Source: Phycisphaerales bacterium
GTDB lineage: Bacteria; Planctomycetota; Phycisphaerae; Phycisphaerales; UBA1924
Assembly: GCA_035654175.1 (NCBI GenBank)
Contig: DASRXL010000059.1
Location: 1-59,692, forward strand
Direction: 5' to 3'
Length of the DNA stretch: 59,692 nt
Positions 1-59,692 of this stretch are shown piece after piece; positions within the stretch are counted from its first letter, which is position 1; every line of letters begins with the position of its first letter. The position numbers and the translations under genes are program-made. Under the pieces are notes generated by a model. That model saw nothing but the letters and a program-made list of their open reading frames with translations, made no database searches and was not told where the DNA came from.

Positions 1-231
1 GCGCTGCCCGGGCAGCAGGTCTGGGCCGTGCAGTACCGTCCCACCCAGGCGATCCTCCGCGTCACGTGCCGCGCCGACATCAACGCCGACGGCACGCTGA
101 ACACCCAGGACGTCCTGGCGTTCCTCAACGCCTGGACGGCCGGCGACCCCACCGGCGACTTCAACCGCGACGGCAACATCAACACCCTCGACGTGCTCGC
201 CTTCCTCAACAGCTGGACCAGCGGCTGCTGA
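1..231 (+). CDS. C-terminal fragment of a secreted protein ending in a GC-type dockerin-like module (5' end outside window)
   Basis: Frame open from base 1. Two Asp/Asn-rich calcium-loop-like repeats (DINADGTLNTQD, DFNRDGNINTLD), each followed by VLAFLN-W. Ends SGC-stop, like the proteins ending at 1924 and 49486. Confidence 0.7.
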   Translation, partial: ALPGQQVWAVQYRPTQAILRVTCRADINADGTLNTQDVLAFLNAWTAGDPTGDFNRDGNINTLDVLAFLNSWTSGC

Positions 232-260
232 GCAAACCCCCAGCCTTCTCCCCCCGCCCC

Positions 261-300
261 CGGGCGGGCGGCGCCGCGAGGCCCGCCCGCCCGGTTCTCG
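261..300 (+). terminator. Possible stem-loop terminator
   Basis: CGGGCGGGC (261-269) pairs with GCCCGCCCG (281-289), followed by a T-containing tail GGTTCTCGTT. The U-tract is weak. Confidence 0.4.
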
Positions 301-472
301 TTGGTCCGCCCCGCGGTACTCCGGGAGGCGGCATCCCACCGCGGCGAACCCCGGGGAAACAGAAAGTCTGTCAATTTGGGCAACGAGAGGCATTGGCGCG
401 GGCCCCGTCGGCGTGTAGGTTTATGTGTGCGCGTCGGTGGAGTGCCGCGCGCGGAACCAAGGAGAGATCGAA

Positions 473-1924
473 ATGCGTACCCGCATCGCTGTAGGCGTCA
501 TCGCCCTCATCGCCGGCTCCGCCGCCGGCCAAGCCTCTCGCGACACCGTGCACACCGGGCGCGACGGCGCCGCGATCATCCGCGACGCGCTGCCGCTCCT
601 CGTGCAGCAGCCGCCGGCCGGCGCCGAGCGCGAGGGGATTCTCTGGACCTACGTGGATCCCGTGTCGATCACCGAGTCCGTCTCGCTCGGCAACGCCGGC
701 GCCGAGTCGTGGGTGTCGCACACGCTCAACGACGAGCGCATCAGCAAGTTCACGACCACCGGCGACGGCAACCCCGACTTCGTCTTCTCGCTCGACGCCG
801 AGTCGCCGTTCTCGATCGGCGTGAGCGCGGCAGAGGCGGCCTCGCTCTGCGCGGCGATCGCGAAGCCGAGCACCGCGCCGGTCACCGTCTGGGCGTTCTC
901 GGACGCCGGCGGCGGCACGCCCCTGTGGACGCACGTCTTCGACGCGGCGTACACGAACTCCTCCAAGCACAACGTGAGCGTGAGCGCCGACGGCGCCCGC
1001 GTCGCCGCCCTGGCCTACGACGGCGCGAACTCGCTCCTGGTCATCCTCGACGGCGCCGGCGCCGAGCTCGGCAGCGTCGAGGTCGCCGGCTTCTGCTCGG
1101 GCGTCGAGATCAGCGCCGACGGCTCGCGCGTCGTCGTCACCGCCGGCGAGTACGCCCGTCTCTACGACACGGCGACGCTCACCGAGCAGTACGCCCTGCG
1201 CACCTCGGGCTCCGGCGGCTTCCACCGCATCTCGCGCGACGGCACCGCCATCGCCGCGGGCGGCTTCAACATCAAGGCCGCACGGGAGGTCGGCGGCGTG
1301 TGGCAGGAGGTCTACTCGGGCACGGGCACGAACGACTGGTTCGGCTGGGGCGTGGCCCTCAGCGGCGACGGCGAGACGCTGTTCGTCCTCAGCCACGATT
1401 ACGTGCAGAACTATCTCGCCAACGACCACCGCGTCGTCGATCTCACCACCGGCACGGTGGTCGCGCAGAACGGCTACGTCGGCTCCGGCGCCAAGCAGAA
1501 CTCCGCCGTGGGCGCCCAGGCCAATGGCGACGGCACGCTCTTCGTCGCCGCATCCTGGGGCGATGCCGGCAACACCCAGCCCGAGGTGCGGATCTACGAC
1601 CGCGACCTCAACCTCGTCGGCTCCATCGACACCCCCGGCTCGCCGTACGACGTGAGCATGAACGCCAGCGGGCGCTACGTCCTCGTCGGCAGCAAGGCCG
1701 TGCACGCGAACGACTTCGGCAACGGCGGACGCACCTACGCCTACGAGACCGCGGCCTCCTGCGTCGCCGACTTCAACGGCGACGGCGTCGTCGACACCCG
1801 CGACGTGATCGCGTTCCTCAACGCCTGGAACGCCCAGGACGCCGCCAGCGACTGCGACGGCAACGGCGTCATCGACACCCGCGACGTGATCTGCTTCCTC
1901 AACGAGTGGAACGCCGGCTGCTGA
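473..1924 (+). CDS. Secreted beta-propeller-like repeat protein with C-terminal GC-type dockerin-like module
   Basis: Start re-called at MRTRIAVGVIALIAGSAAGQ (signal-peptide-like). Repeated SADG/SGDG/SRDG strand motifs. The C-terminus has DFNGDGVVDTRD and DCDGNGVIDTRD loops and ends NAGC-stop. Confidence 0.8.
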   Translation: MRTRIAVGVIALIAGSAAGQASRDTVHTGRDGAAIIRDALPLLVQQPPAGAEREGILWTYVDPVSITESVSLGNAGAESWVSHTLNDERISKFTTTGDGNPDFVFSLDAESPFSIGVSAAEAASLCAAIAKPSTAPVTVWAFSDAGGGTPLWTHVFDAAYTNSSKHNVSVSADGARVAALAYDGANSLLVILDGAGAELGSVEVAGFCSGVEISADGSRVVVTAGEYARLYDTATLTEQYALRTSGSGGFHRISRDGTAIAAGGFNIKAAREVGGVWQEVYSGTGTNDWFGWGVALSGDGETLFVLSHDYVQNYLANDHRVVDLTTGTVVAQNGYVGSGAKQNSAVGAQANGDGTLFVAASWGDAGNTQPEVRIYDRDLNLVGSIDTPGSPYDVSMNASGRYVLVGSKAVHANDFGNGGRTYAYETAASCVADFNGDGVVDTRDVIAFLNAWNAQDAASDCDGNGVIDTRDVICFLNEWNAGC

Positions 1925-1950
1925 GCCGCAGGGCAACGCAAGCCACCCAG

Positions 1951-1983
1951 GCGGGGCGGGAGCGATCCCGCCCCGCTTTCGTT
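1951..1983 (+). terminator. Rho-independent terminator
   Basis: Perfect 11-bp stem GCGGGGCGGGA / TCCCGCCCCGC with GCGA loop, followed by TTTCGTT, 27 nt after the stop at 1924. Confidence 0.7.
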
Positions 1984-2450
1984 CACACGCCCCGCCGTCG
2001 GGCACGCGATCGACATCACGCAGGCCGGCCCGCCACGGCCCCTGCGCGTCCCAGCCCCCCGGCCGGTCCGCGAATGCCCGAACGGCGTCTTGTTGCCCAA
2101 ACCCGGCTTCAAGGTGGGCTCCTGGCCCCCGGTCCCGGTCTTCCGCTCGTCGGCGGCTTGACCATCGCCGGGGTTTGCTCTGGAGCCCGCGGGTTGGCGC
2201 AAAGGTTGGACAAACCGTTGCGCCGCCCGGACACCTTCTCGCGGACCGACCGGAGGGCCGGTGCGCCGGCGCCGGCCGAACACCCGGTCGCGCTCGCGCC
2301 GGGCGGTCACAATGTACCCTCGATTGAGGGGGGAGCCAGGGTTCGTGCCCGGCGAGCCCGGATTTCCACCGCCCTTCCCCAGACGCCCGCCCTCTCCGGG
2401 AACCCCGCGCCGCCACGTTCGGATATGCTTGGCGAGCGGCCGCTTGCGCA

Positions 2451-2479
2451 TTGACGCCCCCGCCCCGAGCCGCTACAAC
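2451..2479 (+). promoter_or_regulatory. Candidate sigma-70-type promoter
   Basis: TTGACG, a 17-nt spacer, then TACAAC. AAGGAG lies at 2489-2494 and the ATG at 2502. Confidence 0.4.
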
Positions 2480-2501
2480 ACGCCTTCCAAGGAGTGACGG
2501 C

Positions 2502-2789
2502 ATGAGTACCCCCACGAAGCGCACGATGTCCCTGGCTCTGGTCCTCGCCGCGGCGGGCGCGCTCGCCGGGTGCAGCACCGCCACCAGCCAGGCCGACCAC
2601 GCCCAGGCCGAGCAGATCCGCGCAGACCTCACCCCCGAGCTCGACACGCTCTACCAGCGTCCGGACGACATCTACAACAGCATGACCATCATGGCCGACG
2701 AGAACGGGCGCATGTTCATGCAGGACCTCGGCCGGGCCTTCTACACCGACCGCCCCAGCCGCCTGACCCGCGAGCCGGTGCCCTGGTGA
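2502..2789 (+). CDS. Small lipoprotein, function unknown
   Basis: Start re-called at MSTPTKRTMSLALVLAAAGALAGC, preceded by a GGAG RBS. LAGC matches a lipobox. GC3-rich frame. Confidence 0.65.
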   Translation: MSTPTKRTMSLALVLAAAGALAGCSTATSQADHAQAEQIRADLTPELDTLYQRPDDIYNSMTIMADENGRMFMQDLGRAFYTDRPSRLTREPVPW

Positions 2790-2814
2790 GCCGCGAACGA
2801 ACCTGACCACGCAG

Positions 2815-2846
2815 AAAGGCCCACCCTCTGGGTGGGCCTTTCTCTT
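2815..2846. terminator. Bidirectional stem-loop terminator between convergent genes
   Basis: Perfect 12-bp stem AAAGGCCCACCC / GGGTGGGCCTTT with a 3-nt loop. The A-run on one side and T-run on the other would let it serve both strands. Confidence 0.75.
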
Positions 2847-2873
2847 GCGCAACGCCGTGGTGGAGCGGCGTCG

Positions 2874-3332
2874 CTACGTGCTGGAGCGCCGCGAGCGCTC
2901 GGGCTGGTACTCGATCGACGCGAGCACGAACGTGCGCGGCCTGGGGCCGATTACGCGGAACGTGGACCCCTGCTTCACCCCGAGCATCGCCGCCCCGAGC
3001 GGCGAGAGCACCGAGAGCCCGCAGGGCACGGACTCCTCCTCCCCCGGGTAGCAGAGCACGTACTCCTCGTCCCCGCCGTGGTTGGAGCCGATGCGGACCC
3101 GCGAGTGCATGGTGACCACGTCGCGCGGGATCTCCCGCGCGTCGACGGCGCGGGCGTTCTCCAGCACCCACCGGATGTACTCGGTCGTCGCCGGCCCGTT
3201 CTCCGGCGAGCCGAGATACCGGTCCAGCCGCTCGAGGTCGAGGCGGTTGACGATCGGTCGCTCAGAATCGGACGGCGCCCCCGCCGCGCTCGCGCGCGAC
3301 GGGGCGCCGTCCACAGGGGGCAGTGTGGTCAT
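2874..3332 (-). CDS. Rnk-like regulator (GreA/GreB C-terminal domain family)
   Basis: Start re-called at MTTLPPVDG. VTMHSRVRI...LSVLSPLGAAMLGVKQG matches the GreA/B C-terminal/Rnk signature. Confidence 0.8.
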   Translation of the reverse strand: MTTLPPVDGAPSRASAAGAPSDSERPIVNRLDLERLDRYLGSPENGPATTEYIRWVLENARAVDAREIPRDVVTMHSRVRIGSNHGGDEEYVLCYPGEEESVPCGLSVLSPLGAAMLGVKQGSTFRVIGPRPRTFVLASIEYQPERSRRSST

Positions 3333-3757
3333 GTCATTGATCCTCTCAGCCCATGCAGGTCGCCCGCGGCCTCCGGCTGGAAGAGGACCCCGAGCACATC
3401 GCACGCACGCTCGCCGCCGGGCACGCGGAACTCCACGCGCTCGCCGACCCTGCGCCCGAGCAGCGCCGCGCCCAGGGGCGCTAGGACGGAGATCCTGCCG
3501 GTCTCGGCGTCCGCCTCCTCGGGGAACACCAGCGTGATCGTCCACGTGCGCAGCCCGTCGCGCAGCCGGACGCGGGAGTTCATCGTGACGAACTCCGGCG
3601 GGATGCGCTCGGGCCACACCTTCACCGCGCGGTCGAGAGCCTCGCGCAGCGCGTCGAGGTGGGGTCGGTCCGCGTCATCGGCGCCCTGCGCCTCGTCGAC
3701 GGCGCGGCGCAGCCGGTCCAGGTCGTCGGGCGTCACATGGATCGTGCGTCCGCTCAT
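3329..3757 (-). CDS. Rnk-like regulator (GreA/GreB C-terminal domain family), tandem paralogue
   Basis: Start re-called at MSGRTIHVTPDDL. VTMNSRVRL...ISVLAPLGAALLGRRVG. Its stop overlaps the downstream start (ATGA at 3329-3332). Confidence 0.8.
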   Translation of the reverse strand: MSGRTIHVTPDDLDRLRRAVDEAQGADDADRPHLDALREALDRAVKVWPERIPPEFVTMNSRVRLRDGLRTWTITLVFPEEADAETGRISVLAPLGAALLGRRVGERVEFRVPGGERACDVLGVLFQPEAAGDLHGLRGSMT

Positions 3758-3786
3758 GAATGCGCCTCCGTGATCTCGTGTCGCGC

Positions 3787-5118
3787 TCACGGGAAAATCC
3801 CGCGCTCTTGGTACACCTGCTCGATCCTGCCGAGCGCCACGACGTACGCCGCGGTCCGCCAGTCGAGCCGCCGCTGGTTGGCGACGGCCTTCACGAGCGA
3901 ATAGGCGCGGACGATCGTCTCGCGCAGGCGGAGGTCCACCTCGCGCACGTCCCAGGTCGCCCGGCTCCTGCTCTGGAGCCACTCGAAATAGCTGACGATC
4001 ACGCCGCCGGCGTTGCAGAGCACGTCCGGCAGCACGTGGATCCCCCGCGCCTGCAGCACCGCGTCGCCCTCCGTCGTGGTCGGGCCGTTGGCGCCCTCCG
4101 CGACCAGCCGCACCTGGAGCAGGTGCGCCGTCTCGCCGGTGATCTGGTTCTCGAGGGCCGCGGGGATGAAGACGTCGGCGCTGGTCCGCAGGAACTCCCC
4201 GCGCGTCACCGCCGCGGCCCCCGCGAAGCCTCGCACCCCGCCCGCCTGGCGCACGTGCGCCGCGAGCGCCTCGGCATCGATGCCCTCCGCAGCACGCACC
4301 GCCCCCGTCACGTCCTCCACCGCCACGAGCCTGGCGCCGAGCCCCTGAAGGATGCGCGCCGCCCAGCCCCCCACGTTGCCGAAGCCCTGCACGATGAACG
4401 TCAGGCCGCGCACCTCCACCCCGTTGTCCTCGGCCCAGCGCACCACCAGGTCCGCGACGCCCTGGCCAGTCGCCTTCTCACGCCCCGGCGAGCCCCCCGC
4501 CGCCACCGGCTTGCCGGTCACCACGCCGAGCGCCGCGTGCCGCTCGCCGGGCGGCAGCGTCGCGGCGTAGGCGTCCACCACCCAGGCCATCGTCCGGCTG
4601 TTGGTGTTCACGTCCGGAGCGGGGATGTCGTAGTCCGGACCGATGTTCGGCCCCAGCGCGTACACGAATCGGCGCGTGAGCCGCTCCAGCTCGGCCTGGC
4701 TCAGCTTCGAGGGATCGACCTGCACCCCTCCCTTGCCGCCGCCGAACGGGATGTCGACGAGGGCGCACTTGATCGTCATCCACGCCGCGAGCGCGCGGAC
4801 CTCGTCGATGCTCACGTCAGGGTGGTACCTGATGCCGCCCTTGTACGGCCCGAGCGCGTTGTTGTGCTGCACGCGGTAGCCGGTGAACGTCTCGACGCGC
4901 CCGTCGTCCATGCGCACCGGGAAGTTGACGCGCACCTCGCACTGGGGCTGCGCGAGGATCTTCCGCAGCGCGGGGGAGAGCTCGTGCGTCGACGCGGCGC
5001 GGGCGAGCTGGTCCTGCACGCGCTGGTAGAGCCTCGGCTGCGCGGGCGCGTCGGCGTGCGAAGCCGCGCTCCCGGGTGCGGTGGTGGTGGAGGCGGTGGC
5101 GCCGTTAGACCGTGACAT
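3787..5118 (-). CDS. gdhA: Glutamate dehydrogenase (Glu/Leu/Phe/Val dehydrogenase family)
   Basis: KGGIRYHPDVSIDEVRALAAWMTIKCALVDIPFGGGKGGV catalytic-lysine region, plus a Rossmann GFGNVG motif. Start re-called at MSRSNGAT. Confidence 0.9.
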   Translation of the reverse strand: MSRSNGATASTTTAPGSAASHADAPAQPRLYQRVQDQLARAASTHELSPALRKILAQPQCEVRVNFPVRMDDGRVETFTGYRVQHNNALGPYKGGIRYHPDVSIDEVRALAAWMTIKCALVDIPFGGGKGGVQVDPSKLSQAELERLTRRFVYALGPNIGPDYDIPAPDVNTNSRTMAWVVDAYAATLPPGERHAALGVVTGKPVAAGGSPGREKATGQGVADLVVRWAEDNGVEVRGLTFIVQGFGNVGGWAARILQGLGARLVAVEDVTGAVRAAEGIDAEALAAHVRQAGGVRGFAGAAAVTRGEFLRTSADVFIPAALENQITGETAHLLQVRLVAEGANGPTTTEGDAVLQARGIHVLPDVLCNAGGVIVSYFEWLQSRSRATWDVREVDLRLRETIVRAYSLVKAVANQRRLDWRTAAYVVALGRIEQVYQERGIFP

Positions 5119-5164
5119 CGGTGCGTCCTTTCTGGATAGGCGTGAAGATCGACGCCGGGACGCA

Positions 5165-5181
5165 ATGCAACGACCGTGCCG
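5165..5181 (-). promoter_or_regulatory. Sigma-54 (-24/-12) promoter upstream of gdhA
   Basis: The minus strand reads CGGCACGGTCGTTGCAT. GG and GC have the canonical spacing of TGGCACG-N4-TTGCW. Its 3' end lies 46 nt upstream of the ATG at 5118. Confidence 0.55.
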
Positions 5182-5280
5182 CGAGGGGATCGCCGGGGAG
5201 AGGCCGCGAGCAGGGCCGAAACCGGCGGGCAACCCCGCCGCGCGCGGGGAGAAACACCCCGCCGGGGCGTTTCGCACCGC

Positions 5281-6620
<1,340 letters not shown>

Positions 6621-6639
<19 letters not shown>

Positions 6640-7811
6640 GCCGCCTCATCTCTCGGTGCGCGCGCGACCATCGGCAGGCGCACCGTGAAGCGCGAGCCGC
6701 GCCCCGGCTCGGACCGCACCTCGATCGCGCCGCCGTGCCCGGCCACGATGCCCTGCACCACCGAGAGGCCGAGCCCCGTGCCCCGGCCGACCTCCTTGGT
6801 GGTGAAGAACGGATCGAACGCGTGGCGAGCGACCTCCTCGGGCATGCCGCACCCGGTGTCCTCGACCCCGAGCGCGACCTCCTCCGGCCCGCGCTCGGTC
6901 GAGACGGTGATCACCCCCCCACCGGCGCTCGCGGCGTGCATGGCGTTCACCACGAGATTGACGAGCACCTGCCGGACCTGCACCGGGTCGGCCTCGATCT
7001 CCGGCAGGTCCGGCGCCAGCCGCTGGACGAACCGGATGCCGGGCTGCTCGCACCCCGCCTCCATCAGGAAGACCACCTCCTCCACGAGCGCGTTGAGAGA
7101 GAGCCGCTGGCGGCTCGCCGGCCCCTGGTGCGCGAAGGCCAGCAGCTTGCGGATCACCTCGCGCCCGTGCAGCGACGCGCGCACGATCTTGTCCAGGTCG
7201 GCCCGCGCCTCCTCGGGCAGGCGCTCGCCGCGCAGCGCCAGCTGCGCGAAGCCGAGGATGTTGCCCAGCGGCTCGTTCAGCTCGTGCGCGACGCCCGCGG
7301 CGAGCTGGCCGATGGTCGCGAGCCGGTCGGCGTGTCTGAGCTGCGCCTCCGCCGCGGCGCGCCGCTCCTCCGCCTCGGCGCGCTCCACGAACACCGCCAC
7401 TTGGCGCGCGACCGCGTCGAGCAGCGAGCGCTCCTCCGGGAGGAACAGACCCTCGTCGGCGCCGGCGCGCCCGTAGGCGACCCGCACCTCGCCGCGCTTG
7501 CGCCCGGCCACCACAATGTCGCTCGAGAGCGCGTTCGCCGCCGCCGCCGGGAACCCGGGCGTGCGCTCCTCGACACCGTCGATGCCCAGGGCGGCGTACG
7601 CCTCGTCGGGGAATCTCCACGCCCCGGGCAGGATCGAGACGATCCGCCGAAAGCATCCGGACAGGTCGGCGCGGTGCTCGACGAAGGCGAGCGTGACCTC
7701 ATAGAGGCATGTCAGCTCTTTGACCCGCTCGCGCAGCCGGTCGTGCGAGTCGCTCGCGGGCACAGCATCGCCGCGGCCGCCGCCGGCGCTCTGAGATCTT
7801 CGACGTGTCAT
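6621..7811 (-). CDS. Sensor histidine kinase
   Basis: H-box LAAGVAHELNEPL and HATPase_c motifs (NLVVNAMHA, DTGCGM, GTGLGLS). Overlaps the downstream NtrC-type gene by 19 nt. Confidence 0.85.
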
Positions 7812-7931
7812 GACTCGCCGGATCCTATGCCCCGCGCGAAGTCGACGGTCCGCGCGTGCAACGCCCCGCCGGCTGCCGCCGGCGGGGCTCGCTCAGGCTC
7901 CGGTCCCCCTGCCGGCGCGGACCCGCGAAGG

Positions 7932-8453
7932 TCACGCCGCGGTGTAGGCGCCGCGCCCGGTTTTCTTAATGAGCTCGCTCCGCAGGAGCGCCTGGTTCAC
8001 GATCGTGCGGAAGTTGGGGGAGGAAGTCTTGTAGCCGGCCTTCTGCACCGCGTCGGCGACCTCGCTGACGCCCATCGTCTTGCCTTTGAGCACCTTCGCG
8101 AGCGCCACCTCGAGGCTCTCGGCGTTCCGCGGGCGCTTCCCGCCGCCGGCGCGCGCCGCGCGACGGCCGCCACGACGCCCGGCGCCTGACGCGCCCGCCG
8201 GACGCCCGCGCCGCGCCCCGCGCCCCCGGCCGGCGCGCCCCGCGGCGCCGATCGCCGAGCTGATCGTGGAGATCTCGGCCTCCACCTGCTCGAGCTGCGC
8301 CGTCAGCTCGTCGCGCCGGGCCTCGAGCTTGTCGAGATCCCGGGAGCGCCGCTCGAGCTCCGCGCGCAGCTCCATGGTGGACACGCCGCGCAGCGCGCCG
8401 CCCGATGCGCCGCGCCGCGCGGACCCTCTGCCCGCCCTTTTCTTCTTCGCCAT
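7932..8453 (-). CDS. Basic coiled-coil protein with C-terminal HARE-HTH-like domain
   Basis: N-terminal KKKR/RG-rich segments and a coiled coil (ELRAELERRSRDLDKLEARRDELTAQLEQVEAE). The C-terminus LEVALAKVLKGKTMGVSEVADAVQKAGYKTSSPNFRTIVNQAL...TGRGAYT resembles HARE-HTH. Confidence 0.6.
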   Translation of the reverse strand: MAKKKRAGRGSARRGASGGALRGVSTMELRAELERRSRDLDKLEARRDELTAQLEQVEAEISTISSAIGAAGRAGRGRGARRGRPAGASGAGRRGGRRAARAGGGKRPRNAESLEVALAKVLKGKTMGVSEVADAVQKAGYKTSSPNFRTIVNQALLRSELIKKTGRGAYTAA

Positions 8454-8532
8454 GCCGATAGTCTCCGTGCTTACTGCGAGTGCCGCAGGTTTGGGGGATG
8501 AGCGCGCGGCACATCACCAGCGCGCGCTTGCG

Positions 8533-8562
8533 ATACTAGTGCGTGCATGCAGACCGATGCAA
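8533..8562 (-). promoter_or_regulatory. Candidate sigma-70-type promoter
   Basis: The minus strand reads TTGCAT-N18-TAGTAT in an unusually A/T-rich 178-nt intergenic region upstream of the 7932..8453 gene. Confidence 0.35.
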
Positions 8563-8631
8563 GCTAAAGTCGGCGTTATCCCCCGCCGGCCGCGGTCATA
8601 AAGACTTCGGCTCCAACCGTACAGCGAGCGA

Positions 8632-9642
8632 TCAGGCCGAATCTTCATCCGACAGTCCGATGCGGCGCATAACATCCTCGAAGTGCTCGAGACTGTAGAA
8701 CTCGACCACCAGCCGCCCGCGGTTCCCCTTGGCGCGCAGGTCGATGCGCGCCTTCGTACCCAAGTGCGCGGTAATCCGGCGCTCAAGATCCCCGAGGATG
8801 GCCGCGCGCTGTGTTTGGCCCGCGTTCGCCGGCGCGACGCCCGGATTCTTAGAAGGTCCGGCGCTCTCGGCCTCCTCGCGCGCCACGGCCTCGATGCGCC
8901 GTACCGACCACGACTCCTCCACCGCGCGCTCGGCCAATCGGCGGCGCGAAGCGCCCGCGGGCGCCGCCAGAAGCGCCCGCGCGTGGCCCATCGAGAGCGA
9001 CCCCGCCCCCACCATCTCCTGGATCTCCGCCTCCAGGTCGGTGAGCCGTATGAGATTCGAGACCGTGGAGCGGTCCAGCCCCACGCGCTCGCCCAGCTCC
9101 GCATGCCCCAGCGCGAACCGCTCCGCGAGCGCCTTCAGCGCGTGCGCACGCTCCATCGGATTCAGGTCCTCGCGCTGGATGTTCTCGACCAGCCCCCACT
9201 CCGCGGCTTGCTCGTCGTCCAGGTCCCTCACCAGCGCGGGCAGCAGACTCAGCCCCGCGAGCCTCGCCGCACGCCAGCGCCGCTCGCCGGCCACCAACTC
9301 ATACCCCCCACCGCTCCCCGGGCGCACGATCACCGGCTGCATGAGCCCCGAGCGGCTGATCGAGCTTGCAAGCTGCGCGATCGCGCCCTCATCGAAGTGC
9401 CTGCGCGGCTGGAACGGGCTCGGACGGATCTGATCCACATCGAGGAGCCGACTCCCGGTCGCGGGCTCCGATCGCGGGAGACCGGGCGCGGCCGTCGTGC
9501 TTGGCGCGGGCGTCGTCGGCGTCGGCGCCAGTTCGGGCTCCGGAAATGGTTGGGAAATGTTCGGTTGATCGACGTGGACCGGCTCGCCGGGGTGGATCAG
9601 GCTGCTCAGGCCTCGTCCGAGTCTGCGTGGTTTCTGGGCCAT
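8632..9642 (-). CDS. parB: Chromosome partitioning protein ParB/Spo0J
   Basis: RRLGRGLSSLI, the ParB box GYELVAGERRWRAARLAGL and VENIQREDLNPMERA. Start re-called at MAQKPRRLGRG. Confidence 0.9.
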   Translation of the reverse strand: MAQKPRRLGRGLSSLIHPGEPVHVDQPNISQPFPEPELAPTPTTPAPSTTAAPGLPRSEPATGSRLLDVDQIRPSPFQPRRHFDEGAIAQLASSISRSGLMQPVIVRPGSGGGYELVAGERRWRAARLAGLSLLPALVRDLDDEQAAEWGLVENIQREDLNPMERAHALKALAERFALGHAELGERVGLDRSTVSNLIRLTDLEAEIQEMVGAGSLSMGHARALLAAPAGASRRRLAERAVEESWSVRRIEAVAREEAESAGPSKNPGVAPANAGQTQRAAILGDLERRITAHLGTKARIDLRAKGNRGRLVVEFYSLEHFEDVMRRIGLSDEDSA

Positions 9643-9680
9643 CGGGGGCGCCTCCTTGCGGCCGCGCGGGTGCGGGAGCT

Positions 9681-9692
9681 GTGTTATAACAC
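9681..9692. promoter_or_regulatory. Perfect 12-bp palindrome in the parB/Nudix divergent intergenic region
   Basis: GTGTTATAACAC is the only A/T-rich palindrome in a 98-nt divergent promoter region. It is not the canonical parS sequence. Confidence 0.3.
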
Positions 9693-9740
9693 GGCGCTCC
9701 GGCCGCGGGCGGGCGGAGGGGGGCGCGGAGGGCGGATTCC

Positions 9741-10202
9741 TTGCATGAGAAGCCAAAGCGCATCGAGCTGATCGCGCGTGCCGTCGGCCGGCGGAACGGG
9801 CGGTTACTCCTCTGCCGCAATGTCGCGAATGGCTACGCGTTTCTCCCCGGAGGCCACATCGAGCCCGGCGAGACGGCCGCGGCGGCGTTGGCGAGAGAGT
9901 TCATGGAGGAGTGCGGCGTCCCCGTCACGGTCGGCAACCTGCTCCTCGTGAACGAGCACCGCTTCGTGCAGGACGACCGGCCCCGCCACGAGATCAACCT
10001 CGTGTTCCACGTGGAACCGCGCCAAGGCCCGTGGCCGCAACGGATGCAGAGCCTGGAGAAGGCTATCTCCTTCGAATGGATCGAGCCCGCGGCTCTTCCG
10101 GAGGCCAAGCTCCTCCCCCCCCCGCTGCTCGCATGGCTCCTCGCCGGCGGCCCTGACTCGGATCAGGGACCCTGGCTCAGCGACCCCGGCGCTGTGTCCT
10201 AG
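9741..10202 (+). CDS. NUDIX hydrolase
   Basis: Nudix box GGHIEPGETAAAALAREFMEECGV. Confidence 0.85.
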   Translation: MHEKPKRIELIARAVGRRNGRLLLCRNVANGYAFLPGGHIEPGETAAAALAREFMEECGVPVTVGNLLLVNEHRFVQDDRPRHEINLVFHVEPRQGPWPQRMQSLEKAISFEWIEPAALPEAKLLPPPLLAWLLAGGPDSDQGPWLSDPGAVS

Positions 10203-10279
10203 CCCGCCTGTGTCCGATGCCGTGCTCCGGCTGAAGTCGGTGACCCCGAGGACCGATAGCCGCGGGGAGGACTCCGCGC

Positions 10280-11128
10280 ATGTCGAGCATCGAGCGCCCA
10301 ACCCATCGATCCGACACCCTGCTCCATCGCATCGAGGAGCTGGAAGCTCAACTGTCCCGCGCCAGGGCCGAGTTCGAGGCCTCCAGCCGTCTCAGCACGC
10401 TCGGTCTGCTCACAGGCGCCATCGCGCACGAATTCAGCAATATCCTCACGCCGGTGCTCAGCTACGCCCGCGCCGCCCTGGAGCGGCCCGACGACCGCGA
10501 GCTCGCCTCAAAGGCCCTTGATCGTGCGGCGAAGGGCGTCGAGCAGGCCGCCCGCGTGGCGAATTCCGTGCTCCGGCTCGCCGGGAGCGGCCTCGATGCC
10601 GCGGACGAGCCCCTGAGCTGCGATCCCGCCGAGGCGCTCGCGGGAGCCCTGGAGTGCATGGGTCGGCGGCCCCAGGAGGAAGGGGTGGAATTGCGCGTGG
10701 TGCTCCATCCTGGTCTTCGGCTTCGGATCCGGCGAACCGACCTTGAGCACGTGCTGCTCAACCTGCTCCTCAACGCCGTCCGCGCCTTGAAGCCTGGTGG
10801 GGGGGTGCTCGAACTCACGTGCCGGCCGCTCGTCGGCTCGGCTGGTTCCACGTGGAACACGGTCGAAGAGCCCGGTGCGGAACTCACCGTGCGCGATACG
10901 GGCCCCGGGATCAGCCGCGAGCTTCTGGACCAGCTCTTCGAGCCGCTCCTGACACGCACGACGCGCGTGCCCAACCGCAACCGGGGGCATGGCCTAGGCC
11001 TGGTCATCTGCCGGCGCTTGATCGAGGCCGCCGGCGGTACCATCTCCGTCGAGTCCGAGGTCGGGCGCGGAGCCGTGTTCCGCATCCGGCTCGGCGCGGA
11101 CGCCGAGGCTTCCCAGCGCGCCGCGTGA
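10280..11128 (+). CDS. Cytoplasmic histidine kinase (HisKA + HATPase_c, no obvious sensor or TM domain)
   Basis: Coiled-coil N-terminus, H-box LLTGAIAHEFSNILTPV, N-box LLNLLLNAVRA, and G-boxes DTGPGI and GHGLGL. Confidence 0.85.
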   Translation: MSSIERPTHRSDTLLHRIEELEAQLSRARAEFEASSRLSTLGLLTGAIAHEFSNILTPVLSYARAALERPDDRELASKALDRAAKGVEQAARVANSVLRLAGSGLDAADEPLSCDPAEALAGALECMGRRPQEEGVELRVVLHPGLRLRIRRTDLEHVLLNLLLNAVRALKPGGGVLELTCRPLVGSAGSTWNTVEEPGAELTVRDTGPGISRELLDQLFEPLLTRTTRVPNRNRGHGLGLVICRRLIEAAGGTISVESEVGRGAVFRIRLGADAEASQRAA

Positions 11129-11294
11129 CGGTGGACGCCGAGTCGCCGCAACTTCGCGTGGAGCATGCCGACTCACGCCTGCCGCAGCGGCAACGCCCGG
11201 CCTGAGGCTAAGTGCCCGCTCGCGCCGCTTCCATCAGTGCGAATGCTTGGGTGGCCCAGACCGATCCCCACAATGTTTGTATTATATTAGGTCT

Positions 11295-12386
11295 TCAGCC
11301 GCCCGACAGCAGGATCACGTCCTCGGCCTCCGCGAACACCGCGAGCTGCTCGCCCGGCGAAGCGGCGGGTCGATCGCCCGGGTTCAGGACGCTGGCGCGA
11401 ATCCGTGCACCGTCCGCCGTGGCGAGGACGTACTGGCAGATCTCACCGAGGTACACGCTCTCCTCGACGGTCGCCCGCAGCCCGGGCCCGGCTGTCGTCT
11501 CGACAAGCCTCCAGCTCTCCGGCCGGACGCAAACCGTGACTGTTGTTCCGGCGGTGGGGGGGTTCGCCCCGGCCGCCGCGCAGAGCCGCCCGGCGCCTGT
11601 CTCCAGCACCAGTCGCCCGTCCTCCTGCCCGAGCACCCGCGCCCCGAGAAAGTCCGCCTCGCCGAGGAACTCCGCGACGAACCTGGAATGCGGCCGGCGG
11701 TAGAGCTCGCGCGGGCCGCCGACCTGCACAACGCGCCCCGCGTCCATGATGGCGACGCGGTCGGCCATGGAAAGGGCCTCCTTCTGGTCGTGCGTGACGT
11801 ACACGGTCGTCAGCCCCGCCTGCTTGCACACGCGCCGGATCTCCGACCGCAGGTCGAGACGCAGCTTGGCGTCGAGGTTGCTCAGCGGCTCGTCGAGCAG
11901 CAGCACGTCCGGACGGACAACCAGGGCCCTCGCGAGCGCGACCCGCTGCTGCTGGCCCCCCGAGAGCTGGGTCGGGCGGCGCGTGGCGAGACCCTCCATG
12001 CGGACCTGGGAGAGCGCGTCCGAGACGCGCCGCGCCTTCTCCCCGCCGCGAACCCTGCGCACGCCCAGGCCGAACGCGACGTTCTGCGCCACGGTCATGT
12101 GCGGCCAGAGCGCATAGCTCTGGAACACCATGCCGGTGTTCCGCTTGTTGGGCGGCGTCCGCGTCACGTCGCGCCCGCTGAAGCGGATCGTGCCGGCGGT
12201 CGGTTCGATGAACCCCGCGATCATGCGCAGGAGCGTGGTCTTGCCGCAGCCGGAGGGACCCAGGAGGAAGAACAGCTCTCCGGGCCGGATCTCGAGCGAG
12301 ACATTGTCCACCGCACGGGTGACGCCCGACCGGCCGATGGCCGGGTATTCCTTGGAGATACCCTCGATCGCAATCGCGGAGGACAC
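11295..12386 (-). CDS. ABC transporter ATP-binding protein (PotA/FbpC-like with C-terminal TOBE-like domain)
   Basis: Walker A GPSGCGKTT, signature LSGGQQQRVALARAL, Walker B LLLDEP. Start uncertain: GTG at 12386 (VSSAIAIEGISKEY), or the ORF-track start at 12497. Confidence 0.85.
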   Translation of the reverse strand: MSSAIAIEGISKEYPAIGRSGVTRAVDNVSLEIRPGELFFLLGPSGCGKTTLLRMIAGFIEPTAGTIRFSGRDVTRTPPNKRNTGMVFQSYALWPHMTVAQNVAFGLGVRRVRGGEKARRVSDALSQVRMEGLATRRPTQLSGGQQQRVALARALVVRPDVLLLDEPLSNLDAKLRLDLRSEIRRVCKQAGLTTVYVTHDQKEALSMADRVAIMDAGRVVQVGGPRELYRRPHSRFVAEFLGEADFLGARVLGQEDGRLVLETGAGRLCAAAGANPPTAGTTVTVCVRPESWRLVETTAGPGLRATVEESVYLGEICQYVLATADGARIRASVLNPGDRPAASPGEQLAVFAEAEDVILLSGG

Positions 12387-12520
12387 GGGGCGAAGGGTAG
12401 CACACGTCCACGGCGGGCCTCGGGGCGCGCAGAGTCCGCGGCATGCACACACTGTGCACGTCTCCCCGCCAGGGGCCGCGCGCCGGCCCTTCGGCAAGGC
12501 GGCGCGGTAGGATGTGCCTC

Positions 12521-12868
12521 ATGGGCGGCAGGGACCTGCAGCGTGCGGCGGCGTCGATCGAGAAGATCCGGTCGCTGCGCGTGCGCCCGGAGCGAGACCT
12601 CACCGTGGGTCCGGTGGTGGGGGAGCTGCACGACAAGCTCGCGCGTGAGCTGAAGCAGACCGGCGGCATGGGCGAGGCCTGGCGGACCGTCGTGCCCAGC
12701 GAGCTCGGCGCCCGGACGCGCCTGAGGAGCTTCCAGCGCGGCGTGCTCACCATCGAAGCTCCCGATGCCGCGACGAGATACCTGCTCGAGCAATGGCTCC
12801 GCGGCGGCGGGCGCGCGATGCTCGCCGGCTGCGCGCCCGCCACGGTGCGGCGCGTGGTCATCCGGTAA
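12521..12868 (+). CDS. DUF721/DciA-like protein
   Basis: Its size and the pattern WRTVVP..L..RTRL.SFQRGVLTIEAPDAATRYLL are typical of DUF721 proteins. Start re-called at MGGRDLQ. Confidence 0.65.
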   Translation: MGGRDLQRAAASIEKIRSLRVRPERDLTVGPVVGELHDKLARELKQTGGMGEAWRTVVPSELGARTRLRSFQRGVLTIEAPDAATRYLLEQWLRGGGRAMLAGCAPATVRRVVIR

Positions 12869-12914
12869 GCTCGATCGGCGTCGGCACGCTCGCCGCGCGG
12901 ACCCGCCCGATGCA

Positions 12915-14651
12915 TCACTCTCGGCCGAATGTGTAGTGCCGCGCGGGCAGGTCGCGCCGTGCCGCGAGGGCGGAGGTGATCGGCACATCCACGCGCAGCT
13001 CCTCTCCGCCGGGGCCGGTGTACCCCACGCTGGTGATGAGCCGCACGCGGTTGTGCTCGTCGAGCTCGAACGGCACGAGCACGTCCCAGGCAAACCGGAG
13101 CTGCCCGACCGCCGCCCCGTCGGCCGCCGGCGCCCTCCAGCCGGCATGGCTCCACCTGGTCTCCGTCGCGACGATATCCGAGCGCCCGAATGCCTGGCGC
13201 AGCGCCCACCGCGAGCTCCACCAGCTGTTGAACACCGAGGAGAAGAAGGTGTCGAACCGCCGACCCCACGACGGGCCATCGGGCACGCCCACCCACACGG
13301 GCACGAAGACGCTGCCGCTCGGCGCGTCTCCCGCGGCCGCGCGGAGCTGCGCCAGAGCGTCCATGTCCAGCCGGTGCCGTCGCTGCATCCCGGCCTGGAA
13401 TCCGACCATCGCGATCGCGAGAACCAGGAGCCCGAAGACGCCGAGCGCCGCGACCGCGCCCCGCGCCGCACGGCGCTCCTCCGCCGGCCTCTTCCCGAGC
13501 TCCGACAGCGCGCTCAGCCCCGCGCCGAGCAGCACTCCCAGGCCCGCCGCCGATGCATAGAGCATGCGCGGGTGCAGCCAGTAATCGAACGCGACGATCG
13601 GCACGAGCGGCGCCGCCATCATGGCCCCGCCGAGCAACGCGAGCCGGAGAGGCGTCGCGGGGCCGCCGGTCTGCGCGGCCCGCCGCTCGTGGCCCCGGCG
13701 CGCCATGTGCGCAACCCACGCGACAGCGCTCGTGATGCCGGCCAGGCCGACGACGACCGTTCGCGCCGGGTGTGCGGCGAACGCCATCACCCCCAGGTGC
13801 AGCGAGCGCGCGAGCCATTCGTTGGAGCCGATGTACCCATAGATCCAACGCCACAGCTTGGCGCCGGCATCGGGCCAGCGCTCCAGGGGCAGCAAGCCCG
13901 ATGCGCCGCCGATGTCCGTCGAGCCGCCCATCCAGCGGTGCATGGCGGAATACAGCACGAGCGAGGCGCCGCCCGCCAGCGCCGGCAGCAGCGATCTCGG
14001 GATGTCGCGCGCCCGCGCTCGCGGGCCGGCGAGCAGCACGAGCGGCAGCGCGCCCGCCAGCACCGCCGGCTGCTCGTTGAGGCACGCCGCGCCGAAGGTG
14101 ATCCCCGCCGCGAGCGCCGTCAGGCCCCAGATGCGACGGCCGGGCCACGGCGCCAGGCCCAGGTGCAGCGCGCCCAGCATGGCGCCGGTGGAGAGGAGCG
14201 TCGGCAGGGCGCACAGCCAGAAGACCGCCTGGGCGTGCCACTGCCAGACGAGGAATGTCAGTGCGCCCAGGGTCGCGGGGAGCCGGCGCACGCCGAGGCG
14301 CGCCATCAGGCTCCACACCAGCCACGCGTTCAGCCCGTGGGCCGCCGCGCCGATCAGGTGGTTGATCCGATCGTGCTCCGCGAGCACCGTCGCGAGCGCG
14401 GGAACGATCACGCGGTAGAGCGGCCGCCAGAAGTGCACGCGCCCGTCGAGGATCAGCGAGCGGATCTCCCCGGTCTCGGGCGTGCGCTGCACGTAGAACC
14501 AGTCGTCGAGCCACTTGCCGGTGTCGCCGAGCAGGAAGTACGTGGCGACGAACCACAGCACGAGCGGGAAGGCCCAGGGCGCGGCCCCGACCAGGGCGCC
14601 GACGGATCGGCGCACGCGCGGCCCACCCGTTGTCCCCCCGCGCGAGCTCAC
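12915..14651 (-). CDS. Polytopic membrane protein, possibly a GT-C (ArnT/PMT-like) glycosyltransferase
   Basis: About 10 hydrophobic segments followed by a soluble C-terminal region of about 150 aa. Start re-called at a GTG that overlaps the lepB stop (GTGA). The family assignment is weak. Confidence 0.6.
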   Translation of the reverse strand: MSSRGGTTGGPRVRRSVGALVGAAPWAFPLVLWFVATYFLLGDTGKWLDDWFYVQRTPETGEIRSLILDGRVHFWRPLYRVIVPALATVLAEHDRINHLIGAAAHGLNAWLVWSLMARLGVRRLPATLGALTFLVWQWHAQAVFWLCALPTLLSTGAMLGALHLGLAPWPGRRIWGLTALAAGITFGAACLNEQPAVLAGALPLVLLAGPRARARDIPRSLLPALAGGASLVLYSAMHRWMGGSTDIGGASGLLPLERWPDAGAKLWRWIYGYIGSNEWLARSLHLGVMAFAAHPARTVVVGLAGITSAVAWVAHMARRGHERRAAQTGGPATPLRLALLGGAMMAAPLVPIVAFDYWLHPRMLYASAAGLGVLLGAGLSALSELGKRPAEERRAARGAVAALGVFGLLVLAIAMVGFQAGMQRRHRLDMDALAQLRAAAGDAPSGSVFVPVWVGVPDGPSWGRRFDTFFSSVFNSWWSSRWALRQAFGRSDIVATETRWSHAGWRAPAADGAAVGQLRFAWDVLVPFELDEHNRVRLITSVGYTGPGGEELRVDVPITSALAARRDLPARHYTFGRE

Positions 14652-16357
14652 CAGATGAACCGCATCCTTCCCACGTCCGGCACCGGCACGCGGTGCTCCT
14701 TGTGCACGCTGGGGAAGTAGACAAAGAACGCCTTGCCGATCAGCAGGTCCCGCGGCACCACGCCCATCGTGCCGTCGATCTCGCTGTACACCCACGGGTC
14801 GGGGGTGTCCCACAGGCGCCCGTCGAGGCTGTTGGGGCTGTTGTCGCCGCAGACGAAGAACTGGTCGCGTCCGAGCACCAGCGGCTGCGAGGGGTGCGTG
14901 GCGAGCGCGGGCTCGCCGGCGCGCGTGAAGCCCGGGTTGTACACGCCCGGCTGGTAGTAAAGGTCGCGATCGAGGCGCACGCGGTGCATCGTGAAGGGCG
15001 AGCCCTCGAACTCCCAGCGGACCTTCGGCGCGCGGTAGATCTCGCGGTTGGAGAGAGGGTTGCCCTGCTCTGGCGGGGCGAGCAGGCCCTCGGCGCTGCG
15101 TCCCGTCGCGTGCTCGACCCGCAGCGCCGGCGACCAGGCGTAGCTCGCCTCGGCCGCCAGGTCGCCGTCGATCCAGACCTGGACGGATTGGTCCACGTGC
15201 CAGAACTCGACGTTCGTGACCTCACCGGCGCGGAACGCGCCCGTGCGTGCGGTCTCCCCGAGGGTGCGCCACTCGCCGGAGCCCGCCTCGCCGATCGGGC
15301 GCATGCGCAGCTGGATGCGGGCGCCGTCGATGTCGGCGCGGAACTCGTGGCCCCGCGCCTCGAGCACCACCGCGGCGGCCATGCCCGCCTGCTCGGGCTC
15401 GATGCCCGCGGCGACGCGGATGTCCGACACCGGGAACACGCGCCGCGCCTGGCGCGGGCCGAGCGGGCCGCGGGTCGGCGCGCCCGGCGACTCGTTGTAC
15501 GCGTACCGATCGTCGATGGGCCATGCGATCTCGTCCCACGCGAGCACGGTCCGGCCCGAGCCCTCGTACACATAGGAGCGGCGGTCCTGGATCTGCCACG
15601 CGCCATCGGGCTCCCCGGCGGCCGTGCGCCCGAGCCATGGGTCGCGGAACCAGCGGCGCAGGTTCCGTTCCGGATCGAGGGGCGCGGAGCGCGAGTCATA
15701 GATCGGCTGCCACAGCTCGCGCTGCGTGCGCTCGCTCTTGCGCGCGATCTCCCACGCCCCGTCCGACCAGTCAGATTGCGTGAGCGCGCCCGGACTCGCC
15801 AGCGAGGGCCGGTGGAAGATGTCGCCGTCCACCAGCGCGATCTCCTCGCTCGGAAGGCCGAGCAGCCGCTTGATGTAGTTCTCTTGCTCGCCGACGTCCT
15901 CCATCCGCCCCGGCGGGCCCGGATACTTGAACACGACCACGTCGAACCGCGCCGGGTCGAAGATCGAGTAGAGATACTTGAGCACGAAGATCCGATCACC
16001 GGACATCAGTTTGCGGTTGCGCCCGAGGCTGTCCGGCAGCTCCCTGCCGACCTGCGCTCCTGTCATCGGATCGGTCACCGTGAGCGTCTGGTTGCGCCCC
16101 TGGATCGGGGCGGGGGCGCCGGCCGCGTTCTTCTCCCACGGGTCCACCGTCCATATCTCGCCCGACTCGGGGCTCTGGAACCGCACGTGCTGCCCGAGCA
16201 GCGTCGGCGCCATCGAGCCCGTGGGGATCACGAACGCCTCCACGACGAAGCCGCGGAACACGAACGCGAAGATGAACGCGATGATGAGGGAGATGATGGT
16301 CTCCTTCATCGAGTGGGGCGGCTTGTCGGGAGCGTCGGCAGTGGGGGCGTCGGGCAT
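14648..16357 (-). CDS. lepB: Signal peptidase I (S26), unusually long
   Basis: Box B GSMAPTL, box D/E VCGDNSPNSLDGRLW and GKAFFVYFP. A large insertion separates the catalytic boxes. Confidence 0.9.
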   Translation of the reverse strand: MPDAPTADAPDKPPHSMKETIISLIIAFIFAFVFRGFVVEAFVIPTGSMAPTLLGQHVRFQSPESGEIWTVDPWEKNAAGAPAPIQGRNQTLTVTDPMTGAQVGRELPDSLGRNRKLMSGDRIFVLKYLYSIFDPARFDVVVFKYPGPPGRMEDVGEQENYIKRLLGLPSEEIALVDGDIFHRPSLASPGALTQSDWSDGAWEIARKSERTQRELWQPIYDSRSAPLDPERNLRRWFRDPWLGRTAAGEPDGAWQIQDRRSYVYEGSGRTVLAWDEIAWPIDDRYAYNESPGAPTRGPLGPRQARRVFPVSDIRVAAGIEPEQAGMAAAVVLEARGHEFRADIDGARIQLRMRPIGEAGSGEWRTLGETARTGAFRAGEVTNVEFWHVDQSVQVWIDGDLAAEASYAWSPALRVEHATGRSAEGLLAPPEQGNPLSNREIYRAPKVRWEFEGSPFTMHRVRLDRDLYYQPGVYNPGFTRAGEPALATHPSQPLVLGRDQFFVCGDNSPNSLDGRLWDTPDPWVYSEIDGTMGVVPRDLLIGKAFFVYFPSVHKEHRVPVPDVGRMRFIW

Positions 16358-16402
16358 AGAGAAACCTTACCTTCTCCCATGCTGGGCTGTTCGCCGCCGG
16401 GC

Positions 16403-17767
16403 TCACCCGCCGGCCGGCGCCGGCCCGGCTGGTCCGCTCTCCGGCCCGCCGCCGTCGCCCGGGCGGCGGCGCCGCCGCCGCCGCTTCCGCCGGCGCTCCG
16501 TCGCCTCTTGACCGCCGTCGGGCGCAGCGGGCGGCTCTCCGACCGGCCGCGGCGGACGGGGCGCCGATTCGTCCTCGGTCCGCGCCGGGCGCGGGGCCGG
16601 ATCCCCCGCCGACTCGCCCTCCCGGCGCTTCTTCCTCCGGCGACGCTTCTTCTTCCGCGGCTCCGCCTCGGAGGGCGGGCCCTCGGCCGCCTCCTCGTCG
16701 CCGTGATCCTCGACCGGGGCCGCGGGCGCGGGCTCCCGCCTCGGGCGCACCGGGCGCACCGGGCGACGCTCGGCCGGCGCCTCGCGCCGGCGATCCTCGC
16801 GCGGCGGTGGGGGGGTCATCGATCCGGGCGGGCCGAGCTCCTCGACCGGGACGGCCACGTCCGTCCCGGAGTCGAGCCGCACCAGCACGAGCTGCGTAAG
16901 GATCTGCGCGCTGAGCACGATCCCGTCCCCGTGCGGCGTGCCGACGCGGGTCTTCTTGTGCGGCAGGCGCTTGCGCAGCTCCTCGTAGGTCTCGTCCTCG
17001 TAGCGGAGGCAGCACATCAGGCGTCCGCAGCGACCGCTGATCTTGAGGGGCTCGAGCGTCGCCTTCTGGGTCTTGGCCGAGCGCATCGAGATCGGCTTGA
17101 GCACCTTCAGGAAGTTCTTGCAGCAGCAGTACTGGCCGCAGCGCTCGTAGTCGGCGACCAGCCGGGCCTCGTCGCGAGCGCCGACCTGGCGGAGGTCCAC
17201 CCGCCCCTCGTACTGGGCATTGAGGGCCCGGTGCAGCTCGCGCACGTCCACGCGCTCCTCGGACAGGTAGTAGAAGGTGATCCGCTCGCCGCCGAGGAGG
17301 GGCTCGGCGTCCACGATCTTAACCGTCGCCCGGACCGCCGCCGCGATGTCGCGGGCGCGCCGGACCAGCTCGTGCTTGGATTGCTCCAGCGCCGACTGCC
17401 GCTGGAGGTCCTCGACCGTCGCGATCCGCAGCACCCGCCCGTTGGTGTTGAATGGGTAGTCCTTGCCGCCCGAAGCCTCGATGTAGCCGAGCATGTCCTT
17501 GCGGCTGACGCTCTTGGCGCACCCCGAGTTGGGGCACGTCGTCGTTAGCACCTCCGCGACCTCGGTCCCGCGGTGCGTGCGCGCGATCACCTTGGACCCG
17601 CACCCCGGCTTGATCGACCCGTCGTAGGCGAACTCGCCGACGAGCTTGAGGGCCCCGAAGCGCACCACCAGCGTCTTCGGTGGCGCGAGCTTCGCGGCCT
17701 CGGCCGCGAGCTCGTCCTGGTACGACTTCAGGTCTTCCTCGAACTGGGGGAGGGGCAGTATGGGCAT
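16403..17767 (-). CDS. PSP1/RicT (YaaT)-family protein with long basic Pro/Arg-rich C-terminal tail
   Basis: CGQYCCCKNFLKVLKPISMRSAKTQKATLEPLKISGRCGRLMCCLRYE is the PSP1 C-terminal signature. Start re-called at MPILPLPQFEEDL. Confidence 0.85.
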   Translation of the reverse strand: MPILPLPQFEEDLKSYQDELAAEAAKLAPPKTLVVRFGALKLVGEFAYDGSIKPGCGSKVIARTHRGTEVAEVLTTTCPNSGCAKSVSRKDMLGYIEASGGKDYPFNTNGRVLRIATVEDLQRQSALEQSKHELVRRARDIAAAVRATVKIVDAEPLLGGERITFYYLSEERVDVRELHRALNAQYEGRVDLRQVGARDEARLVADYERCGQYCCCKNFLKVLKPISMRSAKTQKATLEPLKISGRCGRLMCCLRYEDETYEELRKRLPHKKTRVGTPHGDGIVLSAQILTQLVLVRLDSGTDVAVPVEELGPPGSMTPPPPREDRRREAPAERRPVRPVRPRREPAPAAPVEDHGDEEAAEGPPSEAEPRKKKRRRRKKRREGESAGDPAPRPARTEDESAPRPPRPVGEPPAAPDGGQEATERRRKRRRRRRRPGDGGGPESGPAGPAPAGG

Positions 17768-17949
17768 CGATCGCTCCGCAAGCACCAAAGGCACATCGCC
17801 CGCGCTGCGCGGGCTCAAGAGAGAACGCGGTTGTCGCCGGGCTGAAGGGGGGGTGCCGGCGCGCCGCCCGGCCGGGCGCGACGGGTCTTGGTGCATGCGG
17901 CCGGCGGTGGGGGCCCGGGGCGCCCGTCCACATCAGGCCGCGGAAGCGA

Positions 17950-18282
17950 TCACTCGCGGCCGAGCCGCCTGGCCCGCGCCGCCTCGAACAGCCCGGGCAG
18001 CTCCACCTGCTGGAGCATCTGCACGGAGTTCTGATTCAACACTCTATACACCGAGAGCCGCTCGGCCCGGTTGTCGAGCACGAGCAGGATCTCCTCGTTC
18101 CCGCCGCGGGCGGTCAGGGCGAGCAGGTGCGCCGATTCGGCGACCATCTCCGCCCTGGCGGGCTGCTGGAGCAGCGGCGCCAGGAGCATGCCGAGGATGA
18201 CCGCCATCGCCAGGGCGCACGCGAAGAGGGCGGGCTCGCCGGGCCGGGAGATCCGCGCCCGTTGGTCGGGTGTCGCGCTCAC
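17950..18282 (-). CDS. Small membrane-anchored protein, function unknown
   Basis: The GTG start overlaps the upstream stop (GTGA at 18279-18282). One TM (ALFACALAMAVILGMLLAPLL) followed by a domain of about 60 aa. Paralogous pattern to the 18279..18572 protein. Confidence 0.55.
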   Translation of the reverse strand: MSATPDQRARISRPGEPALFACALAMAVILGMLLAPLLQQPARAEMVAESAHLLALTARGGNEEILLVLDNRAERLSVYRVLNQNSVQMLQQVELPGLFEAARARRLGRE

Positions 18283-18572
18283 CGGCCGGTCTCCTTGTTC
18301 CCGTCCTCGTGCAGGTTGCGGTAATCGATGCCGTCCAGCTCGCCGCGGGACTGGTTCCAGCGGAGCGCGACCATCTCCTCGTTGATGGAGTCGATGACGT
18401 AGATGGCGCTCGCGTCGCCGCCGCCCTGGATCTCGCCCGCGACCATCGTGTACTGCCCCCGCGCCCGCGACGCGGGCTGGAGGCCCGCGGCGGAGCCCGC
18501 GAAGGCCGCCACCACGATCGCGCCGGCGAGCCCGAGGTTCGCCGCGATCAGCCATCGACGACGGGTCGCCAT
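18279..18572 (-). CDS. Small membrane-anchored protein, function unknown
   Basis: MATRRRWLIAANLGLAGAIVVAAFAG anchor, followed by a small domain (AIYVIDSINEEMVALRWN). Confidence 0.6.
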   Translation of the reverse strand: MATRRRWLIAANLGLAGAIVVAAFAGSAAGLQPASRARGQYTMVAGEIQGGGDASAIYVIDSINEEMVALRWNQSRGELDGIDYRNLHEDGNKETGR

Positions 18573-18622
18573 GCCGGATCCTCCTTTGTGGGCCGCGCCG
18601 TGGGGAGCGCTGTGGGCCGGGC

Positions 18623-18850
18623 TCAGTCCTGGTGCCCCCGCTTGCTCGGGATCGCGTTGACCCCGATGCCGATCCCCGCCAGAACCACCAGGAGCAGCAT
18701 GTTCCGGACCGTCGGCGCGGCCCCGGTCTTGGTCGGGGCCGGGGCCTTCGGCCGCTCCTCCTGAGCCGCGCCCACACCGGGGAACGCGGCCAGGCTGGCG
18801 AGGGCCAGGACCAGGGGGACGAGCAGGCGGCGGGGGGCGGGGTGGTTCAT
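18623..18850 (-). CDS. Small secreted/membrane protein
   Basis: Internal start MNHPAPRRLLVPLVLALASLAAFPGVGAAQ (signal-like) and a second hydrophobic helix MLLLVVLAGIGIGV. It forms the 3' part of the 254-aa track ORF. Confidence 0.5.
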   Translation of the reverse strand: MNHPAPRRLLVPLVLALASLAAFPGVGAAQEERPKAPAPTKTGAAPTVRNMLLLVVLAGIGIGVNAIPSKRGHQD

Positions 18851-19330
18851 CGTGGGGGATGCTACGGGATGGGGGGCGGGGGGTAAAGCCGGGAGCGTGG
18901 CCAGGGCCTCCCGACCTGGAGCGTCCGTGCAGCGTCCGCCACCGGTTCCATCGCTGGCCCGTGCGCCGAGGTCCACCGGGCCCCAGCGCGGGCTCCGCAC
19001 CCGCGGCGCGCCGTAGCCATGCACACCCACCGCCCGCGGGGCGTACCAGCGGCCCCTGCGCTCGAGAGCTTCCTCGAAGACCCCGTCGGCCGGCAGCGCA
19101 TCATGCCAGTCCATGAAGGCGAAGACGGCCCTGAACTCTGGCCCGAAGAGCCCCTGCCACGCGAGCATCGAACTGACGTCGTCGGCCGCGACCCAGGATT
19201 CGAGCCGGCGGGTGCCCGCCCCGCCGCGCCCAGCGGGCACCGGCCGGCCCTTGATCTCGACCAGCAGATTCAGGCCGGAGCCGTAGACGACGAAGTCGAA
19301 GAATTTGGGAGTCTGTTCGAGTGGCAGTGA
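18851..19330 (-). pseudogene. 5'-truncated copy of the HYExAFE-type PD-(D/E)XK-like gene
   Basis: Aligns with the 27754..28350 protein from FDFVVYGSGLNLLVEIKG through RSPRWGPVDL. It lacks about the first 50 codons, including the HYExAFE motif, and has no stop codon of its own. Confidence 0.6.
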
Positions 19331-19628
19331 CGGTGGGAGGCTCGTAAACCTGAGGCTCGTCGGTCCGCGACGGCCGGCTGCCCACACACCTCCGGAGGCC
19401 CGTCACGGGAGCCCTTGGTGCGACCGCAAAGTGGACAAATCCGCCACGCATTTGTGCTGAGCGGCGCATCTTTGTGGGCATCACCGCACCCCGATCGACC
19501 TTCTGGCCCGCCTGTTGCATTCAGTGCCAACCCCCTGTACACTTCCCTTCCCAGTGGGCGTCACCCGCCTCGGCAGAGTCCGAGAAAGGGGTTTTGCCCT
19601 TGGACACGGTGGGTGCAGCGGGGGGGGG

Positions 19629-21797
19629 ATGCAGAGTTCGCCATTCAACATCAAGACAGTCAAGGACCCTGTTCATGGGATGATCGAACTTCACCCAATC
19701 GAGCAGCTGATCATCGACCGCCCAGACTTTCAACGATTGCGATTTGTCTCCCAGCAGGGACTGGCGCACTACACGTACCCCTCGGACCAACACTCGCGCG
19801 CACCCCACTCGTTCGGCGCGATGCATCTTGCCGGGCGAATGCTCAAGCGAGCACTTGAGAATGCAAGGCTGCCGGTTCTGGAGCGATTCCTCTGGGACGC
19901 CAGAGACCTGATCGCCACCATCGCTCATGCTCACTCGCACAAGGAAGCGAGAGTAATCCATGGCGCGGCGGAATTGATCCACAATGCGGTCGGCTTCAAT
20001 CATCGCCCGTACGCGAGCAATGACCGACTAGGACCTGGGTGGGTACATCCTAAAGGGAAATGGACCCATTTCAATTCCGACCCAGGAACTCCGTTCGATT
20101 ATCAGATGGCTTCCTATGTGATCGCCGTGCTCTGGCAAGCCGTACGGGTTGCATCACTTATCCATGACATCGGACACCTGCCCTACTCCCATACCTTCGA
20201 ACATGCAATTGACGACTTGTGGTTGCGTGCGCGAAGGAAACAGGTGGACGAAGACCCGCCGCGATCATTCGCAGCAGCATTCAACGAGCTGCATACTCGA
20301 TTTGACACGGTCTTTCGCAACCTTTTAAAGCAACTGGACATGCCGCGCCGCGTTGATGATCCGGGCGATTCGCCGCAAGTACAGGCCAAGCCGCGAATAC
20401 CACCTCATGAACAGATTGGAATTCTACTCTGTGACGTGTTTCCGTTCGAATCAGAGCTCCGCACGCCCTCTCAACAGGCGCTTTGGCAAGTAACGACCAC
20501 TATCGGACGCCTCGTATTTGGCTGTAACCCCGAGCTCTACGAGGGAGCCTCGGCCGAGAACTCTCCTCTTCAAACTGGGCGATTCGCAGTGATACAGGCG
20601 CTCCATTCAATCATGTCAGGCGAGCTGGACGCTGATCGGTTGGACTACAGCGTGCGAGACACTGCTACCGCTGCTGCCGGATTCGACTCCATAGATATCG
20701 AGGAGATCGTGGAGAACCTGCAGCTCGTGTCCCTTCCGACCGGAGGCTCGACAGAGGCAAGCAACCCCTATGCGATTGCGGTACGCGCCAAGGCGATTCC
20801 GCAGGTTGAGACTTTTTTCACGCAACGATTCATGGCGTACAGGGCAATCGTCGGGCACCATAATGTAGCGCGCTTTGATGCCATACTTGGCGCTGCGATC
20901 AAAGCCCTGATTGAGTCGTCACAAGATCAAGGCTCTGTCCTTTACCCGCTCTTGCGTGGGAGAGGCTTCGGGGGTTTTTACGACAATGCCTACAAATTCG
21001 GGCCATTTAATCCGGACACATATAGGCGATTCGATGACTGTTGGCTCAGATCTGTGTGTCAGGAGGCTCTTGAGTGTCTTTCCGCGCGAACCGGCGAGCC
21101 GTTGAAACCGCACGATCTGCAGACGCATCTTTTACTAGAGACATTGCTGGAGCGCAAGACCTCTAATCTCCTGTCGTTGTTCAAGAACGAAGGACATCGT
21201 TTAGCGTGGCGAACAGACCTCGTGGATCGGTTAGGGCGTCATGAGTTGTTCGCCAGCGAGGAGTTGGCAAGGGAGCTTGTGGACCGCGTATTTGCCACCG
21301 ACTGGGACGACATTCCCCTACTGATGGATGATGACGGAGGGCTGTTCGATCCCGTCGAGTTTGTGGAAATGAAGCTGCTAGTCGGTGCACGGGAGGTAAC
21401 CGCGAGTAAGGATGCGGAGCGCTCTGTGGTCTTGCCCCTCCTGTCTTTCTGTCGGCCTAGGCTCCTCGACAAACGGCCGATGGATGTGGTGCTGGACATG
21501 GCAGAGACGCTCCCCATCCGACCTGGCCCGGCGCTCGCCGGGCGCGTCGCAATCGCCTGCTCCGCCAGCTCTGACTTGAGCGATGTTCGGGACTTGCCCG
21601 ATGCCTCGCTTACGCTGCGAGGCTTGGCTAGACTTCTGGCTACCTTTCCTCGGCTCAACCTGGCCTTTGTGGGTCGGGCCGTGCGCGATGCCGATAACCC
21701 GAACCGATTGCGCTCGGTTGCCCTGGACGCGGTCGGAGATCTGTGCGTGGCCATGAGGAATCATGAACTCCGAACCGAACGGAGTGCAGTGGCATGA
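19629..21797 (+). CDS. HD-domain phosphohydrolase (SAMHD1/dGTPase-like dNTP triphosphohydrolase family) with long unassigned C-terminal region
   Basis: DPVHGMIELHPIEQLIIDRPDFQRLRFVSQQG, HSRAPHSFG, LIHDIGHLPYSH and DADRLDYSVRD give the H..HD..D metal-binding pattern. Start re-called at MQSSPFN. G+C is visibly lower than in the flanks. Confidence 0.9.
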   Translation: MQSSPFNIKTVKDPVHGMIELHPIEQLIIDRPDFQRLRFVSQQGLAHYTYPSDQHSRAPHSFGAMHLAGRMLKRALENARLPVLERFLWDARDLIATIAHAHSHKEARVIHGAAELIHNAVGFNHRPYASNDRLGPGWVHPKGKWTHFNSDPGTPFDYQMASYVIAVLWQAVRVASLIHDIGHLPYSHTFEHAIDDLWLRARRKQVDEDPPRSFAAAFNELHTRFDTVFRNLLKQLDMPRRVDDPGDSPQVQAKPRIPPHEQIGILLCDVFPFESELRTPSQQALWQVTTTIGRLVFGCNPELYEGASAENSPLQTGRFAVIQALHSIMSGELDADRLDYSVRDTATAAAGFDSIDIEEIVENLQLVSLPTGGSTEASNPYAIAVRAKAIPQVETFFTQRFMAYRAIVGHHNVARFDAILGAAIKALIESSQDQGSVLYPLLRGRGFGGFYDNAYKFGPFNPDTYRRFDDCWLRSVCQEALECLSARTGEPLKPHDLQTHLLLETLLERKTSNLLSLFKNEGHRLAWRTDLVDRLGRHELFASEELARELVDRVFATDWDDIPLLMDDDGGLFDPVEFVEMKLLVGAREVTASKDAERSVVLPLLSFCRPRLLDKRPMDVVLDMAETLPIRPGPALAGRVAIACSASSDLSDVRDLPDASLTLRGLARLLATFPRLNLAFVGRAVRDADNPNRLRSVALDAVGDLCVAMRNHELRTERSAVA

Positions 21798-22081
21798 CAC
21801 CAACAGCCGAATCAAAAGGTGTGCTCACTCTCCGGGACAGCGAGCTTGCTCGTGCTCTTCGTTTGATCAGAGAGCAGGAGGGATTGACTGCGCATGAGCT
21901 GGCAGTTCGCGCTATGACGAAGGGTCGTTGCCTCCAGCTCCGCCAGGGTTCCTCGGAGCAAGAGTACCTTGCGAATCTCAAGCGAGCTGGCTACGTTCGT
22001 AGTGACGATGGCATGCGGTACTTCTTAACCGCGCAGGGGCAATCACTGCTTGAGCGTCTGGAATCCCAGGCTGATCGCTGA
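21794..22081 (+). CDS. Small winged-helix-like protein coupled to the HD gene
   Basis: Its ATG overlaps the HD gene stop (ATGA at 21794-21797). LTAHELAVRAM...EYLANLKRAGYVRSDDGMRYFLTAQG resembles an HTH plus wing. The family is not recognised. Confidence 0.6.
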   Translation: MTPTAESKGVLTLRDSELARALRLIREQEGLTAHELAVRAMTKGRCLQLRQGSSEQEYLANLKRAGYVRSDDGMRYFLTAQGQSLLERLESQADR

Positions 22082-22869
22082 ACTGAGTCAGTCCAGAAGA
22101 GAGCTGCCGAAGGTTAGGCAGATAGCCCAAGCGCGCTAGTCGCTCCGCATGCCTCGGCTCTAGCCGGTAACTGTTGCGGACCGCTCGCGCGAGGTGCGGA
22201 AGATCTGCGCAAACCGCGTCAGCCCTGAGCCGTTCGGCTCCGAGCATCGGATTCTTCGTGGCAAGCTCCAGCACCTGGATGGGCACACGGAGTGCCGGCT
22301 CACTGCCCTCCTCCGGGTCCGCCCAGTACGCGAGTGCGCCGTTGTAGTCGGGCCGCATCTGGGCGCTGCCGGTCGTGACGCCGACCGCCACCACGCCAGG
22401 AGCACAGCGCCGCCTGCTACCGCGGTTGCGCCACAGGTACACCGTCTGTCCAGGAGCGAACTTCGAGGCGCACCTGGTCGCCGGCCACAGGATGTCCCGG
22501 GTCGTGACGAGGTAGCTGTCAAGGTCGAACCTGTCGGGGCTGCGCTGGAGCAGCCAGGCTAACGGTGGGGTAGTAGACGCAGCGGGCGTCGCCCGTTCCG
22601 GATGTCTGGCTCGCACCTCGACGCCGAGCGCCTTGAGGAACCCGGCCGCACGGTCCGGCCGTAGCCCGCCGGGCACCTCGTGCGGCATCGGCTCCCGCCC
22701 CGTCACCCGCCGGGGCGGCCACCCCGACCAACGCCTTGGAGTCGTAGATGTTGCCGTTGAGCACGGCGACGTACTTGCTCGGCACGCGGACCGCCGGGCG
22801 CTCGCCGGCGTCCCACTGAGCGGCGGCTTCCAGAACATGGTCGAGGGTGATGCCGTCGGGGATGGACAT
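21978..22869 (-). pseudogene. Frameshifted McrA-like N-terminal head domain + EVE (PUA-like) domain protein
   Basis: Frame A gives MSIPDGITLDHVLEAAAQWD...KYVAVLNGNIYDSKALVGVAA. It continues in another frame as ...VPGGLRPDRAAGFLKALGVEV, then EVE-like DRFDLDSYL...GQTVYLWRNRG...GVVAVGVTTG. The shift lies near 22690-22725, at C/G runs. Confidence 0.6.
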
Positions 22870-22964
22870 AGCGCGATAGCGTGCAGGGGCTGGCTCACAG
22901 CATACATGAGGTCCGCGCTTCTGGCGGCGAGCCCCTTCAGATACACTGATGTCGAAGCGCCGCC

Positions 22965-23690
22965 ATGCATATCCGTAACTCCATCTCGCGGCTCTATCGC
23001 CAGTGGCGCGAGGCGGGAAGAATCCACCGACGGCGCATGGTCCTGCTGTTGTCGGTGATGGCACCCAGGACCATCGGGGGCGGATTGCTCCACCTCATGG
23101 ATGGTGCTCCCTCCTGGGTCGCGTCGCTGCTGTCGGTGGGATGGATTGTCCCGGTGTGGCTTCTCATCTCCCTGTCGGAGCGGACCATCCGCAGATCCGT
23201 CAACGAGCGGGATAGCGCAGTGTGCTGGCAATGCTGGTATCCGCTTGGGGGCGCGAACAGTCGCTGCTGTCCAGAGTGCGGGTCGCCTTTCGAGGCGTCA
23301 GAGCTTCGGGAGCGCTGGCGGCTCGTTGTCTGGCTCGGGGACAGGACTGCGCACCGCGTCCTGCGGGCGCTCATGATGGTCGGCATCGCTGTTCTGTCGT
23401 TGTGGCTCCTGGCGGCGGTGTTCCTCGGGCTCGGCCCGAATCTCGGCCTTCCGTTCGGGTACTACGGGAAGCTCAGCCGCGTCGTCTCCCGGCTTGAGTC
23501 GATCCCCGGGGTAGAGGTCGTGGACGTTGCCACGAACCATGACGTGACTCTTGAGGACTTCCTCGTCGTCGTGTCCATCCACGGCACGCGCCGTGCATCC
23601 ATTGAGTTCCCCGATGCGGACGCGCCGGTGCTGCTGCGCATCGTGCACGACTGGAAGGCCAGAGAGGTTTTTGGGGATGTCGCGGAATAG
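22965..23690 (+). CDS. Membrane protein with zinc-ribbon-like CxxC..CxxC motif
   Basis: CWQCWYPLGGANSRCCPECG sits between hydrophobic helices (WVASLLSVGWIVPVWLLISL, MMVGIAVLSLWLLAAVFLGL). The start is uncertain. Confidence 0.5.
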   Translation: MHIRNSISRLYRQWREAGRIHRRRMVLLLSVMAPRTIGGGLLHLMDGAPSWVASLLSVGWIVPVWLLISLSERTIRRSVNERDSAVCWQCWYPLGGANSRCCPECGSPFEASELRERWRLVVWLGDRTAHRVLRALMMVGIAVLSLWLLAAVFLGLGPNLGLPFGYYGKLSRVVSRLESIPGVEVVDVATNHDVTLEDFLVVVSIHGTRRASIEFPDADAPVLLRIVHDWKAREVFGDVAE

Positions 23691-23849
23691 CGAGTGCGCG
23701 CGTATGCATCGGCGTGCACTCCCCTGCGCATGATGCTGCACTCGTCGTCAGTGCGCGCTCGCAGCCGAGCACACACGGATGATGATTTGCGCTCGTTGTT
23801 GCGTTAGAATGTGAGCGCACGGAGCGATTCGAGCCACGGAGGGCCCACC

Positions 23850-24333
23850 ATGCACATCGCGTTCAGGCCCATCGACGACATCAAGCCCTACGACAAGAAC
23901 CCCCGCGTCAACGACGACGCGGTGGACTCGGTTGCTCGCTCGCTCCAGGAGTTTGGGTGGAGGCAGCCGGTCGTCGTGGATGGGACAGGGCCATCATCAT
24001 CGGCCACACGCGGTGGAAAGCGGCCCGCAAGCTCGGGATGGAGCAGGTGCCGGTGCACGTTACCGAAGGCCTCAGTCCAGAGCAGGCCCGCGCCTACCGC
24101 ATCGCCGACAACCAGGCGGCGAGCATCGCGGAGTGGACTACGAGTTGCTGCCGATCGAGATGGCCCAGCTGAAGGATCTGGGCCTCGACCCCTTCATCCA
24201 CAGCTTCGACGACGAGGAGCTGACCAAGCTCACGGCGTCAGCCGGCTGCCCAGCACCGCTCCACACGCTCCTGGCTCGACGGCGCTCTGGTCCTGCTCTG
24301 GGAGGCGGAGCCCGACCGGCTCTCACGGGCTAG
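23850..24333 (+). pseudogene. ParB-like N-terminal (nuclease/partition) domain gene with two frameshifts and a lost C-terminal part
   Basis: IKPYDKNPRVNDDAVDSVARSLQEFGWRQPVVVD in one frame. RAIIIGHTRWKAARKLGMEQVPVHV...ARAYRIADNQAASIAEW in a second. DYELLPIEMAQLKDLGLDPF in a third. Shifts lie near 23982 and 24135, at G runs. An RBS GGAGGG precedes the ATG. Confidence 0.6.
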
Positions 24334-24425
24334 GCCACCTTCCGCGACGGCCCGCCCGTCGGAACCGCGGGCAAGCACGCTGTTCCGAAGTCGTGGGAGG
24401 GAAGGGCGCGCAGGCGCAGTGGGCC

Positions 24426-25151
24426 TTAGGGAGACCCGGGTACCCGGCTGCGAGACTCCGGCGGGTAGAGCACGATGCTGCTTCGCCCGGTGGACTCCGA
24501 CGGCCTCACACGTGCGAACTCCGTTCCCGCGGACAACCCGATCGCCATCCCGTGGCACAGCGCGCACAAGCCTGTCTCAAGGATGGCCAGGAGCACGGGC
24601 CGGGAGCTGAAGGCCGGTACAACCGCGCCGCTCACAACCGCCACGCTCTGACGCTCCCACCTCGTGGGCGACCCGCAGTAAGGGCAGTCGCACTCGAGAC
24701 CGCCAAAGCCGCCGAGCAATTCGTACGCCCGCCAGAGGGATCGCTCGGGGAGCTCATCCAGTGCATGCGCCATTTCGCAGCTCTCCGCCCCCGTGGTGCC
24801 TGCATACCCGAGATGGCTTCGACCGTCGGCGGGTGCATGAACGGGCGTGGCTCCCGCCTGCGCACCGTTCGCACCCCGTCTCGCCGTCTCGCCGGGAGCC
24901 ATCCCGATCGCGTGCCGGCGCGCCAGCTCGCGGAGCGCCGCCCTCAGGGCCGCCTCGTAGCCGCCGCCAACCTTCGCGTAGAGACGCTTCGCCGTGCGGG
25001 CACTCAGTGCTCCCCTGCACTGTCCGCAGAGCGGTTGGCCCGCCGCCTTCTCGCCGGCGCACGCCGGACACACGGCGGAATCGCGCGACTCGATCAGGCT
25101 TAGGCGGTACTCCTGCTCCGGCTCACCTATGGATCGGGGAAGCTCCGGCAT
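24426..25151 (-). CDS. Cys-rich hypothetical protein (two zinc-ribbon-like motifs)
   Basis: Start re-called at MPELPRS; its ATG overlaps the upstream TAA (TAATG). CPACAGEKAAGQPLCGQC and CDCPYCGS motifs. No family recognised. Confidence 0.5.
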   Translation of the reverse strand: MPELPRSIGEPEQEYRLSLIESRDSAVCPACAGEKAAGQPLCGQCRGALSARTAKRLYAKVGGGYEAALRAALRELARRHAIGMAPGETARRGANGAQAGATPVHAPADGRSHLGYAGTTGAESCEMAHALDELPERSLWRAYELLGGFGGLECDCPYCGSPTRWERQSVAVVSGAVVPAFSSRPVLLAILETGLCALCHGMAIGLSAGTEFARVRPSESTGRSSIVLYPPESRSRVPGSP

Positions 25152-26959
25152 TAAGCAGCCTCCTTCTGCGCGCCGGCGGCACCCTCCTCTGCTGCGCAAA
25201 GACGGTTGAGCGTCCGGAGCAACTGCGCGAACGTGACCGGCAGCGGGAGCCCGACAGACTGCCGATCCCGGGCGATCTCCCCCGGAAGCGCGAGCTCACC
25301 GGTCGGGGAGATGACCAGAAGGGGCAGCCGGGCTCCGCCGGCCGCCTCCTCCAGCTCGCGCAACCTGCTCGCCGCGGGCACGGACTCTGCCGGCGAGGCA
25401 AGGTGCACAACCGACACGTTGGGCGCGGCGTTCGCATCGCGGAGCCGGTCGAGCGCAACCCCGACCGCGTCGACCCCCGGTCTGAGCGAGGCGAACAGCG
25501 GGTTGATCGGAGTGATGAGGCGGCCGCGGTGCCGCTCGCGCACCGGCGTCCACGGCTGCGAATGGCCCACCATGAGCAGGGAGAACTTGACGTCGTCGGT
25601 CTCCTTCTCGGCGCGTTCAAGCGCACCCTGGAGGTCCTCGCCGCGGAGGTTCAGCAGCTGCGCGAGGGCTTCGGTGGGGTAGAGCGTGTCGTTCCCGCTC
25701 GAGCCGATCATGGCTGCGTGCGCCAGCCTGTTCGAGAGGGCGAGTATGGCGGACTCCGCCAGTTGTTTCTTGGCGTGCTCACGCAGGTTCGAGGCCGAGA
25801 GGTGGTGCGAGGCCAGCGGCACGACCAGGTCCTTCGGAAAGCTCCACATGAGCAGGAGCCGGTCCATGATGTCGGCGTGGTTCAAGAGCAGCAGCCGGGC
25901 CTCGACCAGCTCGAGCGGCAGGTCCAGCCGCTCCGCAACCTCAAGCACGTGCGCGTACTCGGGCGCGAAGTGCTCCGCCAACACCATGCGTCCCAGGTCA
26001 TGGAGGAGCCCGAGCGTGAAGGCGCGGTCGGGGTCGAGCTCGCCCGTCAGGCGGCCGATCTCGGCCGCGAGCAGCCCGCACGCGATTGAGTGCTCCCAAA
26101 AATGCATGAAGTTGAACCTGTTCGAGATCATCACGCCCGAGAAGGAGTCGATCAGCTCCAGGTTGAGGACGAGGTCCCGGATGTTCTTGGTCCCGATCCG
26201 GAGCACAGCGTCGCGCACGCTTGTCACAGGGTCGCCCCGCTCGAACAGGGTCGAGTTGGCCAGCCGCAGGACCTTGAGCGCGACGCTCTGGTCGCGGGCG
26301 ATCACCTTGGCGATCGCGTCGAGCGAGGTCGCGGGATTCGCCGTGAGCCTGGTGATCTGCGTCACGGTGGGCGACATGGCTTTGACCTCGGAGATCTCCC
26401 GGATCCGCTCCAGGATCGCGGAGCGCGTGACCACCGGGCGAAGTTCTCGAAGCGACGCGGCCCCATTGTTCACCGCATGCCCCGTGGCGGGACCGCGCGC
26501 CTCGGGCTTCTCCTCGTGTCCCGGAGGCGGTGCCGCCGCCTGTGCGCTCCGGACGGCCGGGCGTCCCATCCCCTTTTCGCGCCTTCGGCATGCGCTGCCG
26601 GCGAACGCGGCCGCCCAGCGGCTCGGATCCAGCGACCGCTTGAGCAGGAATCCGTCCGCGCCCGCCTGCACCGCCGCGAGCACTTCCTCGCGGCCGGCAC
26701 TCTCCGTGAGCACGATCCCCGAGATCTTGCGGCCGTCGGCGCGGAGCTGCGACACCAGTTGAACCACCGAGAGCCCACCCTCATCCGGCAGCTTCCACTC
26801 GGTGACGACCATGTCGATCTTGCCGGAGGCGATGCGTTCCGCCGCTTCCGCGGCCGTGCCCGCCTCGACGGTGCTCTGCCCCGATATACCGAGCAGCGTC
26901 ACGAGCAAGCGACGATACGATTCGTTGGGCTCCACAACGAGGACGTTCAACGGAACCAC
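25151..26959 (-). CDS. Response-regulator receiver + HDOD domain signalling protein
   Basis: REC (LVVEPN...DMVVTEWKLPD...GFLLKR). HDOD (MSPTVTQITRL...LKVLRLANSTLF...HSIACGLLA...GLLHDLGR). A C-terminal region of about 200 aa is unassigned. Confidence 0.85.
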   Translation of the reverse strand: MVPLNVLVVEPNESYRRLLVTLLGISGQSTVEAGTAAEAAERIASGKIDMVVTEWKLPDEGGLSVVQLVSQLRADGRKISGIVLTESAGREEVLAAVQAGADGFLLKRSLDPSRWAAAFAGSACRRREKGMGRPAVRSAQAAAPPPGHEEKPEARGPATGHAVNNGAASLRELRPVVTRSAILERIREISEVKAMSPTVTQITRLTANPATSLDAIAKVIARDQSVALKVLRLANSTLFERGDPVTSVRDAVLRIGTKNIRDLVLNLELIDSFSGVMISNRFNFMHFWEHSIACGLLAAEIGRLTGELDPDRAFTLGLLHDLGRMVLAEHFAPEYAHVLEVAERLDLPLELVEARLLLLNHADIMDRLLLMWSFPKDLVVPLASHHLSASNLREHAKKQLAESAILALSNRLAHAAMIGSSGNDTLYPTEALAQLLNLRGEDLQGALERAEKETDDVKFSLLMVGHSQPWTPVRERHRGRLITPINPLFASLRPGVDAVGVALDRLRDANAAPNVSVVHLASPAESVPAASRLRELEEAAGGARLPLLVISPTGELALPGEIARDRQSVGLPLPVTFAQLLRTLNRLCAAEEGAAGAQKEAA

Positions 26960-27241
26960 TCCTTTCCAAGAGGAAGGCGTTCAACAGCAAGCGGCCGAAC
27001 GTGTGGTCTCGATGGGGCGAACTGCCCTGGACACGATCCATCGGGGATTCGTCCATCTTCACCCCGGCAGTTGAATGAATCCGTCAGATGGTCGTTGCGC
27101 GCGCACAAGGCGCGCAAGCGTTGTGGACGACGCCACAACATTGTGGTACATGTGCCCGATCCGGCGCATCACTGCGTAGTTCGCCAGCCCGCGGATCCCT
27201 GGGAGGTGGAGCCTGCCGCGAAACGATGGCGCCGCCGTGGA

Positions 27242-27523
27242 TCAGGTGTCGGCGAGGCTGGCATCTGCGAGGCACGGGCCAACTTCGAGAGCCCCGGACA
27301 GATCGAGCGGCGCTCCCGCTATCACGGGGCCAAGGGCCACTGGGTTCTCGATGCGTGGATTGAGACGTGGCTCGCGCCCTGGTTCGCGGATTGGTGACTC
27401 GACGACCTTCGCCGTCCGCGGTGCCCGCTTCGTGCCATGCACGGCGATCCTGACGAGTACGGCACCCTCCTGCACCCGCGGCGGCTCGCCGGGCCCGCGG
27501 CCGCACCGCATTGTCGTGTTCAA
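27242..27523 (-). CDS. Possible small ORF, function unknown
   Basis: Third-position G+C is higher in this frame than in the overlapping plus-strand frame. No recognisable motifs; TTG or ATG start. Confidence 0.3.
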   Translation of the reverse strand: MNTTMRCGRGPGEPPRVQEGAVLVRIAVHGTKRAPRTAKVVESPIREPGREPRLNPRIENPVALGPVIAGAPLDLSGALEVGPCLADASLADT

Positions 27524-27753
27524 GGACTGCGGAAAGGTTCGGCATCGGCAAGCACAAGTGTGTCGAGGGACATTCTTCCTAGCTGTCGCACTTGCGCGGC
27601 AAACCGGCCGCGATCCAGATGACGATGTGGCGGATCACACCCGCAGCCTACAGGCGACCCCTTGAAGGCGATAGGGGTCTGTTGGAGTCTGGAGTGTCTC
27701 GCACATCGCCCAGCATGGCGCACGAGCAGACTTGCCAGCCCATGTGCGTCAAC

Positions 27754-28350
27754 TCACCCCCCAATAGGCTCCATCGCCGGCTCCGCAAGGCCTACGCCAC
27801 TCGCCGCCAGCGAGCCCCGGAACGGCTGGCTCAGGCGCGCGTACACCGCTCCCGGCAGGTCCACCGTCCCCCAGCGCGGGCTCCGCACCCGCATCGCGGC
27901 CGCGTACTCGCGCACGCCGACGGCCCGCAGCGCGTACCACCTGCCCCGGTGCTCGACGATCTCCTCGAAGAGCCCGTCGGCCGGCAGCGCGTCGTGCCAG
28001 TACATGAAGAGGAAGACCGCCCGGAACTCCGGCCCGAAGAGCCCCTCCCAGGCCAGCATCGAGCTCACGTCGTCGGCCGCGACCCACGACTCCAGCCGGC
28101 GCGCGCTCGCCCCGTCCCGGCGCACCGGCACCCGCCGGCCCTTGATCTCCACCAGCAGGTTGAGCCCGGCGCCGTAGACGACGAAGTCGAAGGATTTCAG
28201 GCTGGCCTCCGGGCGCGCCTCGCCCCACGCGGGCTCGGGGAGGCGCGGCAGGAGCGCCTTCTTGGCCTCGTTCACCGCGACGTACGGGATGCGCTCGGCG
28301 CGCAGGAAGGCCTCGAACGCCTGTTCATAGTGGTGGCGGCGCTGGGCCAT
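27754..28350 (-). CDS. HYExAFE-type protein with PD-(D/E)XK-like motif (intact copy)
   Basis: Begins MAQRRHHYEQAFEAFLRAERIPY. FDFVVYGAGLNLLVEIKGR fits a D...ExK nuclease-fold core. Paralogous to the remnant at 18851..19330. Confidence 0.8.
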   Translation of the reverse strand: MAQRRHHYEQAFEAFLRAERIPYVAVNEAKKALLPRLPEPAWGEARPEASLKSFDFVVYGAGLNLLVEIKGRRVPVRRDGASARRLESWVAADDVSSMLAWEGLFGPEFRAVFLFMYWHDALPADGLFEEIVEHRGRWYALRAVGVREYAAAMRVRSPRWGTVDLPGAVYARLSQPFRGSLAASGVGLAEPAMEPIGG

Positions 28351-28371
28351 GCCCCCATCCTAACACAATCC

Positions 28372-29508
28372 CTATGGCCGGTCATCCGGTTCTGGCGCCG
28401 CGCCGTCCTCCGCCAGGCGGTCGAGGATCACGGCGATCCCGGGCGGGCCGTCGGGGGTGGGCCCGGTGATGAAGTCCACGGGCGTCTCGCGGATCAGCGC
28501 GCGGTGGTTGACCGGGAAGATCACGTTGTCGCCTTCCTCGCGCGCCAGGGCCGAGGCCACGGGCACGACGCCATCCCCGAGGGTGGAGCTGGCCTCTCGC
28601 AGCCCCTCGGCCAGCTCGCCGAGGTCGTCTTCGCTCATTAGCTCGCGCAGGAGCCTGGATTCGCGCACCCACCCGAGGTCCACGGGCTCGGCCTGCACGA
28701 TGTGCCCGGCGATATTGGTCAGCTCCAGGCCGCGCGGGGTGTCGCGAGCCGCGAGGCCGGTGACGAGCGCGGAGCGTTCGGCGAGGTCCGCCGCGGCCTG
28801 GCCCGTGCCGTCGCGCCGATAGTCCAGGAGCGGGCGCAGGTCCCAGGATTGATCCATCATCCAGCGCTGCACCTGCTCGCGGATCTCCGCCGCGGGCCGC
28901 AGCTTGGCCCAGGGGGAGCCGGCCCACGGTGTTCCGACCGCGATCAGGCGCGTCACCCGCGGCAGGTTGCCGCCGCCGGAGATGTCGCCGGCGTACCCGC
29001 TCTCGCTGGTCAGGGCCTCGAACGCCACCAGCCCGCCCATCGAGTGGGCCACGAGGGCGACCTCACCTACGCCGAGCCCCCGGGCCGCGCGCAGCGCGCC
29101 GAGGAGCTCCCCGGCCGAGGTCACCACCCCCTGGTCGTTGTGATACTCGAAGCGCGCGACCTCGTGACCGGCCCGGACGAGGGCCGGCGCCAGGTCGCAC
29201 CAGATGTCGCCGGGTTCGTCCAGCCCGTGCACCAGCACCACGAGCCGCGCCGGCGGGCGCTCGCTCGCGCCGAGCGCGACCCAGGCGCTGGGGAGCTCCG
29301 CCGCCGCGCCCGGATCGTCGGACGCCGGCACGTACAGGCCACCGAGCGGTGCGGGCAGCTCGTCCAGCTCGGCGACCTCGTCGAGCAGGTCGTCGAGCCC
29401 TCGCTCGAAGCGGTCGAGCGCCTCCCGCCAGCTCTCCTGCGCGGCGGCGGGCGCGGCGGAGCCCGCGCCAAGAACGATCCCCAGCCAGATGCCGGCCGAG
29501 CGTGTCAT
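28372..29508 (-). CDS. Secreted alpha/beta-hydrolase (lipase/esterase-like)
   Basis: Start re-called at MTRSAGIWLGIVLGAGSAAPAAAQ (signal peptide). Nucleophile elbow AHSMGG. It is the 3' part of an 842-aa composite track ORF. Confidence 0.8.
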   Translation of the reverse strand: MTRSAGIWLGIVLGAGSAAPAAAQESWREALDRFERGLDDLLDEVAELDELPAPLGGLYVPASDDPGAAAELPSAWVALGASERPPARLVVLVHGLDEPGDIWCDLAPALVRAGHEVARFEYHNDQGVVTSAGELLGALRAARGLGVGEVALVAHSMGGLVAFEALTSESGYAGDISGGGNLPRVTRLIAVGTPWAGSPWAKLRPAAEIREQVQRWMMDQSWDLRPLLDYRRDGTGQAAADLAERSALVTGLAARDTPRGLELTNIAGHIVQAEPVDLGWVRESRLLRELMSEDDLGELAEGLREASSTLGDGVVPVASALAREEGDNVIFPVNHRALIRETPVDFITGPTPDGPPGIAVILDRLAEDGAAPEPDDRP

Positions 29509-29525
29509 CGGGCGCCTCCCGGGGT

Positions 29526-30836
29526 CTAGCGGTTTGCGTCGATCATGCGGTCCATCAGCTCCGCCTCCGCGCCGGCGTACCTCTCGAAGGCTTCTTGGAG
29601 CTTGGCCCGGATGGATTGCAGGGCCGCCGCGTCGATCGGCCCGCCCTCGCCCGCCTGCGCGACGATGCTGTCCATCGCCTCGCTCGCGGCCCTGAGATCG
29701 CTCACCGCGACCGCGTAGGAGCGGGCGCTGTCGTAGAGCAGCTGGTTCTCGAGCTCCTTGGTGTCCGGCCGGTGCAGGAGCCGCCAGGGCTGAGCCCTGG
29801 CCTCGATCGCGAGGAACTTGAGCTGGTCGCTCGCGATCCGGAGGTTCGCCAGCGCCCGCTCGATGCCGGGACGCTGCTCCGCGAGCAGTTGGTTGGCCTG
29901 CTCGCCCAGCGCGGCGAAGCGGTCCGCGCCCTCGCGCGTGGTGTCGAGCAGCGCCGAGCCGCGCGGCACCCACTCCTCGTCCACGCCGGTGACGACGCTC
30001 TCGGTCCGGGCAAGGATGTTGTCGATGCGCGGGCGGTTGTCGTCGACGACGGCGCGCCCCGAGCGGATGAGCTCCTTGGCGTCCGCGAGAATGATCTTCG
30101 CGTCCCCGGTCATGGGCCCTAGGTCCGCGCTGGCCCGCTCCACGTTGCCGAGCGTGGCGGAGATGCTGCCGCGCCACCCGGTCAGGTCCGTCTCCACGCT
30201 CTCGATGCTCCGGCGCGCGGAGGCGACCGAGGCCCTCACATCGTCGGCGACCGGGCCGATGCGGGGCCTGATCTCCGCGAGAGCCTCCGAGATCTCGCGC
30301 ATCGAGCGCTCGGCGCTCGCGAAGATCTGCTGGAGCTGCACCCGCTGCTCGGGGCCGAAGCCCGCGTTGGCGAGGAACGCCGGCGGCGCCACCGAGCCGC
30401 GAAGCACCTCGCCCGCGTCCAGCGCCGGCGAGGCGCCCTGCGCATCCGCCACGTTCGCGCCGGTGCCGACGTAGGGGATGTTGATCGTGCTCGCCGTCCC
30501 CAGCAGCGGCACCTCGAGGTATGCCCAAGCGTCCTCGTACAGCTCGATGTCGGCCCGCAGGCTCACGCGGACGTCGACCACGTACTCCCCGGTGCTCGCG
30601 TCGCGCTCCAGCGAGATCGACTCCACCTTGCCCTGCTGCTGGCCGCCCACCCGCACGGCCGCATCCTCGGCCAGCCCCGTCGCCCCGTCGCGCAGCGAGA
30701 AGCGCACGACGTACTCGCGGCTGCGCGCGAACGTCACGTCCGCGAGCACGAAGCTCGTCAGCACCGCCAGCACCACGCCCCCGACGAGGAATCCACCCGC
30801 CAACAGGTTGGCCTTCTGGCTGTAGCGTCCGCTCAT
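29526..30836 (-). CDS. MlaD/MCE-domain protein
   Basis: N-terminal TM (LLAGGFLVGGVVLAVL), an MCE core (YVVRFSLRDGATGLAEDAAVRVGGQQQGKVESI) and a long helical C-terminal region. Confidence 0.85.
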   Translation of the reverse strand: MSGRYSQKANLLAGGFLVGGVVLAVLTSFVLADVTFARSREYVVRFSLRDGATGLAEDAAVRVGGQQQGKVESISLERDASTGEYVVDVRVSLRADIELYEDAWAYLEVPLLGTASTINIPYVGTGANVADAQGASPALDAGEVLRGSVAPPAFLANAGFGPEQRVQLQQIFASAERSMREISEALAEIRPRIGPVADDVRASVASARRSIESVETDLTGWRGSISATLGNVERASADLGPMTGDAKIILADAKELIRSGRAVVDDNRPRIDNILARTESVVTGVDEEWVPRGSALLDTTREGADRFAALGEQANQLLAEQRPGIERALANLRIASDQLKFLAIEARAQPWRLLHRPDTKELENQLLYDSARSYAVAVSDLRAASEAMDSIVAQAGEGGPIDAAALQSIRAKLQEAFERYAGAEAELMDRMIDANR

Positions 30837-30944
30837 CTGGCGTCGATCCTTCCCGCTCGCCCGCCCGAGAAGGCGGGACGGGACACACTCTAATCGGCAT
30901 GGGAGAGGCGCGTCGCCAGCGCCGGCAGGAATCTCCGGGGCGGC

Positions 30945-31895
30945 TCAGGCCCCGAACAGGTCGCTCGTGAACGCCGTCTGATCGCGCCGCTCCGTGATCG
31001 GCCCCTCGGCGTCCCCCCGGAGGAACTGGCGGATCAGCCGCTCCTCGTCGGGCAGCTCCCTGGCCGACGCCTGCGGCATGTCGCGCAGCCGCTCATACCA
31101 CTGCCGGGTCTCCACCTTCAGGATCCGCCCCTTGTCCAGCATCGCCATCCGGTCGGCGATCGCGAAGGCAGAGTCCATCTCGTGCGTCACGACGACGCTT
31201 GTGACCCCCAGCTGCCTCGTCAGCGCGATGATCAATTGATCGATCTGCGCGCTCGTCACCGGGTCGAGCCCGGCCGACGGCTCGTCGTAGAAGAGGATCT
31301 TGGGATCCAGGGCCAGGGCCCGCGCGAGCCCCGCCCGTTTCTTCATGCCCCCGGAGATCTGGGCCGGGTATTTGTCCGCGTGCTCGCGCAGCCCGACCAG
31401 CTCGAGCTTGATCTTCACCTGGATATCGATGATGTCCTGGTCCAGGTTGGTGTGCTCCTGGAGCGGCAGCGCCACGTTCTCCGCGATCGTCATGGAGTTA
31501 AAGAGCGCGCCCGACTGAAACAAGATGCCGAACTGCTTCCGCACCTCGTTGAGCTCGACCTCCGAGAGGGTGCAGATGTCGCGCCCGAACATGTGGATCC
31601 GCCCGCGATCCGGCTTGAAGCTCCCGATCATGAGCCGCAGGCTCGTGGACTTGCCCGAGCCCGAACCGCCCATGATGACCATGGTTTCGCCGGGGTAGAC
31701 CTCGAGGTTCAGCCCCTCGAGCACCGGGCGGCCGTCGAAGTTCTTCCCGACGTCCTCGCACCTGATGACCGGCGCCGCTCCCCTGAGCGCAGGGTCTTGT
31801 GTCGCAAGGGGTTGGGTCGGGTTGACGTGGTCCACGGCAGAGTGATACGCCCGATCAGCCGCCGGGATCCGGCGCGGGCGGGTCGGTCTGTTCAT
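30945..31895 (-). CDS. MlaF-like ABC transporter ATP-binding protein
   Basis: Walker A GGSGSGKST, signature ISGGMKKRAGLARAL, Walker B ILFYDEP. The start is uncertain because it overlaps the upstream gene by 41 nt. Confidence 0.85.
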   Translation of the reverse strand: MNRPTRPRRIPAADRAYHSAVDHVNPTQPLATQDPALRGAAPVIRCEDVGKNFDGRPVLEGLNLEVYPGETMVIMGGSGSGKSTSLRLMIGSFKPDRGRIHMFGRDICTLSEVELNEVRKQFGILFQSGALFNSMTIAENVALPLQEHTNLDQDIIDIQVKIKLELVGLREHADKYPAQISGGMKKRAGLARALALDPKILFYDEPSAGLDPVTSAQIDQLIIALTRQLGVTSVVVTHEMDSAFAIADRMAMLDKGRILKVETRQWYERLRDMPQASARELPDEERLIRQFLRGDAEGPITERRDQTAFTSDLFGA

Positions 31896-32640
31896 CGGCC
31901 GGTGTCGGCGCGGGGCTTGCGTTCTCCGCGGGCGACGAGCCGCGGATCAGCCACACCAGGCTCCCGTCGGGAGCGACGTAGCCGGCGTCCGACACGCGCG
32001 GGAACCAGCTGCCCATCACCTCGTCGTCGGAGAGCTGGAGCAGCACGATCGTCTGGCCCTGAGGCGTCTTGCCGGGCATGGGGATCACGTCGGAGCCAGC
32101 GCCCGCGGCCACCCGCTCCGCATCGTCCTGATCCATCTCGCCGAACGCCCTGAACAGCGGGCCGACGCCCTGCGGGATCGCGGGCGCGCCGCCCAGGTCC
32201 GAGGCCATCTGCGCCTGGAACTCCGCGATCCGCTCGTCGGAGACCTGCGCCGCCGCGTCCGAATCCAGGACGGAGCGCACCACCGCCGGGTCGGCGCTGA
32301 ACGCCTGGGTATAGACCGGGCCCAGCTTGTTCCCGCCCGCCGAGATCCCGATCCAGATCCCCGTCGAGACGATCAGGGAGAGCAGCCCGAGGACGATGCC
32401 GCCGATCGCCAGCCCGCGCCCGGAGAGCGCCCCGCGCGACCGCTGCACGACCACCAGCCCCGCGATGCCCAGCAGCACCGGCAGCGCCCCCAGCGCCGGC
32501 ACGCAGCACCCCACGATCGACACCACCCCAGTGATGATCGACGAGACCGCCAGCGCGCTCAGCCGCCGCGCCTGGTCGAACGCCGGTGGGGGGGTCTGGG
32601 TCCCGAAGTCGGAAAAGCCGGCCTGGTGGAAGTTGGACAT
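31855..32640 (-). CDS. DUF4190-like membrane protein with extracytoplasmic C-terminal domain
   Basis: LSALAVSSIITGVVSIVGCCVPALGALPVLLGIAGLVVV and GLAIGGIVLGLLSLIVSTGIWIG helices, typical of DUF4190. Confidence 0.65.
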   Translation of the reverse strand: MSNFHQAGFSDFGTQTPPPAFDQARRLSALAVSSIITGVVSIVGCCVPALGALPVLLGIAGLVVVQRSRGALSGRGLAIGGIVLGLLSLIVSTGIWIGISAGGNKLGPVYTQAFSADPAVVRSVLDSDAAAQVSDERIAEFQAQMASDLGGAPAIPQGVGPLFRAFGEMDQDDAERVAAGAGSDVIPMPGKTPQGQTIVLLQLSDDEVMGSWFPRVSDAGYVAPDGSLVWLIRGSSPAENASPAPTPADEQTDPPAPDPGG

Positions 32641-32665
32641 GCGTGCAGCCTACCCGGTTGTGCCT

Positions 32666-33919
32666 TTACAAGCTCGCGCCCGACGAGCGGCCGAGCTGCG
32701 TCGCCGCCGCCGCGACGATCTCGACCGCCCGGTCGATCTCCTCCTCGGTCGTCTCGCGGCTGAGGCTGAAGCGGAGCGAGCCGTGCGCAATCGGCTCCGG
32801 GATGCCCATCGCCAGGAGCACCGGGCTCGGCTCGAGGGATCCCGACGAGCACGCCGCCCCCGCCGAGGCGCACACCCCCCGCTCCGAGAGCAGCAGCAGC
32901 AGGGCCTCCGCCTCCAGCCGCGGAAACCCGATGTTCGCCGTGTTCCAGATGCGCGGGCATCCGGCCCCGTTGACGACCGAACCCGGGGCCCGCGCCAGCA
33001 CGGCCTTCTCGAACCGGTCGCGCAGGGTCGCGAGCCGAGCGCGAGCCGTCGGGTCGGCCACCCACGCCGCGGCCTCGCGCGCAGCCACGCCCGCCCCCAC
33101 GATCCCCGGCACGTTCTCCGTCCCGCCCCGGCGGTCCATCTCCTGCGTCCCGATGATCTGCGGCGTCAGCGCGACTCCCCGGCGGATCCAGAGCCCGCCG
33201 ACCCCCTTGGGACCGTGAAACTTGTGCGCGGAGAACGTGAGCAGGTCGCAAGGAAGCGACGGGCTCGATTGCTTCCCCAACCCCTGTCTCGCTGCCTCGC
33301 TGTCCCGCTGTCTGGCCTCGCCGACGGGCATCTTCCCGACCCACTGCACCGCGTCGCAGTGGAAGGGCACGCCCCTCGCGCGGCACAGCTCGCCGATGCG
33401 TTCGACCGGCTGGATCACTCCCGTCTCGTTGTTCGCCCACTGCACGCTGACCAGCGCCGTGCCGCCGTCGATCAGGCCGTCGAGCGCCGCCGGATCGGCC
33501 ATGCCGCGGGCGTCGAGCGGCAGCCAGCGCACCTCGGCCAGGCCTTGCTCCCCGAGCCGCCTGGCCAGGTCGCGCACCGCGGCGTGCTCGAGCTGCGTCG
33601 TGATGATGTTGGGAACCGCGGCGCGATCCATGCCCCCGGCGCGACCGGCCGGGCGAGCCCTCGCGCCCGCCGCCCCGAGCACGCCGCGGATAGCCAGGTC
33701 GATCGACTCGGTCCCGCCGGAGGTGAGCACCAGCTCCTTGGGGTCGGCGCCGAGGAGGGCGGCGAGCTCCCGGCGCGCCAGCTCGACCGCGTGCCGCACC
33801 TCCTGCCCCGCGCGGTGGACGCTGGACGGATTGCCCCAGAGCGCGGTGGACGCGAGGTGAGCGCCCTGCGCCGCGCCGTCGCTCGGGCGCGTCGTCGCGT
33901 TGTTATCGAGGTAGATCAC
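32666..33919 (-). CDS. Cysteine desulfurase (NifS/IscS class V aminotransferase)
   Basis: IYLDNNATT, TSGGTESIDLAI and SAHKFHGPKGVGGLWIR (PLP lysine). Start re-called at a GTG with GGAG 8 nt upstream. Confidence 0.9.
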   Translation of the reverse strand: MIYLDNNATTRPSDGAAQGAHLASTALWGNPSSVHRAGQEVRHAVELARRELAALLGADPKELVLTSGGTESIDLAIRGVLGAAGARARPAGRAGGMDRAAVPNIITTQLEHAAVRDLARRLGEQGLAEVRWLPLDARGMADPAALDGLIDGGTALVSVQWANNETGVIQPVERIGELCRARGVPFHCDAVQWVGKMPVGEARQRDSEAARQGLGKQSSPSLPCDLLTFSAHKFHGPKGVGGLWIRRGVALTPQIIGTQEMDRRGGTENVPGIVGAGVAAREAAAWVADPTARARLATLRDRFEKAVLARAPGSVVNGAGCPRIWNTANIGFPRLEAEALLLLLSERGVCASAGAACSSGSLEPSPVLLAMGIPEPIAHGSLRFSLSRETTEEEIDRAVEIVAAAATQLGRSSGASL

Positions 33920-33974
33920 ACGGGAGCTCCGGAAGGATGATACGCCGCGGGTCGGTACGGCTATCGTGCTGCCC

Positions 33975-34847
33975 ATGGCCAGGCGCGGCGGCGAGCCAAG
34001 CGAGCGTGAGAACGGCGGCGCGGTCGAGCTGCGCGCCGAGCGTCTTGCGAAATCCTTCAACGGGCGCGAGGTGCTGCGCGAGATCAACCTCGAGGTCCGC
34101 CGTGGCGAGATCGTCGCCATCGTGGGCGCCTCCGGCTCGGGCAAGACGGTGCTCCTGGACTGCCTGCTCCGCCTGCTCGACGTCTCGGGGGGCAAGGTGC
34201 TCGCCGCCGATCACGGCCGGCGCGCTACGCCGCTCATCGATATCACCGGCGCCCCCGAGCGCGTGCTGCAGCGCATCCGCCTGCACTGGGCGGTGGTCTT
34301 CCAGCGCAACGCGCTCTTTAGCGGCACCGTCTACGACAACATCGCGCTGCTCCTGCGCGAGCACTTCAACATGCGTGAGGCGGAGATCATGCGCCGCGCC
34401 CGCGACAGCCTGGCCGCGTGCTCGCTCGACGTGGACGACGTGATCCGCAAGGACCGCGACGAGCTCTCGGGAGGCATGGCCAAGCGGGTCGCCATCGCCC
34501 GCGCCATCGCCATCGACCCCGCCGTCATCTTCTACGACGAGCCGACCACCGGCCTCGATCCCGTCGTCAGCGGGCATATCCACGAGCTGATCTGGAACAT
34601 GCACCACCGCCCCCGCGCCGGCGGCGGGCAGCGCACCAGCGTGATCGTCACCCACGACAAGGAGCTGCTCCGCCGCATCCGCCCCCGCGTGGTCATGCTG
34701 CACAAGGGCGTCATCGTGTTCGACGACGAGTACGAGATGTTCGGCATCTCGCCGTCGGCGCCCGCGCAGGAATACCTGCGCGAGATGCCCGTGCTCCACG
34801 GCCGCCGCGCCCAGGGCGGCGAGGGCCCGATGTCCCCGCGGCACTGA
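33975..34847 (+). CDS. Second MlaF-like ABC transporter ATP-binding protein
   Basis: Walker A GASGSGKT, signature LSGGMAKRVAIARAI, Walker B VIFYDEP. ATG at 33975; the track start at 33966 is a GTG. Confidence 0.85.
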   Translation: MARRGGEPSERENGGAVELRAERLAKSFNGREVLREINLEVRRGEIVAIVGASGSGKTVLLDCLLRLLDVSGGKVLAADHGRRATPLIDITGAPERVLQRIRLHWAVVFQRNALFSGTVYDNIALLLREHFNMREAEIMRRARDSLAACSLDVDDVIRKDRDELSGGMAKRVAIARAIAIDPAVIFYDEPTTGLDPVVSGHIHELIWNMHHRPRAGGGQRTSVIVTHDKELLRRIRPRVVMLHKGVIVFDDEYEMFGISPSAPAQEYLREMPVLHGRRAQGGEGPMSPRH

Positions 34848-34853
34848 GGAAGG

Positions 34854-34940
34854 GGTCTTGGGTCTTGAGTCTTCGGTCTTAAGACCTGGGGCTTGCGATC
34901 TGCAATCCGAGATCCGAGATCTAAGATCTGAGATCTGAGG
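34854..34940. repeat. Degenerate heptanucleotide arrays (GGTCTTG-type, then GAGATCY-type)
   Basis: GGTCTTG GGTCTTG AGTCTTC GGTCTTA, containing the 12-bp palindrome GGTCTTAAGACC at 34875-34886. This is followed by period-7 units AGATCCG AGATCCG AGATCTA AGATCTG AGATCTG. Confidence 0.8.
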
Positions 34941-35047
34941 CTTGGATTGGGTGGCCCGGGGCTGAATTGCCTGCGGCGGCGTGGTCGTTGTGCACTCCAC
35001 TTCGAGCTAGCCTCGCTCGCACGATCGCGGCCTGCTCCGCCCTCCAC

Positions 35048-35220
35048 GACTCAAGAGTCGAGCCCCAACCCTCAAGACTCAAGCCCCAACGCTCAAGACC
35101 CAAGACTCAAGACTCAAGACTCAAGACTCAAGACTCAAGACTCAAGACTCAAGACTCAAGACTCAAGACTCAAGACTCAAGACTCAAGACTCAAGACTCA
35201 AGACTCAAGACTCAAGACTC
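35048..35220. repeat. Heptanucleotide tandem array (CAAGACT)n, about 17 perfect copies plus degenerate leading copies
   Basis: Perfect period-7 repeat from 35101 to 35220, with degenerate copies from about 35048. It is the reverse complement of the 34854 array unit. The last units encode the C-terminus and stop codon of the minus-strand gene ending at 35198. Confidence 0.95.
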
Positions 35221-36190
35221 CCAGCTCCGGCAGATGCTTCACCATGCTCGAGATATACTTGAACACGCTGTCGCAGAAGATGCACACGCCGACGCCGCCC
35301 GCGACCCGCTCGCCCTCGCGGCGCAGGTAGCGCCGCGCCGCCTCGAAGATCAGGCCCGAGCTGGGGCCCGCCAGCAGCCCCTCGCCCCGGCACAGCTCCG
35401 CGGCGGCCGTGAACGCGAGCTCGCCGTCCAGCTCGATCACCTCGTCGAGCTTCGAGCGGTCGAAGAGGCCCGACACCCGCAGCTCCGAGGCGTTGCGCAC
35501 GCCCGGCACGTCGTGATCGCTGTCCGGCATCGCCGCGACGACCTTCACGCCGGGGTTCTTCGACTTGAGAAACTCGGCCAGCCCCATCGCGGTGCCGGCG
35601 GTGCCCAGCGCCAGGAATACGTGCGTCACGCGCCCCGCGGTCTGACGCCAGATCTCGGGGCCCGTGGTCTCGGCGTGCGCCCGCGTGTTCATCCGGTTCT
35701 GGTATTGATCAGGCATCACCCGGCGCTCGGGGTCGGCCGCGGCCTGGGTGCGGGCCATGCCGATCGGGCCGTTCCCCAGCTCGACTGCCGAGGTGTAGCT
35801 GTCATCCACCACGTCCAGGTCCGCGCCGCACAGGCGCAGCAGCACCTGCTTCTCGATCGGCGCCTTGCTCGGCATCACCGCGTGCATCGGGATCCCGCGC
35901 GAGGCGGCCAGGGCGGCCAGCGAGAGGCCGGTGTTGCCGCTGGTCGGCTCGATGATCGTGCGCCCCGGGCGCGCCGGCCCGATCTCGCCCCGCTCCTCGA
36001 GGTCGCGCAGGATCCTCGCCGCCGCCCGGTCCTTCACCGACCCGAACGGATTCATCCACTCCAGCTTGGCATAGAGGGAGTAGGCGTCGGCGAGCGGGTT
36101 GAGCCGGTTGATGCGCACCATCGGCGAGGGATTCGCCTCGCTGGGCAGCATCTGGGCGACATCGTCGAAGACGCGGGTCTGGAGGTCCAT
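35198..36190 (-). CDS. Cysteine synthase family PLP-dependent enzyme (CysK/CysM-like)
   Basis: NPFGSVKDRAA (PLP lysine) and TSGNTG. Start re-called at MDLQTRVF. Confidence 0.85.
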   Translation of the reverse strand: MDLQTRVFDDVAQMLPSEANPSPMVRINRLNPLADAYSLYAKLEWMNPFGSVKDRAAARILRDLEERGEIGPARPGRTIIEPTSGNTGLSLAALAASRGIPMHAVMPSKAPIEKQVLLRLCGADLDVVDDSYTSAVELGNGPIGMARTQAAADPERRVMPDQYQNRMNTRAHAETTGPEIWRQTAGRVTHVFLALGTAGTAMGLAEFLKSKNPGVKVVAAMPDSDHDVPGVRNASELRVSGLFDRSKLDEVIELDGELAFTAAAELCRGEGLLAGPSSGLIFEAARRYLRREGERVAGGVGVCIFCDSVFKYISSMVKHLPELGVLSLES

Positions 36191-36252
36191 AGGCGGTGAC
36201 ACGGCTCTCTGACGGCACGGCTGCCCCGCCGCGCGATTCTTTCGGCCCGAGC

Positions 36253-37758
36253 CTAGGCGCGGAGAGCGTCGCAAAGCCGCCCGTGAAGGTCCGCCAAGGC
36301 CACCCTGCCCTCCCACTGCCGGTTCTCCCGCAAATCCTTCACCGTGCAGGTCGAGGCGTCCTCGATGATCACGGCGAACCGGGCCCGCGCCTGCCCCGCC
36401 TCCTTGAGGAGCTTGCCCACGTTCTTCGACGCCTTGTAGGAGTGGCGGACGTGGAGAGGGGTCCCGAGTCTTGAGTCTTGAGTCTTGAGGCCCGAGGCCT
36501 GCGGCGCTGTGCCGCGGCGGAGGCGGGCGACAAGGGGGCGGAGGGAGGCGTCGGCCTCGGGAGCGCCGTTAGAGATCACAAAGACGTCCGGGTGCTGGCC
36601 GACCAAGCCCATCAGCTCGTCGTCGGAGGGCATGAGGCCCTTGTCCTGGAGCAGCAGGCTGAGGACGACGTCGCCCATGGCGAAGCCCACGGCGGGCGTG
36701 GGGGGGCCGCCGAAGAGTTCTATCAGATTGTCGTACCGCCCGCCGCCGGCGACGGCGCGCTCGCCCTCGGCGATGACCTCGAAGACGGTGCCGGTGTAGT
36801 AGGCGAGGCCGCGGGCGATGGAGAGATCGGGCATGCACCATTCACCCAGTCCAATCTCATCTAGAATCTTTGAAAGGCGAGCGAGCGGCGAGAAGTCGAA
36901 CTGTACCTTCCGATGTCCGTCACCTGACCGCAGCCACTCGTGCCCCTTTTTCAGTAGCGACTCGCAAAGCTCCTTTCGAGCATTGAATCCCTCGTCATCG
37001 AAGCTCGCCGCGGCGCATGCATGTTCGAAGTCGTCATTCGACATCTTCGCGTGGCGATCGAGCAGTGCAAAGATCGCGTCGTGTCGTTCCTCGGGAACGC
37101 GCATGTCGCGAAGCATGCTTGTGACGACGGGTCTACTTCCATAACGAATACTCACGTCTTGGGCCGATAGCCCGAATGCTGTGAGACTCGCGACACAGCA
37201 CGCGATGCACTCCGCATCCATCCTCGCCTTCGCCTCTGCGACCTCTGCGCGCCCCTCTGCGTCCTCTGCGTTCCACTTCTCCGGCGGGATATCCAGCCCG
37301 ATCACATCGCAGTTCCACTGCAAAAACTCCCGCAGCCTCCCCCGCTGAGGCCGCTCGGCCCGGAAGAACGGCCCAGCCATGAACCACTTGCACGGCTTCG
37401 GCAATCCCGCGGCCCTCGCCGCGTACATCCGCGCCAGCGTCGGCGTGAACTCCGGGCGCAGCGCGAAGGGCGCCCGCCCCGTCGCCTTCACCTGCTCCAC
37501 TTCGTCCGGGCTCTTGCCGCTGAAGGCCTGGAACAGCTCCCCGAGGATCCCCTCGCCGCTCTTGACCGCATACAGCTCGCTCTCCTCGAACGTCGGCCCG
37601 TCCACCTCCTCGAAGCCGTGGCGGATGGAGACCTCGCGCCAGCGGTCGAGCAGCCACCGTCGCCTCGCCGCCTCCACGGGGTAGAGGTCCCGCGTGCCGC
37701 GGGGGGATTGGATCTGGCGGGGGCCGGTCCGCTCCGCGCTGTGCTCGGATCCGCTCAT
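36253..37758 (-). CDS. hisS: Histidine--tRNA ligase
   Basis: PRGTRDLYP, class II motifs (FRAERPQRGRLREFLQWNCDVIG; GGGRYDNL), and an anticodon-binding end with ARFAVIIED. Start re-called at MSGSEHSAE. Confidence 0.9.
   Translation of the reverse strand: MSGSEHSAERTGPRQIQSPRGTRDLYPVEAARRRWLLDRWREVSIRHGFEEVDGPTFEESELYAVKSGEGILGELFQAFSGKSPDEVEQVKATGRAPFALRPEFTPTLARMYAARAAGLPKPCKWFMAGPFFRAERPQRGRLREFLQWNCDVIGLDIPPEKWNAEDAEGRAEVAEAKARMDAECIACCVASLTAFGLSAQDVSIRYGSRPVVTSMLRDMRVPEERHDAIFALLDRHAKMSNDDFEHACAAASFDDEGFNARKELCESLLKKGHEWLRSGDGHRKVQFDFSPLARLSKILDEIGLGEWCMPDLSIARGLAYYTGTVFEVIAEGERAVAGGGRYDNLIELFGGPPTPAVGFAMGDVVLSLLLQDKGLMPSDDELMGLVGQHPDVFVISNGAPEADASLRPLVARLRRGTAPQASGLKTQDSRLGTPLHVRHSYKASKNVGKLLKEAGQARARFAVIIEDASTCTVKDLRENRQWEGRVALADLHGRLCDALRA
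36467..36487. repeat. Three heptamer units (AGTCTTG)3 inside hisS
   Basis: Same unit as the 35101-35220 array. On the coding strand it is (CAAGACT)3, read in frame as LKTQDSR. Confidence 0.8.
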
Positions 37759-37942
37759 GGGGCAAGAATAGGTCGTTGCGGCCGGTGCGCCCTCGCGTGG
37801 GGCGGTCCGGCCGCACCCCAGATGCGTCGCGGCCCTTCGGACAGAATCCTTGAACCGGCCGGCCCGGCGCTGTAGGTTCGGCCCTGGGGGCCGCGCTTGT
37901 GAATTCGCCGGCCGCCGGATCGAGCATCGAGAGGAGCCGACC

Positions 37943-38606
37943 ATGAAGATGCAGCACCTGGGCGTGGCCGCTCTGGCCGCCCGAGCGCTCTGCCCCGCAG
38001 CGAGCGCCGACGTGGTGGTGTTCGACAACACCGATGGCACGTTCGTCTGGGTCGAGGAGAACGTGGACGGGCAGGATCCGACCTATCTGGACATCACGCA
38101 GCCCTCCACGCAGTCGGGCGCTGCCAGCGGCCGTTCTCTCTGGAAGTACCACGAGGTGCCGTACGGCACGCCGCACTGGAATACGTGGGACCTCCGGTCC
38201 CAGACCGACTCGGCCCTGATCACCGAGATCGCGCCGGTGACCATCGAGGACGAGGACGGCGGCGCACGTGAGTTCTGGTTCCTGCGGGGGCTTGCGATCG
38301 GTGACGTCGTCGGCCCCGACAGCACGTTCCGCAATCGGGGCTACAGCGAAGTCAGCAACGGCTACACAGACCCGCCGGTGCACGTCGAAGTCGGGCTTCC
38401 GGCGTATGTCGGGCTCTCGGTGCTGATCGCCGGAGAGACCCACTACGGCTGGCTCCTCATGGACGAGAGCTACCGGCCCCTGATGTGGGGCGTACGAGAC
38501 CGCGCCCGATACGCCGGTCATCATCGTGCCGGCTCCCGCGGGCGCGGCGATGCTCCTCGGGGCGGCTCTCGTCCGACGTCGGCGCCGCGTGGCCGGGGTG
38601 GCGTGA
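37943..38606 (+). pseudogene. Secreted PEP-CTERM protein gene with an apparent +1 frameshift at a G run
   Basis: GAGAGGAG RBS and MKMQHLGVAALAARALCPAASA signal peptide. After ...YRPLMWG (GGGG at 38487-38490) the native continuation AYETAPDTPVIIVPAPAGAAMLLGAALVRRRRRVAGVA-stop lies in the next frame. Confidence 0.6.
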
Positions 38607-38779
38607 GTTCCCGGCGCGGAGCGAGCAGCGCCCCCGACTCATCAAGGGGTTCGGGCCTGGCTCGATGCTCGTGACCAGGTCGCGGTACGCAGAGTTTACG
38701 GAGTGCTCGCCGGACACGGCGCGACGCCACGTCCGACCCCACTGCTTCGGGGGTCGAGGAGCCGCATGGCTCTGACCTC

Positions 38780-39547
38780 TCAGGCGCCGGTGTCACAGCG
38801 ACTCGCGCCCCGCACAGGCGAGGGCCGGGCCGGAACGCGGGCATCATACCGGCGGCGGAGCCAAACGACGACAAGGGTCGAGTCCACTGAGAGGAGCGCG
38901 ACCAGCGCGATTTGCGCGGCCGGGATCCACACGAACCGGGGCTCCAGCTCATGGCGGGGATAGGTGTGCAGGCCTCGGGCGACGAGGTCGGCGAGGTCCG
39001 TGTGAGGGGCGTGGCGGCGAAGGTAGTCGATGACGACGTGCTTGGGGCCGGTCGGGTCGACGGCGGCGCCGCTGAGACGGCCCATCGGGCCGCGCAGGTC
39101 GTGGTCGAATGCGACGCTCACGACTCGGATCCATGGCAGCGTGAGACCCAAATCTTCGATCTCGAGCGGCGTCACGTCGAGCGACAGCGTGTCGAAGCTC
39201 TCGATCCACTCATGGCCCCGATCTTCGTACCTAGTGGGGAGCGCCCTGTGGCGATCGCCGATATTGGTGCGCGTGCCGGCGCGGCCCCACTGCATGCGGA
39301 TGTCCTCCGCGGCCTCGGCGTCGTCGTAGCTGAACCCGTCGATCTCCGGGTGCTCGCCGCGATCGAAGGCGTGCAGCGCTCCCTCGACAGCCACGAGCCT
39401 GACGTCCTCGCGTTCCCGCCGGTACCAGCCGCCGATCTCGTTCGAGACGAACACACTCATCCAGAGCGCGCCAGCGCTGACGCCTGCGATGATCACCGCG
39501 AGCGCGATCCTGCGCCGGCTCGGCACGCCTTGAAGCGTGGTTGTCAT
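38780..39547 (-). CDS. Hypothetical membrane protein (N- and C-terminal TM helices)
   Basis: Start re-called at MTTTLQGVPSRRRIALAVIIAGVSAGALWM; the C-terminal helix is IPAAQIALVALLSVDSTLVVVWL. It is the 3' part of a 917-aa composite track ORF. Confidence 0.55.
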   Translation of the reverse strand: MTTTLQGVPSRRRIALAVIIAGVSAGALWMSVFVSNEIGGWYRREREDVRLVAVEGALHAFDRGEHPEIDGFSYDDAEAAEDIRMQWGRAGTRTNIGDRHRALPTRYEDRGHEWIESFDTLSLDVTPLEIEDLGLTLPWIRVVSVAFDHDLRGPMGRLSGAAVDPTGPKHVVIDYLRRHAPHTDLADLVARGLHTYPRHELEPRFVWIPAAQIALVALLSVDSTLVVVWLRRRYDARVPARPSPVRGASRCDTGA

Positions 39548-39582
39548 CGAGATTCCTCCCCTGCGCGAGACTCCGGCGCCCC

Positions 39583-41490
39583 CTATCCCTCCGCCACAAA
39601 CGCCACCGCACCCAACGGCGGCAGCGTCACCGCCACCGACCGCGCCCGCCCGTGCATCGGCGCCGCGTCCGCGTGCACCCGCTGCTGCCACGCGTAGCCG
39701 CTGCCCCCGAAGTCCTCGCTGTCGGAGTCGAAGAGCTTCCGCCAGCGCGAGCCCTGGGCCACGCCCAGCCTGTAGTTGTCCCGCGGCACGGGCGTGAAGT
39801 TGAACGCGCACAGCACCGGCGGCGAGCCGTCCGCCGCGTGCCGGAAGAAGGCCAGCACGGAGTTGTCGCGGTCGTCGCAGTGCACCCACTCGAACCCCTG
39901 CTCCTCGCAGTCGGCCTGGTGCAGCGCGGGGTGCTCGCGGTAGAGGCGGTTCAGCGTCCGCACCAATTCCTGCATCCCCGCGTGCTCGCGGTAGTGCGTC
40001 AGGTGCCAGTCGAGGCTCCTGTCGTGCCGCCACTCCTCGCGCTGCCCGAACTCGCCGCCCATGAAGAGCAGCTTCTTCCCCGGCAGCAGCCACTGGTAGG
40101 CAAGCAGGAGGCGCAGATTCGCGAACTTCTGCCAGTCGTCGCCCGGCATCTTCGCCAGCAGCGAGCCCTTGCCGTGCACCACCTCGTCGTGGCTGAGCGG
40201 CAGCACGTAGCTCTCGGTGAAGGCGTACAGGCCGCGGAAGGTCAGCTCGTCGTGGTGCCAGCGCCGGTGCGCCGGGTCGCGCTGAAAGTATCGCAGCGTG
40301 TCGTTCATCCACCCCATGTCCCACTTGAAGCCGAAGCCGAGGCCGCCGCCCTCCACCGGGCGGGACACGCCCGCGAACGCCGTGGATTCCTCCGCGATCG
40401 TCATGATGTCCGGGTGCAGCCCGTAGAGCGTGGTGTTCAGCCGGCGCAGGAACTCGATCGCCTCCACGTTCTCCTTGCCGCCGAAGCGGTTGGGCACCCA
40501 CTCGCCCTGCTTGCGCGAGTAGTCGAGGTAGAGCATGCTCGCGACGGCGTCCACGCGCACGCCGTCGGCGTGGAACCGCTCGATCCAGTGGTTCGCCGAG
40601 CTCAGCAGGAACGAGCGCACCTCGTGCCGCCCGTAGTTGAAGATGAACGAGCCCCAGTCGGGGTGGAAGCCCTGCCGCGGATCCTCGTGCTCGTAGAGGT
40701 GCGTGCCGTCGAAGGCGATGAGCCCGTGACCGTCGGTGGCGAAGTGCGACGGCACCCAGTCGAGGATCACCCCGATCCCCGCCCCGTGCAGCGTGTCCAC
40801 GAACTCCATGAAGTCGTCCGGCGAGCCGAACCGGCTCGTGGGCGCGAAGTACCCCGTCGTCTGGTATCCCCACGACCCGTCGAACGGGTGCTCCATCACC
40901 GGCAGGAGCTCCACGTGCGTGAAGCCGAGCCAGCCGACGTACTCCGCCAACTGCTCCGCGGCCTCGCGGTACGAAAGCGGCCGGTTCCCCTCCTCCGGCA
41001 CCCGCCTCCACGAGCCGAGGTGCAGCTCGTAGATCGAGACGGGCCGGCGCCGCCAGTCGTCGCGCCGGCGCGCCTCCATCCAGGGCGCGTCGCGCCACTC
41101 GTGCGCGGGGAACCACACCTTCGAGGCCGAGTAGGGCGGCGTCTCGGCGTGGATGGCCACCGGGTCGGCCTTCTGCGCCTCGTGCCCCTGCACGCCGGAG
41201 CGGACGAAATACTTGTAATTCGCGCCCGCGTCCACGCCCGCGACGAAGCCCTCCCATATCCCCGACGCCCCGCGCGGCGAGAGCGGGGTCGCGAGCGCGT
41301 CCCACGCGTTGAAATCGCCCACCACGTGCACGGACCGCGCCCCGGGCGCCCACACCGCGAAGTGCGCCCCCCGCCGCCCCTCGACCTCCGCCGGCTGCGC
41401 CCCCAGCTTCTCGCCCAGGTGCGCGTGCGTGCCCTCGTTGAAGAGGTAGAGGTCGTCCTCCGTGATGATCCGGGTCTGCGTGCGCGTCAT
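39583..41490 (-). CDS. glgB: 1,4-alpha-glucan branching enzyme
   Basis: HFAVWAPGARSVHVVGDFNAWD, GVILDWVPSHF, DGVRVDAVASMLY and MTIAEEST (GH13 conserved regions). Start re-called at MTRTQTRI. Confidence 0.9.
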   Translation of the reverse strand: MTRTQTRIITEDDLYLFNEGTHAHLGEKLGAQPAEVEGRRGAHFAVWAPGARSVHVVGDFNAWDALATPLSPRGASGIWEGFVAGVDAGANYKYFVRSGVQGHEAQKADPVAIHAETPPYSASKVWFPAHEWRDAPWMEARRRDDWRRRPVSIYELHLGSWRRVPEEGNRPLSYREAAEQLAEYVGWLGFTHVELLPVMEHPFDGSWGYQTTGYFAPTSRFGSPDDFMEFVDTLHGAGIGVILDWVPSHFATDGHGLIAFDGTHLYEHEDPRQGFHPDWGSFIFNYGRHEVRSFLLSSANHWIERFHADGVRVDAVASMLYLDYSRKQGEWVPNRFGGKENVEAIEFLRRLNTTLYGLHPDIMTIAEESTAFAGVSRPVEGGGLGFGFKWDMGWMNDTLRYFQRDPAHRRWHHDELTFRGLYAFTESYVLPLSHDEVVHGKGSLLAKMPGDDWQKFANLRLLLAYQWLLPGKKLLFMGGEFGQREEWRHDRSLDWHLTHYREHAGMQELVRTLNRLYREHPALHQADCEEQGFEWVHCDDRDNSVLAFFRHAADGSPPVLCAFNFTPVPRDNYRLGVAQGSRWRKLFDSDSEDFGGSGYAWQQRVHADAAPMHGRARSVAVTLPPLGAVAFVAEG

Positions 41491-41615
41491 GCCTCTTCCT
41501 CGCGGCATCGTACTCGCCCCGCTCCCGCCGCACGCGGTCGGCCCCGCACCCGGTCCGCGCCCGGCCCTCCCGCGCCCGCCGCTAGAATCGCCCGACGCGC
41601 CCCGAGACGACGCCG

Positions 41616-43484
41616 ATGACATTCATGTCGCCCGTCCATCCCGTCAGCCACGCGCCCGAGGTGGACGCCAACCGCGCCCCCGCAGGCGTGCTCCTCGCGG
41701 AGATCGGCTGGGAGGTGTGCAACCCCGTCGGCGGCATCTACCAAGTGCTCCGCTCCAAGGCGCCGAGCATGGTGCAGCGCTGGCAGAACCGCTACCTCAT
41801 GGTCGGGCCCTACGCGGGCCAGAAAAGCCTCCTCGAGCTGGAGCCCCGCCGCCCCACCGGCTGGCTCGCCCAGGTCGTCGAGGCCCTCAAGGCCGAGGGC
41901 ATCACCGCGCATACCGGGCGGTGGCTCGTGCAGAGCCGCCCGCGCGCCCTGCTCCTTGAGCACCGCGTCAGCGCCCCGAAGCTCGACGAGATCAAGTACC
42001 GCATCTGGAAGGAGCACGGCCTCGAATCCCCCGGCCAGGACGAGCTCGCCGACGGCGTGATCTCCTTCTGCGACGCGGTGCACAGGATGATGGGCGTCCT
42101 CTGCCGCATCTGGGAGGGGCGCGGCCAGCAGAGCCGGCGCGTGCTCGCCCACTTCCACGAGTGGATGAGCGGGCTCGCCATCCCCATGGTCCGGCGCGAC
42201 CAGCTCAACTGCGCCGTCGTCTTCACCACCCACGCCACGCTGCTCGGCCGGTATATCGCCTCCAGCGAGGGCGATTTCTACGGGCGGCTCCCCTCGATCA
42301 ACCACGAGGCCGAGGCGAAGCGCTACGGCATCGGCTACCAGCACCACTACGAGCGCGCCGCCGCCCACGGCGCCCACGTTATGACCACCATCTCCCCAAT
42401 CACCGCCGAGGAGTGCACCGTGCTGCTCGGGCGCAAGCCCGACCTCATCCTGCCCAACGGCCTCAACATCCAGCGCTACAACGTCGGCCACGAGTTCCAG
42501 ACGCTCCACGCCCAGTTCAAGGAGCGCATCCACGAGTTCGTGATGGGCCACTTCTTCCCCAGCTACTCCTTCGACCTCGAAAAGACCACCTACATGTTCA
42601 CCAGCGGACGCTACGAGCCCCGCAACAAGGGCTTCGACCTGTGCCTCGAGGCCTGCGCCCGCCTCAACCAGCAGCTCCGGCGCGAGGAGTCGCCCCGCAC
42701 CGTCGTCTTCTTCATCGTCACCCGGCGCGACCACCGCCACCTCAAGCCCGAGGTGCTCCAGTCCCGCGGCGTGCTCGCCGAGCTGCGCGAGGTCTGCCGC
42801 GCCATCACCAACGACATGGGCGAGGAGCTGTTCCGCAAGGCCGCCGCCGGAGAGCGCGTCACCCTCGACGACCTCCTCAAGGAGTACTGGCGCCTCCGCC
42901 TCCGGCGCACCCAGGCCGCCCTCAAGACCGGCCGCCTGCCTCCCGTCGTCACCCACACCCTCGCCGACGAGGACGACGACGAGGTCCTCCGCACCATCCG
43001 CCGCCTCGGCCTGGTCAACAGCCCCGAGGACCGCGTCAAGATCGTCTACCACCCCGACTTCATCTCCACCACCAACCCCTTGTGGGGCATCGAGTACGAG
43101 CAGTTCGTCCGCGGCTGCCACCTGGGCCTCTTCCCAAGCGCCTACGAGCCATGGGGTTACACGCCGCTCGAGTGCGTCGCCTTGGGCGTCCCCGCCGTCA
43201 CCAGCGACCTCGCCGGCTTCGGGCGCTACGTCGCCGAGAACTTCCCCGACCACGACCGCTGGGGCATGTACATCATCCCCCGGCGCGGCCGCGCCAACGA
43301 CGAGGCCGCGGAAACTCTCGCCCGGCGCATGTGGGAGTTCTGCCGCCTCGACCGGCGCGGGCGCATCCAGATCCGCAACGAGGTCGAACGCCGCAGCTGG
43401 AACTTCGAGTGGGAGAAGCTCGGCCGCCCCTACCACGTCGCCCACGACCTCGCCGTCGCGCGGGCGAAAGTCGGCACCTACTGA
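41616..43484 (+). CDS. GT3-type (eukaryote-like) glycogen synthase
   Basis: EIGWEVCNPVGGIYQVLRSKA and FHEWMSGLA near the N-terminus; C-terminal PSAYEPWGYTPLECVALGVPAVTSDLAGFG. Confidence 0.85.
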   Translation: MTFMSPVHPVSHAPEVDANRAPAGVLLAEIGWEVCNPVGGIYQVLRSKAPSMVQRWQNRYLMVGPYAGQKSLLELEPRRPTGWLAQVVEALKAEGITAHTGRWLVQSRPRALLLEHRVSAPKLDEIKYRIWKEHGLESPGQDELADGVISFCDAVHRMMGVLCRIWEGRGQQSRRVLAHFHEWMSGLAIPMVRRDQLNCAVVFTTHATLLGRYIASSEGDFYGRLPSINHEAEAKRYGIGYQHHYERAAAHGAHVMTTISPITAEECTVLLGRKPDLILPNGLNIQRYNVGHEFQTLHAQFKERIHEFVMGHFFPSYSFDLEKTTYMFTSGRYEPRNKGFDLCLEACARLNQQLRREESPRTVVFFIVTRRDHRHLKPEVLQSRGVLAELREVCRAITNDMGEELFRKAAAGERVTLDDLLKEYWRLRLRRTQAALKTGRLPPVVTHTLADEDDDEVLRTIRRLGLVNSPEDRVKIVYHPDFISTTNPLWGIEYEQFVRGCHLGLFPSAYEPWGYTPLECVALGVPAVTSDLAGFGRYVAENFPDHDRWGMYIIPRRGRANDEAAETLARRMWEFCRLDRRGRIQIRNEVERRSWNFEWEKLGRPYHVAHDLAVARAKVGTY

Positions 43485-43691
43485 TCGGTCCACGGTGCAT
43501 GTCGGGTGCCGTGGTCTGAGCCGTGCCGTGACGGCGAAGGCCACGCGGCGCGACCGATCGCGTGGCCTCCGCTCGTCCCGGCGCGCCGGGACGCTCCGAC
43601 CACAGGCACCCGGCGTTCGCTCCGCGTTCTCCGCGTCTTCTCCGCCCCTCCGCGTTCGTTTCCCCCCGCTACGCTACGCCCGGAGGAAGCG

Positions 43692-45647
43692 ATGACCCGC
43701 ATCTTCGGCGCCGACGCGGAGTGGCTCGAGGCCGACGGCCTCGGCGGCTATGCCTCGGGCGCCGTCTCCGGCATCCGCTCCCGCCGCTACCACGCCCTGC
43801 TCCTCGCCGCGCGCACCCCGCCCACCGACCGCGTCGCGCTCGTCCAGGGGCTCGAGGTGTGGGCCAGGCCCACCGGCAAGAGCGGCGCCCAGGAAACGCC
43901 GCTCTGCGCCCACCGCTACGAGCCCGGCGTCGTCCACCCCTCCGGCTTCAAATGGATCGAGAGCTTCACCACCGATCCCTGGCCCACGTGGGTCTACCGC
44001 CTCGACGACGGCGCTCGAATTCAGCACGAGATCTTCGTGCCCAGCGGGCGCGCCGCGTGCGTGATCACCTGGCGGCTGCTCACGTCCACCCGTGCCGTCT
44101 CGCTCCGCGTGCGTCCGCTCATCGGCGTCCGCGAGTACCACAGCCTGCAGCGCGAGAATGGATCGTTCAACTTCCACGCCGAGACCGCCGACGGCGCCGT
44201 CACGTGGCGCCCCTACTGGGGCATGCCGCGCGTCCGCATCCAGTTCAACGGCGCCTACACCCCCAGGCCCGACTGGTACCGCAACTTCCTCTACGAGACG
44301 GAGCGCTCCCGGGGCCTGGACTCGATCGAAGACCTCGCCTCCCCGGGCGAGTTCACCTTCGATCTCACCGACGGTGCGCCCGAGGCCTGCCTCATCCTCT
44401 CCACCGACACGCCCCCCGAGCGACCCCTCCCGCCGGGCGATCCCGCGCCCATCGTCGCCGGCCTGCGCCGGTCCGAACGCTCCCGCCGCGCCGCCCTGGG
44501 CGCCGGCCTCGCCCGCGCCGCCGACGCCTACATCGTCCGCCGCGGCATCGCCTCCACCATCATCGCCGGATACCCCTGGTTCACCGACTGGGGACGCGAC
44601 ACGTTCATCTCCATCCGCGGCCTGTGCATCGCCACCGGACGCCTCGAAGAGGCCCGTCAGATCCTCACCGAATGGTCCCGCGCCCAGGTCGAGGGCCTGC
44701 TCCCCAACCGCTTCCCGGATGTCGGCGAAGCCCCCGAGTTCAACTCCGTGGACGCCGCGCTCTGGTACGTCCAGGCAGCGCACGACTTCCTCGCAGCCGC
44801 GAAGCGGGCCAGAGGGCTCGATCTCTCCCCCGGCGACGAGAAGATCATCCGCCGCACCTGCGTCCGCGCCCTCCAGGCCTACGCCGCCGGCACCATGCAC
44901 GGCATCCGCATGGACCGCGACGGCCTGCTCTCCTGCGGCGAGGGCGACTCGAGCCTCACGTGGATGGACGCGCGCGTCGAGGCCCACGCCGTCACGCCCC
45001 GCGTCGGCAAGCCCGTCGAGGTGCAGGCGCTCTGGATCAACGCCCTCAAGCTCGCGTCGATCGACGAGCCCAAGCTCGGCCCTCTCGCCGAGAAGGCCGC
45101 AAAGACGTTCCACGAGAGTTTCTGGAACCCGAAGCTCGGCTGCCTCTTCGACGTGCTCGACGCCGGGCACGACGCGGGCGCACGCGACGAGAGCATCCGG
45201 CCGAACCAGTTGCTCGCGGTGGGGGGCCTCACGCACCCGCTCCTGGCCGGCGAGCGCGCCCGCGCCGTCGTCGATCTCTGCGAGCGCAAGCTCCTCACGC
45301 CCATGGGCCCGCGCACGCTCGACCCCGCCGACCCCGCGTACGTCGGCTCCTACGCCGGCGACGTGCGCCGCCGCGACCACGCCTACCACAACGGCACCGT
45401 CTGGCCCTGGCTGCTCGGCCCCTTCGTCGAGGCGTGGGTCCGAGTCCGCGGCTCGACGCCAGCCATCAAGCGCGAGGCGCGCGACCGCTTCCTGCGCCCG
45501 CTCCTCGAGAGCTCCGCATCCTTCGGTCTCGGCCACATCGCCGAGATCGCGGACGGCGATCCGCCGCACACCCCCGGCGGCTGCCCCTTCCAGGCCTGGA
45601 GCGTGGGCGAGGCCCTCCGCCTCGACAGAGTTGTCCTCGCCGAATGA
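43692..45647 (+). CDS. Glycogen debranching enzyme (amylo-alpha-1,6-glucosidase, GDE_C family)
   Basis: RRYHALLLAA, GYPWFTDWGRDTFISIRGL and YHNGTVWPWLLGPF. Start re-called at MTRIFGADAEW. Confidence 0.85.
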   Translation: MTRIFGADAEWLEADGLGGYASGAVSGIRSRRYHALLLAARTPPTDRVALVQGLEVWARPTGKSGAQETPLCAHRYEPGVVHPSGFKWIESFTTDPWPTWVYRLDDGARIQHEIFVPSGRAACVITWRLLTSTRAVSLRVRPLIGVREYHSLQRENGSFNFHAETADGAVTWRPYWGMPRVRIQFNGAYTPRPDWYRNFLYETERSRGLDSIEDLASPGEFTFDLTDGAPEACLILSTDTPPERPLPPGDPAPIVAGLRRSERSRRAALGAGLARAADAYIVRRGIASTIIAGYPWFTDWGRDTFISIRGLCIATGRLEEARQILTEWSRAQVEGLLPNRFPDVGEAPEFNSVDAALWYVQAAHDFLAAAKRARGLDLSPGDEKIIRRTCVRALQAYAAGTMHGIRMDRDGLLSCGEGDSSLTWMDARVEAHAVTPRVGKPVEVQALWINALKLASIDEPKLGPLAEKAAKTFHESFWNPKLGCLFDVLDAGHDAGARDESIRPNQLLAVGGLTHPLLAGERARAVVDLCERKLLTPMGPRTLDPADPAYVGSYAGDVRRRDHAYHNGTVWPWLLGPFVEAWVRVRGSTPAIKREARDRFLRPLLESSASFGLGHIAEIADGDPPHTPGGCPFQAWSVGEALRLDRVVLAE

Positions 45648-45705
45648 TCCGCAACCCACCGCGGCGCCGCGAGCGCCGCGCCGAGTCCTCCAAGGAGATT
45701 GAGCA

Positions 45706-46344
45706 ATGGCGAAGAAGGCCGCGAAGAAGACCGCCCGGAAAACCACCAAAAACGGCGCCAGCAAGTCCGCCCGCGGCGCCGCCAAGAAGTCCGCAAAGAA
45801 GACGGGCGGGAAGTCCGTCGCGGGCGCGGGCGGCGCAAGCGCCGCCGCCGGCAAGAAGACGGGCAAGAAGACGGGGAAGAAGAAGGCCGCCTCGCGCGCC
45901 GACGCGCTCGCCCCGCGCCCCATCAACAGCGGGCGCGGCGCCACGCCCGCGGAGATCGGCCAGGACCTCGTGAACATGGTCAACGCCGGCGTCAAGGAGG
46001 AGGAGATCTGGGCCAAGTGGTTCCACCCCAAATTCGTCTCGATCGAGGGCGGCAACATGAACATGGCCTGGCACGGCAGACGCGCCGCCAAGTCCAAGGC
46101 CGACTGGTGGTACAGCAACCACAAGGTGCACTCGATGAAGGCCAAGGGCCCCTACATAGGCGCGACCGGCTTCGGCGTGAAGTTCAACCTGGACGTCGAG
46201 GAGATCTCGACCGGCAAGCGCTGGCAGGGCGACGAGCTCGCCTTCTACTCCGTCCTCAACGGCAAGGTGGTCCAGGAGGAGTTCATGGGCAAGCCCATGC
46301 CCGCCGGCGACGCCGCACCCACCGAGGACCAGGTCCCGATCTGA
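45706..46344 (+). CDS. Protein with histone H1-like Lys/Ala-rich N-terminus and NTF2/SnoaL-like C-terminal domain
   Basis: MAKKAAKKTARKTTKNGASKSARGAAKKSAKKTGGK... followed by a globular domain of about 130 aa (WFHPKFVSIEGG...WWYSNHKVHS...AFYSVLNGKVVQEEF). The domain call is tentative. Confidence 0.6.
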   Translation: MAKKAAKKTARKTTKNGASKSARGAAKKSAKKTGGKSVAGAGGASAAAGKKTGKKTGKKKAASRADALAPRPINSGRGATPAEIGQDLVNMVNAGVKEEEIWAKWFHPKFVSIEGGNMNMAWHGRRAAKSKADWWYSNHKVHSMKAKGPYIGATGFGVKFNLDVEEISTGKRWQGDELAFYSVLNGKVVQEEFMGKPMPAGDAAPTEDQVPI

Positions 46345-46413
46345 CCGCCTGACATGCTTCCCCGGGATACCGGCGGCTCGCCCACCATCGCGTCCGCCCA
46401 TCTCCGCGGGCGC

Positions 46414-46449
46414 CACTGGTCAGCCTCGGCGTTGCGAGGCTGACCAGTG
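46414..46449. terminator. Bidirectional stem-loop between convergent genes
   Basis: CACTGGTCAGCCTCG / CGAGGCTGACCAGTG is a 15-bp perfect stem with a 6-nt loop (GCGTTG), between the 45706..46344 gene and trxA. There is no clear U-tract. Confidence 0.6.
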
Positions 46450-46508
46450 CGCCAGTGCTCCGCCCGTCGTCGCCGGTCTGCGCCACTGGCGGCTTGTCCG
46501 CCAGGGCT

Positions 46509-46841
46509 TCACGCCGCGAGCAACTGCTCCAGCGCTCCCGCGAGCACCTCCCGCGGCCTCAGGCCCACCACGCGCCCCACCTCCTGCCCGTCCTTCAGGA
46601 ACACGATCGTGGGGATCGACTGCACCCCGAACTTGCCCGCGATCCGCGGCGACTCGTCCACGTTCACCTTCGCCACCTTGGCCCGCCCCTGATACTCCTC
46701 CGCGATCGCATCCACAATCGGACCCACGGCGCGGCACGGCGGGCACCACGGCGCCCAGAAGTCGATCATCGCCACTCCCTCCCGCGTCTCCGCGTCGAAG
46801 GTGGTCTGGTCCAGATGCAGCGTCGAAGCGTTCGTGCTCAT
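46509..46841 (-). CDS. trxA: Thioredoxin
   Basis: FWAPWCPPCR active site; 110 aa. Confidence 0.9.
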   Translation of the reverse strand: MSTNASTLHLDQTTFDAETREGVAMIDFWAPWCPPCRAVGPIVDAIAEEYQGRAKVAKVNVDESPRIAGKFGVQSIPTIVFLKDGQEVGRVVGLRPREVLAGALEQLLAA

Positions 46842-47143
46842 CGCGGTCTCCTTATGCCTGCTCCGCGGCCGCGTCGTCGCGCCGGGGCCCCCGTTCCTTC
46901 TACGAACGCCGTGCCGCGCTCCGGGTTGGGTAATTGCCGGATTCCCGCCCCGCCCCCCGACCCCGCCGCTCTCCCGTTCTCGGACCCGGGGCGGCCGATT
47001 TGAGCGGCGGGTATCCCTATTTGACGTCCTTGCCGGTATGCTCGCCGCCGGGGGACGGGATGCCGGGGGGCCGGTCCGTCCGCCACGCCGCTGTCAATCT
47101 GGCCGCGTCGGCCGCGGCCGCCGTCTCAAAAGGGAATCGATCC

Positions 47144-49486
47144 ATGAGCCTCCGACACCGTCTCTTGTCATGCGCCGCCGTCGGCGGCCTCTCGTGCGCC
47201 GCACTCGCCCAGGTCAACGGCCTGCCCACGCCGATCGACTCGATCAAGGGCGTCGCCCCGCGCGAGGCCCTCCCCATCGATCAGATCCCCGACCTCGATC
47301 CGCAAGTGATCGGCCGGCTCGAAGCCGCGGACGCGGCCCAGGGCCTTGCCCCGCGCTACGCCGTGCCGACCGACGTGGATATCTCGCCCGACACGCACGG
47401 CGTCTGGGAGCAGGTCTCCGAGAGCATGATCGCCTGGCGCATGCGCGTCCGCTGCGACAACGCGCTCAGCCTGAACTTCGGGTTCGACGCGTTCCACATG
47501 CCCGAGGGCGGCCAGCTCTCGATCTACGACACCGACGGCGACCGCGCCATCCGCCCCTTCACCGCTCGCGACAACGCCGCGCACGGCGAGCTCTGGACCC
47601 CGCCTACCGTCGGCAACGACGTGATCATCGAGCTGGTGCTGCCCGTCAAGGCGCTCGAGGAGCTCGACCTGCACCTCGGCGTCATCAACGCCGGCTACCG
47701 CGGGTTCAACGACGTCTTCGACCCGCGATCCGGGGCCTGCAACATCGACGTCGTCTGCCCCGAGGGCGACGACTGGCGCGCGGAGATCGCCTCCGTCGCC
47801 GTCATCTCCACCGGCGGCTCCCGCTTCTGCACCGGCTTCATGGTCAACAACGCCGCGGAAGACCAGACGCCATACTTCATGACCGCCAACCACTGCGGCA
47901 TCAGCGGCGGCAACGCCGCCTCCCTCGTCGCGTTCTGGAACTACGAGACCAGCGAGTGCGAGGGCACGCCCGACGGCTCGCTCTCGGACTTCCAATCCGG
48001 GTCGTTCTTCCGCGCCTCCAAGTCTTCCAGCGATTTCACCCTCGTCGAGCTCGACGAGGCACCCAACCCCGACTGGCTCGTCTCCTTCGCCGGCTGGGAT
48101 GCCGGCGGCGCCGACGCCTCCGACGCCATCGCCATCCACCACCCGGATGTCGACGAGAAGCGCATCAGCTTCGAGTTCGAGTCCACCACCACCACCAGCT
48201 ACCTCGGCGAGAGCGTCCCCGGCGACGGCACCCACGTCCGCGTCATCGACTGGGACCTCGGCACCACCGAGCCCGGCTCCTCCGGCTCGCCGCTCTTCGA
48301 CCAGAACCACCGCGTCATCGGCCAGCTCCACGGCGGCTTCGCCGCCTGCGGCAACGACCTCTCCGACTGGTACGGCAAGTTCTCCGTCTCCTGGAACGGC
48401 TCCTCCTCGAGCAACCGGCTGCGCGACTGGCTCGACCCCACCGGCTCAGGGGTGCTCGCCGCCGACACGCTCTGGCCCGGCGCCTCGGGCATCCTCGTGA
48501 GCCCCGGCGGCGTGTTCGTCGCCGAGGGCCCCGCCGGCGGCCCCTTCTCGCCCGGCTCGCAGGTGTACACGATCCGCAACATGGGCGACGTGCCCGTGGA
48601 CTACACCGTCTCGACCGGCGCGTCGTGGCTCGATATCTCGGGCGGCGCCGGCACCATCCCGGTGGACGGCCAGGCCGACGTCACCGTCACGATCAACAGC
48701 GCCGCCGAGGACTTCGACAACGGACGCTACGACGCCACGATCGACTTCGTGAACTCCACCGACCATGAGGGCGACACCGTCCGCGCCGCCCGCCTCTTCG
48801 TCGGCGTGCCCGAGCAGGTCTACGCCTGGACCATGGACACCAACCCCGGCTGGAGCACCGAGGGCCAGTGGGCCTACGGCAAGCCCACCGGCGGCGGCGG
48901 CGAGCACGGCCTCCGCGATCCGACCTCCGGCGCCACCGGCCAGAACGTCTGCGGCTACAACCTCGCCGGCGACTACGTCAACAACATGCCCGAGTACGAC
49001 CTCACCACCACCGCGATCGACTGCTCCGGCCTCTCCCGCACCAGCCTCCGCTTCAAGCGCTGGCTCAACGTCGAGCAGCCCGCCTACGACCACGCCTACA
49101 TCCGCATCTCGACCGACGGCTCCACATGGCACGAGGTCTGGTCCAACGGCGCCGAGATCACGGAGAACTCCTGGCGCGCCGTCGAGCACGACATCTCCGA
49201 GTGGGCCGACGGCGCCGAGACCGTCTACCTCCGCTGGACGATGGGCACGACCGACAGCTCCTGGCTCTACTCCGGATGGAACATCGACGACGTCGAGATC
49301 TGGGGCGTCACGTCCGGCGGCTGCCCGGGCGACTTCAACGGCGACGGCGAGGTCAACACGCTCGACGTCCTCGCGTTCCTCAACGCCTGGAACGCCGGCG
49401 ACGACTCCGGCGACTTCAACGACGACGGCGTCAACAACACCCTCGACGTCCTCGCCTTCCTCAACGCCTGGAACGCCGGCTGCTGA
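47144..49486 (+). CDS. Secreted trypsin-fold (S1, lysyl-endopeptidase-like) serine protease with C-terminal GC-type dockerin-like module
   Basis: Signal-like MSLRHRLLSCAAVGGLSCAALAQ. TANHC (His) and GSSGSPLF (Ser) motifs, additional beta-rich domains, DFNGDGEVNTLD and DFNDDGVNNTLD loops, ending NAGC-stop. Confidence 0.85.
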   Translation: MSLRHRLLSCAAVGGLSCAALAQVNGLPTPIDSIKGVAPREALPIDQIPDLDPQVIGRLEAADAAQGLAPRYAVPTDVDISPDTHGVWEQVSESMIAWRMRVRCDNALSLNFGFDAFHMPEGGQLSIYDTDGDRAIRPFTARDNAAHGELWTPPTVGNDVIIELVLPVKALEELDLHLGVINAGYRGFNDVFDPRSGACNIDVVCPEGDDWRAEIASVAVISTGGSRFCTGFMVNNAAEDQTPYFMTANHCGISGGNAASLVAFWNYETSECEGTPDGSLSDFQSGSFFRASKSSSDFTLVELDEAPNPDWLVSFAGWDAGGADASDAIAIHHPDVDEKRISFEFESTTTTSYLGESVPGDGTHVRVIDWDLGTTEPGSSGSPLFDQNHRVIGQLHGGFAACGNDLSDWYGKFSVSWNGSSSSNRLRDWLDPTGSGVLAADTLWPGASGILVSPGGVFVAEGPAGGPFSPGSQVYTIRNMGDVPVDYTVSTGASWLDISGGAGTIPVDGQADVTVTINSAAEDFDNGRYDATIDFVNSTDHEGDTVRAARLFVGVPEQVYAWTMDTNPGWSTEGQWAYGKPTGGGGEHGLRDPTSGATGQNVCGYNLAGDYVNNMPEYDLTTTAIDCSGLSRTSLRFKRWLNVEQPAYDHAYIRISTDGSTWHEVWSNGAEITENSWRAVEHDISEWADGAETVYLRWTMGTTDSSWLYSGWNIDDVEIWGVTSGGCPGDFNGDGEVNTLDVLAFLNAWNAGDDSGDFNDDGVNNTLDVLAFLNAWNAGC

Positions 49487-49551
49487 CACAGCCGCGTGCC
49501 TGAGCACGCGGAAGACCTGATCGGTGTTCGACGCCTCCTATGGGCCGCCAC

Positions 49552-49589
49552 AAAGCGCCCGGGATGAACATCCCGGGCGCTTTCGTTTC
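49552..49589 (+). terminator. Rho-independent terminator
   Basis: 13-bp perfect stem AAAGCGCCCGGGA / TCCCGGGCGCTTT with a 6-nt loop, then CGTTTCG. Confidence 0.75.
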
Positions 49590-49601
49590 GGATGCGGATC
49601 C

Positions 49602-49710
49602 AACACAGAGGCACAGAGCGAAAACTTTGAATCGGAGCCTGTGGATGGGGCCGGCATTGATTCGACTCGATGTGTCTCTGTGTCTCTGTGTCTCTGTGCC
49701 TCTGTGTTCG
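49602..49710. repeat. Octanucleotide tandem array (TGTGTCTC-type) with a distal 16-bp inverted repeat
   Basis: TGTGTCTC x3, then TGTGCCTC and TGTGTTCG (49671-49710). AACACAGAGGCACAGA (49602-49617) is the exact reverse complement of 49693-49708. Confidence 0.75.
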
Positions 49711-49767
49711 AGTTTCCTCTGCCTTGCTCCGCGCCCTCCGCGCCCCTCCGCCGCTCCGCGTTCGTCT

Positions 49768-51279
49768 TCAAACCCGCGGCCCGCTCTCGCCGAGCTTCGC
49801 GATCGCCTCCCCATACTGCTCCCGCAGCGGCTCGACCACTTCCTTGATGAACCGCTCCGTCTGCTCCACGCTCCGCCCCACGTACTTCATCGGATCCATC
49901 ACGCCGTCCCAATCCAGCTCGCCCGCGAGCAGCCCGCCGCGCGCCTTGCTCTGGAACGCCGCGTCGGCCTTGAGCCGCTCGAGCAGGTCGTTCTCCAGCC
50001 CCTCCTGCTTCACCCGCATCCCCGCGGCCTGCGCGTGCTGGCGGATCCGCTCGTGGTAGTCCTGCCGGTCCGCCCCGAGCTTCACGCACGCCATGAGGAT
50101 GTTCTCGGTGGCCATGAAGGGCAGCTCGGCCATGAGGTTCTTGCGGACCATCGCCTCATGCACGATCAGCCCGCTCGCCACGTTGTGCATCAGGTCCAGC
50201 GCCCCATCCAGCGCGAGGAACGCCTCGGGGAGCGACAGCCGCCGGTTCGAGGAGTCGTCCAGCGTCCGCTCCAGCCACTGCGTCGCCGCCGTGTCGTACG
50301 CGTTACCAACCAAGTTCATCACAAAGCGCGTGAGGCCGCAGATCCGCTCGCACCGCATCGGGTTCCGCTTGTACGGCATCGCCGAGGAGCCGATCTGCTT
50401 GGATTCAAACGGCTCGTCGAGCTCCTTGCGGTTGGAGAGCAGACGGATGTCGGTAGCGATCTTGTGGAGGACGGCGGCGACGCAGGCAAGTTCGGCGAGC
50501 AGACGCGCATCCTCGCTACGGGGATAGGTTTGGCCGACCACCTTGTGTGGGTTCGTGCAGATCCATTCTCCGGCCTTGAAAGTCGCGGAAGTGAAGCGAC
50601 CGATGAACCCGCGCTCCAGATCATCCACGAGGTCCGGTCGTCCGCCTGCTAGGTCCAAGAATGATGCCTGCGTGCCGGTAGCGCCGCGAAGGCCCCTGAG
50701 AAACGGGCCGCGCTCAAACGCTTGTCCGTGTGCCAGCGCCAAGTCGTACCCCCACAGCGCCGCTCGCCTCCCGACAGTCGTCGGCTGCGCAGGCTGATAA
50801 TGCGTGAATCCCAGAGTGGGCGTCCGACACCACCGCTCAGCGAATACCGAAAGCGAAAGCACCGCGCGCACCGTCTTTGTCATGATCAGCTTGAATGCGG
50901 CTGTGATCGTTGCCCAGTCCGCATTGCACACCACATCCTGACTCGTCATTCCCAGATGAATGATCGGCCGCGCCTTCGGACACGAGTCGCCCAGCGCATG
51001 CACATGCGCCATCACGTCATGCCGCAGCTCCCCCTCGTACCGCTCCGCGGCCGCCATCTCCTCGTCGGTGATGCCGCCGGGCCGCTCCACGACCGCCCGT
51101 AGCTCCTCCACCTGCTCCTTCGTCACCGGCAGCCCCAGCTCGTGCTGCGCCTCGGCCACCGCCAGCCAGATCCGCCGCCACGTGTTGAACTTGTGCCGCG
51201 CCGACCACAGCCGCAGCATCTCCGGGCTCGCGTTCCGCGACGCAAGTGGGGACGTGTACGTGTCGTAGTGGTTTGTCAT
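49768..51279 (-). CDS. purB: Adenylosuccinate lyase
   Basis: GSSAMPYKRNPMRCERI signature loop and YDTYTSPLASRNASPEM N-terminus; 503 aa. Confidence 0.9.
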   Translation of the reverse strand: MTNHYDTYTSPLASRNASPEMLRLWSARHKFNTWRRIWLAVAEAQHELGLPVTKEQVEELRAVVERPGGITDEEMAAAERYEGELRHDVMAHVHALGDSCPKARPIIHLGMTSQDVVCNADWATITAAFKLIMTKTVRAVLSLSVFAERWCRTPTLGFTHYQPAQPTTVGRRAALWGYDLALAHGQAFERGPFLRGLRGATGTQASFLDLAGGRPDLVDDLERGFIGRFTSATFKAGEWICTNPHKVVGQTYPRSEDARLLAELACVAAVLHKIATDIRLLSNRKELDEPFESKQIGSSAMPYKRNPMRCERICGLTRFVMNLVGNAYDTAATQWLERTLDDSSNRRLSLPEAFLALDGALDLMHNVASGLIVHEAMVRKNLMAELPFMATENILMACVKLGADRQDYHERIRQHAQAAGMRVKQEGLENDLLERLKADAAFQSKARGGLLAGELDWDGVMDPMKYVGRSVEQTERFIKEVVEPLREQYGEAIAKLGESGPRV

Positions 51280-51656
51280 GAGTCAACCGAATCCTCTGCT
51301 TCGTACAGCGGGGCGAAACGTGCCCAAACCGTGTCCGCCGCGGCGTGGAGCGGCGGCAGGTGTTCCTCAAGAACGGTCCAGACCTTGTCGTGATCCAGCT
51401 TGAAGTAGCCGTGCACCAGCGTATTGCGGAACGCGACGATCTGTGCGGCGTCACCGAGTTCGGCGGCCATTCCCGGATCGAGAGCGGACAGGCGGTTCAT
51501 GGCTTCACCGAGCGTGATGAGCTTGCGTTCCACGGCCGCGCGCGTCTTCTCGTCCGCGAGATACTCGGGCTTGCTCATCCCCGCGAGAAACGACACGATG
51601 CTCTGGCAGGCGTCGCGCACGTCCCAGACATAGGCGCTCGGCTCACGCCGCGGCAT
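51276..51656 (-). CDS. hepT: HepT-like (DUF86/HEPN) toxin
   Basis: The RNTLVHGY R-x4-H HEPN motif near the C-terminus. Lies directly downstream of an MntA-like gene. The start is uncertain (51656 or 51695). Confidence 0.8.
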   Translation of the reverse strand: MPRREPSAYVWDVRDACQSIVSFLAGMSKPEYLADEKTRAAVERKLITLGEAMNRLSALDPGMAAELGDAAQIVAFRNTLVHGYFKLDHDKVWTVLEEHLPPLHAAADTVWARFAPLYEAEDSVDS

Positions 51657-51954
51657 AGAGCGGCACCTTCGAGTGTTCGATGGAGTGTCGGACAACCGGG
51701 TTGCGGATGCAGTGCCGCTCGATCAGATCTACCTCCCGTCCCAGCAGCGCCTTCAGGTCCGCCAGCAGCAGGAAGTACACGTCGTCGAAGCCCTTTGACT
51801 CGTGCGGCTCAAACTCCACGAGAAAGTCCACGTCGCTCCGTTCGGGGTCGAACCCCTCCCCCAGCGCCGAGCCGATCAGGAACAGCCGCCGCACCCCGTG
51901 CCTGCGGCAGAGCTCGGCGATCTTGTCCAGATTGTCCCGGATCAGCGGCACCAC
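51643..51954 (-). CDS. mntA: MntA-like nucleotidyltransferase antitoxin
   Basis: LFLIGSALGEGFDPERSDVDFLVEF gives the GS...D.D minimal nucleotidyltransferase motif; 103 aa. Confidence 0.85.
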   Translation of the reverse strand: MVPLIRDNLDKIAELCRRHGVRRLFLIGSALGEGFDPERSDVDFLVEFEPHESKGFDDVYFLLLADLKALLGREVDLIERHCIRNPVVRHSIEHSKVPLYAAA

Positions 51955-51987
51955 GCCCGCATTCTACGTCCAATGCCCCCCAAAAAC

Positions 51988-52041
51988 AGAGCCCGCAGCG
52001 CAAGCGAGGGTCACAGAGCCCGACGCGCAAGCAAGGGCCAC
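51988..52041 (+). repeat. REP-like doublet
   Basis: AGAGCCCGCAGCGCAAGCGAGGGTCAC followed immediately by AGAGCCCGACGCGCAAGCAAGGGCCAC. Confidence 0.7.
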
Positions 52042-52096
52042 GCCTGCCGGACGCGTCCCGGCCCACCTCCTGCCGCCCGCAGGCCCCAAACCTTGC

Positions 52097-52567
52097 TCAG
52101 ATATCCGCCCCTTGCCCATCGCACACATACGCCCGCGCCAACGACTCCTCGTTCCAGAGGTACTTCTTGCTCCCCTTCTCTGTCCACACCGTCTGCGTCT
52201 GCCCCGCGAGCCCCGCCCGGCGCAGCGCGCGCGTGCAACAGCCCTTGAACTGCGCCAGCACGACGCCCGGCTCCTCGGGCGCCCACACGACGGCGTGCAC
52301 ATGCTTCGTGCGGACGTTCACTTCATGGAGCCTCCACTTGCGTATGCCGCAGTGCTCCCGGATCGTGTGCCTCACGATCTCGCGCGCTTCAGGGCTTAGT
52401 GCAAAGGGTTCCCCCGCGAGCTGTTCGTATCGCGCGGACCTGCGAGCTTCGTCCGGCCGGGCGAACGGTTGGCCGTATGCATTGTGCTCGTCATCTACCG
52501 ACCCGCGCTCGTCGCCGTGGAGCCAGGTGCCGTAGGTGGTCCATGTGAGGAGGTATCCGAGCGGCAT
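52097..52567 (-). CDS. IS200/IS605-family Y1 (HUH) transposase-like protein, RAYT-type
   Basis: YLLTWTTYGTWLHGDERG N-terminus, HUH motif in TKHVHAVVW, and a C-terminal conserved Tyr region (KKYLWNEESL); 156 aa. Confidence 0.7.
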   Translation of the reverse strand: MPLGYLLTWTTYGTWLHGDERGSVDDEHNAYGQPFARPDEARRSARYEQLAGEPFALSPEAREIVRHTIREHCGIRKWRLHEVNVRTKHVHAVVWAPEEPGVVLAQFKGCCTRALRRAGLAGQTQTVWTEKGSKKYLWNEESLARAYVCDGQGADI

Positions 52568-52660
52568 TGAGGTATACTAACAAATGGCCACGCGGCGGAA
52601 TGACGCGACCCGTAAGCGACGGCTGCGAAGTTGGGGAAGATCCAAAGCCAGTGAGCCCAC

Positions 52661-52714
52661 GTGACCCTCGCTCGCGCTTCGGGCTCCGAGACCCTCGCTT
52701 GCGCTTCGGGCTCT
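52661..52714 (-). repeat. REP-like doublet, inverted relative to 51988-52041
   Basis: GTGACCCTCGCTCGCGCTTCGGGCTC followed by CGAGACCCTCGCTTGCGCTTCGGGCTCT. These are reverse complements of the 51988 units with a few substitutions. Confidence 0.7.
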
Positions 52715-52742
52715 GTGGCGCTGGCCCCCGTAGACTCTCCCG

Positions 52743-55088
52743 ATGGACCGCGCCAACGCCGTCACCGGCTCGCTCTTCCGACCCGTCCGGGTCGAAGCCG
52801 CGGTGCGCGCTGTCCGCGTCGCCGCCGTGGTCCCCTGCCACAACCGGCCCGCGGACCTGGCCCTGCTCGGCGCCGACCTCGTTGCCTGCAGGCTCGCCGC
52901 GGCCGCTCCCGCCCCCAACCCCGAGCACCTGCGCATCGAGCTCTCCGTCATCGTCGTGGACAACGCCTCCGACCCGCCGCTCGACGCGCCGTCTCTCCGC
53001 GCCGACGTCCCCTTCCACGTCCTCCGCCTCGCTACGAACACCGGCGGCTCCGGCGGCTTCAACGCCGGTATGGCGGTCGCCCTCGAAGACACAGCCGCCG
53101 CCGATGCCCCCGACTACCTCTGGCTCGTCGATTCCGACGCCCGCGTCGAGCCCGACACGCTCGCGATGCTCCTCGGCGCGATGGAGGCCGATGCATCGCT
53201 CGTCGCCGTCGGCCCCGCGCTTTCCGACACGCTCGAAGGCGGCATCCACGAGGTCGGCGGCCGCGTCGATCGCCGCACCGGCCGCTTCGGGCCCGCCAGC
53301 ACCACCGCGACCGGCGACACTCCGATCGACTGCGACTACGTCGCCGCGTGCTGCGCCCTCGTGCGCACCAGCGCGATCCGCGCGGCCGGGCTGATGCCCG
53401 ACACCTTCCTCAATGGCGACGACGTCGAGTGGTGCATCCGCCTCGCGTGCGAAACCGACGGCCGCATCGCCGCGCTCCCCGCCGCCCGCGCCGCCCACCC
53501 CCGCTTCGACCGCTACGCCACGACCGCCCGCTACTTCGGGGCCCGCAACGCCTTCGGCCCCATCGACGCCCTCGGCCTCGGCCCGATCGTTCGCCTCCGC
53601 CGCGCGCTGCACGAGACTTGCCGCGCCGTCAACCAGCACCTCATGGCCCGTCCCGACCTCGCCGCCCTCCACATCCGCGGCCTGTGCGACGCAGCGCGCG
53701 GCATCACCCGGGGCCTGCCTCCTGACCTCCCTCCCATCGAACCCCCGCGCCCCCTCGCCGAGCTCGAAGCGCTGCTCGAGAAGTTGACCCCGGGCACCAT
53801 CGCGATTGACCTGCCCGACGCCGAGCGCGAGCGCCTCGCCGGGTGCCGCTACCGGCGCGCCTCCCTCTCGACCTCGTTCTCATCGCTCCGACAAAGCGGG
53901 CGCGCCGCGCCCAATCCGCTCCCCGCCTTCCTCTCCCGTGTCCTCACCGGCCCGAGCTACGACCTCGCCATCGTCCCCGCCAAGGGCTCCCCGGCGCACT
54001 GGCTCCTCGCACGCGACATGATCGAGCTCTCGCCCGCAGGTTTCGTCCACCGGCGCGTCCGACGCGGGCGCATCCTCGCCAGCGCCGCGGCGTCAGGCGC
54101 GGTCGGCGCCGCCTGCGCGCTGCGGATCGCCGCCTGCGCCGCCGCGCGTCCGCCCCTGCCGCAGCCGGCCGCCGTGCGCGCCCTCGCGCCCGTCGCCGCG
54201 CCGCGAACCAAGCTCTCCCTCTCCGTCATCATCCTCAGCTACAACCGCAAGGCCGCGCTGCTCGAGACCCTCCGCCGCCTCCAAAGCTCGCCAGCCACGC
54301 GCGACGCCGAGATCATCGTCGTGGACAACGCCTCCACCGACGGCTCCCCCGACGCGATCCGTGAGCACGCCCCGCACGCTCGCCTCATCGCCCTCGACGC
54401 CAACGAGGCCATCGCCGGCTTCAACCGCGGCGTCGAATCCGCGAGCGGCGACCTCGTCCTCATCCTCGACGACGACGCCCGCCCCGAGCCCGACGCCCTC
54501 GCCGGCGCGATCAACCTCCTCGCCGACCGGCCCGCCCTCGCCGCCGTCACGCTCGTCCCGTTTCACCCGCAGACCGGCGCCACCGAGTGGCCCTTCGCCG
54601 CTCGCCTGCAATCGCCGCGCGACGACTGGCCCGTCATGGGCTGCTGTAACCTCGTCCGCCGCTCGGTGTGGCAAGCGGTGGGGGGGTACGAGGAGCGCTT
54701 CTTCCTCTACCGCAACGACGTTGACCTCGCCCTCACGATCCTCGCCACGGGCCGCGGCGTGCACTGCAACCCCGCCTGGCGCTGCGAGCACGATTCACCC
54801 GCCGCGGCCGCCAAGAGCCCGCGTTGGTTCCAACTCGCCACCCGCAACTGGCTCTGGCTCGCCCGACGCCACGCCCGCGGCTCTCGCGCCCTCTTCGGCG
54901 CCCTCGCAGGCTGGCTCTGGGCCCACAGGCTCGCCGGCCTTTCCCCCGATCGCCACTGGGCCACATTCCGCGGCGGAATCGAAGGACTCACGCTCCCACC
55001 GCCGCCTCTGTCACCTGCCGTTCGCTCCGACGGTCGCGCATTCACATCACTCCTGCGCCTCCGCTTCACCGCCCGCCGCAAGTCTTGA
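52743..55088 (+). CDS. Dual-domain family 2 glycosyltransferase
   Basis: Two GT2 modules. The first has VVPCHNRP...VIVVDNASD...DSDARVEPD. The second has LSVIILSYNRK...IIVVDNASTDGS...LILDDDARPEPD. Confidence 0.85.
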   Translation: MDRANAVTGSLFRPVRVEAAVRAVRVAAVVPCHNRPADLALLGADLVACRLAAAAPAPNPEHLRIELSVIVVDNASDPPLDAPSLRADVPFHVLRLATNTGGSGGFNAGMAVALEDTAAADAPDYLWLVDSDARVEPDTLAMLLGAMEADASLVAVGPALSDTLEGGIHEVGGRVDRRTGRFGPASTTATGDTPIDCDYVAACCALVRTSAIRAAGLMPDTFLNGDDVEWCIRLACETDGRIAALPAARAAHPRFDRYATTARYFGARNAFGPIDALGLGPIVRLRRALHETCRAVNQHLMARPDLAALHIRGLCDAARGITRGLPPDLPPIEPPRPLAELEALLEKLTPGTIAIDLPDAERERLAGCRYRRASLSTSFSSLRQSGRAAPNPLPAFLSRVLTGPSYDLAIVPAKGSPAHWLLARDMIELSPAGFVHRRVRRGRILASAAASGAVGAACALRIAACAAARPPLPQPAAVRALAPVAAPRTKLSLSVIILSYNRKAALLETLRRLQSSPATRDAEIIVVDNASTDGSPDAIREHAPHARLIALDANEAIAGFNRGVESASGDLVLILDDDARPEPDALAGAINLLADRPALAAVTLVPFHPQTGATEWPFAARLQSPRDDWPVMGCCNLVRRSVWQAVGGYEERFFLYRNDVDLALTILATGRGVHCNPAWRCEHDSPAAAAKSPRWFQLATRNWLWLARRHARGSRALFGALAGWLWAHRLAGLSPDRHWATFRGGIEGLTLPPPPLSPAVRSDGRAFTSLLRLRFTARRKS

Positions 55089-55149
55089 TTCGCTGCCTTG
55101 CCGCGCCTTGATGCCTCGGTGCCTTGATGCCTCGATGCCTTCTTCCCCA

Positions 55150-55665
55150 TCAACTGCCTTCACCCGCCTCCACGATCACACCAAGCATCGCCCGCCACTC
55201 GCCGTAGCGGTAGGGCAAACCGTGCCGCTCGTGAATCCCCCGCATCTCGCGCAGCATCCGCTCGCTCAGCTCCATCTGCCACTCCTGCGCCGTCTCGTCG
55301 CAGTAGTACACGCGGCAGCCCAGCGGCCGGATCGCATGCACCGAGCACAAGAGCGACTTCTGGAACGGGCACCCACCCGCCGCGCGGGCCGCGCCGATCC
55401 GCTCGGGCGTCAATGGGCGATCCAGGCGCGCGAGCAGGTACGCCGCCTCCAGCCCCGTCACGTACAGCCGGTGTCCCCACTCCTCGAACCTGCAGCACCG
55501 CCCCGAGGCGTCGCACACCGGCCGCCGCTGCGCCACCGCCCGCGCGATCGCCTCGTAGACCAGCTCCAGCTCGCCCGAGATCTGCGGTTCCACCGCCGCC
55601 GCGAGCCACGACCGCGCGGCCGCGATCTCCTCCTCGTCCAGAGGTTGGCCCGCGTGCCCGTTCAT
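55150..55665 (-). CDS. YkgJ-family cysteine-cluster protein
   Basis: CDASGRCCRFE...GGCPFQ...LCSVHAIRPLGCRVYYC pattern. Start re-called at MNGHAGQ; its ATG overlaps the upstream stop (ATGA). Confidence 0.75.
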   Translation of the reverse strand: MNGHAGQPLDEEEIAAARSWLAAAVEPQISGELELVYEAIARAVAQRRPVCDASGRCCRFEEWGHRLYVTGLEAAYLLARLDRPLTPERIGAARAAGGCPFQKSLLCSVHAIRPLGCRVYYCDETAQEWQMELSERMLREMRGIHERHGLPYRYGEWRAMLGVIVEAGEGS

Positions 55666-55964
55666 GGCCCCGGGTTGTGGATCGTGTCCGGGCCCTTGCC
55701 CGCCGTCTTCTCGTAGTACCCGTCGCCCTTGCGCTCGTACTTGGTGAAGCCGAGCCGGTCCAGGTTCTTGTCGGAGAGCCGGCTCTTGCTCCCCATGTCC
55801 GACCACTTCCCCGCGATCATCGGCGCCTGCGGCACCCTCCGCACCGGCTCCCCGGTCTCCGGGTGCTCCGTCAGCGCCGCCTCCTTCATCGACTGCACGC
55901 ACTCGAAGAACTCGCCCGTGCCCTTCCCCTCCTTGTCGATGACCTCATACACGTACGTGGGCAT
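55662..55964 (-). CDS. FmdB-like small protein lacking the zinc-ribbon cysteines
   Basis: The MPTYVYEV N-terminus resembles FmdB (MPxYEYxC), but both CxxC positions are replaced (VIDKEG; HPETG). Confidence 0.55.
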   Translation of the reverse strand: MPTYVYEVIDKEGKGTGEFFECVQSMKEAALTEHPETGEPVRRVPQAPMIAGKWSDMGSKSRLSDKNLDRLGFTKYERKGDGYYEKTAGKGPDTIHNPGP

Positions 55965-55987
55965 GCCGAAGGATATGCCCCGCAAAA

Positions 55988-56015
55988 CCGAGCCCGAAGC
56001 GCGAGCGAGGGCCAC
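55988..56015 (+). repeat. Solitary REP-like unit
   Basis: CCGAGCCCGAAGCGCGAGCGAGGGCCAC belongs to the same family as the units flanking the RAYT gene. Confidence 0.6.
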
Positions 56016-56122
56016 GCCGCGGCAGCCGCGCCCGGGCGAGAAGGCCCATGCGCCGGCGCAACCGTCGGCCGCCTTCGCGCCGGGTGCGCAGGCCCGGCGA
56101 TCGCCCGCGCATCGGGCTCGCG

Positions 56123-56470
56123 TCAGATGAACGCCCGCCCGCTCTCGCCGTCGATCAGCGACCATCCCAGCTTGCGGCAGATCCGGCTCAGCACCGGCCA
56201 CGCCGTCTCGTCGTCGTTGATCGTCGCCAGCACCTGCATCGGCTCGTCGATGCTCGTCGGCAGCTCGACAACGAACCCCGGGCCGTGCAGCCGCTCCAGC
56301 CCCAGCGACCCCTCCGGCGCCCCGTCCGGCGCCGTGTTGAAGTCCGCCAGCAGCCGCTTGATCTCCGGCCGCGTCCCCAGCGGCCGGGGCTCATCGCCCG
56401 CCTCAACCTTGCGGCTGAGGACCATCATGCGGCTCTTCTTCGCCACCCCGCCCCCTTCAGCGCTTGTCAC
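56123..56470 (-). CDS. Hypothetical protein
   Basis: GC3-rich ORF immediately downstream of the CheY-like gene. The start is uncertain (56470 or 56428). No recognised motifs. Confidence 0.5.
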   Translation of the reverse strand: MTSAEGGGVAKKSRMMVLSRKVEAGDEPRPLGTRPEIKRLLADFNTAPDGAPEGSLGLERLHGPGFVVELPTSIDEPMQVLATINDDETAWPVLSRICRKLGWSLIDGESGRAFI

Positions 56471-56852
56471 GCGCCGCGAGCAACGCCACCGACTCCTCGA
56501 GCAGCCGCCCCAGCGGCACCGGCTTGAGCAGATACCGGTCCACCCCCAGGCTCTCCGCGTACGCCTGGTGCCGCTTGCCCTCGTTGGCCGTCACCATGAT
56601 CACCAGCGGCGAGTCCTCGCGCCCCTTGATCCGCTCCAGGGCCAGGAACCCCGAGCGCCCGGGCAGCATCATGTCCAGGATCACCAGGTCCGGCGGGTCC
56701 TCGTGGCAGATGTCCACGGCAGTGTTGCCGTCGCCGACGGCCTGCGTCAGCGCCCCTTCGGCCTGAAACGCCGCCTCCATGGATTCGAGCACGTCCTGAT
56801 CGTCGTCCACGATCAGCACGCGCACGTCGTCAAGCCGGCCGCCGTCGCTCAT
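56457..56852 (-). CDS. Single-domain response regulator (CheY-like)
   Basis: VLIVDDDQD...DLVILDMMLPGRSG...VIMVTA...YLLKP. Start re-called at MSDGGRLDD. Confidence 0.85.
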   Translation of the reverse strand: MSDGGRLDDVRVLIVDDDQDVLESMEAAFQAEGALTQAVGDGNTAVDICHEDPPDLVILDMMLPGRSGFLALERIKGREDSPLVIMVTANEGKRHQAYAESLGVDRYLLKPVPLGRLLEESVALLAARDKR

Positions 56853-56952
56853 AAACCCTCCCGCCCGGGCCCGCCCCGCAGAGCGTGCCCCGCTGTCTCC
56901 ATTCAATCAGCCCGCCCCGCGCCGGGCAAGGCGTTCCCGCCGCACGCCACGA

Positions 56953-58068
56953 TTACGGCAGGCGCGTCAGCCCGTGCTCGGCCAGGAACCCCCGGTCCCG
57001 CTCGGACTGGTCCACCACCCGCTCCACCTCGGCCGAGGTCATCCACGGCAGGCTCTCGAGCTTCCGCCGCAGGCTCGCCGGGAACGGCCGGTTCAGCCGC
57101 TCGTGCCGCGGGCGGCTCTTCCACATCCGGTGCATCCACAAGTACTGTTCCGGCGCCCGCAGGATCATCCGCTCGATCGCCCGACGATACCGCGCCGCCA
57201 TGTAAAAGAACGGGTCCGGCTGGTTGTCCCAGTCCTCGGGGTGGATCGCGTCCTCGATCTCCAGGCGGTACCGGATCGGTTCGCCCGTGTGCGGCGAGGC
57301 AAACCCCTCGCGCACCGGCCGGTCCTCCCGCCCGTTCCACCCCAGACGGCGCGCCTGGCCCACCACGATCGACGCCCTGTGGTGATACGCCAGCATCCCG
57401 ATCGATTTGTACGTGGACGCCAGCCGTCCGAAGAACGGCACGAAGAGCCCCCGGTCGCCCGCGTTCTGGTCGGCCACGAACCCGATCGGCGCCCCCGCGC
57501 CCATCAGCCCCGGGATCTGCTTGAGCGCCCCGAACTTATCGAGCAGCAGCAGCCCCCGCCGCCCGCGCGTCTGCCGCACCCATTCGTCCAGCGGCTTGTT
57601 GTCCAGCGGCCGGTACAGCGCGTGCATCGGGAAGCCGAGCAGCGCCATCGTGTAGCCCAGCAGCTCCCAGTTGCCGCAGTGGCCGGTGATGAGCACCACC
57701 GGCCGCCCGGTCATGATCGTCCTGAGCCCGATCGCGATGTTGTCGAGCTCCGCGTGGCGGATCCAGGCGTCCTCGCTCATGAGGCGCGGGGCGAACGTCA
57801 CCTCGACCCCCAGCATGAAGAGGTGCTCGTACGCCCGGACCGCGTGCTCGCGCCGTTCGGCCTCGTCGAACTCCGGGCACGCCAGCCGGATGTGCCCCGC
57901 CGCCCGCTCGAGCCGCTTGCGGTTCACCGGAAGCTGCGCGAACGCCCGGCCCAGCCCCCGCGCCGCCTCGAGCGAGGCCCGCGGCCCGGCGAGGAGGGGC
58001 AGCGAGAGCGCCCCGCGCAGCGCCCAATAGGCCGGGATGTGCAGCGCCGTCGGGAGCTTCGCCCCCAC
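56953..58068 (-). CDS. LpxL/HtrB-family lysophospholipid (lipid A late) acyltransferase
   Basis: ITGHCGNWELLG catalytic H-x4-E/D-type motif, with length and layout typical of the family. Confidence 0.8.
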   Translation of the reverse strand: MGAKLPTALHIPAYWALRGALSLPLLAGPRASLEAARGLGRAFAQLPVNRKRLERAAGHIRLACPEFDEAERREHAVRAYEHLFMLGVEVTFAPRLMSEDAWIRHAELDNIAIGLRTIMTGRPVVLITGHCGNWELLGYTMALLGFPMHALYRPLDNKPLDEWVRQTRGRRGLLLLDKFGALKQIPGLMGAGAPIGFVADQNAGDRGLFVPFFGRLASTYKSIGMLAYHHRASIVVGQARRLGWNGREDRPVREGFASPHTGEPIRYRLEIEDAIHPEDWDNQPDPFFYMAARYRRAIERMILRAPEQYLWMHRMWKSRPRHERLNRPFPASLRRKLESLPWMTSAEVERVVDQSERDRGFLAEHGLTRLP

Positions 58069-58084
58069 GAGCCAAGCTCCTGGA

Positions 58085-59515
58085 TCAGAACCCGCCGATC
58101 AGCGTGCGCAGCCGGCTCTCGTTCAGCACCGGGATCGAGGTCGAGCCCGCCTGCTGGAACAGCCGGTTGTACCGCTCGATCACCTGCTGCGCCTGCACAT
58201 ACTGCTCCACCACCGGGATCGGCGCGTTGATCGGCGGCTCCGGCGGCAGCGCCGGGCGCTGCCCCATCACCAGGAAGTCCACGTCGCCCGTGAGCTCCTC
58301 CGTCACCGTCCCGCCCCAGTCCTCGATCATCGCCACGATCCCGCGGCGCTCGTCCTCGGTCGCGATCCCGTCGCGGTTGGCGTCGAAGTTGCCCACCACC
58401 AGGAACTTGTACTTCTTGCTCGGGTCGTACACCGCGTTCGCGATCACGTCGCCCCGCACCACCGGGTTGCCCGACCGCTCGCGCAGCACGCGGCAGATCG
58501 CCGAGTTCTCGTCGATCCGGATCACCTCGAGCGACGCCTTGGGCTCGGGGTACTCACCCGCCTCGTTCGGCCGGATCGCCGACGCCTCCTCATACACCGC
58601 GAACGTCATCCCCACGCGGATCTTCGCCCGCCGGCCCAGGTCGATCGTCGCCGTGCCCTCCGCGGCGTCGGCCGCCACCACGCGACCGTCCACCAGCGAC
58701 TCCTCCGGCTGACCCTGGAACAGGTCCTTCTTCCGCTCGCCGCGCAGCACCTCGAGCTGGTTCTGCTGGCGCTGGTTCTCCTCCTCGAGCGTCGTGATCC
58801 GGTCGAGCAGCTCCGACTCCCGCGCCTGCGACTCCGTCTGGATGCGCCCCACCCGCGACTCCATGTCCTGCTGGTGCTGCTCGGTGCCCGAGCGATACGC
58901 CTCAACCTCAGCCCGGTACCGCCCGAGCTCCTCGTTCACCGCCGCGAGCGTCGCCGCGTGCTGGGCGTCGCGCTGGGCCATCAGGTCCTGCAGGTTCTTC
59001 AGGTCCGCCTGGGCCACCTCCTGCGCCTTGCGCGCCGAGGCGATCTGCCCCTTGAGCGACCCGATGTAGGTGTCGGTCTGCGTCAGCAGCTGGTCGAACG
59101 AGCCGGCCTGCACCAGGCTCGCCACGCTCGGCGCCTCCCCCTGGCCCGCCCAGCCCGTCGCCTCCGCGATCCCCGGGAGCTGCTCGCCGTCGAGCCGCTC
59201 CATCGCCTCCGCGTACGTGCCGCGGCTGTTGCCGTTGATCGTCTTGATCGCCTGCGAGAGCGAGTCGGAGAGGTAGCCCACGACGGTCTTCTTCGCCGCC
59301 CGCGCCTCGTCGGCGATCTTCGTCACACGCGGGTCCTGGCGTTCCTGCGTGTTGATGTACTCGCTCAGCCCCTGGCGGGCGGTGGCGAGCTCGCCCTCGG
59401 CCTTGTTGAGGTTGCCGTAGAAGATGATGGTGCTGACGAAGAGCCCCAGGCACAGAATGCTGAGGATCGAGATCGTCACCACGACACCGACGCCCGCTCC
59501 ACCTCGACCTGCCAT
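58085..59515 (-). CDS. Membrane-anchored coiled-coil protein with C-terminal BRCT-like domain
   Basis: TM helix VVVTISILSILCLGLFVSTIIFY and a long coiled coil. The C-terminus KFLVVGNFDANRDG...IEDWGGTVTEELTGDVDFLVMG resembles BRCT. Start re-called at MAGRGGAG. Confidence 0.55.
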   Translation of the reverse strand: MAGRGGAGVGVVVTISILSILCLGLFVSTIIFYGNLNKAEGELATARQGLSEYINTQERQDPRVTKIADEARAAKKTVVGYLSDSLSQAIKTINGNSRGTYAEAMERLDGEQLPGIAEATGWAGQGEAPSVASLVQAGSFDQLLTQTDTYIGSLKGQIASARKAQEVAQADLKNLQDLMAQRDAQHAATLAAVNEELGRYRAEVEAYRSGTEQHQQDMESRVGRIQTESQARESELLDRITTLEEENQRQQNQLEVLRGERKKDLFQGQPEESLVDGRVVAADAAEGTATIDLGRRAKIRVGMTFAVYEEASAIRPNEAGEYPEPKASLEVIRIDENSAICRVLRERSGNPVVRGDVIANAVYDPSKKYKFLVVGNFDANRDGIATEDERRGIVAMIEDWGGTVTEELTGDVDFLVMGQRPALPPEPPINAPIPVVEQYVQAQQVIERYNRLFQQAGSTSIPVLNESRLRTLIGGF

Positions 59516-59692
59516 CGTTCGCACTCCGCACTTGAAAGGGACCCGCGCCGGACATGCCCCGCCGGGGCCGCCCGCCGCGATCGCACACAGTACCCGCCGC
59601 ACCCGGCCCCGGCCGCATGCCGCCCGCGCACCACGACGCGCCGGCCGCCACCGCCGGCCCCGCCGCGCCATACGCCCCCGGCCCATCGCCGG

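Follow-up and report, generated by a model that had tools for sequence, protein, structure and literature searches.

A degraded island on the 3' side of a HYExAFE gene in a Phycisphaeraceae genome, probably the relic of an integrative element

The two HYExAFE copies and the DNA that flanks them

The window (the whole 59,692-nt stretch of DNA that was analysed) contains an intact HYExAFE gene of 198 aa (27754..28350, minus strand), collinear from start to stop with its orthologs in the relatives L005, L006 and L010. A protein belongs to the NCBIfam family NF038001 ("HYExAFE") if its whole-protein HMM score exceeds 60 bits, the curated threshold. With 197.1 bits and an alignment to profile positions 1-164 of 166, the intact copy is a member of the family; the ORF of a second, partial copy reaches 94.3 bits but aligns to positions 38-153 only and is a fragment. 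An AF2 model of HYExAFE (pLDDT 84, pTM 0.81) retrieves Hjc resolvases as top Foldseek matches in the PDB (2wcw, 2wj0, 2eo0 and 1gef; probability 1.00, target TM 0.6-0.74), followed by HincII; a sequence-level PDB search gave no match, and a literature search for HYExAFE returned nothing. Among 65 members the catalytic positions E9, D55 and K70 are invariant, and position 68 is occupied by E in 52 and by D in 13. HYExAFE is accordingly placed, by its modelled structure, in the PD-(D/E)XK superfamily, with a predicted fold like that of the Holliday-junction resolvase Hjc and a predicted nuclease activity. It is a conserved, normally single-copy gene of housekeeping type.

The partial copy (18969..19306, minus strand) covers codons 51-165 only, and forms with positions 27857-28197 of the intact gene a direct repeat of about 340 nt. 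Identity between the copies is 81.5-82.6% at the nucleotide level (82% overall) and 79% at the protein level (BLASTP E=5e-63), which bears out the direct repeats of the original prediction. The remnant was also correctly described there as lacking about the first 50 codons and its own stop codon and as continuing in frame into the next small gene, since the ORF 18623-19387 runs into a 75-aa gene with its own ATG at 18850. It had been placed at 18851 to about 19330 as a 5'-truncated copy, however, and of this the 5' truncation stands, but the last 33 or so codons are missing as well and homology spans 18969-19306. The lost N-terminal helix bears the catalytic E9, and the D and ExK are retained. 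The remnant has 21 unique derived substitutions versus 5 in the intact copy, shows changes at conserved residues and, to judge from its sequence, is clearly dead. Its nearest relative is the window's own HYExAFE gene (third-position identity 70%, versus 57% to L005), and the two copies are sisters in a tree of the 340-nt HYExAFE part, the signal of which is weak (bootstrap 26-75%).

The DNA bracketed by the two copies amounts to about 8.4 kb, as predicted, but by comparison with an empty site the added DNA extends over 18896-27753 (8.86 kb), the remnant being part of it. This insertion is missing at the same locus in both close and distant relatives. L005 and L010 have empty sites, with one intact gene (83% identical in L005) and identical flanks on both sides, and some 45 further loci have a single HYExAFE copy 450-850 nt from a 97-aa gene. 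The proximal boundary of the island lies in a stretch of about 800 nt (26960..27753), in which ORF, protein-family and RNA searches gave nothing convincing, since this stretch directly adjoins the intact gene's stop codon on its 3' side; homology to L005 and L013 stops at that codon. On the distal side, about 72 nt (18896..18968, minus strand) stand in place of the remnant's tail and stop codon and of the first part of the native spacer. They give no local alignment to ortholog tails or downstream regions, and they separate the remnant from the native DNA downstream. Native synteny resumes at a promoter-like intergenic motif, GGCTTTACC...CCCGTAGCAT (18851..18895, minus strand), kept in L005, L006, L010 and L011, and blastn collinearity with L005 picks up again at 18891. 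The motif lies upstream of the native gene for the 75-aa membrane or secreted protein (18623..18850, minus strand), the ortholog of which directly follows HYExAFE in L005, L010 and L006. Four assemblies with the island differ by at most one mismatch across 20 kb, and the island is fixed in this population.

Cargo genes and layered composition

At the distal end of the cargo, an intact HD-domain protein of 722 aa is encoded (19629..21797, plus strand), with an N-terminus like that of the dNTP triphosphohydrolase SAMHD1 (phmmer E ~1e-17 to SAMHD1 chains, residues 7-78 only). Its gene has a GC of 0.57 and a GC3 of 0.63, versus 0.92-0.95 in the host. Overlapping its end is a gene for a small winged-helix protein of 95 aa (21794..22081, plus strand; weak HTH_45 match, E=4e-4), which is similarly low in G+C (GC3 0.56) and apparently co-transcribed. 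Windowed G+C and tetranucleotide profiles support the claimed lower-G+C HD module, at 55-58% versus a background of about 72% and with tetranucleotide z up to 7.2. The two genes most likely form the most recent cargo layer.

Overlapping ORFs in two frames follow (21978..23231, minus strand; GC3 0.73), possibly a decayed gene, which matched no family in NCBIfam or Pfam, six-frame scans included. A membrane protein of 217-241 aa with a zinc-ribbon motif (23037..23690, plus strand) has a weak DZR_2 match and is called as a gene in L001. Next to it are the first 130 or so codons of a pseudogene for a ParB_N-N6/N4 DNA methyltransferase (23850..24252, plus strand), distributed over three frames and lacking the methylase domain. 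Of the two decayed defence-type or mobile-type genes that had been proposed, this fragment is one, but the ORFs at 21978-23231 can be assigned to no family. The proposed signalling pair was upheld for one gene, an intact response regulator with an HDOD domain (25151..26959, minus strand; 602 aa; Pfam HDOD 9e-50, Response_reg 7e-14); the Cys-rich ORF of 241 aa downstream of it (24426..25151, minus strand) has no family match. The response regulator gene has a GC3 of 0.87 and a tetranucleotide z of about 0, and the composition of the island is therefore layered, a mosaic.

Neither the called genes nor six-frame Pfam scans of the island's unannotated parts revealed an integrase, transposase or other recombinase, in agreement with the original prediction. 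An anti-phage defence island was also considered and set aside: none of the window's cargo proteins, that of the HD gene included, matches a PADLOC model, and the only matches are the methyltransferases of L011 (MTase_II and mad2).

Counterparts of the truncated copy and of its cargo

The ParB-methyltransferase is the only cargo gene shared between lineages. The three frame-shifted pieces in the window show 75-77% amino acid identity to an intact 428-aa gene in L011, and nucleotide identities of about 80% to L013 and 78% to L011. The gene heads a module of the order ParB-methyltransferase / 210-227 aa / about 110 aa / HARE-HTH, which sits in Phycisphaerae integrative elements and prophages with tyrosine integrases and prim-pol or terminase (L096, L097 and L098). 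The order in L097 (ParB-methyltransferase / about 215 aa / about 110 aa / HARE-HTH) recurs in the island of L011, and the window fragment has 60-77% protein identity to the genes of these elements. Unlike the window, however, they retain integrase and prim-pol or terminase, they have neither a HYExAFE fragment nor a leader of the kind described below, and only about 130 frame-shifted codons of their ParB gene survive in the window. The module is demonstrably mobile, as identity between L095 and L011 is 100% on one side and 48-93% on the other. Because it belongs to integrase-bearing elements elsewhere, the missing integrase is a lesser objection to an origin by integration. Searches of genome, metagenome, viral, phage and plasmid collections yielded no free or intact element that targets HYExAFE. 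Core genes of the window and L011 share 77-81% identity, and the ParB fragment is equally far from its L011 counterpart (78%); together with the 18% divergence between the two HYExAFE copies, this makes the island old, not recent.

Fused to the truncated copy is a foreign "leader" of 38 nt (19303..19340, minus strand), consisting of CCCACCGTCACTGCCACT, 9 variable nt and TCCCAAAT, the final bases of which overlap the first HYExAFE-homologous bases. It occurs once in the window and is common to the truncated copies of the window, L011/L095 and L013, all truncated at the same codon. The positions of its two blocks are identical across these three copies (26/26), while the sequence upstream is unrelated in the three lineages, and the leader is absent from the linkers of 117 full-length HYExAFE members. 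Truncated, leader-bearing copies occur in three lineages only among about 100 loci surveyed. Among roughly 50 informative loci, the site is occupied in about 3 lineages. In L011 the copy still has its whole tail and its stop codon, beyond which a 1338-aa gene is inserted, and its sequence is very similar to that of the native gene in P0047, a relative with an empty site. The L013 order is leader, copy with complete tail and ParB, on a contig of only 1.3 kb.

The leader is kept at the nucleotide level beyond neutral expectation, atypical A-ending codons included, the truncated ORFs of L011 and L013 are open with complete tails, and the cargo differs in each lineage. Such features would suit a functional cassette, whereby truncated copy and leader serve as a silent cassette or docking site for programmed recombination or cargo capture. 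Yet the window copy is evidently dead, with conserved residues substituted and the tail missing, no recombinase is present, promoter, terminator, structure and covariation signals were all absent, and so few of the loci surveyed have the arrangement. A function of this kind is very improbable.

An ancient local duplication of the gene's 3' part, in the ancestor of the window, L011 and L013, would produce the repeat without any integrative element, with cargo accruing between the copies later and gene conversion holding them similar within each genome. In line with this, flanking genes make the window and L011 the closest pair by a small margin (80.8% versus 79.6% and 80.0%), the ParB fragment and the truncated copies differ between these two about as much as core genes do, and the tree pairs the window's own copies as sisters. 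In their HYExAFE parts, however, the truncated copies group by genome lineage and not with each other (2 supporting sites for their clustering versus 4-5 for the lineage groupings). Moreover, the leader is foreign to every full-length gene compared, the sequence upstream of it differs between lineages, L005, though equally close, has a clean empty site, and the cargo module is mobile. Duplication in the ancestor is thus rather improbable.

The proposed recombination within the gene and its alternatives

The original prediction had drawn attention to an identical 22-nt stretch where homology ends (19280-19301 and 28171-28192). The match is exact and its position near the end of homology stands, the HYExAFE homology stopping 5 nt further on, but its value as evidence of a crossover does not. 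A longer identical run, of 24 nt, lies within the repeat at 27869-27892, the 22-nt run ranking second, and chance alone would give a run of at least 22 nt in 54% of random alignments of 340 nt with 82% identity. The same 22-mer is present in the single-copy genes of L005, L017, L020 and L092. Identity at the junction is no higher than the conserved motif gives, an outcome that the prediction had itself envisaged, and the 22-mer was rejected as a crossover core, because it occurs in single-copy genes of unrelated genomes and is statistically ordinary.

A replacement gene end supplied by the element had also been proposed, and is not demonstrated, because the intact gene stays collinear with its orthologs up to and including the stop codon and its two parts lie equally far from L005, with third-position identities of 60% (5' part) and 60.5% (3' core). 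GC3 likewise gives no signal of 5'/3' mosaicism, being host-like in both parts (0.96 and 0.95). A donor no more distant than the window's own lineage would also fit this equal divergence. Collinearity and a lack of mosaic signal would likewise be expected if the island had entered the interval of about 18 nt between the HYExAFE stop codon and the next promoter, the intact gene being wholly native and never recombined, and the island already bearing an internal HYExAFE fragment acquired by imprecise excision from a closely related earlier host. The end of L005 and L013 homology exactly at the stop codon fits such an event, as do the remnant's truncation at both ends and its separation from native DNA by 72 unalignable nt, and the spacer is known to hold other insertions without duplication (an 871-aa gene in L026 and the 1338-aa gene in L011/L095). 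Against it, the remnant is closest to the window's own gene, the L011 copy retains a full tail and stop and resembles the native gene of P0047, and recombination with the gene accounts more simply for a breakpoint at the same codon in three lineages. Insertion into the spacer is therefore unlikely, though less so than the duplication above.

The layout of intact gene, cargo, 5'-truncated copy and native downstream genes is that expected from an element recombining inside a gene, and the best reading is that an integrated mobile element left an ordinary relic here, without any new mechanism. With slightly better than even confidence, the locus is an old, degraded integrative-element island at the 3' side of HYExAFE, established via recombination with the gene. 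A circular element of the ParB-methyltransferase family would have brought a 5'-truncated HYExAFE fragment fused to an element-specific leader, and recombined with the chromosomal gene by its own integrase or by a RecA-mediated Campbell-type crossover, leaving one complete and one 5'-truncated gene as direct repeats around the element. Afterwards, the integrase side may have been lost, the ParB-methyltransferase may have decayed to its N-terminal fragment, and the truncated copy may have shed its tail and gathered substitutions. New cargo would have arrived in two steps, first the response-regulator pair, which has since almost ameliorated, and latest the SAMHD1-like HD and winged-helix module of 57% G+C. 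Both the crossover within the gene and the choice of native copy are inferred, whereas the insertion, the direct repeats, the common junction, the relatedness of the cargo, its layered composition and the decay were shown.

In Escherichia coli, the prophages e14 and phage 21 integrate into the 3' part of the protein-coding gene icd, substitute the gene's end and leave an icdC pseudogene. The window resembles that case in its intact gene on one side, its displaced, 5'-truncated and diverged direct-repeat copy at the element's other end and the one-gene empty site in relatives. It differs in that no integrase lies by an att site or elsewhere in the island, no identical core exceeds what conservation gives, and about 60% of HYExAFE is duplicated (codons 51-165 of 198) in copies 18% diverged. 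The remnant also lacks its 3' end and contiguity with native DNA, the intact gene is without a detectable mosaic signal, and the host is a Phycisphaerae MAG with an uncharacterised gene for a predicted Hjc-like nuclease as target. Campbell-type single crossover of circular DNA with an internal or 3' gene fragment, an insertion-duplication known mainly as a laboratory tool, likewise predicts one complete and one 5'-truncated direct copy around the insert, and requires no dedicated integrase. Here the event would be natural, and no free circular form was seen, although the L013 arrangement, on its 1.3-kb contig only, is as expected for one.

Genomic-island and defence hotspots lie between conserved core genes. 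Similarly, variable cargo of layered composition lies here between the same two conserved genes, with R-M-type genes in L011 and a predicted SAMHD1-like dNTPase in the window, but the window cargo has no PADLOC match and occupancy is rare. The window contains no present means of island movement; the most to be expected is an occasional homologous exchange between the 340-nt repeats, by which the island could be deleted and a single gene restored.

An island beside a conserved gene for a predicted nuclease

The window derives from a Phycisphaerales/Phycisphaeraceae metagenome-assembled genome of about 72% G+C, and four other assemblies contain the same 20 kb with at most one mismatch. Its intact HYExAFE gene (27754-28350, minus strand), which encodes a predicted nuclease, is assigned to NCBIfam family NF038001 over the whole of its length (197 bits). 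The neighbourhood of this gene is strongly conserved, reading MlaD - (hydrolase) - HYExAFE - 75 aa - 97 aa - 105 aa - PSP1 - signal peptidase in the window and across comparison loci L005-L094. The closest ortholog found (protein P0002, 83% identical) lies at locus L005, in the order ABC - MlaD - hydrolase - HYExAFE - 75 aa - 97 aa - 105 aa - PSP1, and locus L010 (67%) has the same gene order, extending into the signal peptidase. The island is absent from both of these loci, and the insertion proposed in the original prediction is thus borne out. By blastn, the window is collinear with L005 from 30998 to 27806, up to the gene end, and collinearity is back at 18891; compared with the empty site, the window thus has 8.86 kb of additional DNA (18896-27753). 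This segment starts directly after the stop codon of the intact gene and stops at a promoter-like motif upstream of the 75-aa gene.

This intergenic motif, GGCTTTACC-N17-CCCGTAGCAT, is conserved in all relatives examined (window 18851-18895; L005, about 7799-7838; L011, a locus of another lineage, about 12140-12180). Directly downstream of the intact gene, some 800 nt of the island (26960-27753) lack any convincing ORF and any convincing hit to a protein family or to Rfam. Beyond the island, the 97-aa and approximately 105-aa genes (17950-18572) look like paralogous small secreted proteins, which are conserved beside PSP1 across the phylum.

A further 80 metagenome HYExAFE loci each carry a single copy of the gene, and the 97-aa gene follows 450-850 nt downstream at all those with enough flank (about 45). 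The only exceptions to this pattern are the window population, the L011/L095 pair and L026. The 3.4-kb gap at L026 was rejected as a further duplication, since its spacer holds one 871-aa gene of native composition and no duplication. Single large genes of native composition have entered the short spacer 3' of HYExAFE on independent occasions: the gene for this secreted protein (L026, 3496-6111) and that for a 1338-aa Kelch/Ig protein (L011, 7797-11813; L095, 1670-5686), neither with gene duplication.

Intact and truncated copies of the HYExAFE gene

The ORF at 18623-19387 contains a fragment which matches positions 38-153 only of the NF038001 profile. The remnant and the intact gene form direct repeats of about 340 nt (18969-19306 and 27857-28197), with 81.5-82.6% nucleotide and 79% protein identity. 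The original prediction described these repeats accurately, and was also right that the remnant has no stop codon and reads in frame into the following 75-aa gene. In addition, the remnant lacks the last 33 codons or so, and an unalignable stretch of about 72 nt sits between it and native DNA; searched on both strands, this 3' junction matched no tail or downstream sequence. The remnant bears 21 unique derived substitutions, several at conserved residues, compared to 5 in the intact copy, a load which fits a pseudogene.

The intact copy is collinear with its orthologs from start codon to stop codon, including the conserved C-terminal tail. Both of its halves are host-like: the 5' part (first 105 nt) and the 3' core show third-position identities to L005 of 60% and 60.5%, and GC3 values of 0.96 and 0.95 (host genes, 0.92-0.95), and a mosaic is not detectable. 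This non-mosaic structure, together with a remnant that is doubly truncated and non-contiguous with native DNA, speaks for the main rival explanation, whereby an island already bearing the HYExAFE fragment was inserted into the spacer; overall, this course of events is judged rather unlikely. At third positions the two copies are 70% alike, while either is 57-60% identical to L005. Being closer to each other than to L005, they place the source of the second copy within the window's own lineage. An ancient local duplication of the gene is a distinctly improbable account of the pair.

The main clue of the original prediction was a 22-nt stretch, identical in both copies and read as the signal of a junction. 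The 22-mer is located exactly where it had been placed in the window, yet it also occurs in the single-copy HYExAFE genes of L005, L017, L020 and L092 (protein identity down to 53-60%), and it encodes the invariant FDFVVYG motif. An identical run of at least 22 nt has a 54% chance of arising in a 340-nt alignment at 82% identity, and a longer run, of 24 nt, lies at the opposite end of the repeat. In view of its presence in single-copy genes and of this chance expectation, the 22-mer is uninformative about the crossover point, and the clue is refuted on the terms that the original prediction had set for it. The earlier interpretation is supported in part: the insertion is genuine, and so is the partial duplication of the gene that flanks it, but the main clue is not supported.

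The HYExAFE family counts more than 1600 homologs, mostly in Phycisphaerae/Planctomycetota; no paper mentioning it was found in the literature, and no solved structure matches it by sequence. When the intact protein is modelled with AlphaFold2 (pLDDT 84, pTM 0.81), the best Foldseek match is the archaeal Holliday-junction resolvase Hjc (probability 1.00, target-normalised TM 0.6-0.74), followed by the restriction enzyme HincII. All of 65 homologs share E9, D55 and K70, and have either E or D at position 68. The family is thus predicted from the model to combine an Hjc fold with catalytic E...D...(E/D)xK residues, and the PD-(D/E)XK-like label given to it previously finds support in these fold matches and conserved residues. 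A copy without the first 50 codons is consequently devoid of the first catalytic acid.

A shared leader and its associated cargo

Truncated copies that start at the same codon as the remnant occur in two other lineages. In L011/L095 (Phycisphaeraceae MAG GCA_964435785.1 and JGI 3300009868), the truncated copy is followed by the inserted Kelch/Ig gene and then by the native 78 aa - 97 aa - 104 aa - PSP1 - signal peptidase. In L013 (JGI 3300048590), the truncated copy has a complete tail and stop codon, and a truncated ParB gene lies 77 nt away on the opposite strand. All three copies are preceded by a leader of about 38 nt, CCCACCGTCACTGCCACT + 9 variable nt + TCCCAAAT (window 19303-19340, minus strand; L011, 7244-7281; L013, 205-242). 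Its two blocks, of 18 nt and 8 nt, agree between the three lineages at all 26 positions, against an identity of only 57-70% at neighbouring third codon positions; upstream of the leader, the three sequences are unrelated. A leader-like linker is found in none of 117 full-length family members; it is therefore not the natural linker of some members, and represents foreign DNA joined to the gene at a constant position.

Pattern scans for the leader returned the L011 contig alone from the genome contig collection and nothing from the JGI metagenome collection, and a leader-weighted profile search yielded only two irrelevant N-terminal fragments. The leader carries no promoter, terminator, RNA or conserved structure signal and no covariation, and the junctions contain no tRNA, tmRNA or Rfam features. 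A 12-nt partial match to the leader, inside a DUF2971-like gene at L098, was put down to chance. Protein P0047 was rejected as a fourth truncated copy, being the product of a full-length gene cut by the contig end, with the normal '...SLKSFDF' linker; the native 75-aa, 97-aa and PSP1 genes come directly after it.

In their HYExAFE parts, the truncated copies form no common cluster: the window remnant groups with the window's intact copy and L013, and the L011 copy, closely similar to the P0047 gene, groups with L005 and L006 (bootstrap 26-75%, a weak signal). Host-like gene sequence, a shared foreign leader and variable cargo would be the expected trace if a related element had recombined with the gene, repeatedly or long ago, as far as this weak phylogenetic signal allows.

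The only cargo common to the three lineages is a ParB_N-N6/N4 DNA methyltransferase (ParB-MTase). The gene is intact in L011 (428 aa; PADLOC MTase_II, 5e-100), is reduced in the window (23850-24252, plus strand) to about 130 codons in three frames, and is cut near codon 118 in L013; one shared deletion was rejected, given the different end points (about codon 130 versus about codon 118). Its closest homologs reside inside mobile elements: L097 (integrase - 618 aa - prim-pol - ParB-MTase - 210 aa - 108 aa - HARE-HTH, the last four ordered as in the L011 island), L096 (integrase - HTH_17 - ParB-MTase - terminase) and L098 (a phage-like array of small genes). None of these three bears a HYExAFE fragment or the full leader, and HYExAFE was not found on viral contigs, phages or plasmids. 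A module of ParB-MTase, a gene of about 215 aa, one of about 110 aa and HARE-HTH, with integrase, prim-pol or terminase, recurs in integrative elements and prophages of the Phycisphaerae (L096, 5820-13867; L097, 3217-13196; L098, 1-7004; L011, 1-3482), with thousands of homologs at about 70% identity.

The two assemblies L095 and L011 belong to one lineage. Their identity is 100% over the methyltransferase and 592-aa genes of the island and 98.8% over the truncated copy next to these, yet it falls to 93%, 65% and 48% on the ParB side. Each contig ends within this last module; the comparison indicates a recent swap of the ParB-side module inside the island, a module evidently subject to exchange.

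Origin, age and recent cargo of the island

The island is what remains, in decayed form, of an event of a known type. With slightly better than even confidence, it originated from a circular element of the ParB-MTase family, which would have borne the leader and a 5'-truncated HYExAFE fragment. Recombination of such an element with the gene on the chromosome, driven by its own integrase or occurring as a homologous single crossover, would yield one complete and one truncated copy; subsequently, the integrase would have been lost, the genes would have decayed and new cargo would have been layered in. The order in L013 (leader, complete-tail copy, ParB) is the look expected of a free or tandem form, on a contig of only 1.3 kb. 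No integrase or transposase signal was detected in the window's island, including in six-frame scans, which were run on X-masked translations. The island is now immobile; the most that could happen is its deletion through a rare recombination event between the repeats, which are 82% identical.

The nucleotide-level conservation of the leader is the sole feature that could point to something new. The leader and the catalytically dead Hjc-like fragment might form a dedicated site for repeated capture and exchange of cargo beside the gene, by a trans-acting recombinase or by the Hjc-like nuclease itself acting on recombination intermediates. This docking site is very improbable; if real, it would represent a previously undescribed island-capture system in Planctomycetota. 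A functional cassette system is scarcely credible.

By their flanking genes, the window, L005 and L011 are nearly equidistant (79.6-80.8%). The ParB fragments of the window and L011 are 78% identical, no closer than core genes, and the island core is thus old, having diverged in step with its hosts. A single integration in an ancestor, with later loss from L005, is possible, as are independent integrations by related elements.

If the origin from a ParB-MTase element is correct, the island adds a further integrative element that landed in a protein-coding gene and then decayed, in the poorly studied Phycisphaerae. It also marks the HYExAFE-adjacent locus as a site of variable cargo, documents a ParB-methyltransferase element family in this phylum and flags a SAMHD1-like HD gene as recently acquired. 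A more useful by-product is the predicted Hjc-like fold, with its catalytic residues, for an uncharacterised family in a strongly conserved neighbourhood.

Within the island, the HD module alone looks recent. Its two genes (19629-22081) code for a SAMHD1-like HD protein, intact and 722 aa long, and for a winged-helix protein (wHTH) of 95 aa, at 57% G+C in a 72% genome. The lower G+C noticed originally is confirmed, falling to 55-58% over the HD gene. The tetranucleotide z reaches 7.2 over the HD + wHTH region (19.5-22.1 kb; GC3 0.56-0.63), is about 2-3 at 22-24.5 kb (GC3 0.73-0.84) and is about 0 over the response regulator-HDOD pair (24.4-27 kb; GC3 0.79-0.87), with host genes as the reference. 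The module looks like very recent cargo. The first 75 or so residues of the HD protein match SAMHD1-type dNTP triphosphohydrolases (E about 1e-17), and the protein matches no PADLOC model; the gene could be a dNTP-depleting defence gene. Elsewhere in the window, two more G+C dips (34500-37500 and 49500-52000; 0.64-0.66 versus about 0.71) may mark other acquired segments.

Follow-up and report, generated by a model that had tools for sequence, protein, structure and literature searches.

A widespread two-gene family pairing a SAMHD1/EF1143-type HD enzyme with a small predicted winged-helix partner, and its candidate role in nucleotide-depletion defence

Sequence comparisons point to a widespread, unnamed two-gene family outside Pfam, NCBIfam and PADLOC-DB v2, represented by a pair of adjacent genes in a 59,692-nucleotide stretch of DNA from a Phycisphaerales bacterium (contig DASRXL010000059.1, hereafter the window). 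From sequence and structure prediction, the larger protein is an HD enzyme of the SAMHD1/EF1143 clade with a predicted intact active site. The smaller one, predicted to be a winged-helix protein, appears to be a co-diversifying partner inherited jointly with the enzyme as one unit. We consider a regulated nucleotide-depletion defence module to be the most likely function of the pair, a reading that we hold with about even confidence. HD dNTPases defend bacteria through nucleotide depletion (10.1101/2021.04.26.441389; PMC13519002), and the defensive dGTPases occur as single genes or fused to SAM, NLR, TIR, SIR2 or death domains (PMC13519002). In the Clover system, the dNTPase CloA is accompanied by a dedicated partner, CloB, which restrains it until infection (PMC12265719).

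The initial annotation, made from the letters of the window alone, had reported ORFs of 722 and 95 amino acids at 19629-21797 and 21794-22081, and both are present as it described. The larger ORF is organized as follows (residue numbers are those of the HD enzyme):

19629-21797, + strand: long SAMHD1/EF1143-type HD phosphohydrolase, 722 aa from the ATG
aa 1-84: N-terminal allosteric-site-like segment and first His
about aa 85-162: insertion 1, absent from ordinary homologues
H179 D180: HD motif
about aa 197-258: insertion 2, absent from ordinary homologues
H260 E261: HE dyad
aa 334-344: DxD..DY..RD
about aa 346-535: HD-associated lobe
about aa 536-722 (the last 185 or so residues): family-specific alpha/beta C-terminal region

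We favour the start at 19629 because JGI and ENA predict an identical 722-aa product (P0233) and because the 705-aa call by NCBI removes the conserved KxxxDPxHG N-terminus. All three motifs behind the H..HD..D signature that the annotation had described as complete (HSRAPHSFG, LIHDIGHLPYSH and DADRLDYSVRD) were found, and their key residues do not vary: H179, D180, H183, H188, E191, H260, E261, D334, D336, R337, D339, Y340, R343 and D344 are invariant across 19 relatives, and H60 is kept in 18 of the 19, the exception being an N-terminally truncated sequence. Ordinary HD plus HD_assoc_2 enzymes, including the HD_assoc_2 region of P0018, align over aa 7-535 (hhalign, probability 100) apart from the two insertions, where the annotation had recognized one. 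It had also left about 250 C-terminal residues without a family, which holds for residues 536-722 or so but not for the preceding stretch from about 346 to 535, which aligns to the HD-associated lobe.

A phmmer comparison matches residues 7-76 of the enzyme to SAMHD1 115-182 with E about 2e-17; an alignment over the HD motif was also obtained. The residues invariant in the 19 relatives correspond to SAMHD1 H206, D207, H210, H215, H233, E234, D309, D311, Y315 and D319. The metal-binding tetrad H60, H179, D180 and D336 (SAMHD1 H167, H206, D207 and D311) is near-invariant or invariant in these relatives, and R57, Q42, H183, H188, H260-E261, Y340 and D344 are kept (SAMHD1 R164, Q149, H210, H215, H233-E234, Y315 and D319), with the HE dyad and the Y and D positions matched to SAMHD1 by motif pattern. 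The top Foldseek matches of an AF2 model of the enzyme (pLDDT 77, pTM 0.85) were EF1143 and SAMHD1 (E about 1e-11, TM 0.63-0.68 relative to the target), and the alignment spans about 715 columns, the whole chain. Profile searches and structure prediction, which the annotation had suggested as a check, gave a SAMHD1/EF1143 fold for the enzyme and a winged helix for the partner. K9, D30, Q35 and R38 align with K116, D137, Q142 and R145 of SAMHD1 allosteric site 1, and family-wide mapping of the N-terminal segment found the D and Q conserved and the R variable (R/H). D137, Q142 and R145 of SAMHD1 are residues that we take to be guanine-specific, and the alignment suggests that the HD enzyme keeps part of this guanine-nucleotide allosteric-site signature (D30, Q35 and R38).

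SAMHD1 and EF1143 are allosterically activated tetrameric dNTP triphosphohydrolases (Pfam HD plus HD_assoc_2). The HD enzyme resembles them in its metal ligands, its catalytic residues, its alignable HD-associated lobe and, by prediction, its whole-chain fold. It differs in scoring below threshold in Pfam, in the residue at the position of SAMHD1 L150 and in having a small winged-helix partner gene; relative to the bacterial enzymes it is also 170-280 aa longer, with two insertions and a family-specific C-terminal region of about 185 aa. SAMHD1 L150 helps to exclude ribonucleotides. Its equivalent is Q43 in the HD enzyme, and Q or N across the family, and therefore the substrate may extend beyond dNTPs and the sugar specificity is uncertain. 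The replacement also bears on a reading in which the enzyme does not deplete dNTPs but has another substrate, such as nucleic acid, NTPs or a nucleotide that is modified or serves in signalling, and the role of the module, in defence or elsewhere, rests on that chemistry. The two large insertions, the family-specific C-terminal region and the position of the family outside all curated dNTPase models are in line with such chemistry, as is the binding of single-stranded nucleic acids by SAMHD1 (the fold matches include PDB 8d94 and 8tdv). However, the SAMHD1 residues for metal binding and triphosphate hydrolysis are all invariant, including R57 (R164), Q42 (Q149), the HE dyad and DxD..DY..RD, and the characterised clade members among the matches are all dNTPases (PMC3190883). 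We judge a different substrate to be quite unlikely.

In Pfam, NCBIfam, PADLOC and PHROGs, all matches to the two proteins were below threshold or confined to the N-terminus, and the module fits no named family. The enzyme scored 14.9 bits against Pfam HD (PF01966), under the gathering score of 22, and had no match to HD_assoc_2 (PF19276) even at E<=1; two relatives do clear Pfam HD (P0009 with 31.8 bits and P0126 with 29.7 bits). With Dgt-type models, PADLOC PDLC02374 matched 27 aa only (aa 171-197; E 0.002, 15.6 bits), and NCBIfam dGTP_triPase (TIGR01353) gave 18.5 bits where 152 are required. Defensive dGTPases (Sp-dGTPase of Tal et al. and its relatives, and the octameric Vdg) are HD-superfamily nucleotide triphosphohydrolases encoded close to restriction-modification systems and further defence genes. 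The present module would be like them in emptying the dNTP pool, whereas its enzyme lies on the SAMHD1/EF1143 branch and has a separate partner gene; the family aligns directly to SAMHD1, and the Dgt-type defensive dGTPases do not. In the literature searched, no defence system was described in which a SAMHD1-like or other HD enzyme is paired with a winged-helix or HTH protein.

The second gene of the pair is the following:

21794-22081, + strand: partner gene, 95 aa, predicted PadR/MarR-like winged helix-turn-helix plus C-terminal helix

Its ATG overlaps the TGA of the HD gene (ATGA at 21794-21797), a stop/start overlap that the annotation had read correctly. An AF2 model (pLDDT 72) places helices at residues 15-28, 33-42, 55-65 and 80-94 and strands at 68-71 and 75-78, a topology of H1-H2-H3-beta-hairpin-C-terminal helix. 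The best Foldseek matches were PadR, MarR and Sso10a proteins (probability 1.0, weak E of 5e-3 to 5e-2, TM 0.55-0.66). These predictions, and homologues located 3' of the HD gene elsewhere, agree with the earlier description of the small ORF as HTH-plus-wing-like. In Pfam, HTH_45 scored 20.8 bits against 25.5 (E=4e-4) and MarR_2 14.3 against 27, and PadR did not match. The partner family has a median pI of 6.2, and more than half of its members are acidic, which is compatible with protein binding but is not proof of it. In predicted topology and TM (0.55-0.66) the partner is like the PadR subfamily-2 and MarR-type regulators (such as LmrR and BCE3449). Unlike them, it has a long loop between helices 2 and 3, reaches threshold with no Pfam model, belongs to a family with many acidic members and is encoded 3' of an enzyme gene, to which it is translationally coupled and to whose C-terminal end it is once fused. 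The closest logic to the proposed role of the partner is that of Clover, which also consists of two genes for a dNTPase effector and an accessory protein. CloB, however, is a Pol-beta-type nucleotidyltransferase that makes the inhibitory nucleotide p3diT, whereas the partner here is a predicted winged helix of 70-120 aa without an enzymatic motif, and Pfam, NCBIfam and PADLOC held no NTase match to it. Any restraint would therefore act through direct binding or transcriptional control.

An exhaustive profile search recovered full-length relatives of 560-900 aa that fall into over 150 clusters when grouped at 50% identity and come from Planctomycetota, Bacteroidota, Proteobacteria, Bacillota, Acidobacteriota and other phyla. 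It overturned the impression from a word-index search that the family was rare, with some 20 members. The architecture, which the annotation had not recognized, is indeed covered by no Pfam, NCBIfam or PADLOC-DB v2 model, but with this many clusters it is not a one-off. A contig profile search for the family used a 10-sequence alignment. Cross-genome co-occurrence of the two genes, another check that the annotation had proposed, was found: a homologous 70-120-aa partner lies directly downstream of the long HD gene at 28 of 36 loci (counted at iterated-HMM E<0.01, with a start between -65 and +194 nt relative to the stop of the HD gene). Of the other eight, four carry a borderline partner at that position, one has the partner fused to the C-terminus of the enzyme and three have none. 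Because three loci are without a partner, the enzyme can persist alone. The partner was found next to none of the ordinary 440-490-aa HD genes at about 40 loci, and a reverse search with the partner alone recovered loci with a 659-662-aa HD gene immediately upstream. In the module, the enzyme gene precedes that of the partner. The pairwise identity of the enzymes is correlated with that of their partners (r=0.75; Mantel test, 0/2000 permutations), and the ATGA overlap is seen both in the window and at locus L001. In Clostridium sporogenes, the single protein P0016 carries both parts: its residues 671-748 share 62% identity with P0090, a free-standing partner protein (E 3e-30). This is the only enzyme-partner fusion among about 170 family proteins, and it could reflect the loss of a single stop codon or an assembly error.

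The same pairing could be expected of an addiction module of the toxin-antitoxin kind, in which the dNTPase would be a growth-arresting toxin and the winged helix both its antitoxin and autorepressor, and which would mainly stabilize the mobile elements that carry it, without a dedicated anti-phage role. The small partner gene adjoins or overlaps the enzyme gene, its product has a predicted fold of DNA-binding type, as in many antitoxins, and the two co-diversify; moreover, the module is frequently carried by plasmids or integrative elements or lies close to them or to further toxin-antitoxin pairs, with one copy sitting on a plasmid. The P0016 fusion is hard to square with a labile antitoxin, and three loci retain the enzyme without the partner. 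Fused toxin-antitoxin defence proteins such as CapRel-SJ46 do exist. The addiction reading also overlaps with defence, in that many toxin-antitoxin systems are defence systems. We consider a pure addiction role unlikely and retain regulated nucleotide depletion as the preferred reading.

Within the window, the pair lies in a lineage-specific block with these features:

18623-19387, - strand: HYExAFE-family gene, left border of the block
19388-28371: lineage-specific block of about 9 kb, holding the pair
19388-19628, + strand: intergenic region of 241 bp, directly 5' of the HD gene, presumed promoter/operator from its position
21978-22580, - strand: EVE-like ORF, convergent, its 3' end overlapping the 3' end of the partner gene by 104 nt
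23850-24172, + strand: ParB_N-like fragments in two frames, both sub-threshold in Pfam
from 28372, - strand: alpha/beta-hydrolase gene, right border of the block

Both genes of the pair have 56.8% G+C, compared with 72% in the left flank, 70% in the right and roughly 70-72% in the genome, and their GC3 is 63% and 56% against 85-94% in flanking genes. The drop that the annotation had estimated (50-55% against about 70%) is therefore real, but smaller. Besides the pair, the block contains the EVE-like ORF, a zinc-ribbon membrane ORF, the ParB-like fragments and a response-regulator-HDOD gene. Twenty related metagenome contigs carry both border genes, and in 17 of them only 196-305 bp separate the two. 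The HD gene, its partner and the EVE-like, zinc-ribbon and RR-HDOD genes are absent from all 80 related loci, which were found through the PSP1 gene (a search through the HYExAFE gene gave nothing). These comparisons support horizontal acquisition of the pair. The junction is a variable site and not demonstrably a defence hotspot, because the two closest relatives carry metabolic genes and no defence genes there. The window holds no tRNA, and no convincing direct or inverted repeats flank the island. Upstream of the HD gene, a G-rich stretch (GGGGGGGGGA) immediately precedes the ATG; 19388-19628 contains no sigma-70-like match, and no promoter or terminator signal rose above the shuffled expectation.

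The annotation had described the neighbours as decayed defence-type genes. The ParB-like and EVE-like ORFs do appear frameshifted, but the EVE and ParB matches are sub-threshold and the 'McrA head' that it had named in a neighbour had no support in Pfam or PDB sequence searches. The EVE-like ORF matches Pfam EVE below threshold (E=0.043), although over 134 of the 145 profile positions (3-136), and is probably decayed, because its upstream part reads out of frame. Sister contigs carry alternative gene calls in this region. ParB_N matches lie at 23957-24172 (E=6e-4) and 23850-23990 (E=9e-3), in two frames, consistent with a frameshifted ParB-like gene. With such neighbours, and with ENA gene calls on sister contigs that omit the 95-aa ORF, the pair might itself be a non-functional leftover of a degraded island. 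Yet neither ORF is broken, each aligns with its family over the full length, the catalytic residues are all kept, and an identical 722-aa protein occurs on four independent assemblies, so that we regard decay of the pair as very improbable.

The neighbourhoods of relatives are rich in mobile-element and defence genes. They include integrases, serine recombinases, relaxases, T4SS coupling proteins, transposases and TnsE/TniQ, toxin-antitoxin pairs (ParE, RelE and YoeB), and MmeI/Eco57I, AbiH, AbiD, Pycsar (PycC+PycTIR), GajB, ShosA, Lit, SIR2, Multi_ubiq+ThiF and a beta/cII pair. Ordinary metabolic genes (aconitase, IMPDH and SAICAR synthase) lie near some relatives, and some neighbourhoods are purely metabolic. 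The latter would suit an accessory regulator of the dNTP pool with its own transcription factor, serving nucleotide control in stress or the cell cycle and taking no part in defence against phages or plasmids. Most PadR/MarR-type proteins regulate transcription, JGI labels one partner a 'PadR family transcriptional regulator', and physiological roles are described for some bacterial dNTPases (PMC11071499). However, the distribution is patchy over distant phyla, the composition of the pair is far from that of its host and the pair is missing in the 80 related loci, and relatives adjoin integrases, relaxases, transposases and defence genes. The partner is moreover encoded downstream, translationally coupled or even fused, rather than as an upstream or divergent regulator, and many partners are acidic. 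Accessory pool control of this kind seems improbable to us.

Under the preferred reading of regulated nucleotide depletion, the enzyme would hydrolyse dNTPs to deoxynucleosides and triphosphate. The partner would make direct contact with the enzyme, most likely at the C-terminal region or the insertions specific to the family, and would either hold it in check or sense the signal for its release; autoregulation of the operon by the partner is a further possibility. Infection or the entry of a mobile element would lift the restraint, the dNTP pool would collapse and replication of the invader's DNA would stall. This would resemble the bacterial dGTPases and Clover, with a different kind of regulatory partner. 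The most specific form of the proposal, a distinct two-gene immune system in which the winged-helix protein, more than just a transcription factor, is a regulatory subunit that docks on the insertions or C-terminus, silences a potentially lethal dNTPase and frees it on sensing an invader, is one that we put forward tentatively, as possible but short of an even chance.

Humans (SAMHD1) and bacteria both use HD dNTPases to deplete nucleotides as a means of immunity, and how such dangerous enzymes stay silent before infection is known for very few cases. If our proposal is true, the module would be a protein-based counterpart to the nucleotide-based restraint of Clover and the closest bacterial SAMHD1 relative with a dedicated control partner. 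Without a defence role, it would still be a well-defined mobile module of a SAMHD1-like enzyme and its partner. Should both defence and control by the partner hold, the family would add a new named system to defence catalogues, provide a tractable bacterial model for SAMHD1-type switching and account for many gene pairs that genome and plasmid annotations list as 'hypothetical protein'.

The two open reading frames (ORFs) of the proposed module, with the overlapping stop and start that the initial annotation described, are present in the window sequence. The junction reads ...GTG GCA TGA CAC..., in which the TGA of the enzyme gene and the ATG of the partner gene share an ATGA at 21794-21797.

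19629-21797, + strand: HD enzyme, 722 aa from the ATG (ORF call)
21794-22081, + strand: partner, 95 aa (ORF call)

The ATG at 19629 is the sensible start, and the 722-aa call is better than the 705-aa NCBI call. The latter begins at M18 (window 19680) and loses the conserved KxxxDPxHG motif, the counterpart of SAMHD1 116-124; the corresponding motif of the oversized relatives of this enzyme (the long family), K-x-I/V-R/K-D-P-x-H-G, starts at residue 9 of the 722-aa call. JGI/ENA calls on other assemblies give the identical protein (P0233) as 722 aa. A longer alternative start, a TTG at 19515, is possible. The 3' end of the partner gene overlaps that of a convergent EVE-like ORF by 104 nt (window 21978-22081); on sister contigs, the 95-aa gene is missing from the ENA calls, which have a 330-aa ORF on the minus strand instead, whereas a Logan call includes it.

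The pair was horizontally acquired. Its two genes each have a G+C content of 56.8%, whereas the flanks have 70-72%; the contrast noted in the initial annotation stands, although its estimate of 50-55% was slightly too low. GC3 is 63% in the enzyme gene and 56% in the partner, against 85-94% in flanking genes. The compositional contrast is equal in both genes, which therefore arrived together. To the left lie a signal peptidase gene, a PSP1-domain gene and a HYExAFE-family gene, and to the right, in order, the EVE-like ORF, a zinc-ribbon membrane ORF, ParB_N fragments, a response-regulator-HDOD (RR-HDOD) gene and an alpha/beta hydrolase gene.

18623-19387, - strand: HYExAFE-family gene (NF038001, E 7e-27)
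19388-28371: lineage-specific insert containing the pair
23850-23990 and 23957-24172: ParB_N-like similarity in two reading frames
23811-25103: 430-aa ORF, no family match, probably spurious
25151-26959: RR-HDOD gene, near-host G+C

Dozens of related metagenome contigs keep this HYExAFE gene in synteny with those for PSP1 and signal peptidase; it is thus a core-genome gene rather than part of the island. We compared the window with 80 related metagenome loci around the PSP1 gene (52-71% identical at PSP1); the HD, partner, EVE-like, zinc-ribbon and RR-HDOD genes were found in none of them. The gap between the HYExAFE and hydrolase genes is 196-305 bp in 17 of the 20 related loci that hold both, and 8,985 bp in the window. 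Because the flanking genes are nearly adjacent in relatives that lack the pair, the pair lies within a lineage-specific insert. Because the G+C of the RR-HDOD gene is close to that of the host, this insert was probably assembled in more than one event. At the same junction, the two closest relatives have metabolic genes, which marks the site as variable without showing it to be a defence hotspot; the window was searched for a tRNA, flanking repeats and an integrase, and none was found. The decayed defence-type neighbours proposed earlier are only weakly identifiable: the EVE-like match falls below threshold, and the ParB_N similarity, split over two frames, suggests a frameshifted ParB-like or ParB-methylase-like gene at 23850-24172.

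The 722-aa protein belongs to the SAMHD1/EF1143-type enzymes and has an intact active site. Matches in curated libraries are all confined to about 27 residues around the HD motif (Pfam HD, 14.9 bits against a cut-off of 22; NCBIfam dGTPase models, 15-18 bits against cut-offs of 152-439; PADLOC dGTPase model, E 0.002). A sequence search of PDB chains aligned residues 7-76 to human SAMHD1 115-182 (E about 2e-17) and the HD-motif helix 171-192 to SAMHD1 198-219; the next matches were bacterial EF1143 (2o6i), 2hek and 2q14. An AlphaFold2 model built on a 19-sequence alignment of long relatives (mean pLDDT 77, pTM 0.85) had only EF1143 and SAMHD1-type structures as its top Foldseek matches in the PDB (E about 1e-11; TM-scores 0.63-0.68 relative to the target; alignments covering about 715 columns). 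Invariant in the same 19 sequences are H179, D180, G182, H183, P185, S187, H188, E191, H260, E261, D334, D336, R337, L338, D339, Y340, R343 and D344, and H60, R57 and Q42 are nearly so. From the SAMHD1 alignment and established knowledge, we take the metal ligands to be H60, H179, D180 and D336 (SAMHD1 H167, H206, D207 and D311), the catalytic residues to be H183, H188, H260 and E261 (H210, H215, H233 and E234), and R57 and Q42 (R164 and Q149) to contact substrate. D30, Q35 and R38 occupy the positions of D137, Q142 and R145 in the guanine-specific allosteric site of SAMHD1. That the locus is a decaying remnant is extremely improbable. By its sequence, the enzyme would be a dNTP triphosphohydrolase. 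In SAMHD1, L150 helps exclude ribonucleotides; the equivalent position is Q43 here and Q or N across the long family, so the substrates may extend beyond dNTPs. It is unlikely that the enzyme acts on a different substrate.

Profile-profile comparison with ordinary 400-450-aa HD+HD_assoc_2 enzymes located the extra length. Residues 7-535 align to positions 1-331 of 435 (probability 100), interrupted by insertions in two places (roughly 85-162 and 197-258) rather than the single one first proposed. Residues ~383-535 pair with amino acids 242-334 of P0018, an ordinary HD enzyme, which Pfam calls HD_assoc_2. Most of the C-terminal region of about 250 aa that had been considered unassignable is therefore the HD-associated lobe that ordinary enzymes have, diverged too far for Pfam to recognise. 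The final ~185 residues alone stay unaligned, and these are predicted by the AlphaFold2 model to be mixed alpha/beta with a long terminal helix.

The small gene had been described as HTH-plus-wing-like, and its predicted fold agrees. Pfam gave winged-helix matches below threshold only (HTH_45, E 4e-4). From 12 homologues, AlphaFold2 gave a model (pLDDT 72) with helices at 15-28, 33-42 and 55-65, a beta-hairpin at 68-78 and a helix at 80-94. Its top Foldseek matches were PadR-like, MarR-family and Sso10a proteins (probability 1.0, TM 0.55-0.66); the E-values were weak (5e-3 to 5e-2), as is usual when a domain is this small. One homologue is labelled 'PadR family transcriptional regulator' by JGI. 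Together, these matches support a predicted winged helix as a fold, not membership of a family. The median pI of the partners is 6.2 and 22 of 42 are acidic, a property no less suited to a subunit that binds protein than to a repressor that binds DNA; that the locus is simply a transcription factor beside a housekeeping enzyme is decidedly unlikely. A Met-Cys start (MCxx...) occurs in 15 of 42 partners across distant phyla, the partner in the window not being among them (Met-Cys ORFs at L009, L010, L012, L015, L017, L022, L024, L025, L028, L033, L038, L040-L043 and L099 8922-9137). A conserved N-terminal cysteine beside a metal-dependent HD enzyme might bind metal or serve as a signal for processing.

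The co-occurrence of the two genes holds across genomes. Every long relative first looked up (L001, L002, L003, L005, L007, L009, L010 and L011) has a small ORF directly 3' of it; that of L001 encodes 112 aa and also has an ATGA overlap, and that of L007 is uncalled in the annotation. A profile of the small proteins retrieved a dozen proteins, and two weak matches that we checked (E 2.6e-3 and 6.6) both lie immediately after a 659-662-aa HD gene. The long HD family is large: when 1.84 billion cluster representatives were searched exhaustively with its profile, the best 150 matches scored at least 383 bits (E at most 1e-109), most spanning the profile end to end, and ranged from 429 to 897 aa (median about 665; only three below 500 aa). 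Scanning one genome per species gave 80 loci, from Phycisphaerae, Bacteroidota, Alpha- and Gammaproteobacteria, Bacillota, Acidobacteriota, Aminicenantes, Anaerolineales, Cloacimonadales and others. We scored each HD ORF on the family profile, on which the long family reaches 345 bits or more and ordinary enzymes stay below 200 bits. Non-redundant long-family loci whose 3' side is complete number 36. In 28 of them a partner homologue (E<0.01 by iterated HMM) starts -65 to +194 nt from the stop; four more have a borderline-scoring ORF of 80-112 aa at that position, one carries enzyme and partner as a fusion, and three have no partner (L016 10241-10610, L030 10103-10700 and L050). At L030, the low-G+C enzyme gene lies directly against high-G+C core genes, an arrangement that would fit loss of the partner at an island edge. 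A partner is likewise present beside several enzymes of intermediate score (200-290 bits), and none of about 40 ordinary HD loci has one. Pairwise identities of enzymes and partners are correlated (Pearson 0.75; Mantel test, 0 of 2,000 permutations as high), which indicates that the two genes diversified together as a unit. The pairing is thus obligate, with three of 36 loci lacking a partner, and the genes have co-diversified.

In the fused case, a 748-aa protein of Clostridium sporogenes (P0016; L008 6001-8247), the partner forms the last 78 residues, which are 62% identical to a free-standing partner (P0090; E 3e-30). The stop codon and the partner's Met-Cys start look to have been lost, and a short spacer appears to be translated through in frame. 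This is the sole fusion among about 170 family proteins, so we give it modest weight, and it could be an assembly error. The translational overlap and the fusion are two lines of evidence suggesting that enzyme and partner are physically coupled.

The neighbourhoods are as expected of an accessory gene on mobile elements or islands, often with defence genes, as far as a tally goes. Loci with pre-computed Pfam annotation contain transposases (rve, DDE, IS91), a TrwC relaxase and TnsE_C, as well as a MmeI/Eco57I-type restriction-modification gene, ImmA, SIR2 and, beside the pair, Multi_ubiq with an E1-like ThiF (L005 11566-14114), AbiH (L015 6487-7401) and a Beta_protein/P4-cII pair (L012 5731-7624) that resembles the gop-beta-cII system of P4 satellites. 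Among 142 neighbour ORFs at 26 genome loci, the commonest Pfam families were phage integrase (4), serine recombinase (4), T4SS coupling protein (2) and relaxase (2); PADLOC identified a Pycsar cyclase plus TIR effector, GajB, AbiD, ShosA, Lit (2) and methyltransferases. The same set contains housekeeping genes too, among them aconitase and IMPDH. A plasmid copy of the pair, on Nitrosophilus labii pHRV44, adjoins an N6 DNA methylase and TniQ/TniB. Locus L010 also encodes a second HD-domain protein (6695-7231; 546 aa, extending past the end of the locus) on the same strand, 4.5 kb 3' of the pair. The Pfam-annotated neighbours also include the toxin-antitoxin pairs ParE, RelE and YoeB, and an addiction module of the toxin-antitoxin kind is an improbable reading of the pair, if one to keep in mind. 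We consider the chances of a defence function evenly balanced.

In such a system, the partner may contact the enzyme directly and restrain it or act as a sensor, and nucleotide depletion would block phage or plasmid replication. HD dNTPases used against invaders are already known as a kind of system. The closest working model is Clover, in which a dNTPase is held silent by its partner until infection (PMC12265719); that partner is a nucleotidyltransferase that produces an inhibitory nucleotide (PMC12265719), whereas the partner here is a small winged helix. Both the octameric Vdg and the defensive dGTPases described by Tal et al. are effectors of the Dgt type that consist of a single gene or a domain fusion (10.1101/2021.04.26.441389; PMC13519002), unlike the window pair with its separate winged-helix partner gene; a domain survey lists SAM, NLR, TIR, SIR2 and death-domain fusions and no winged-helix partner (PMC13519002). 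The long HD clade and its partner have no model in Pfam, NCBIfam or PADLOC-DB v2, RefSeq names family members hypothetical proteins, and our literature search found no description of a SAMHD1-like or HD enzyme with a winged-helix partner, in line with the original view that the architecture is unrecognised. The long HD family is widespread and directly alignable to SAMHD1, and with a candidate regulator that travels with the enzyme, the control of a SAMHD1-type enzyme becomes a testable question.
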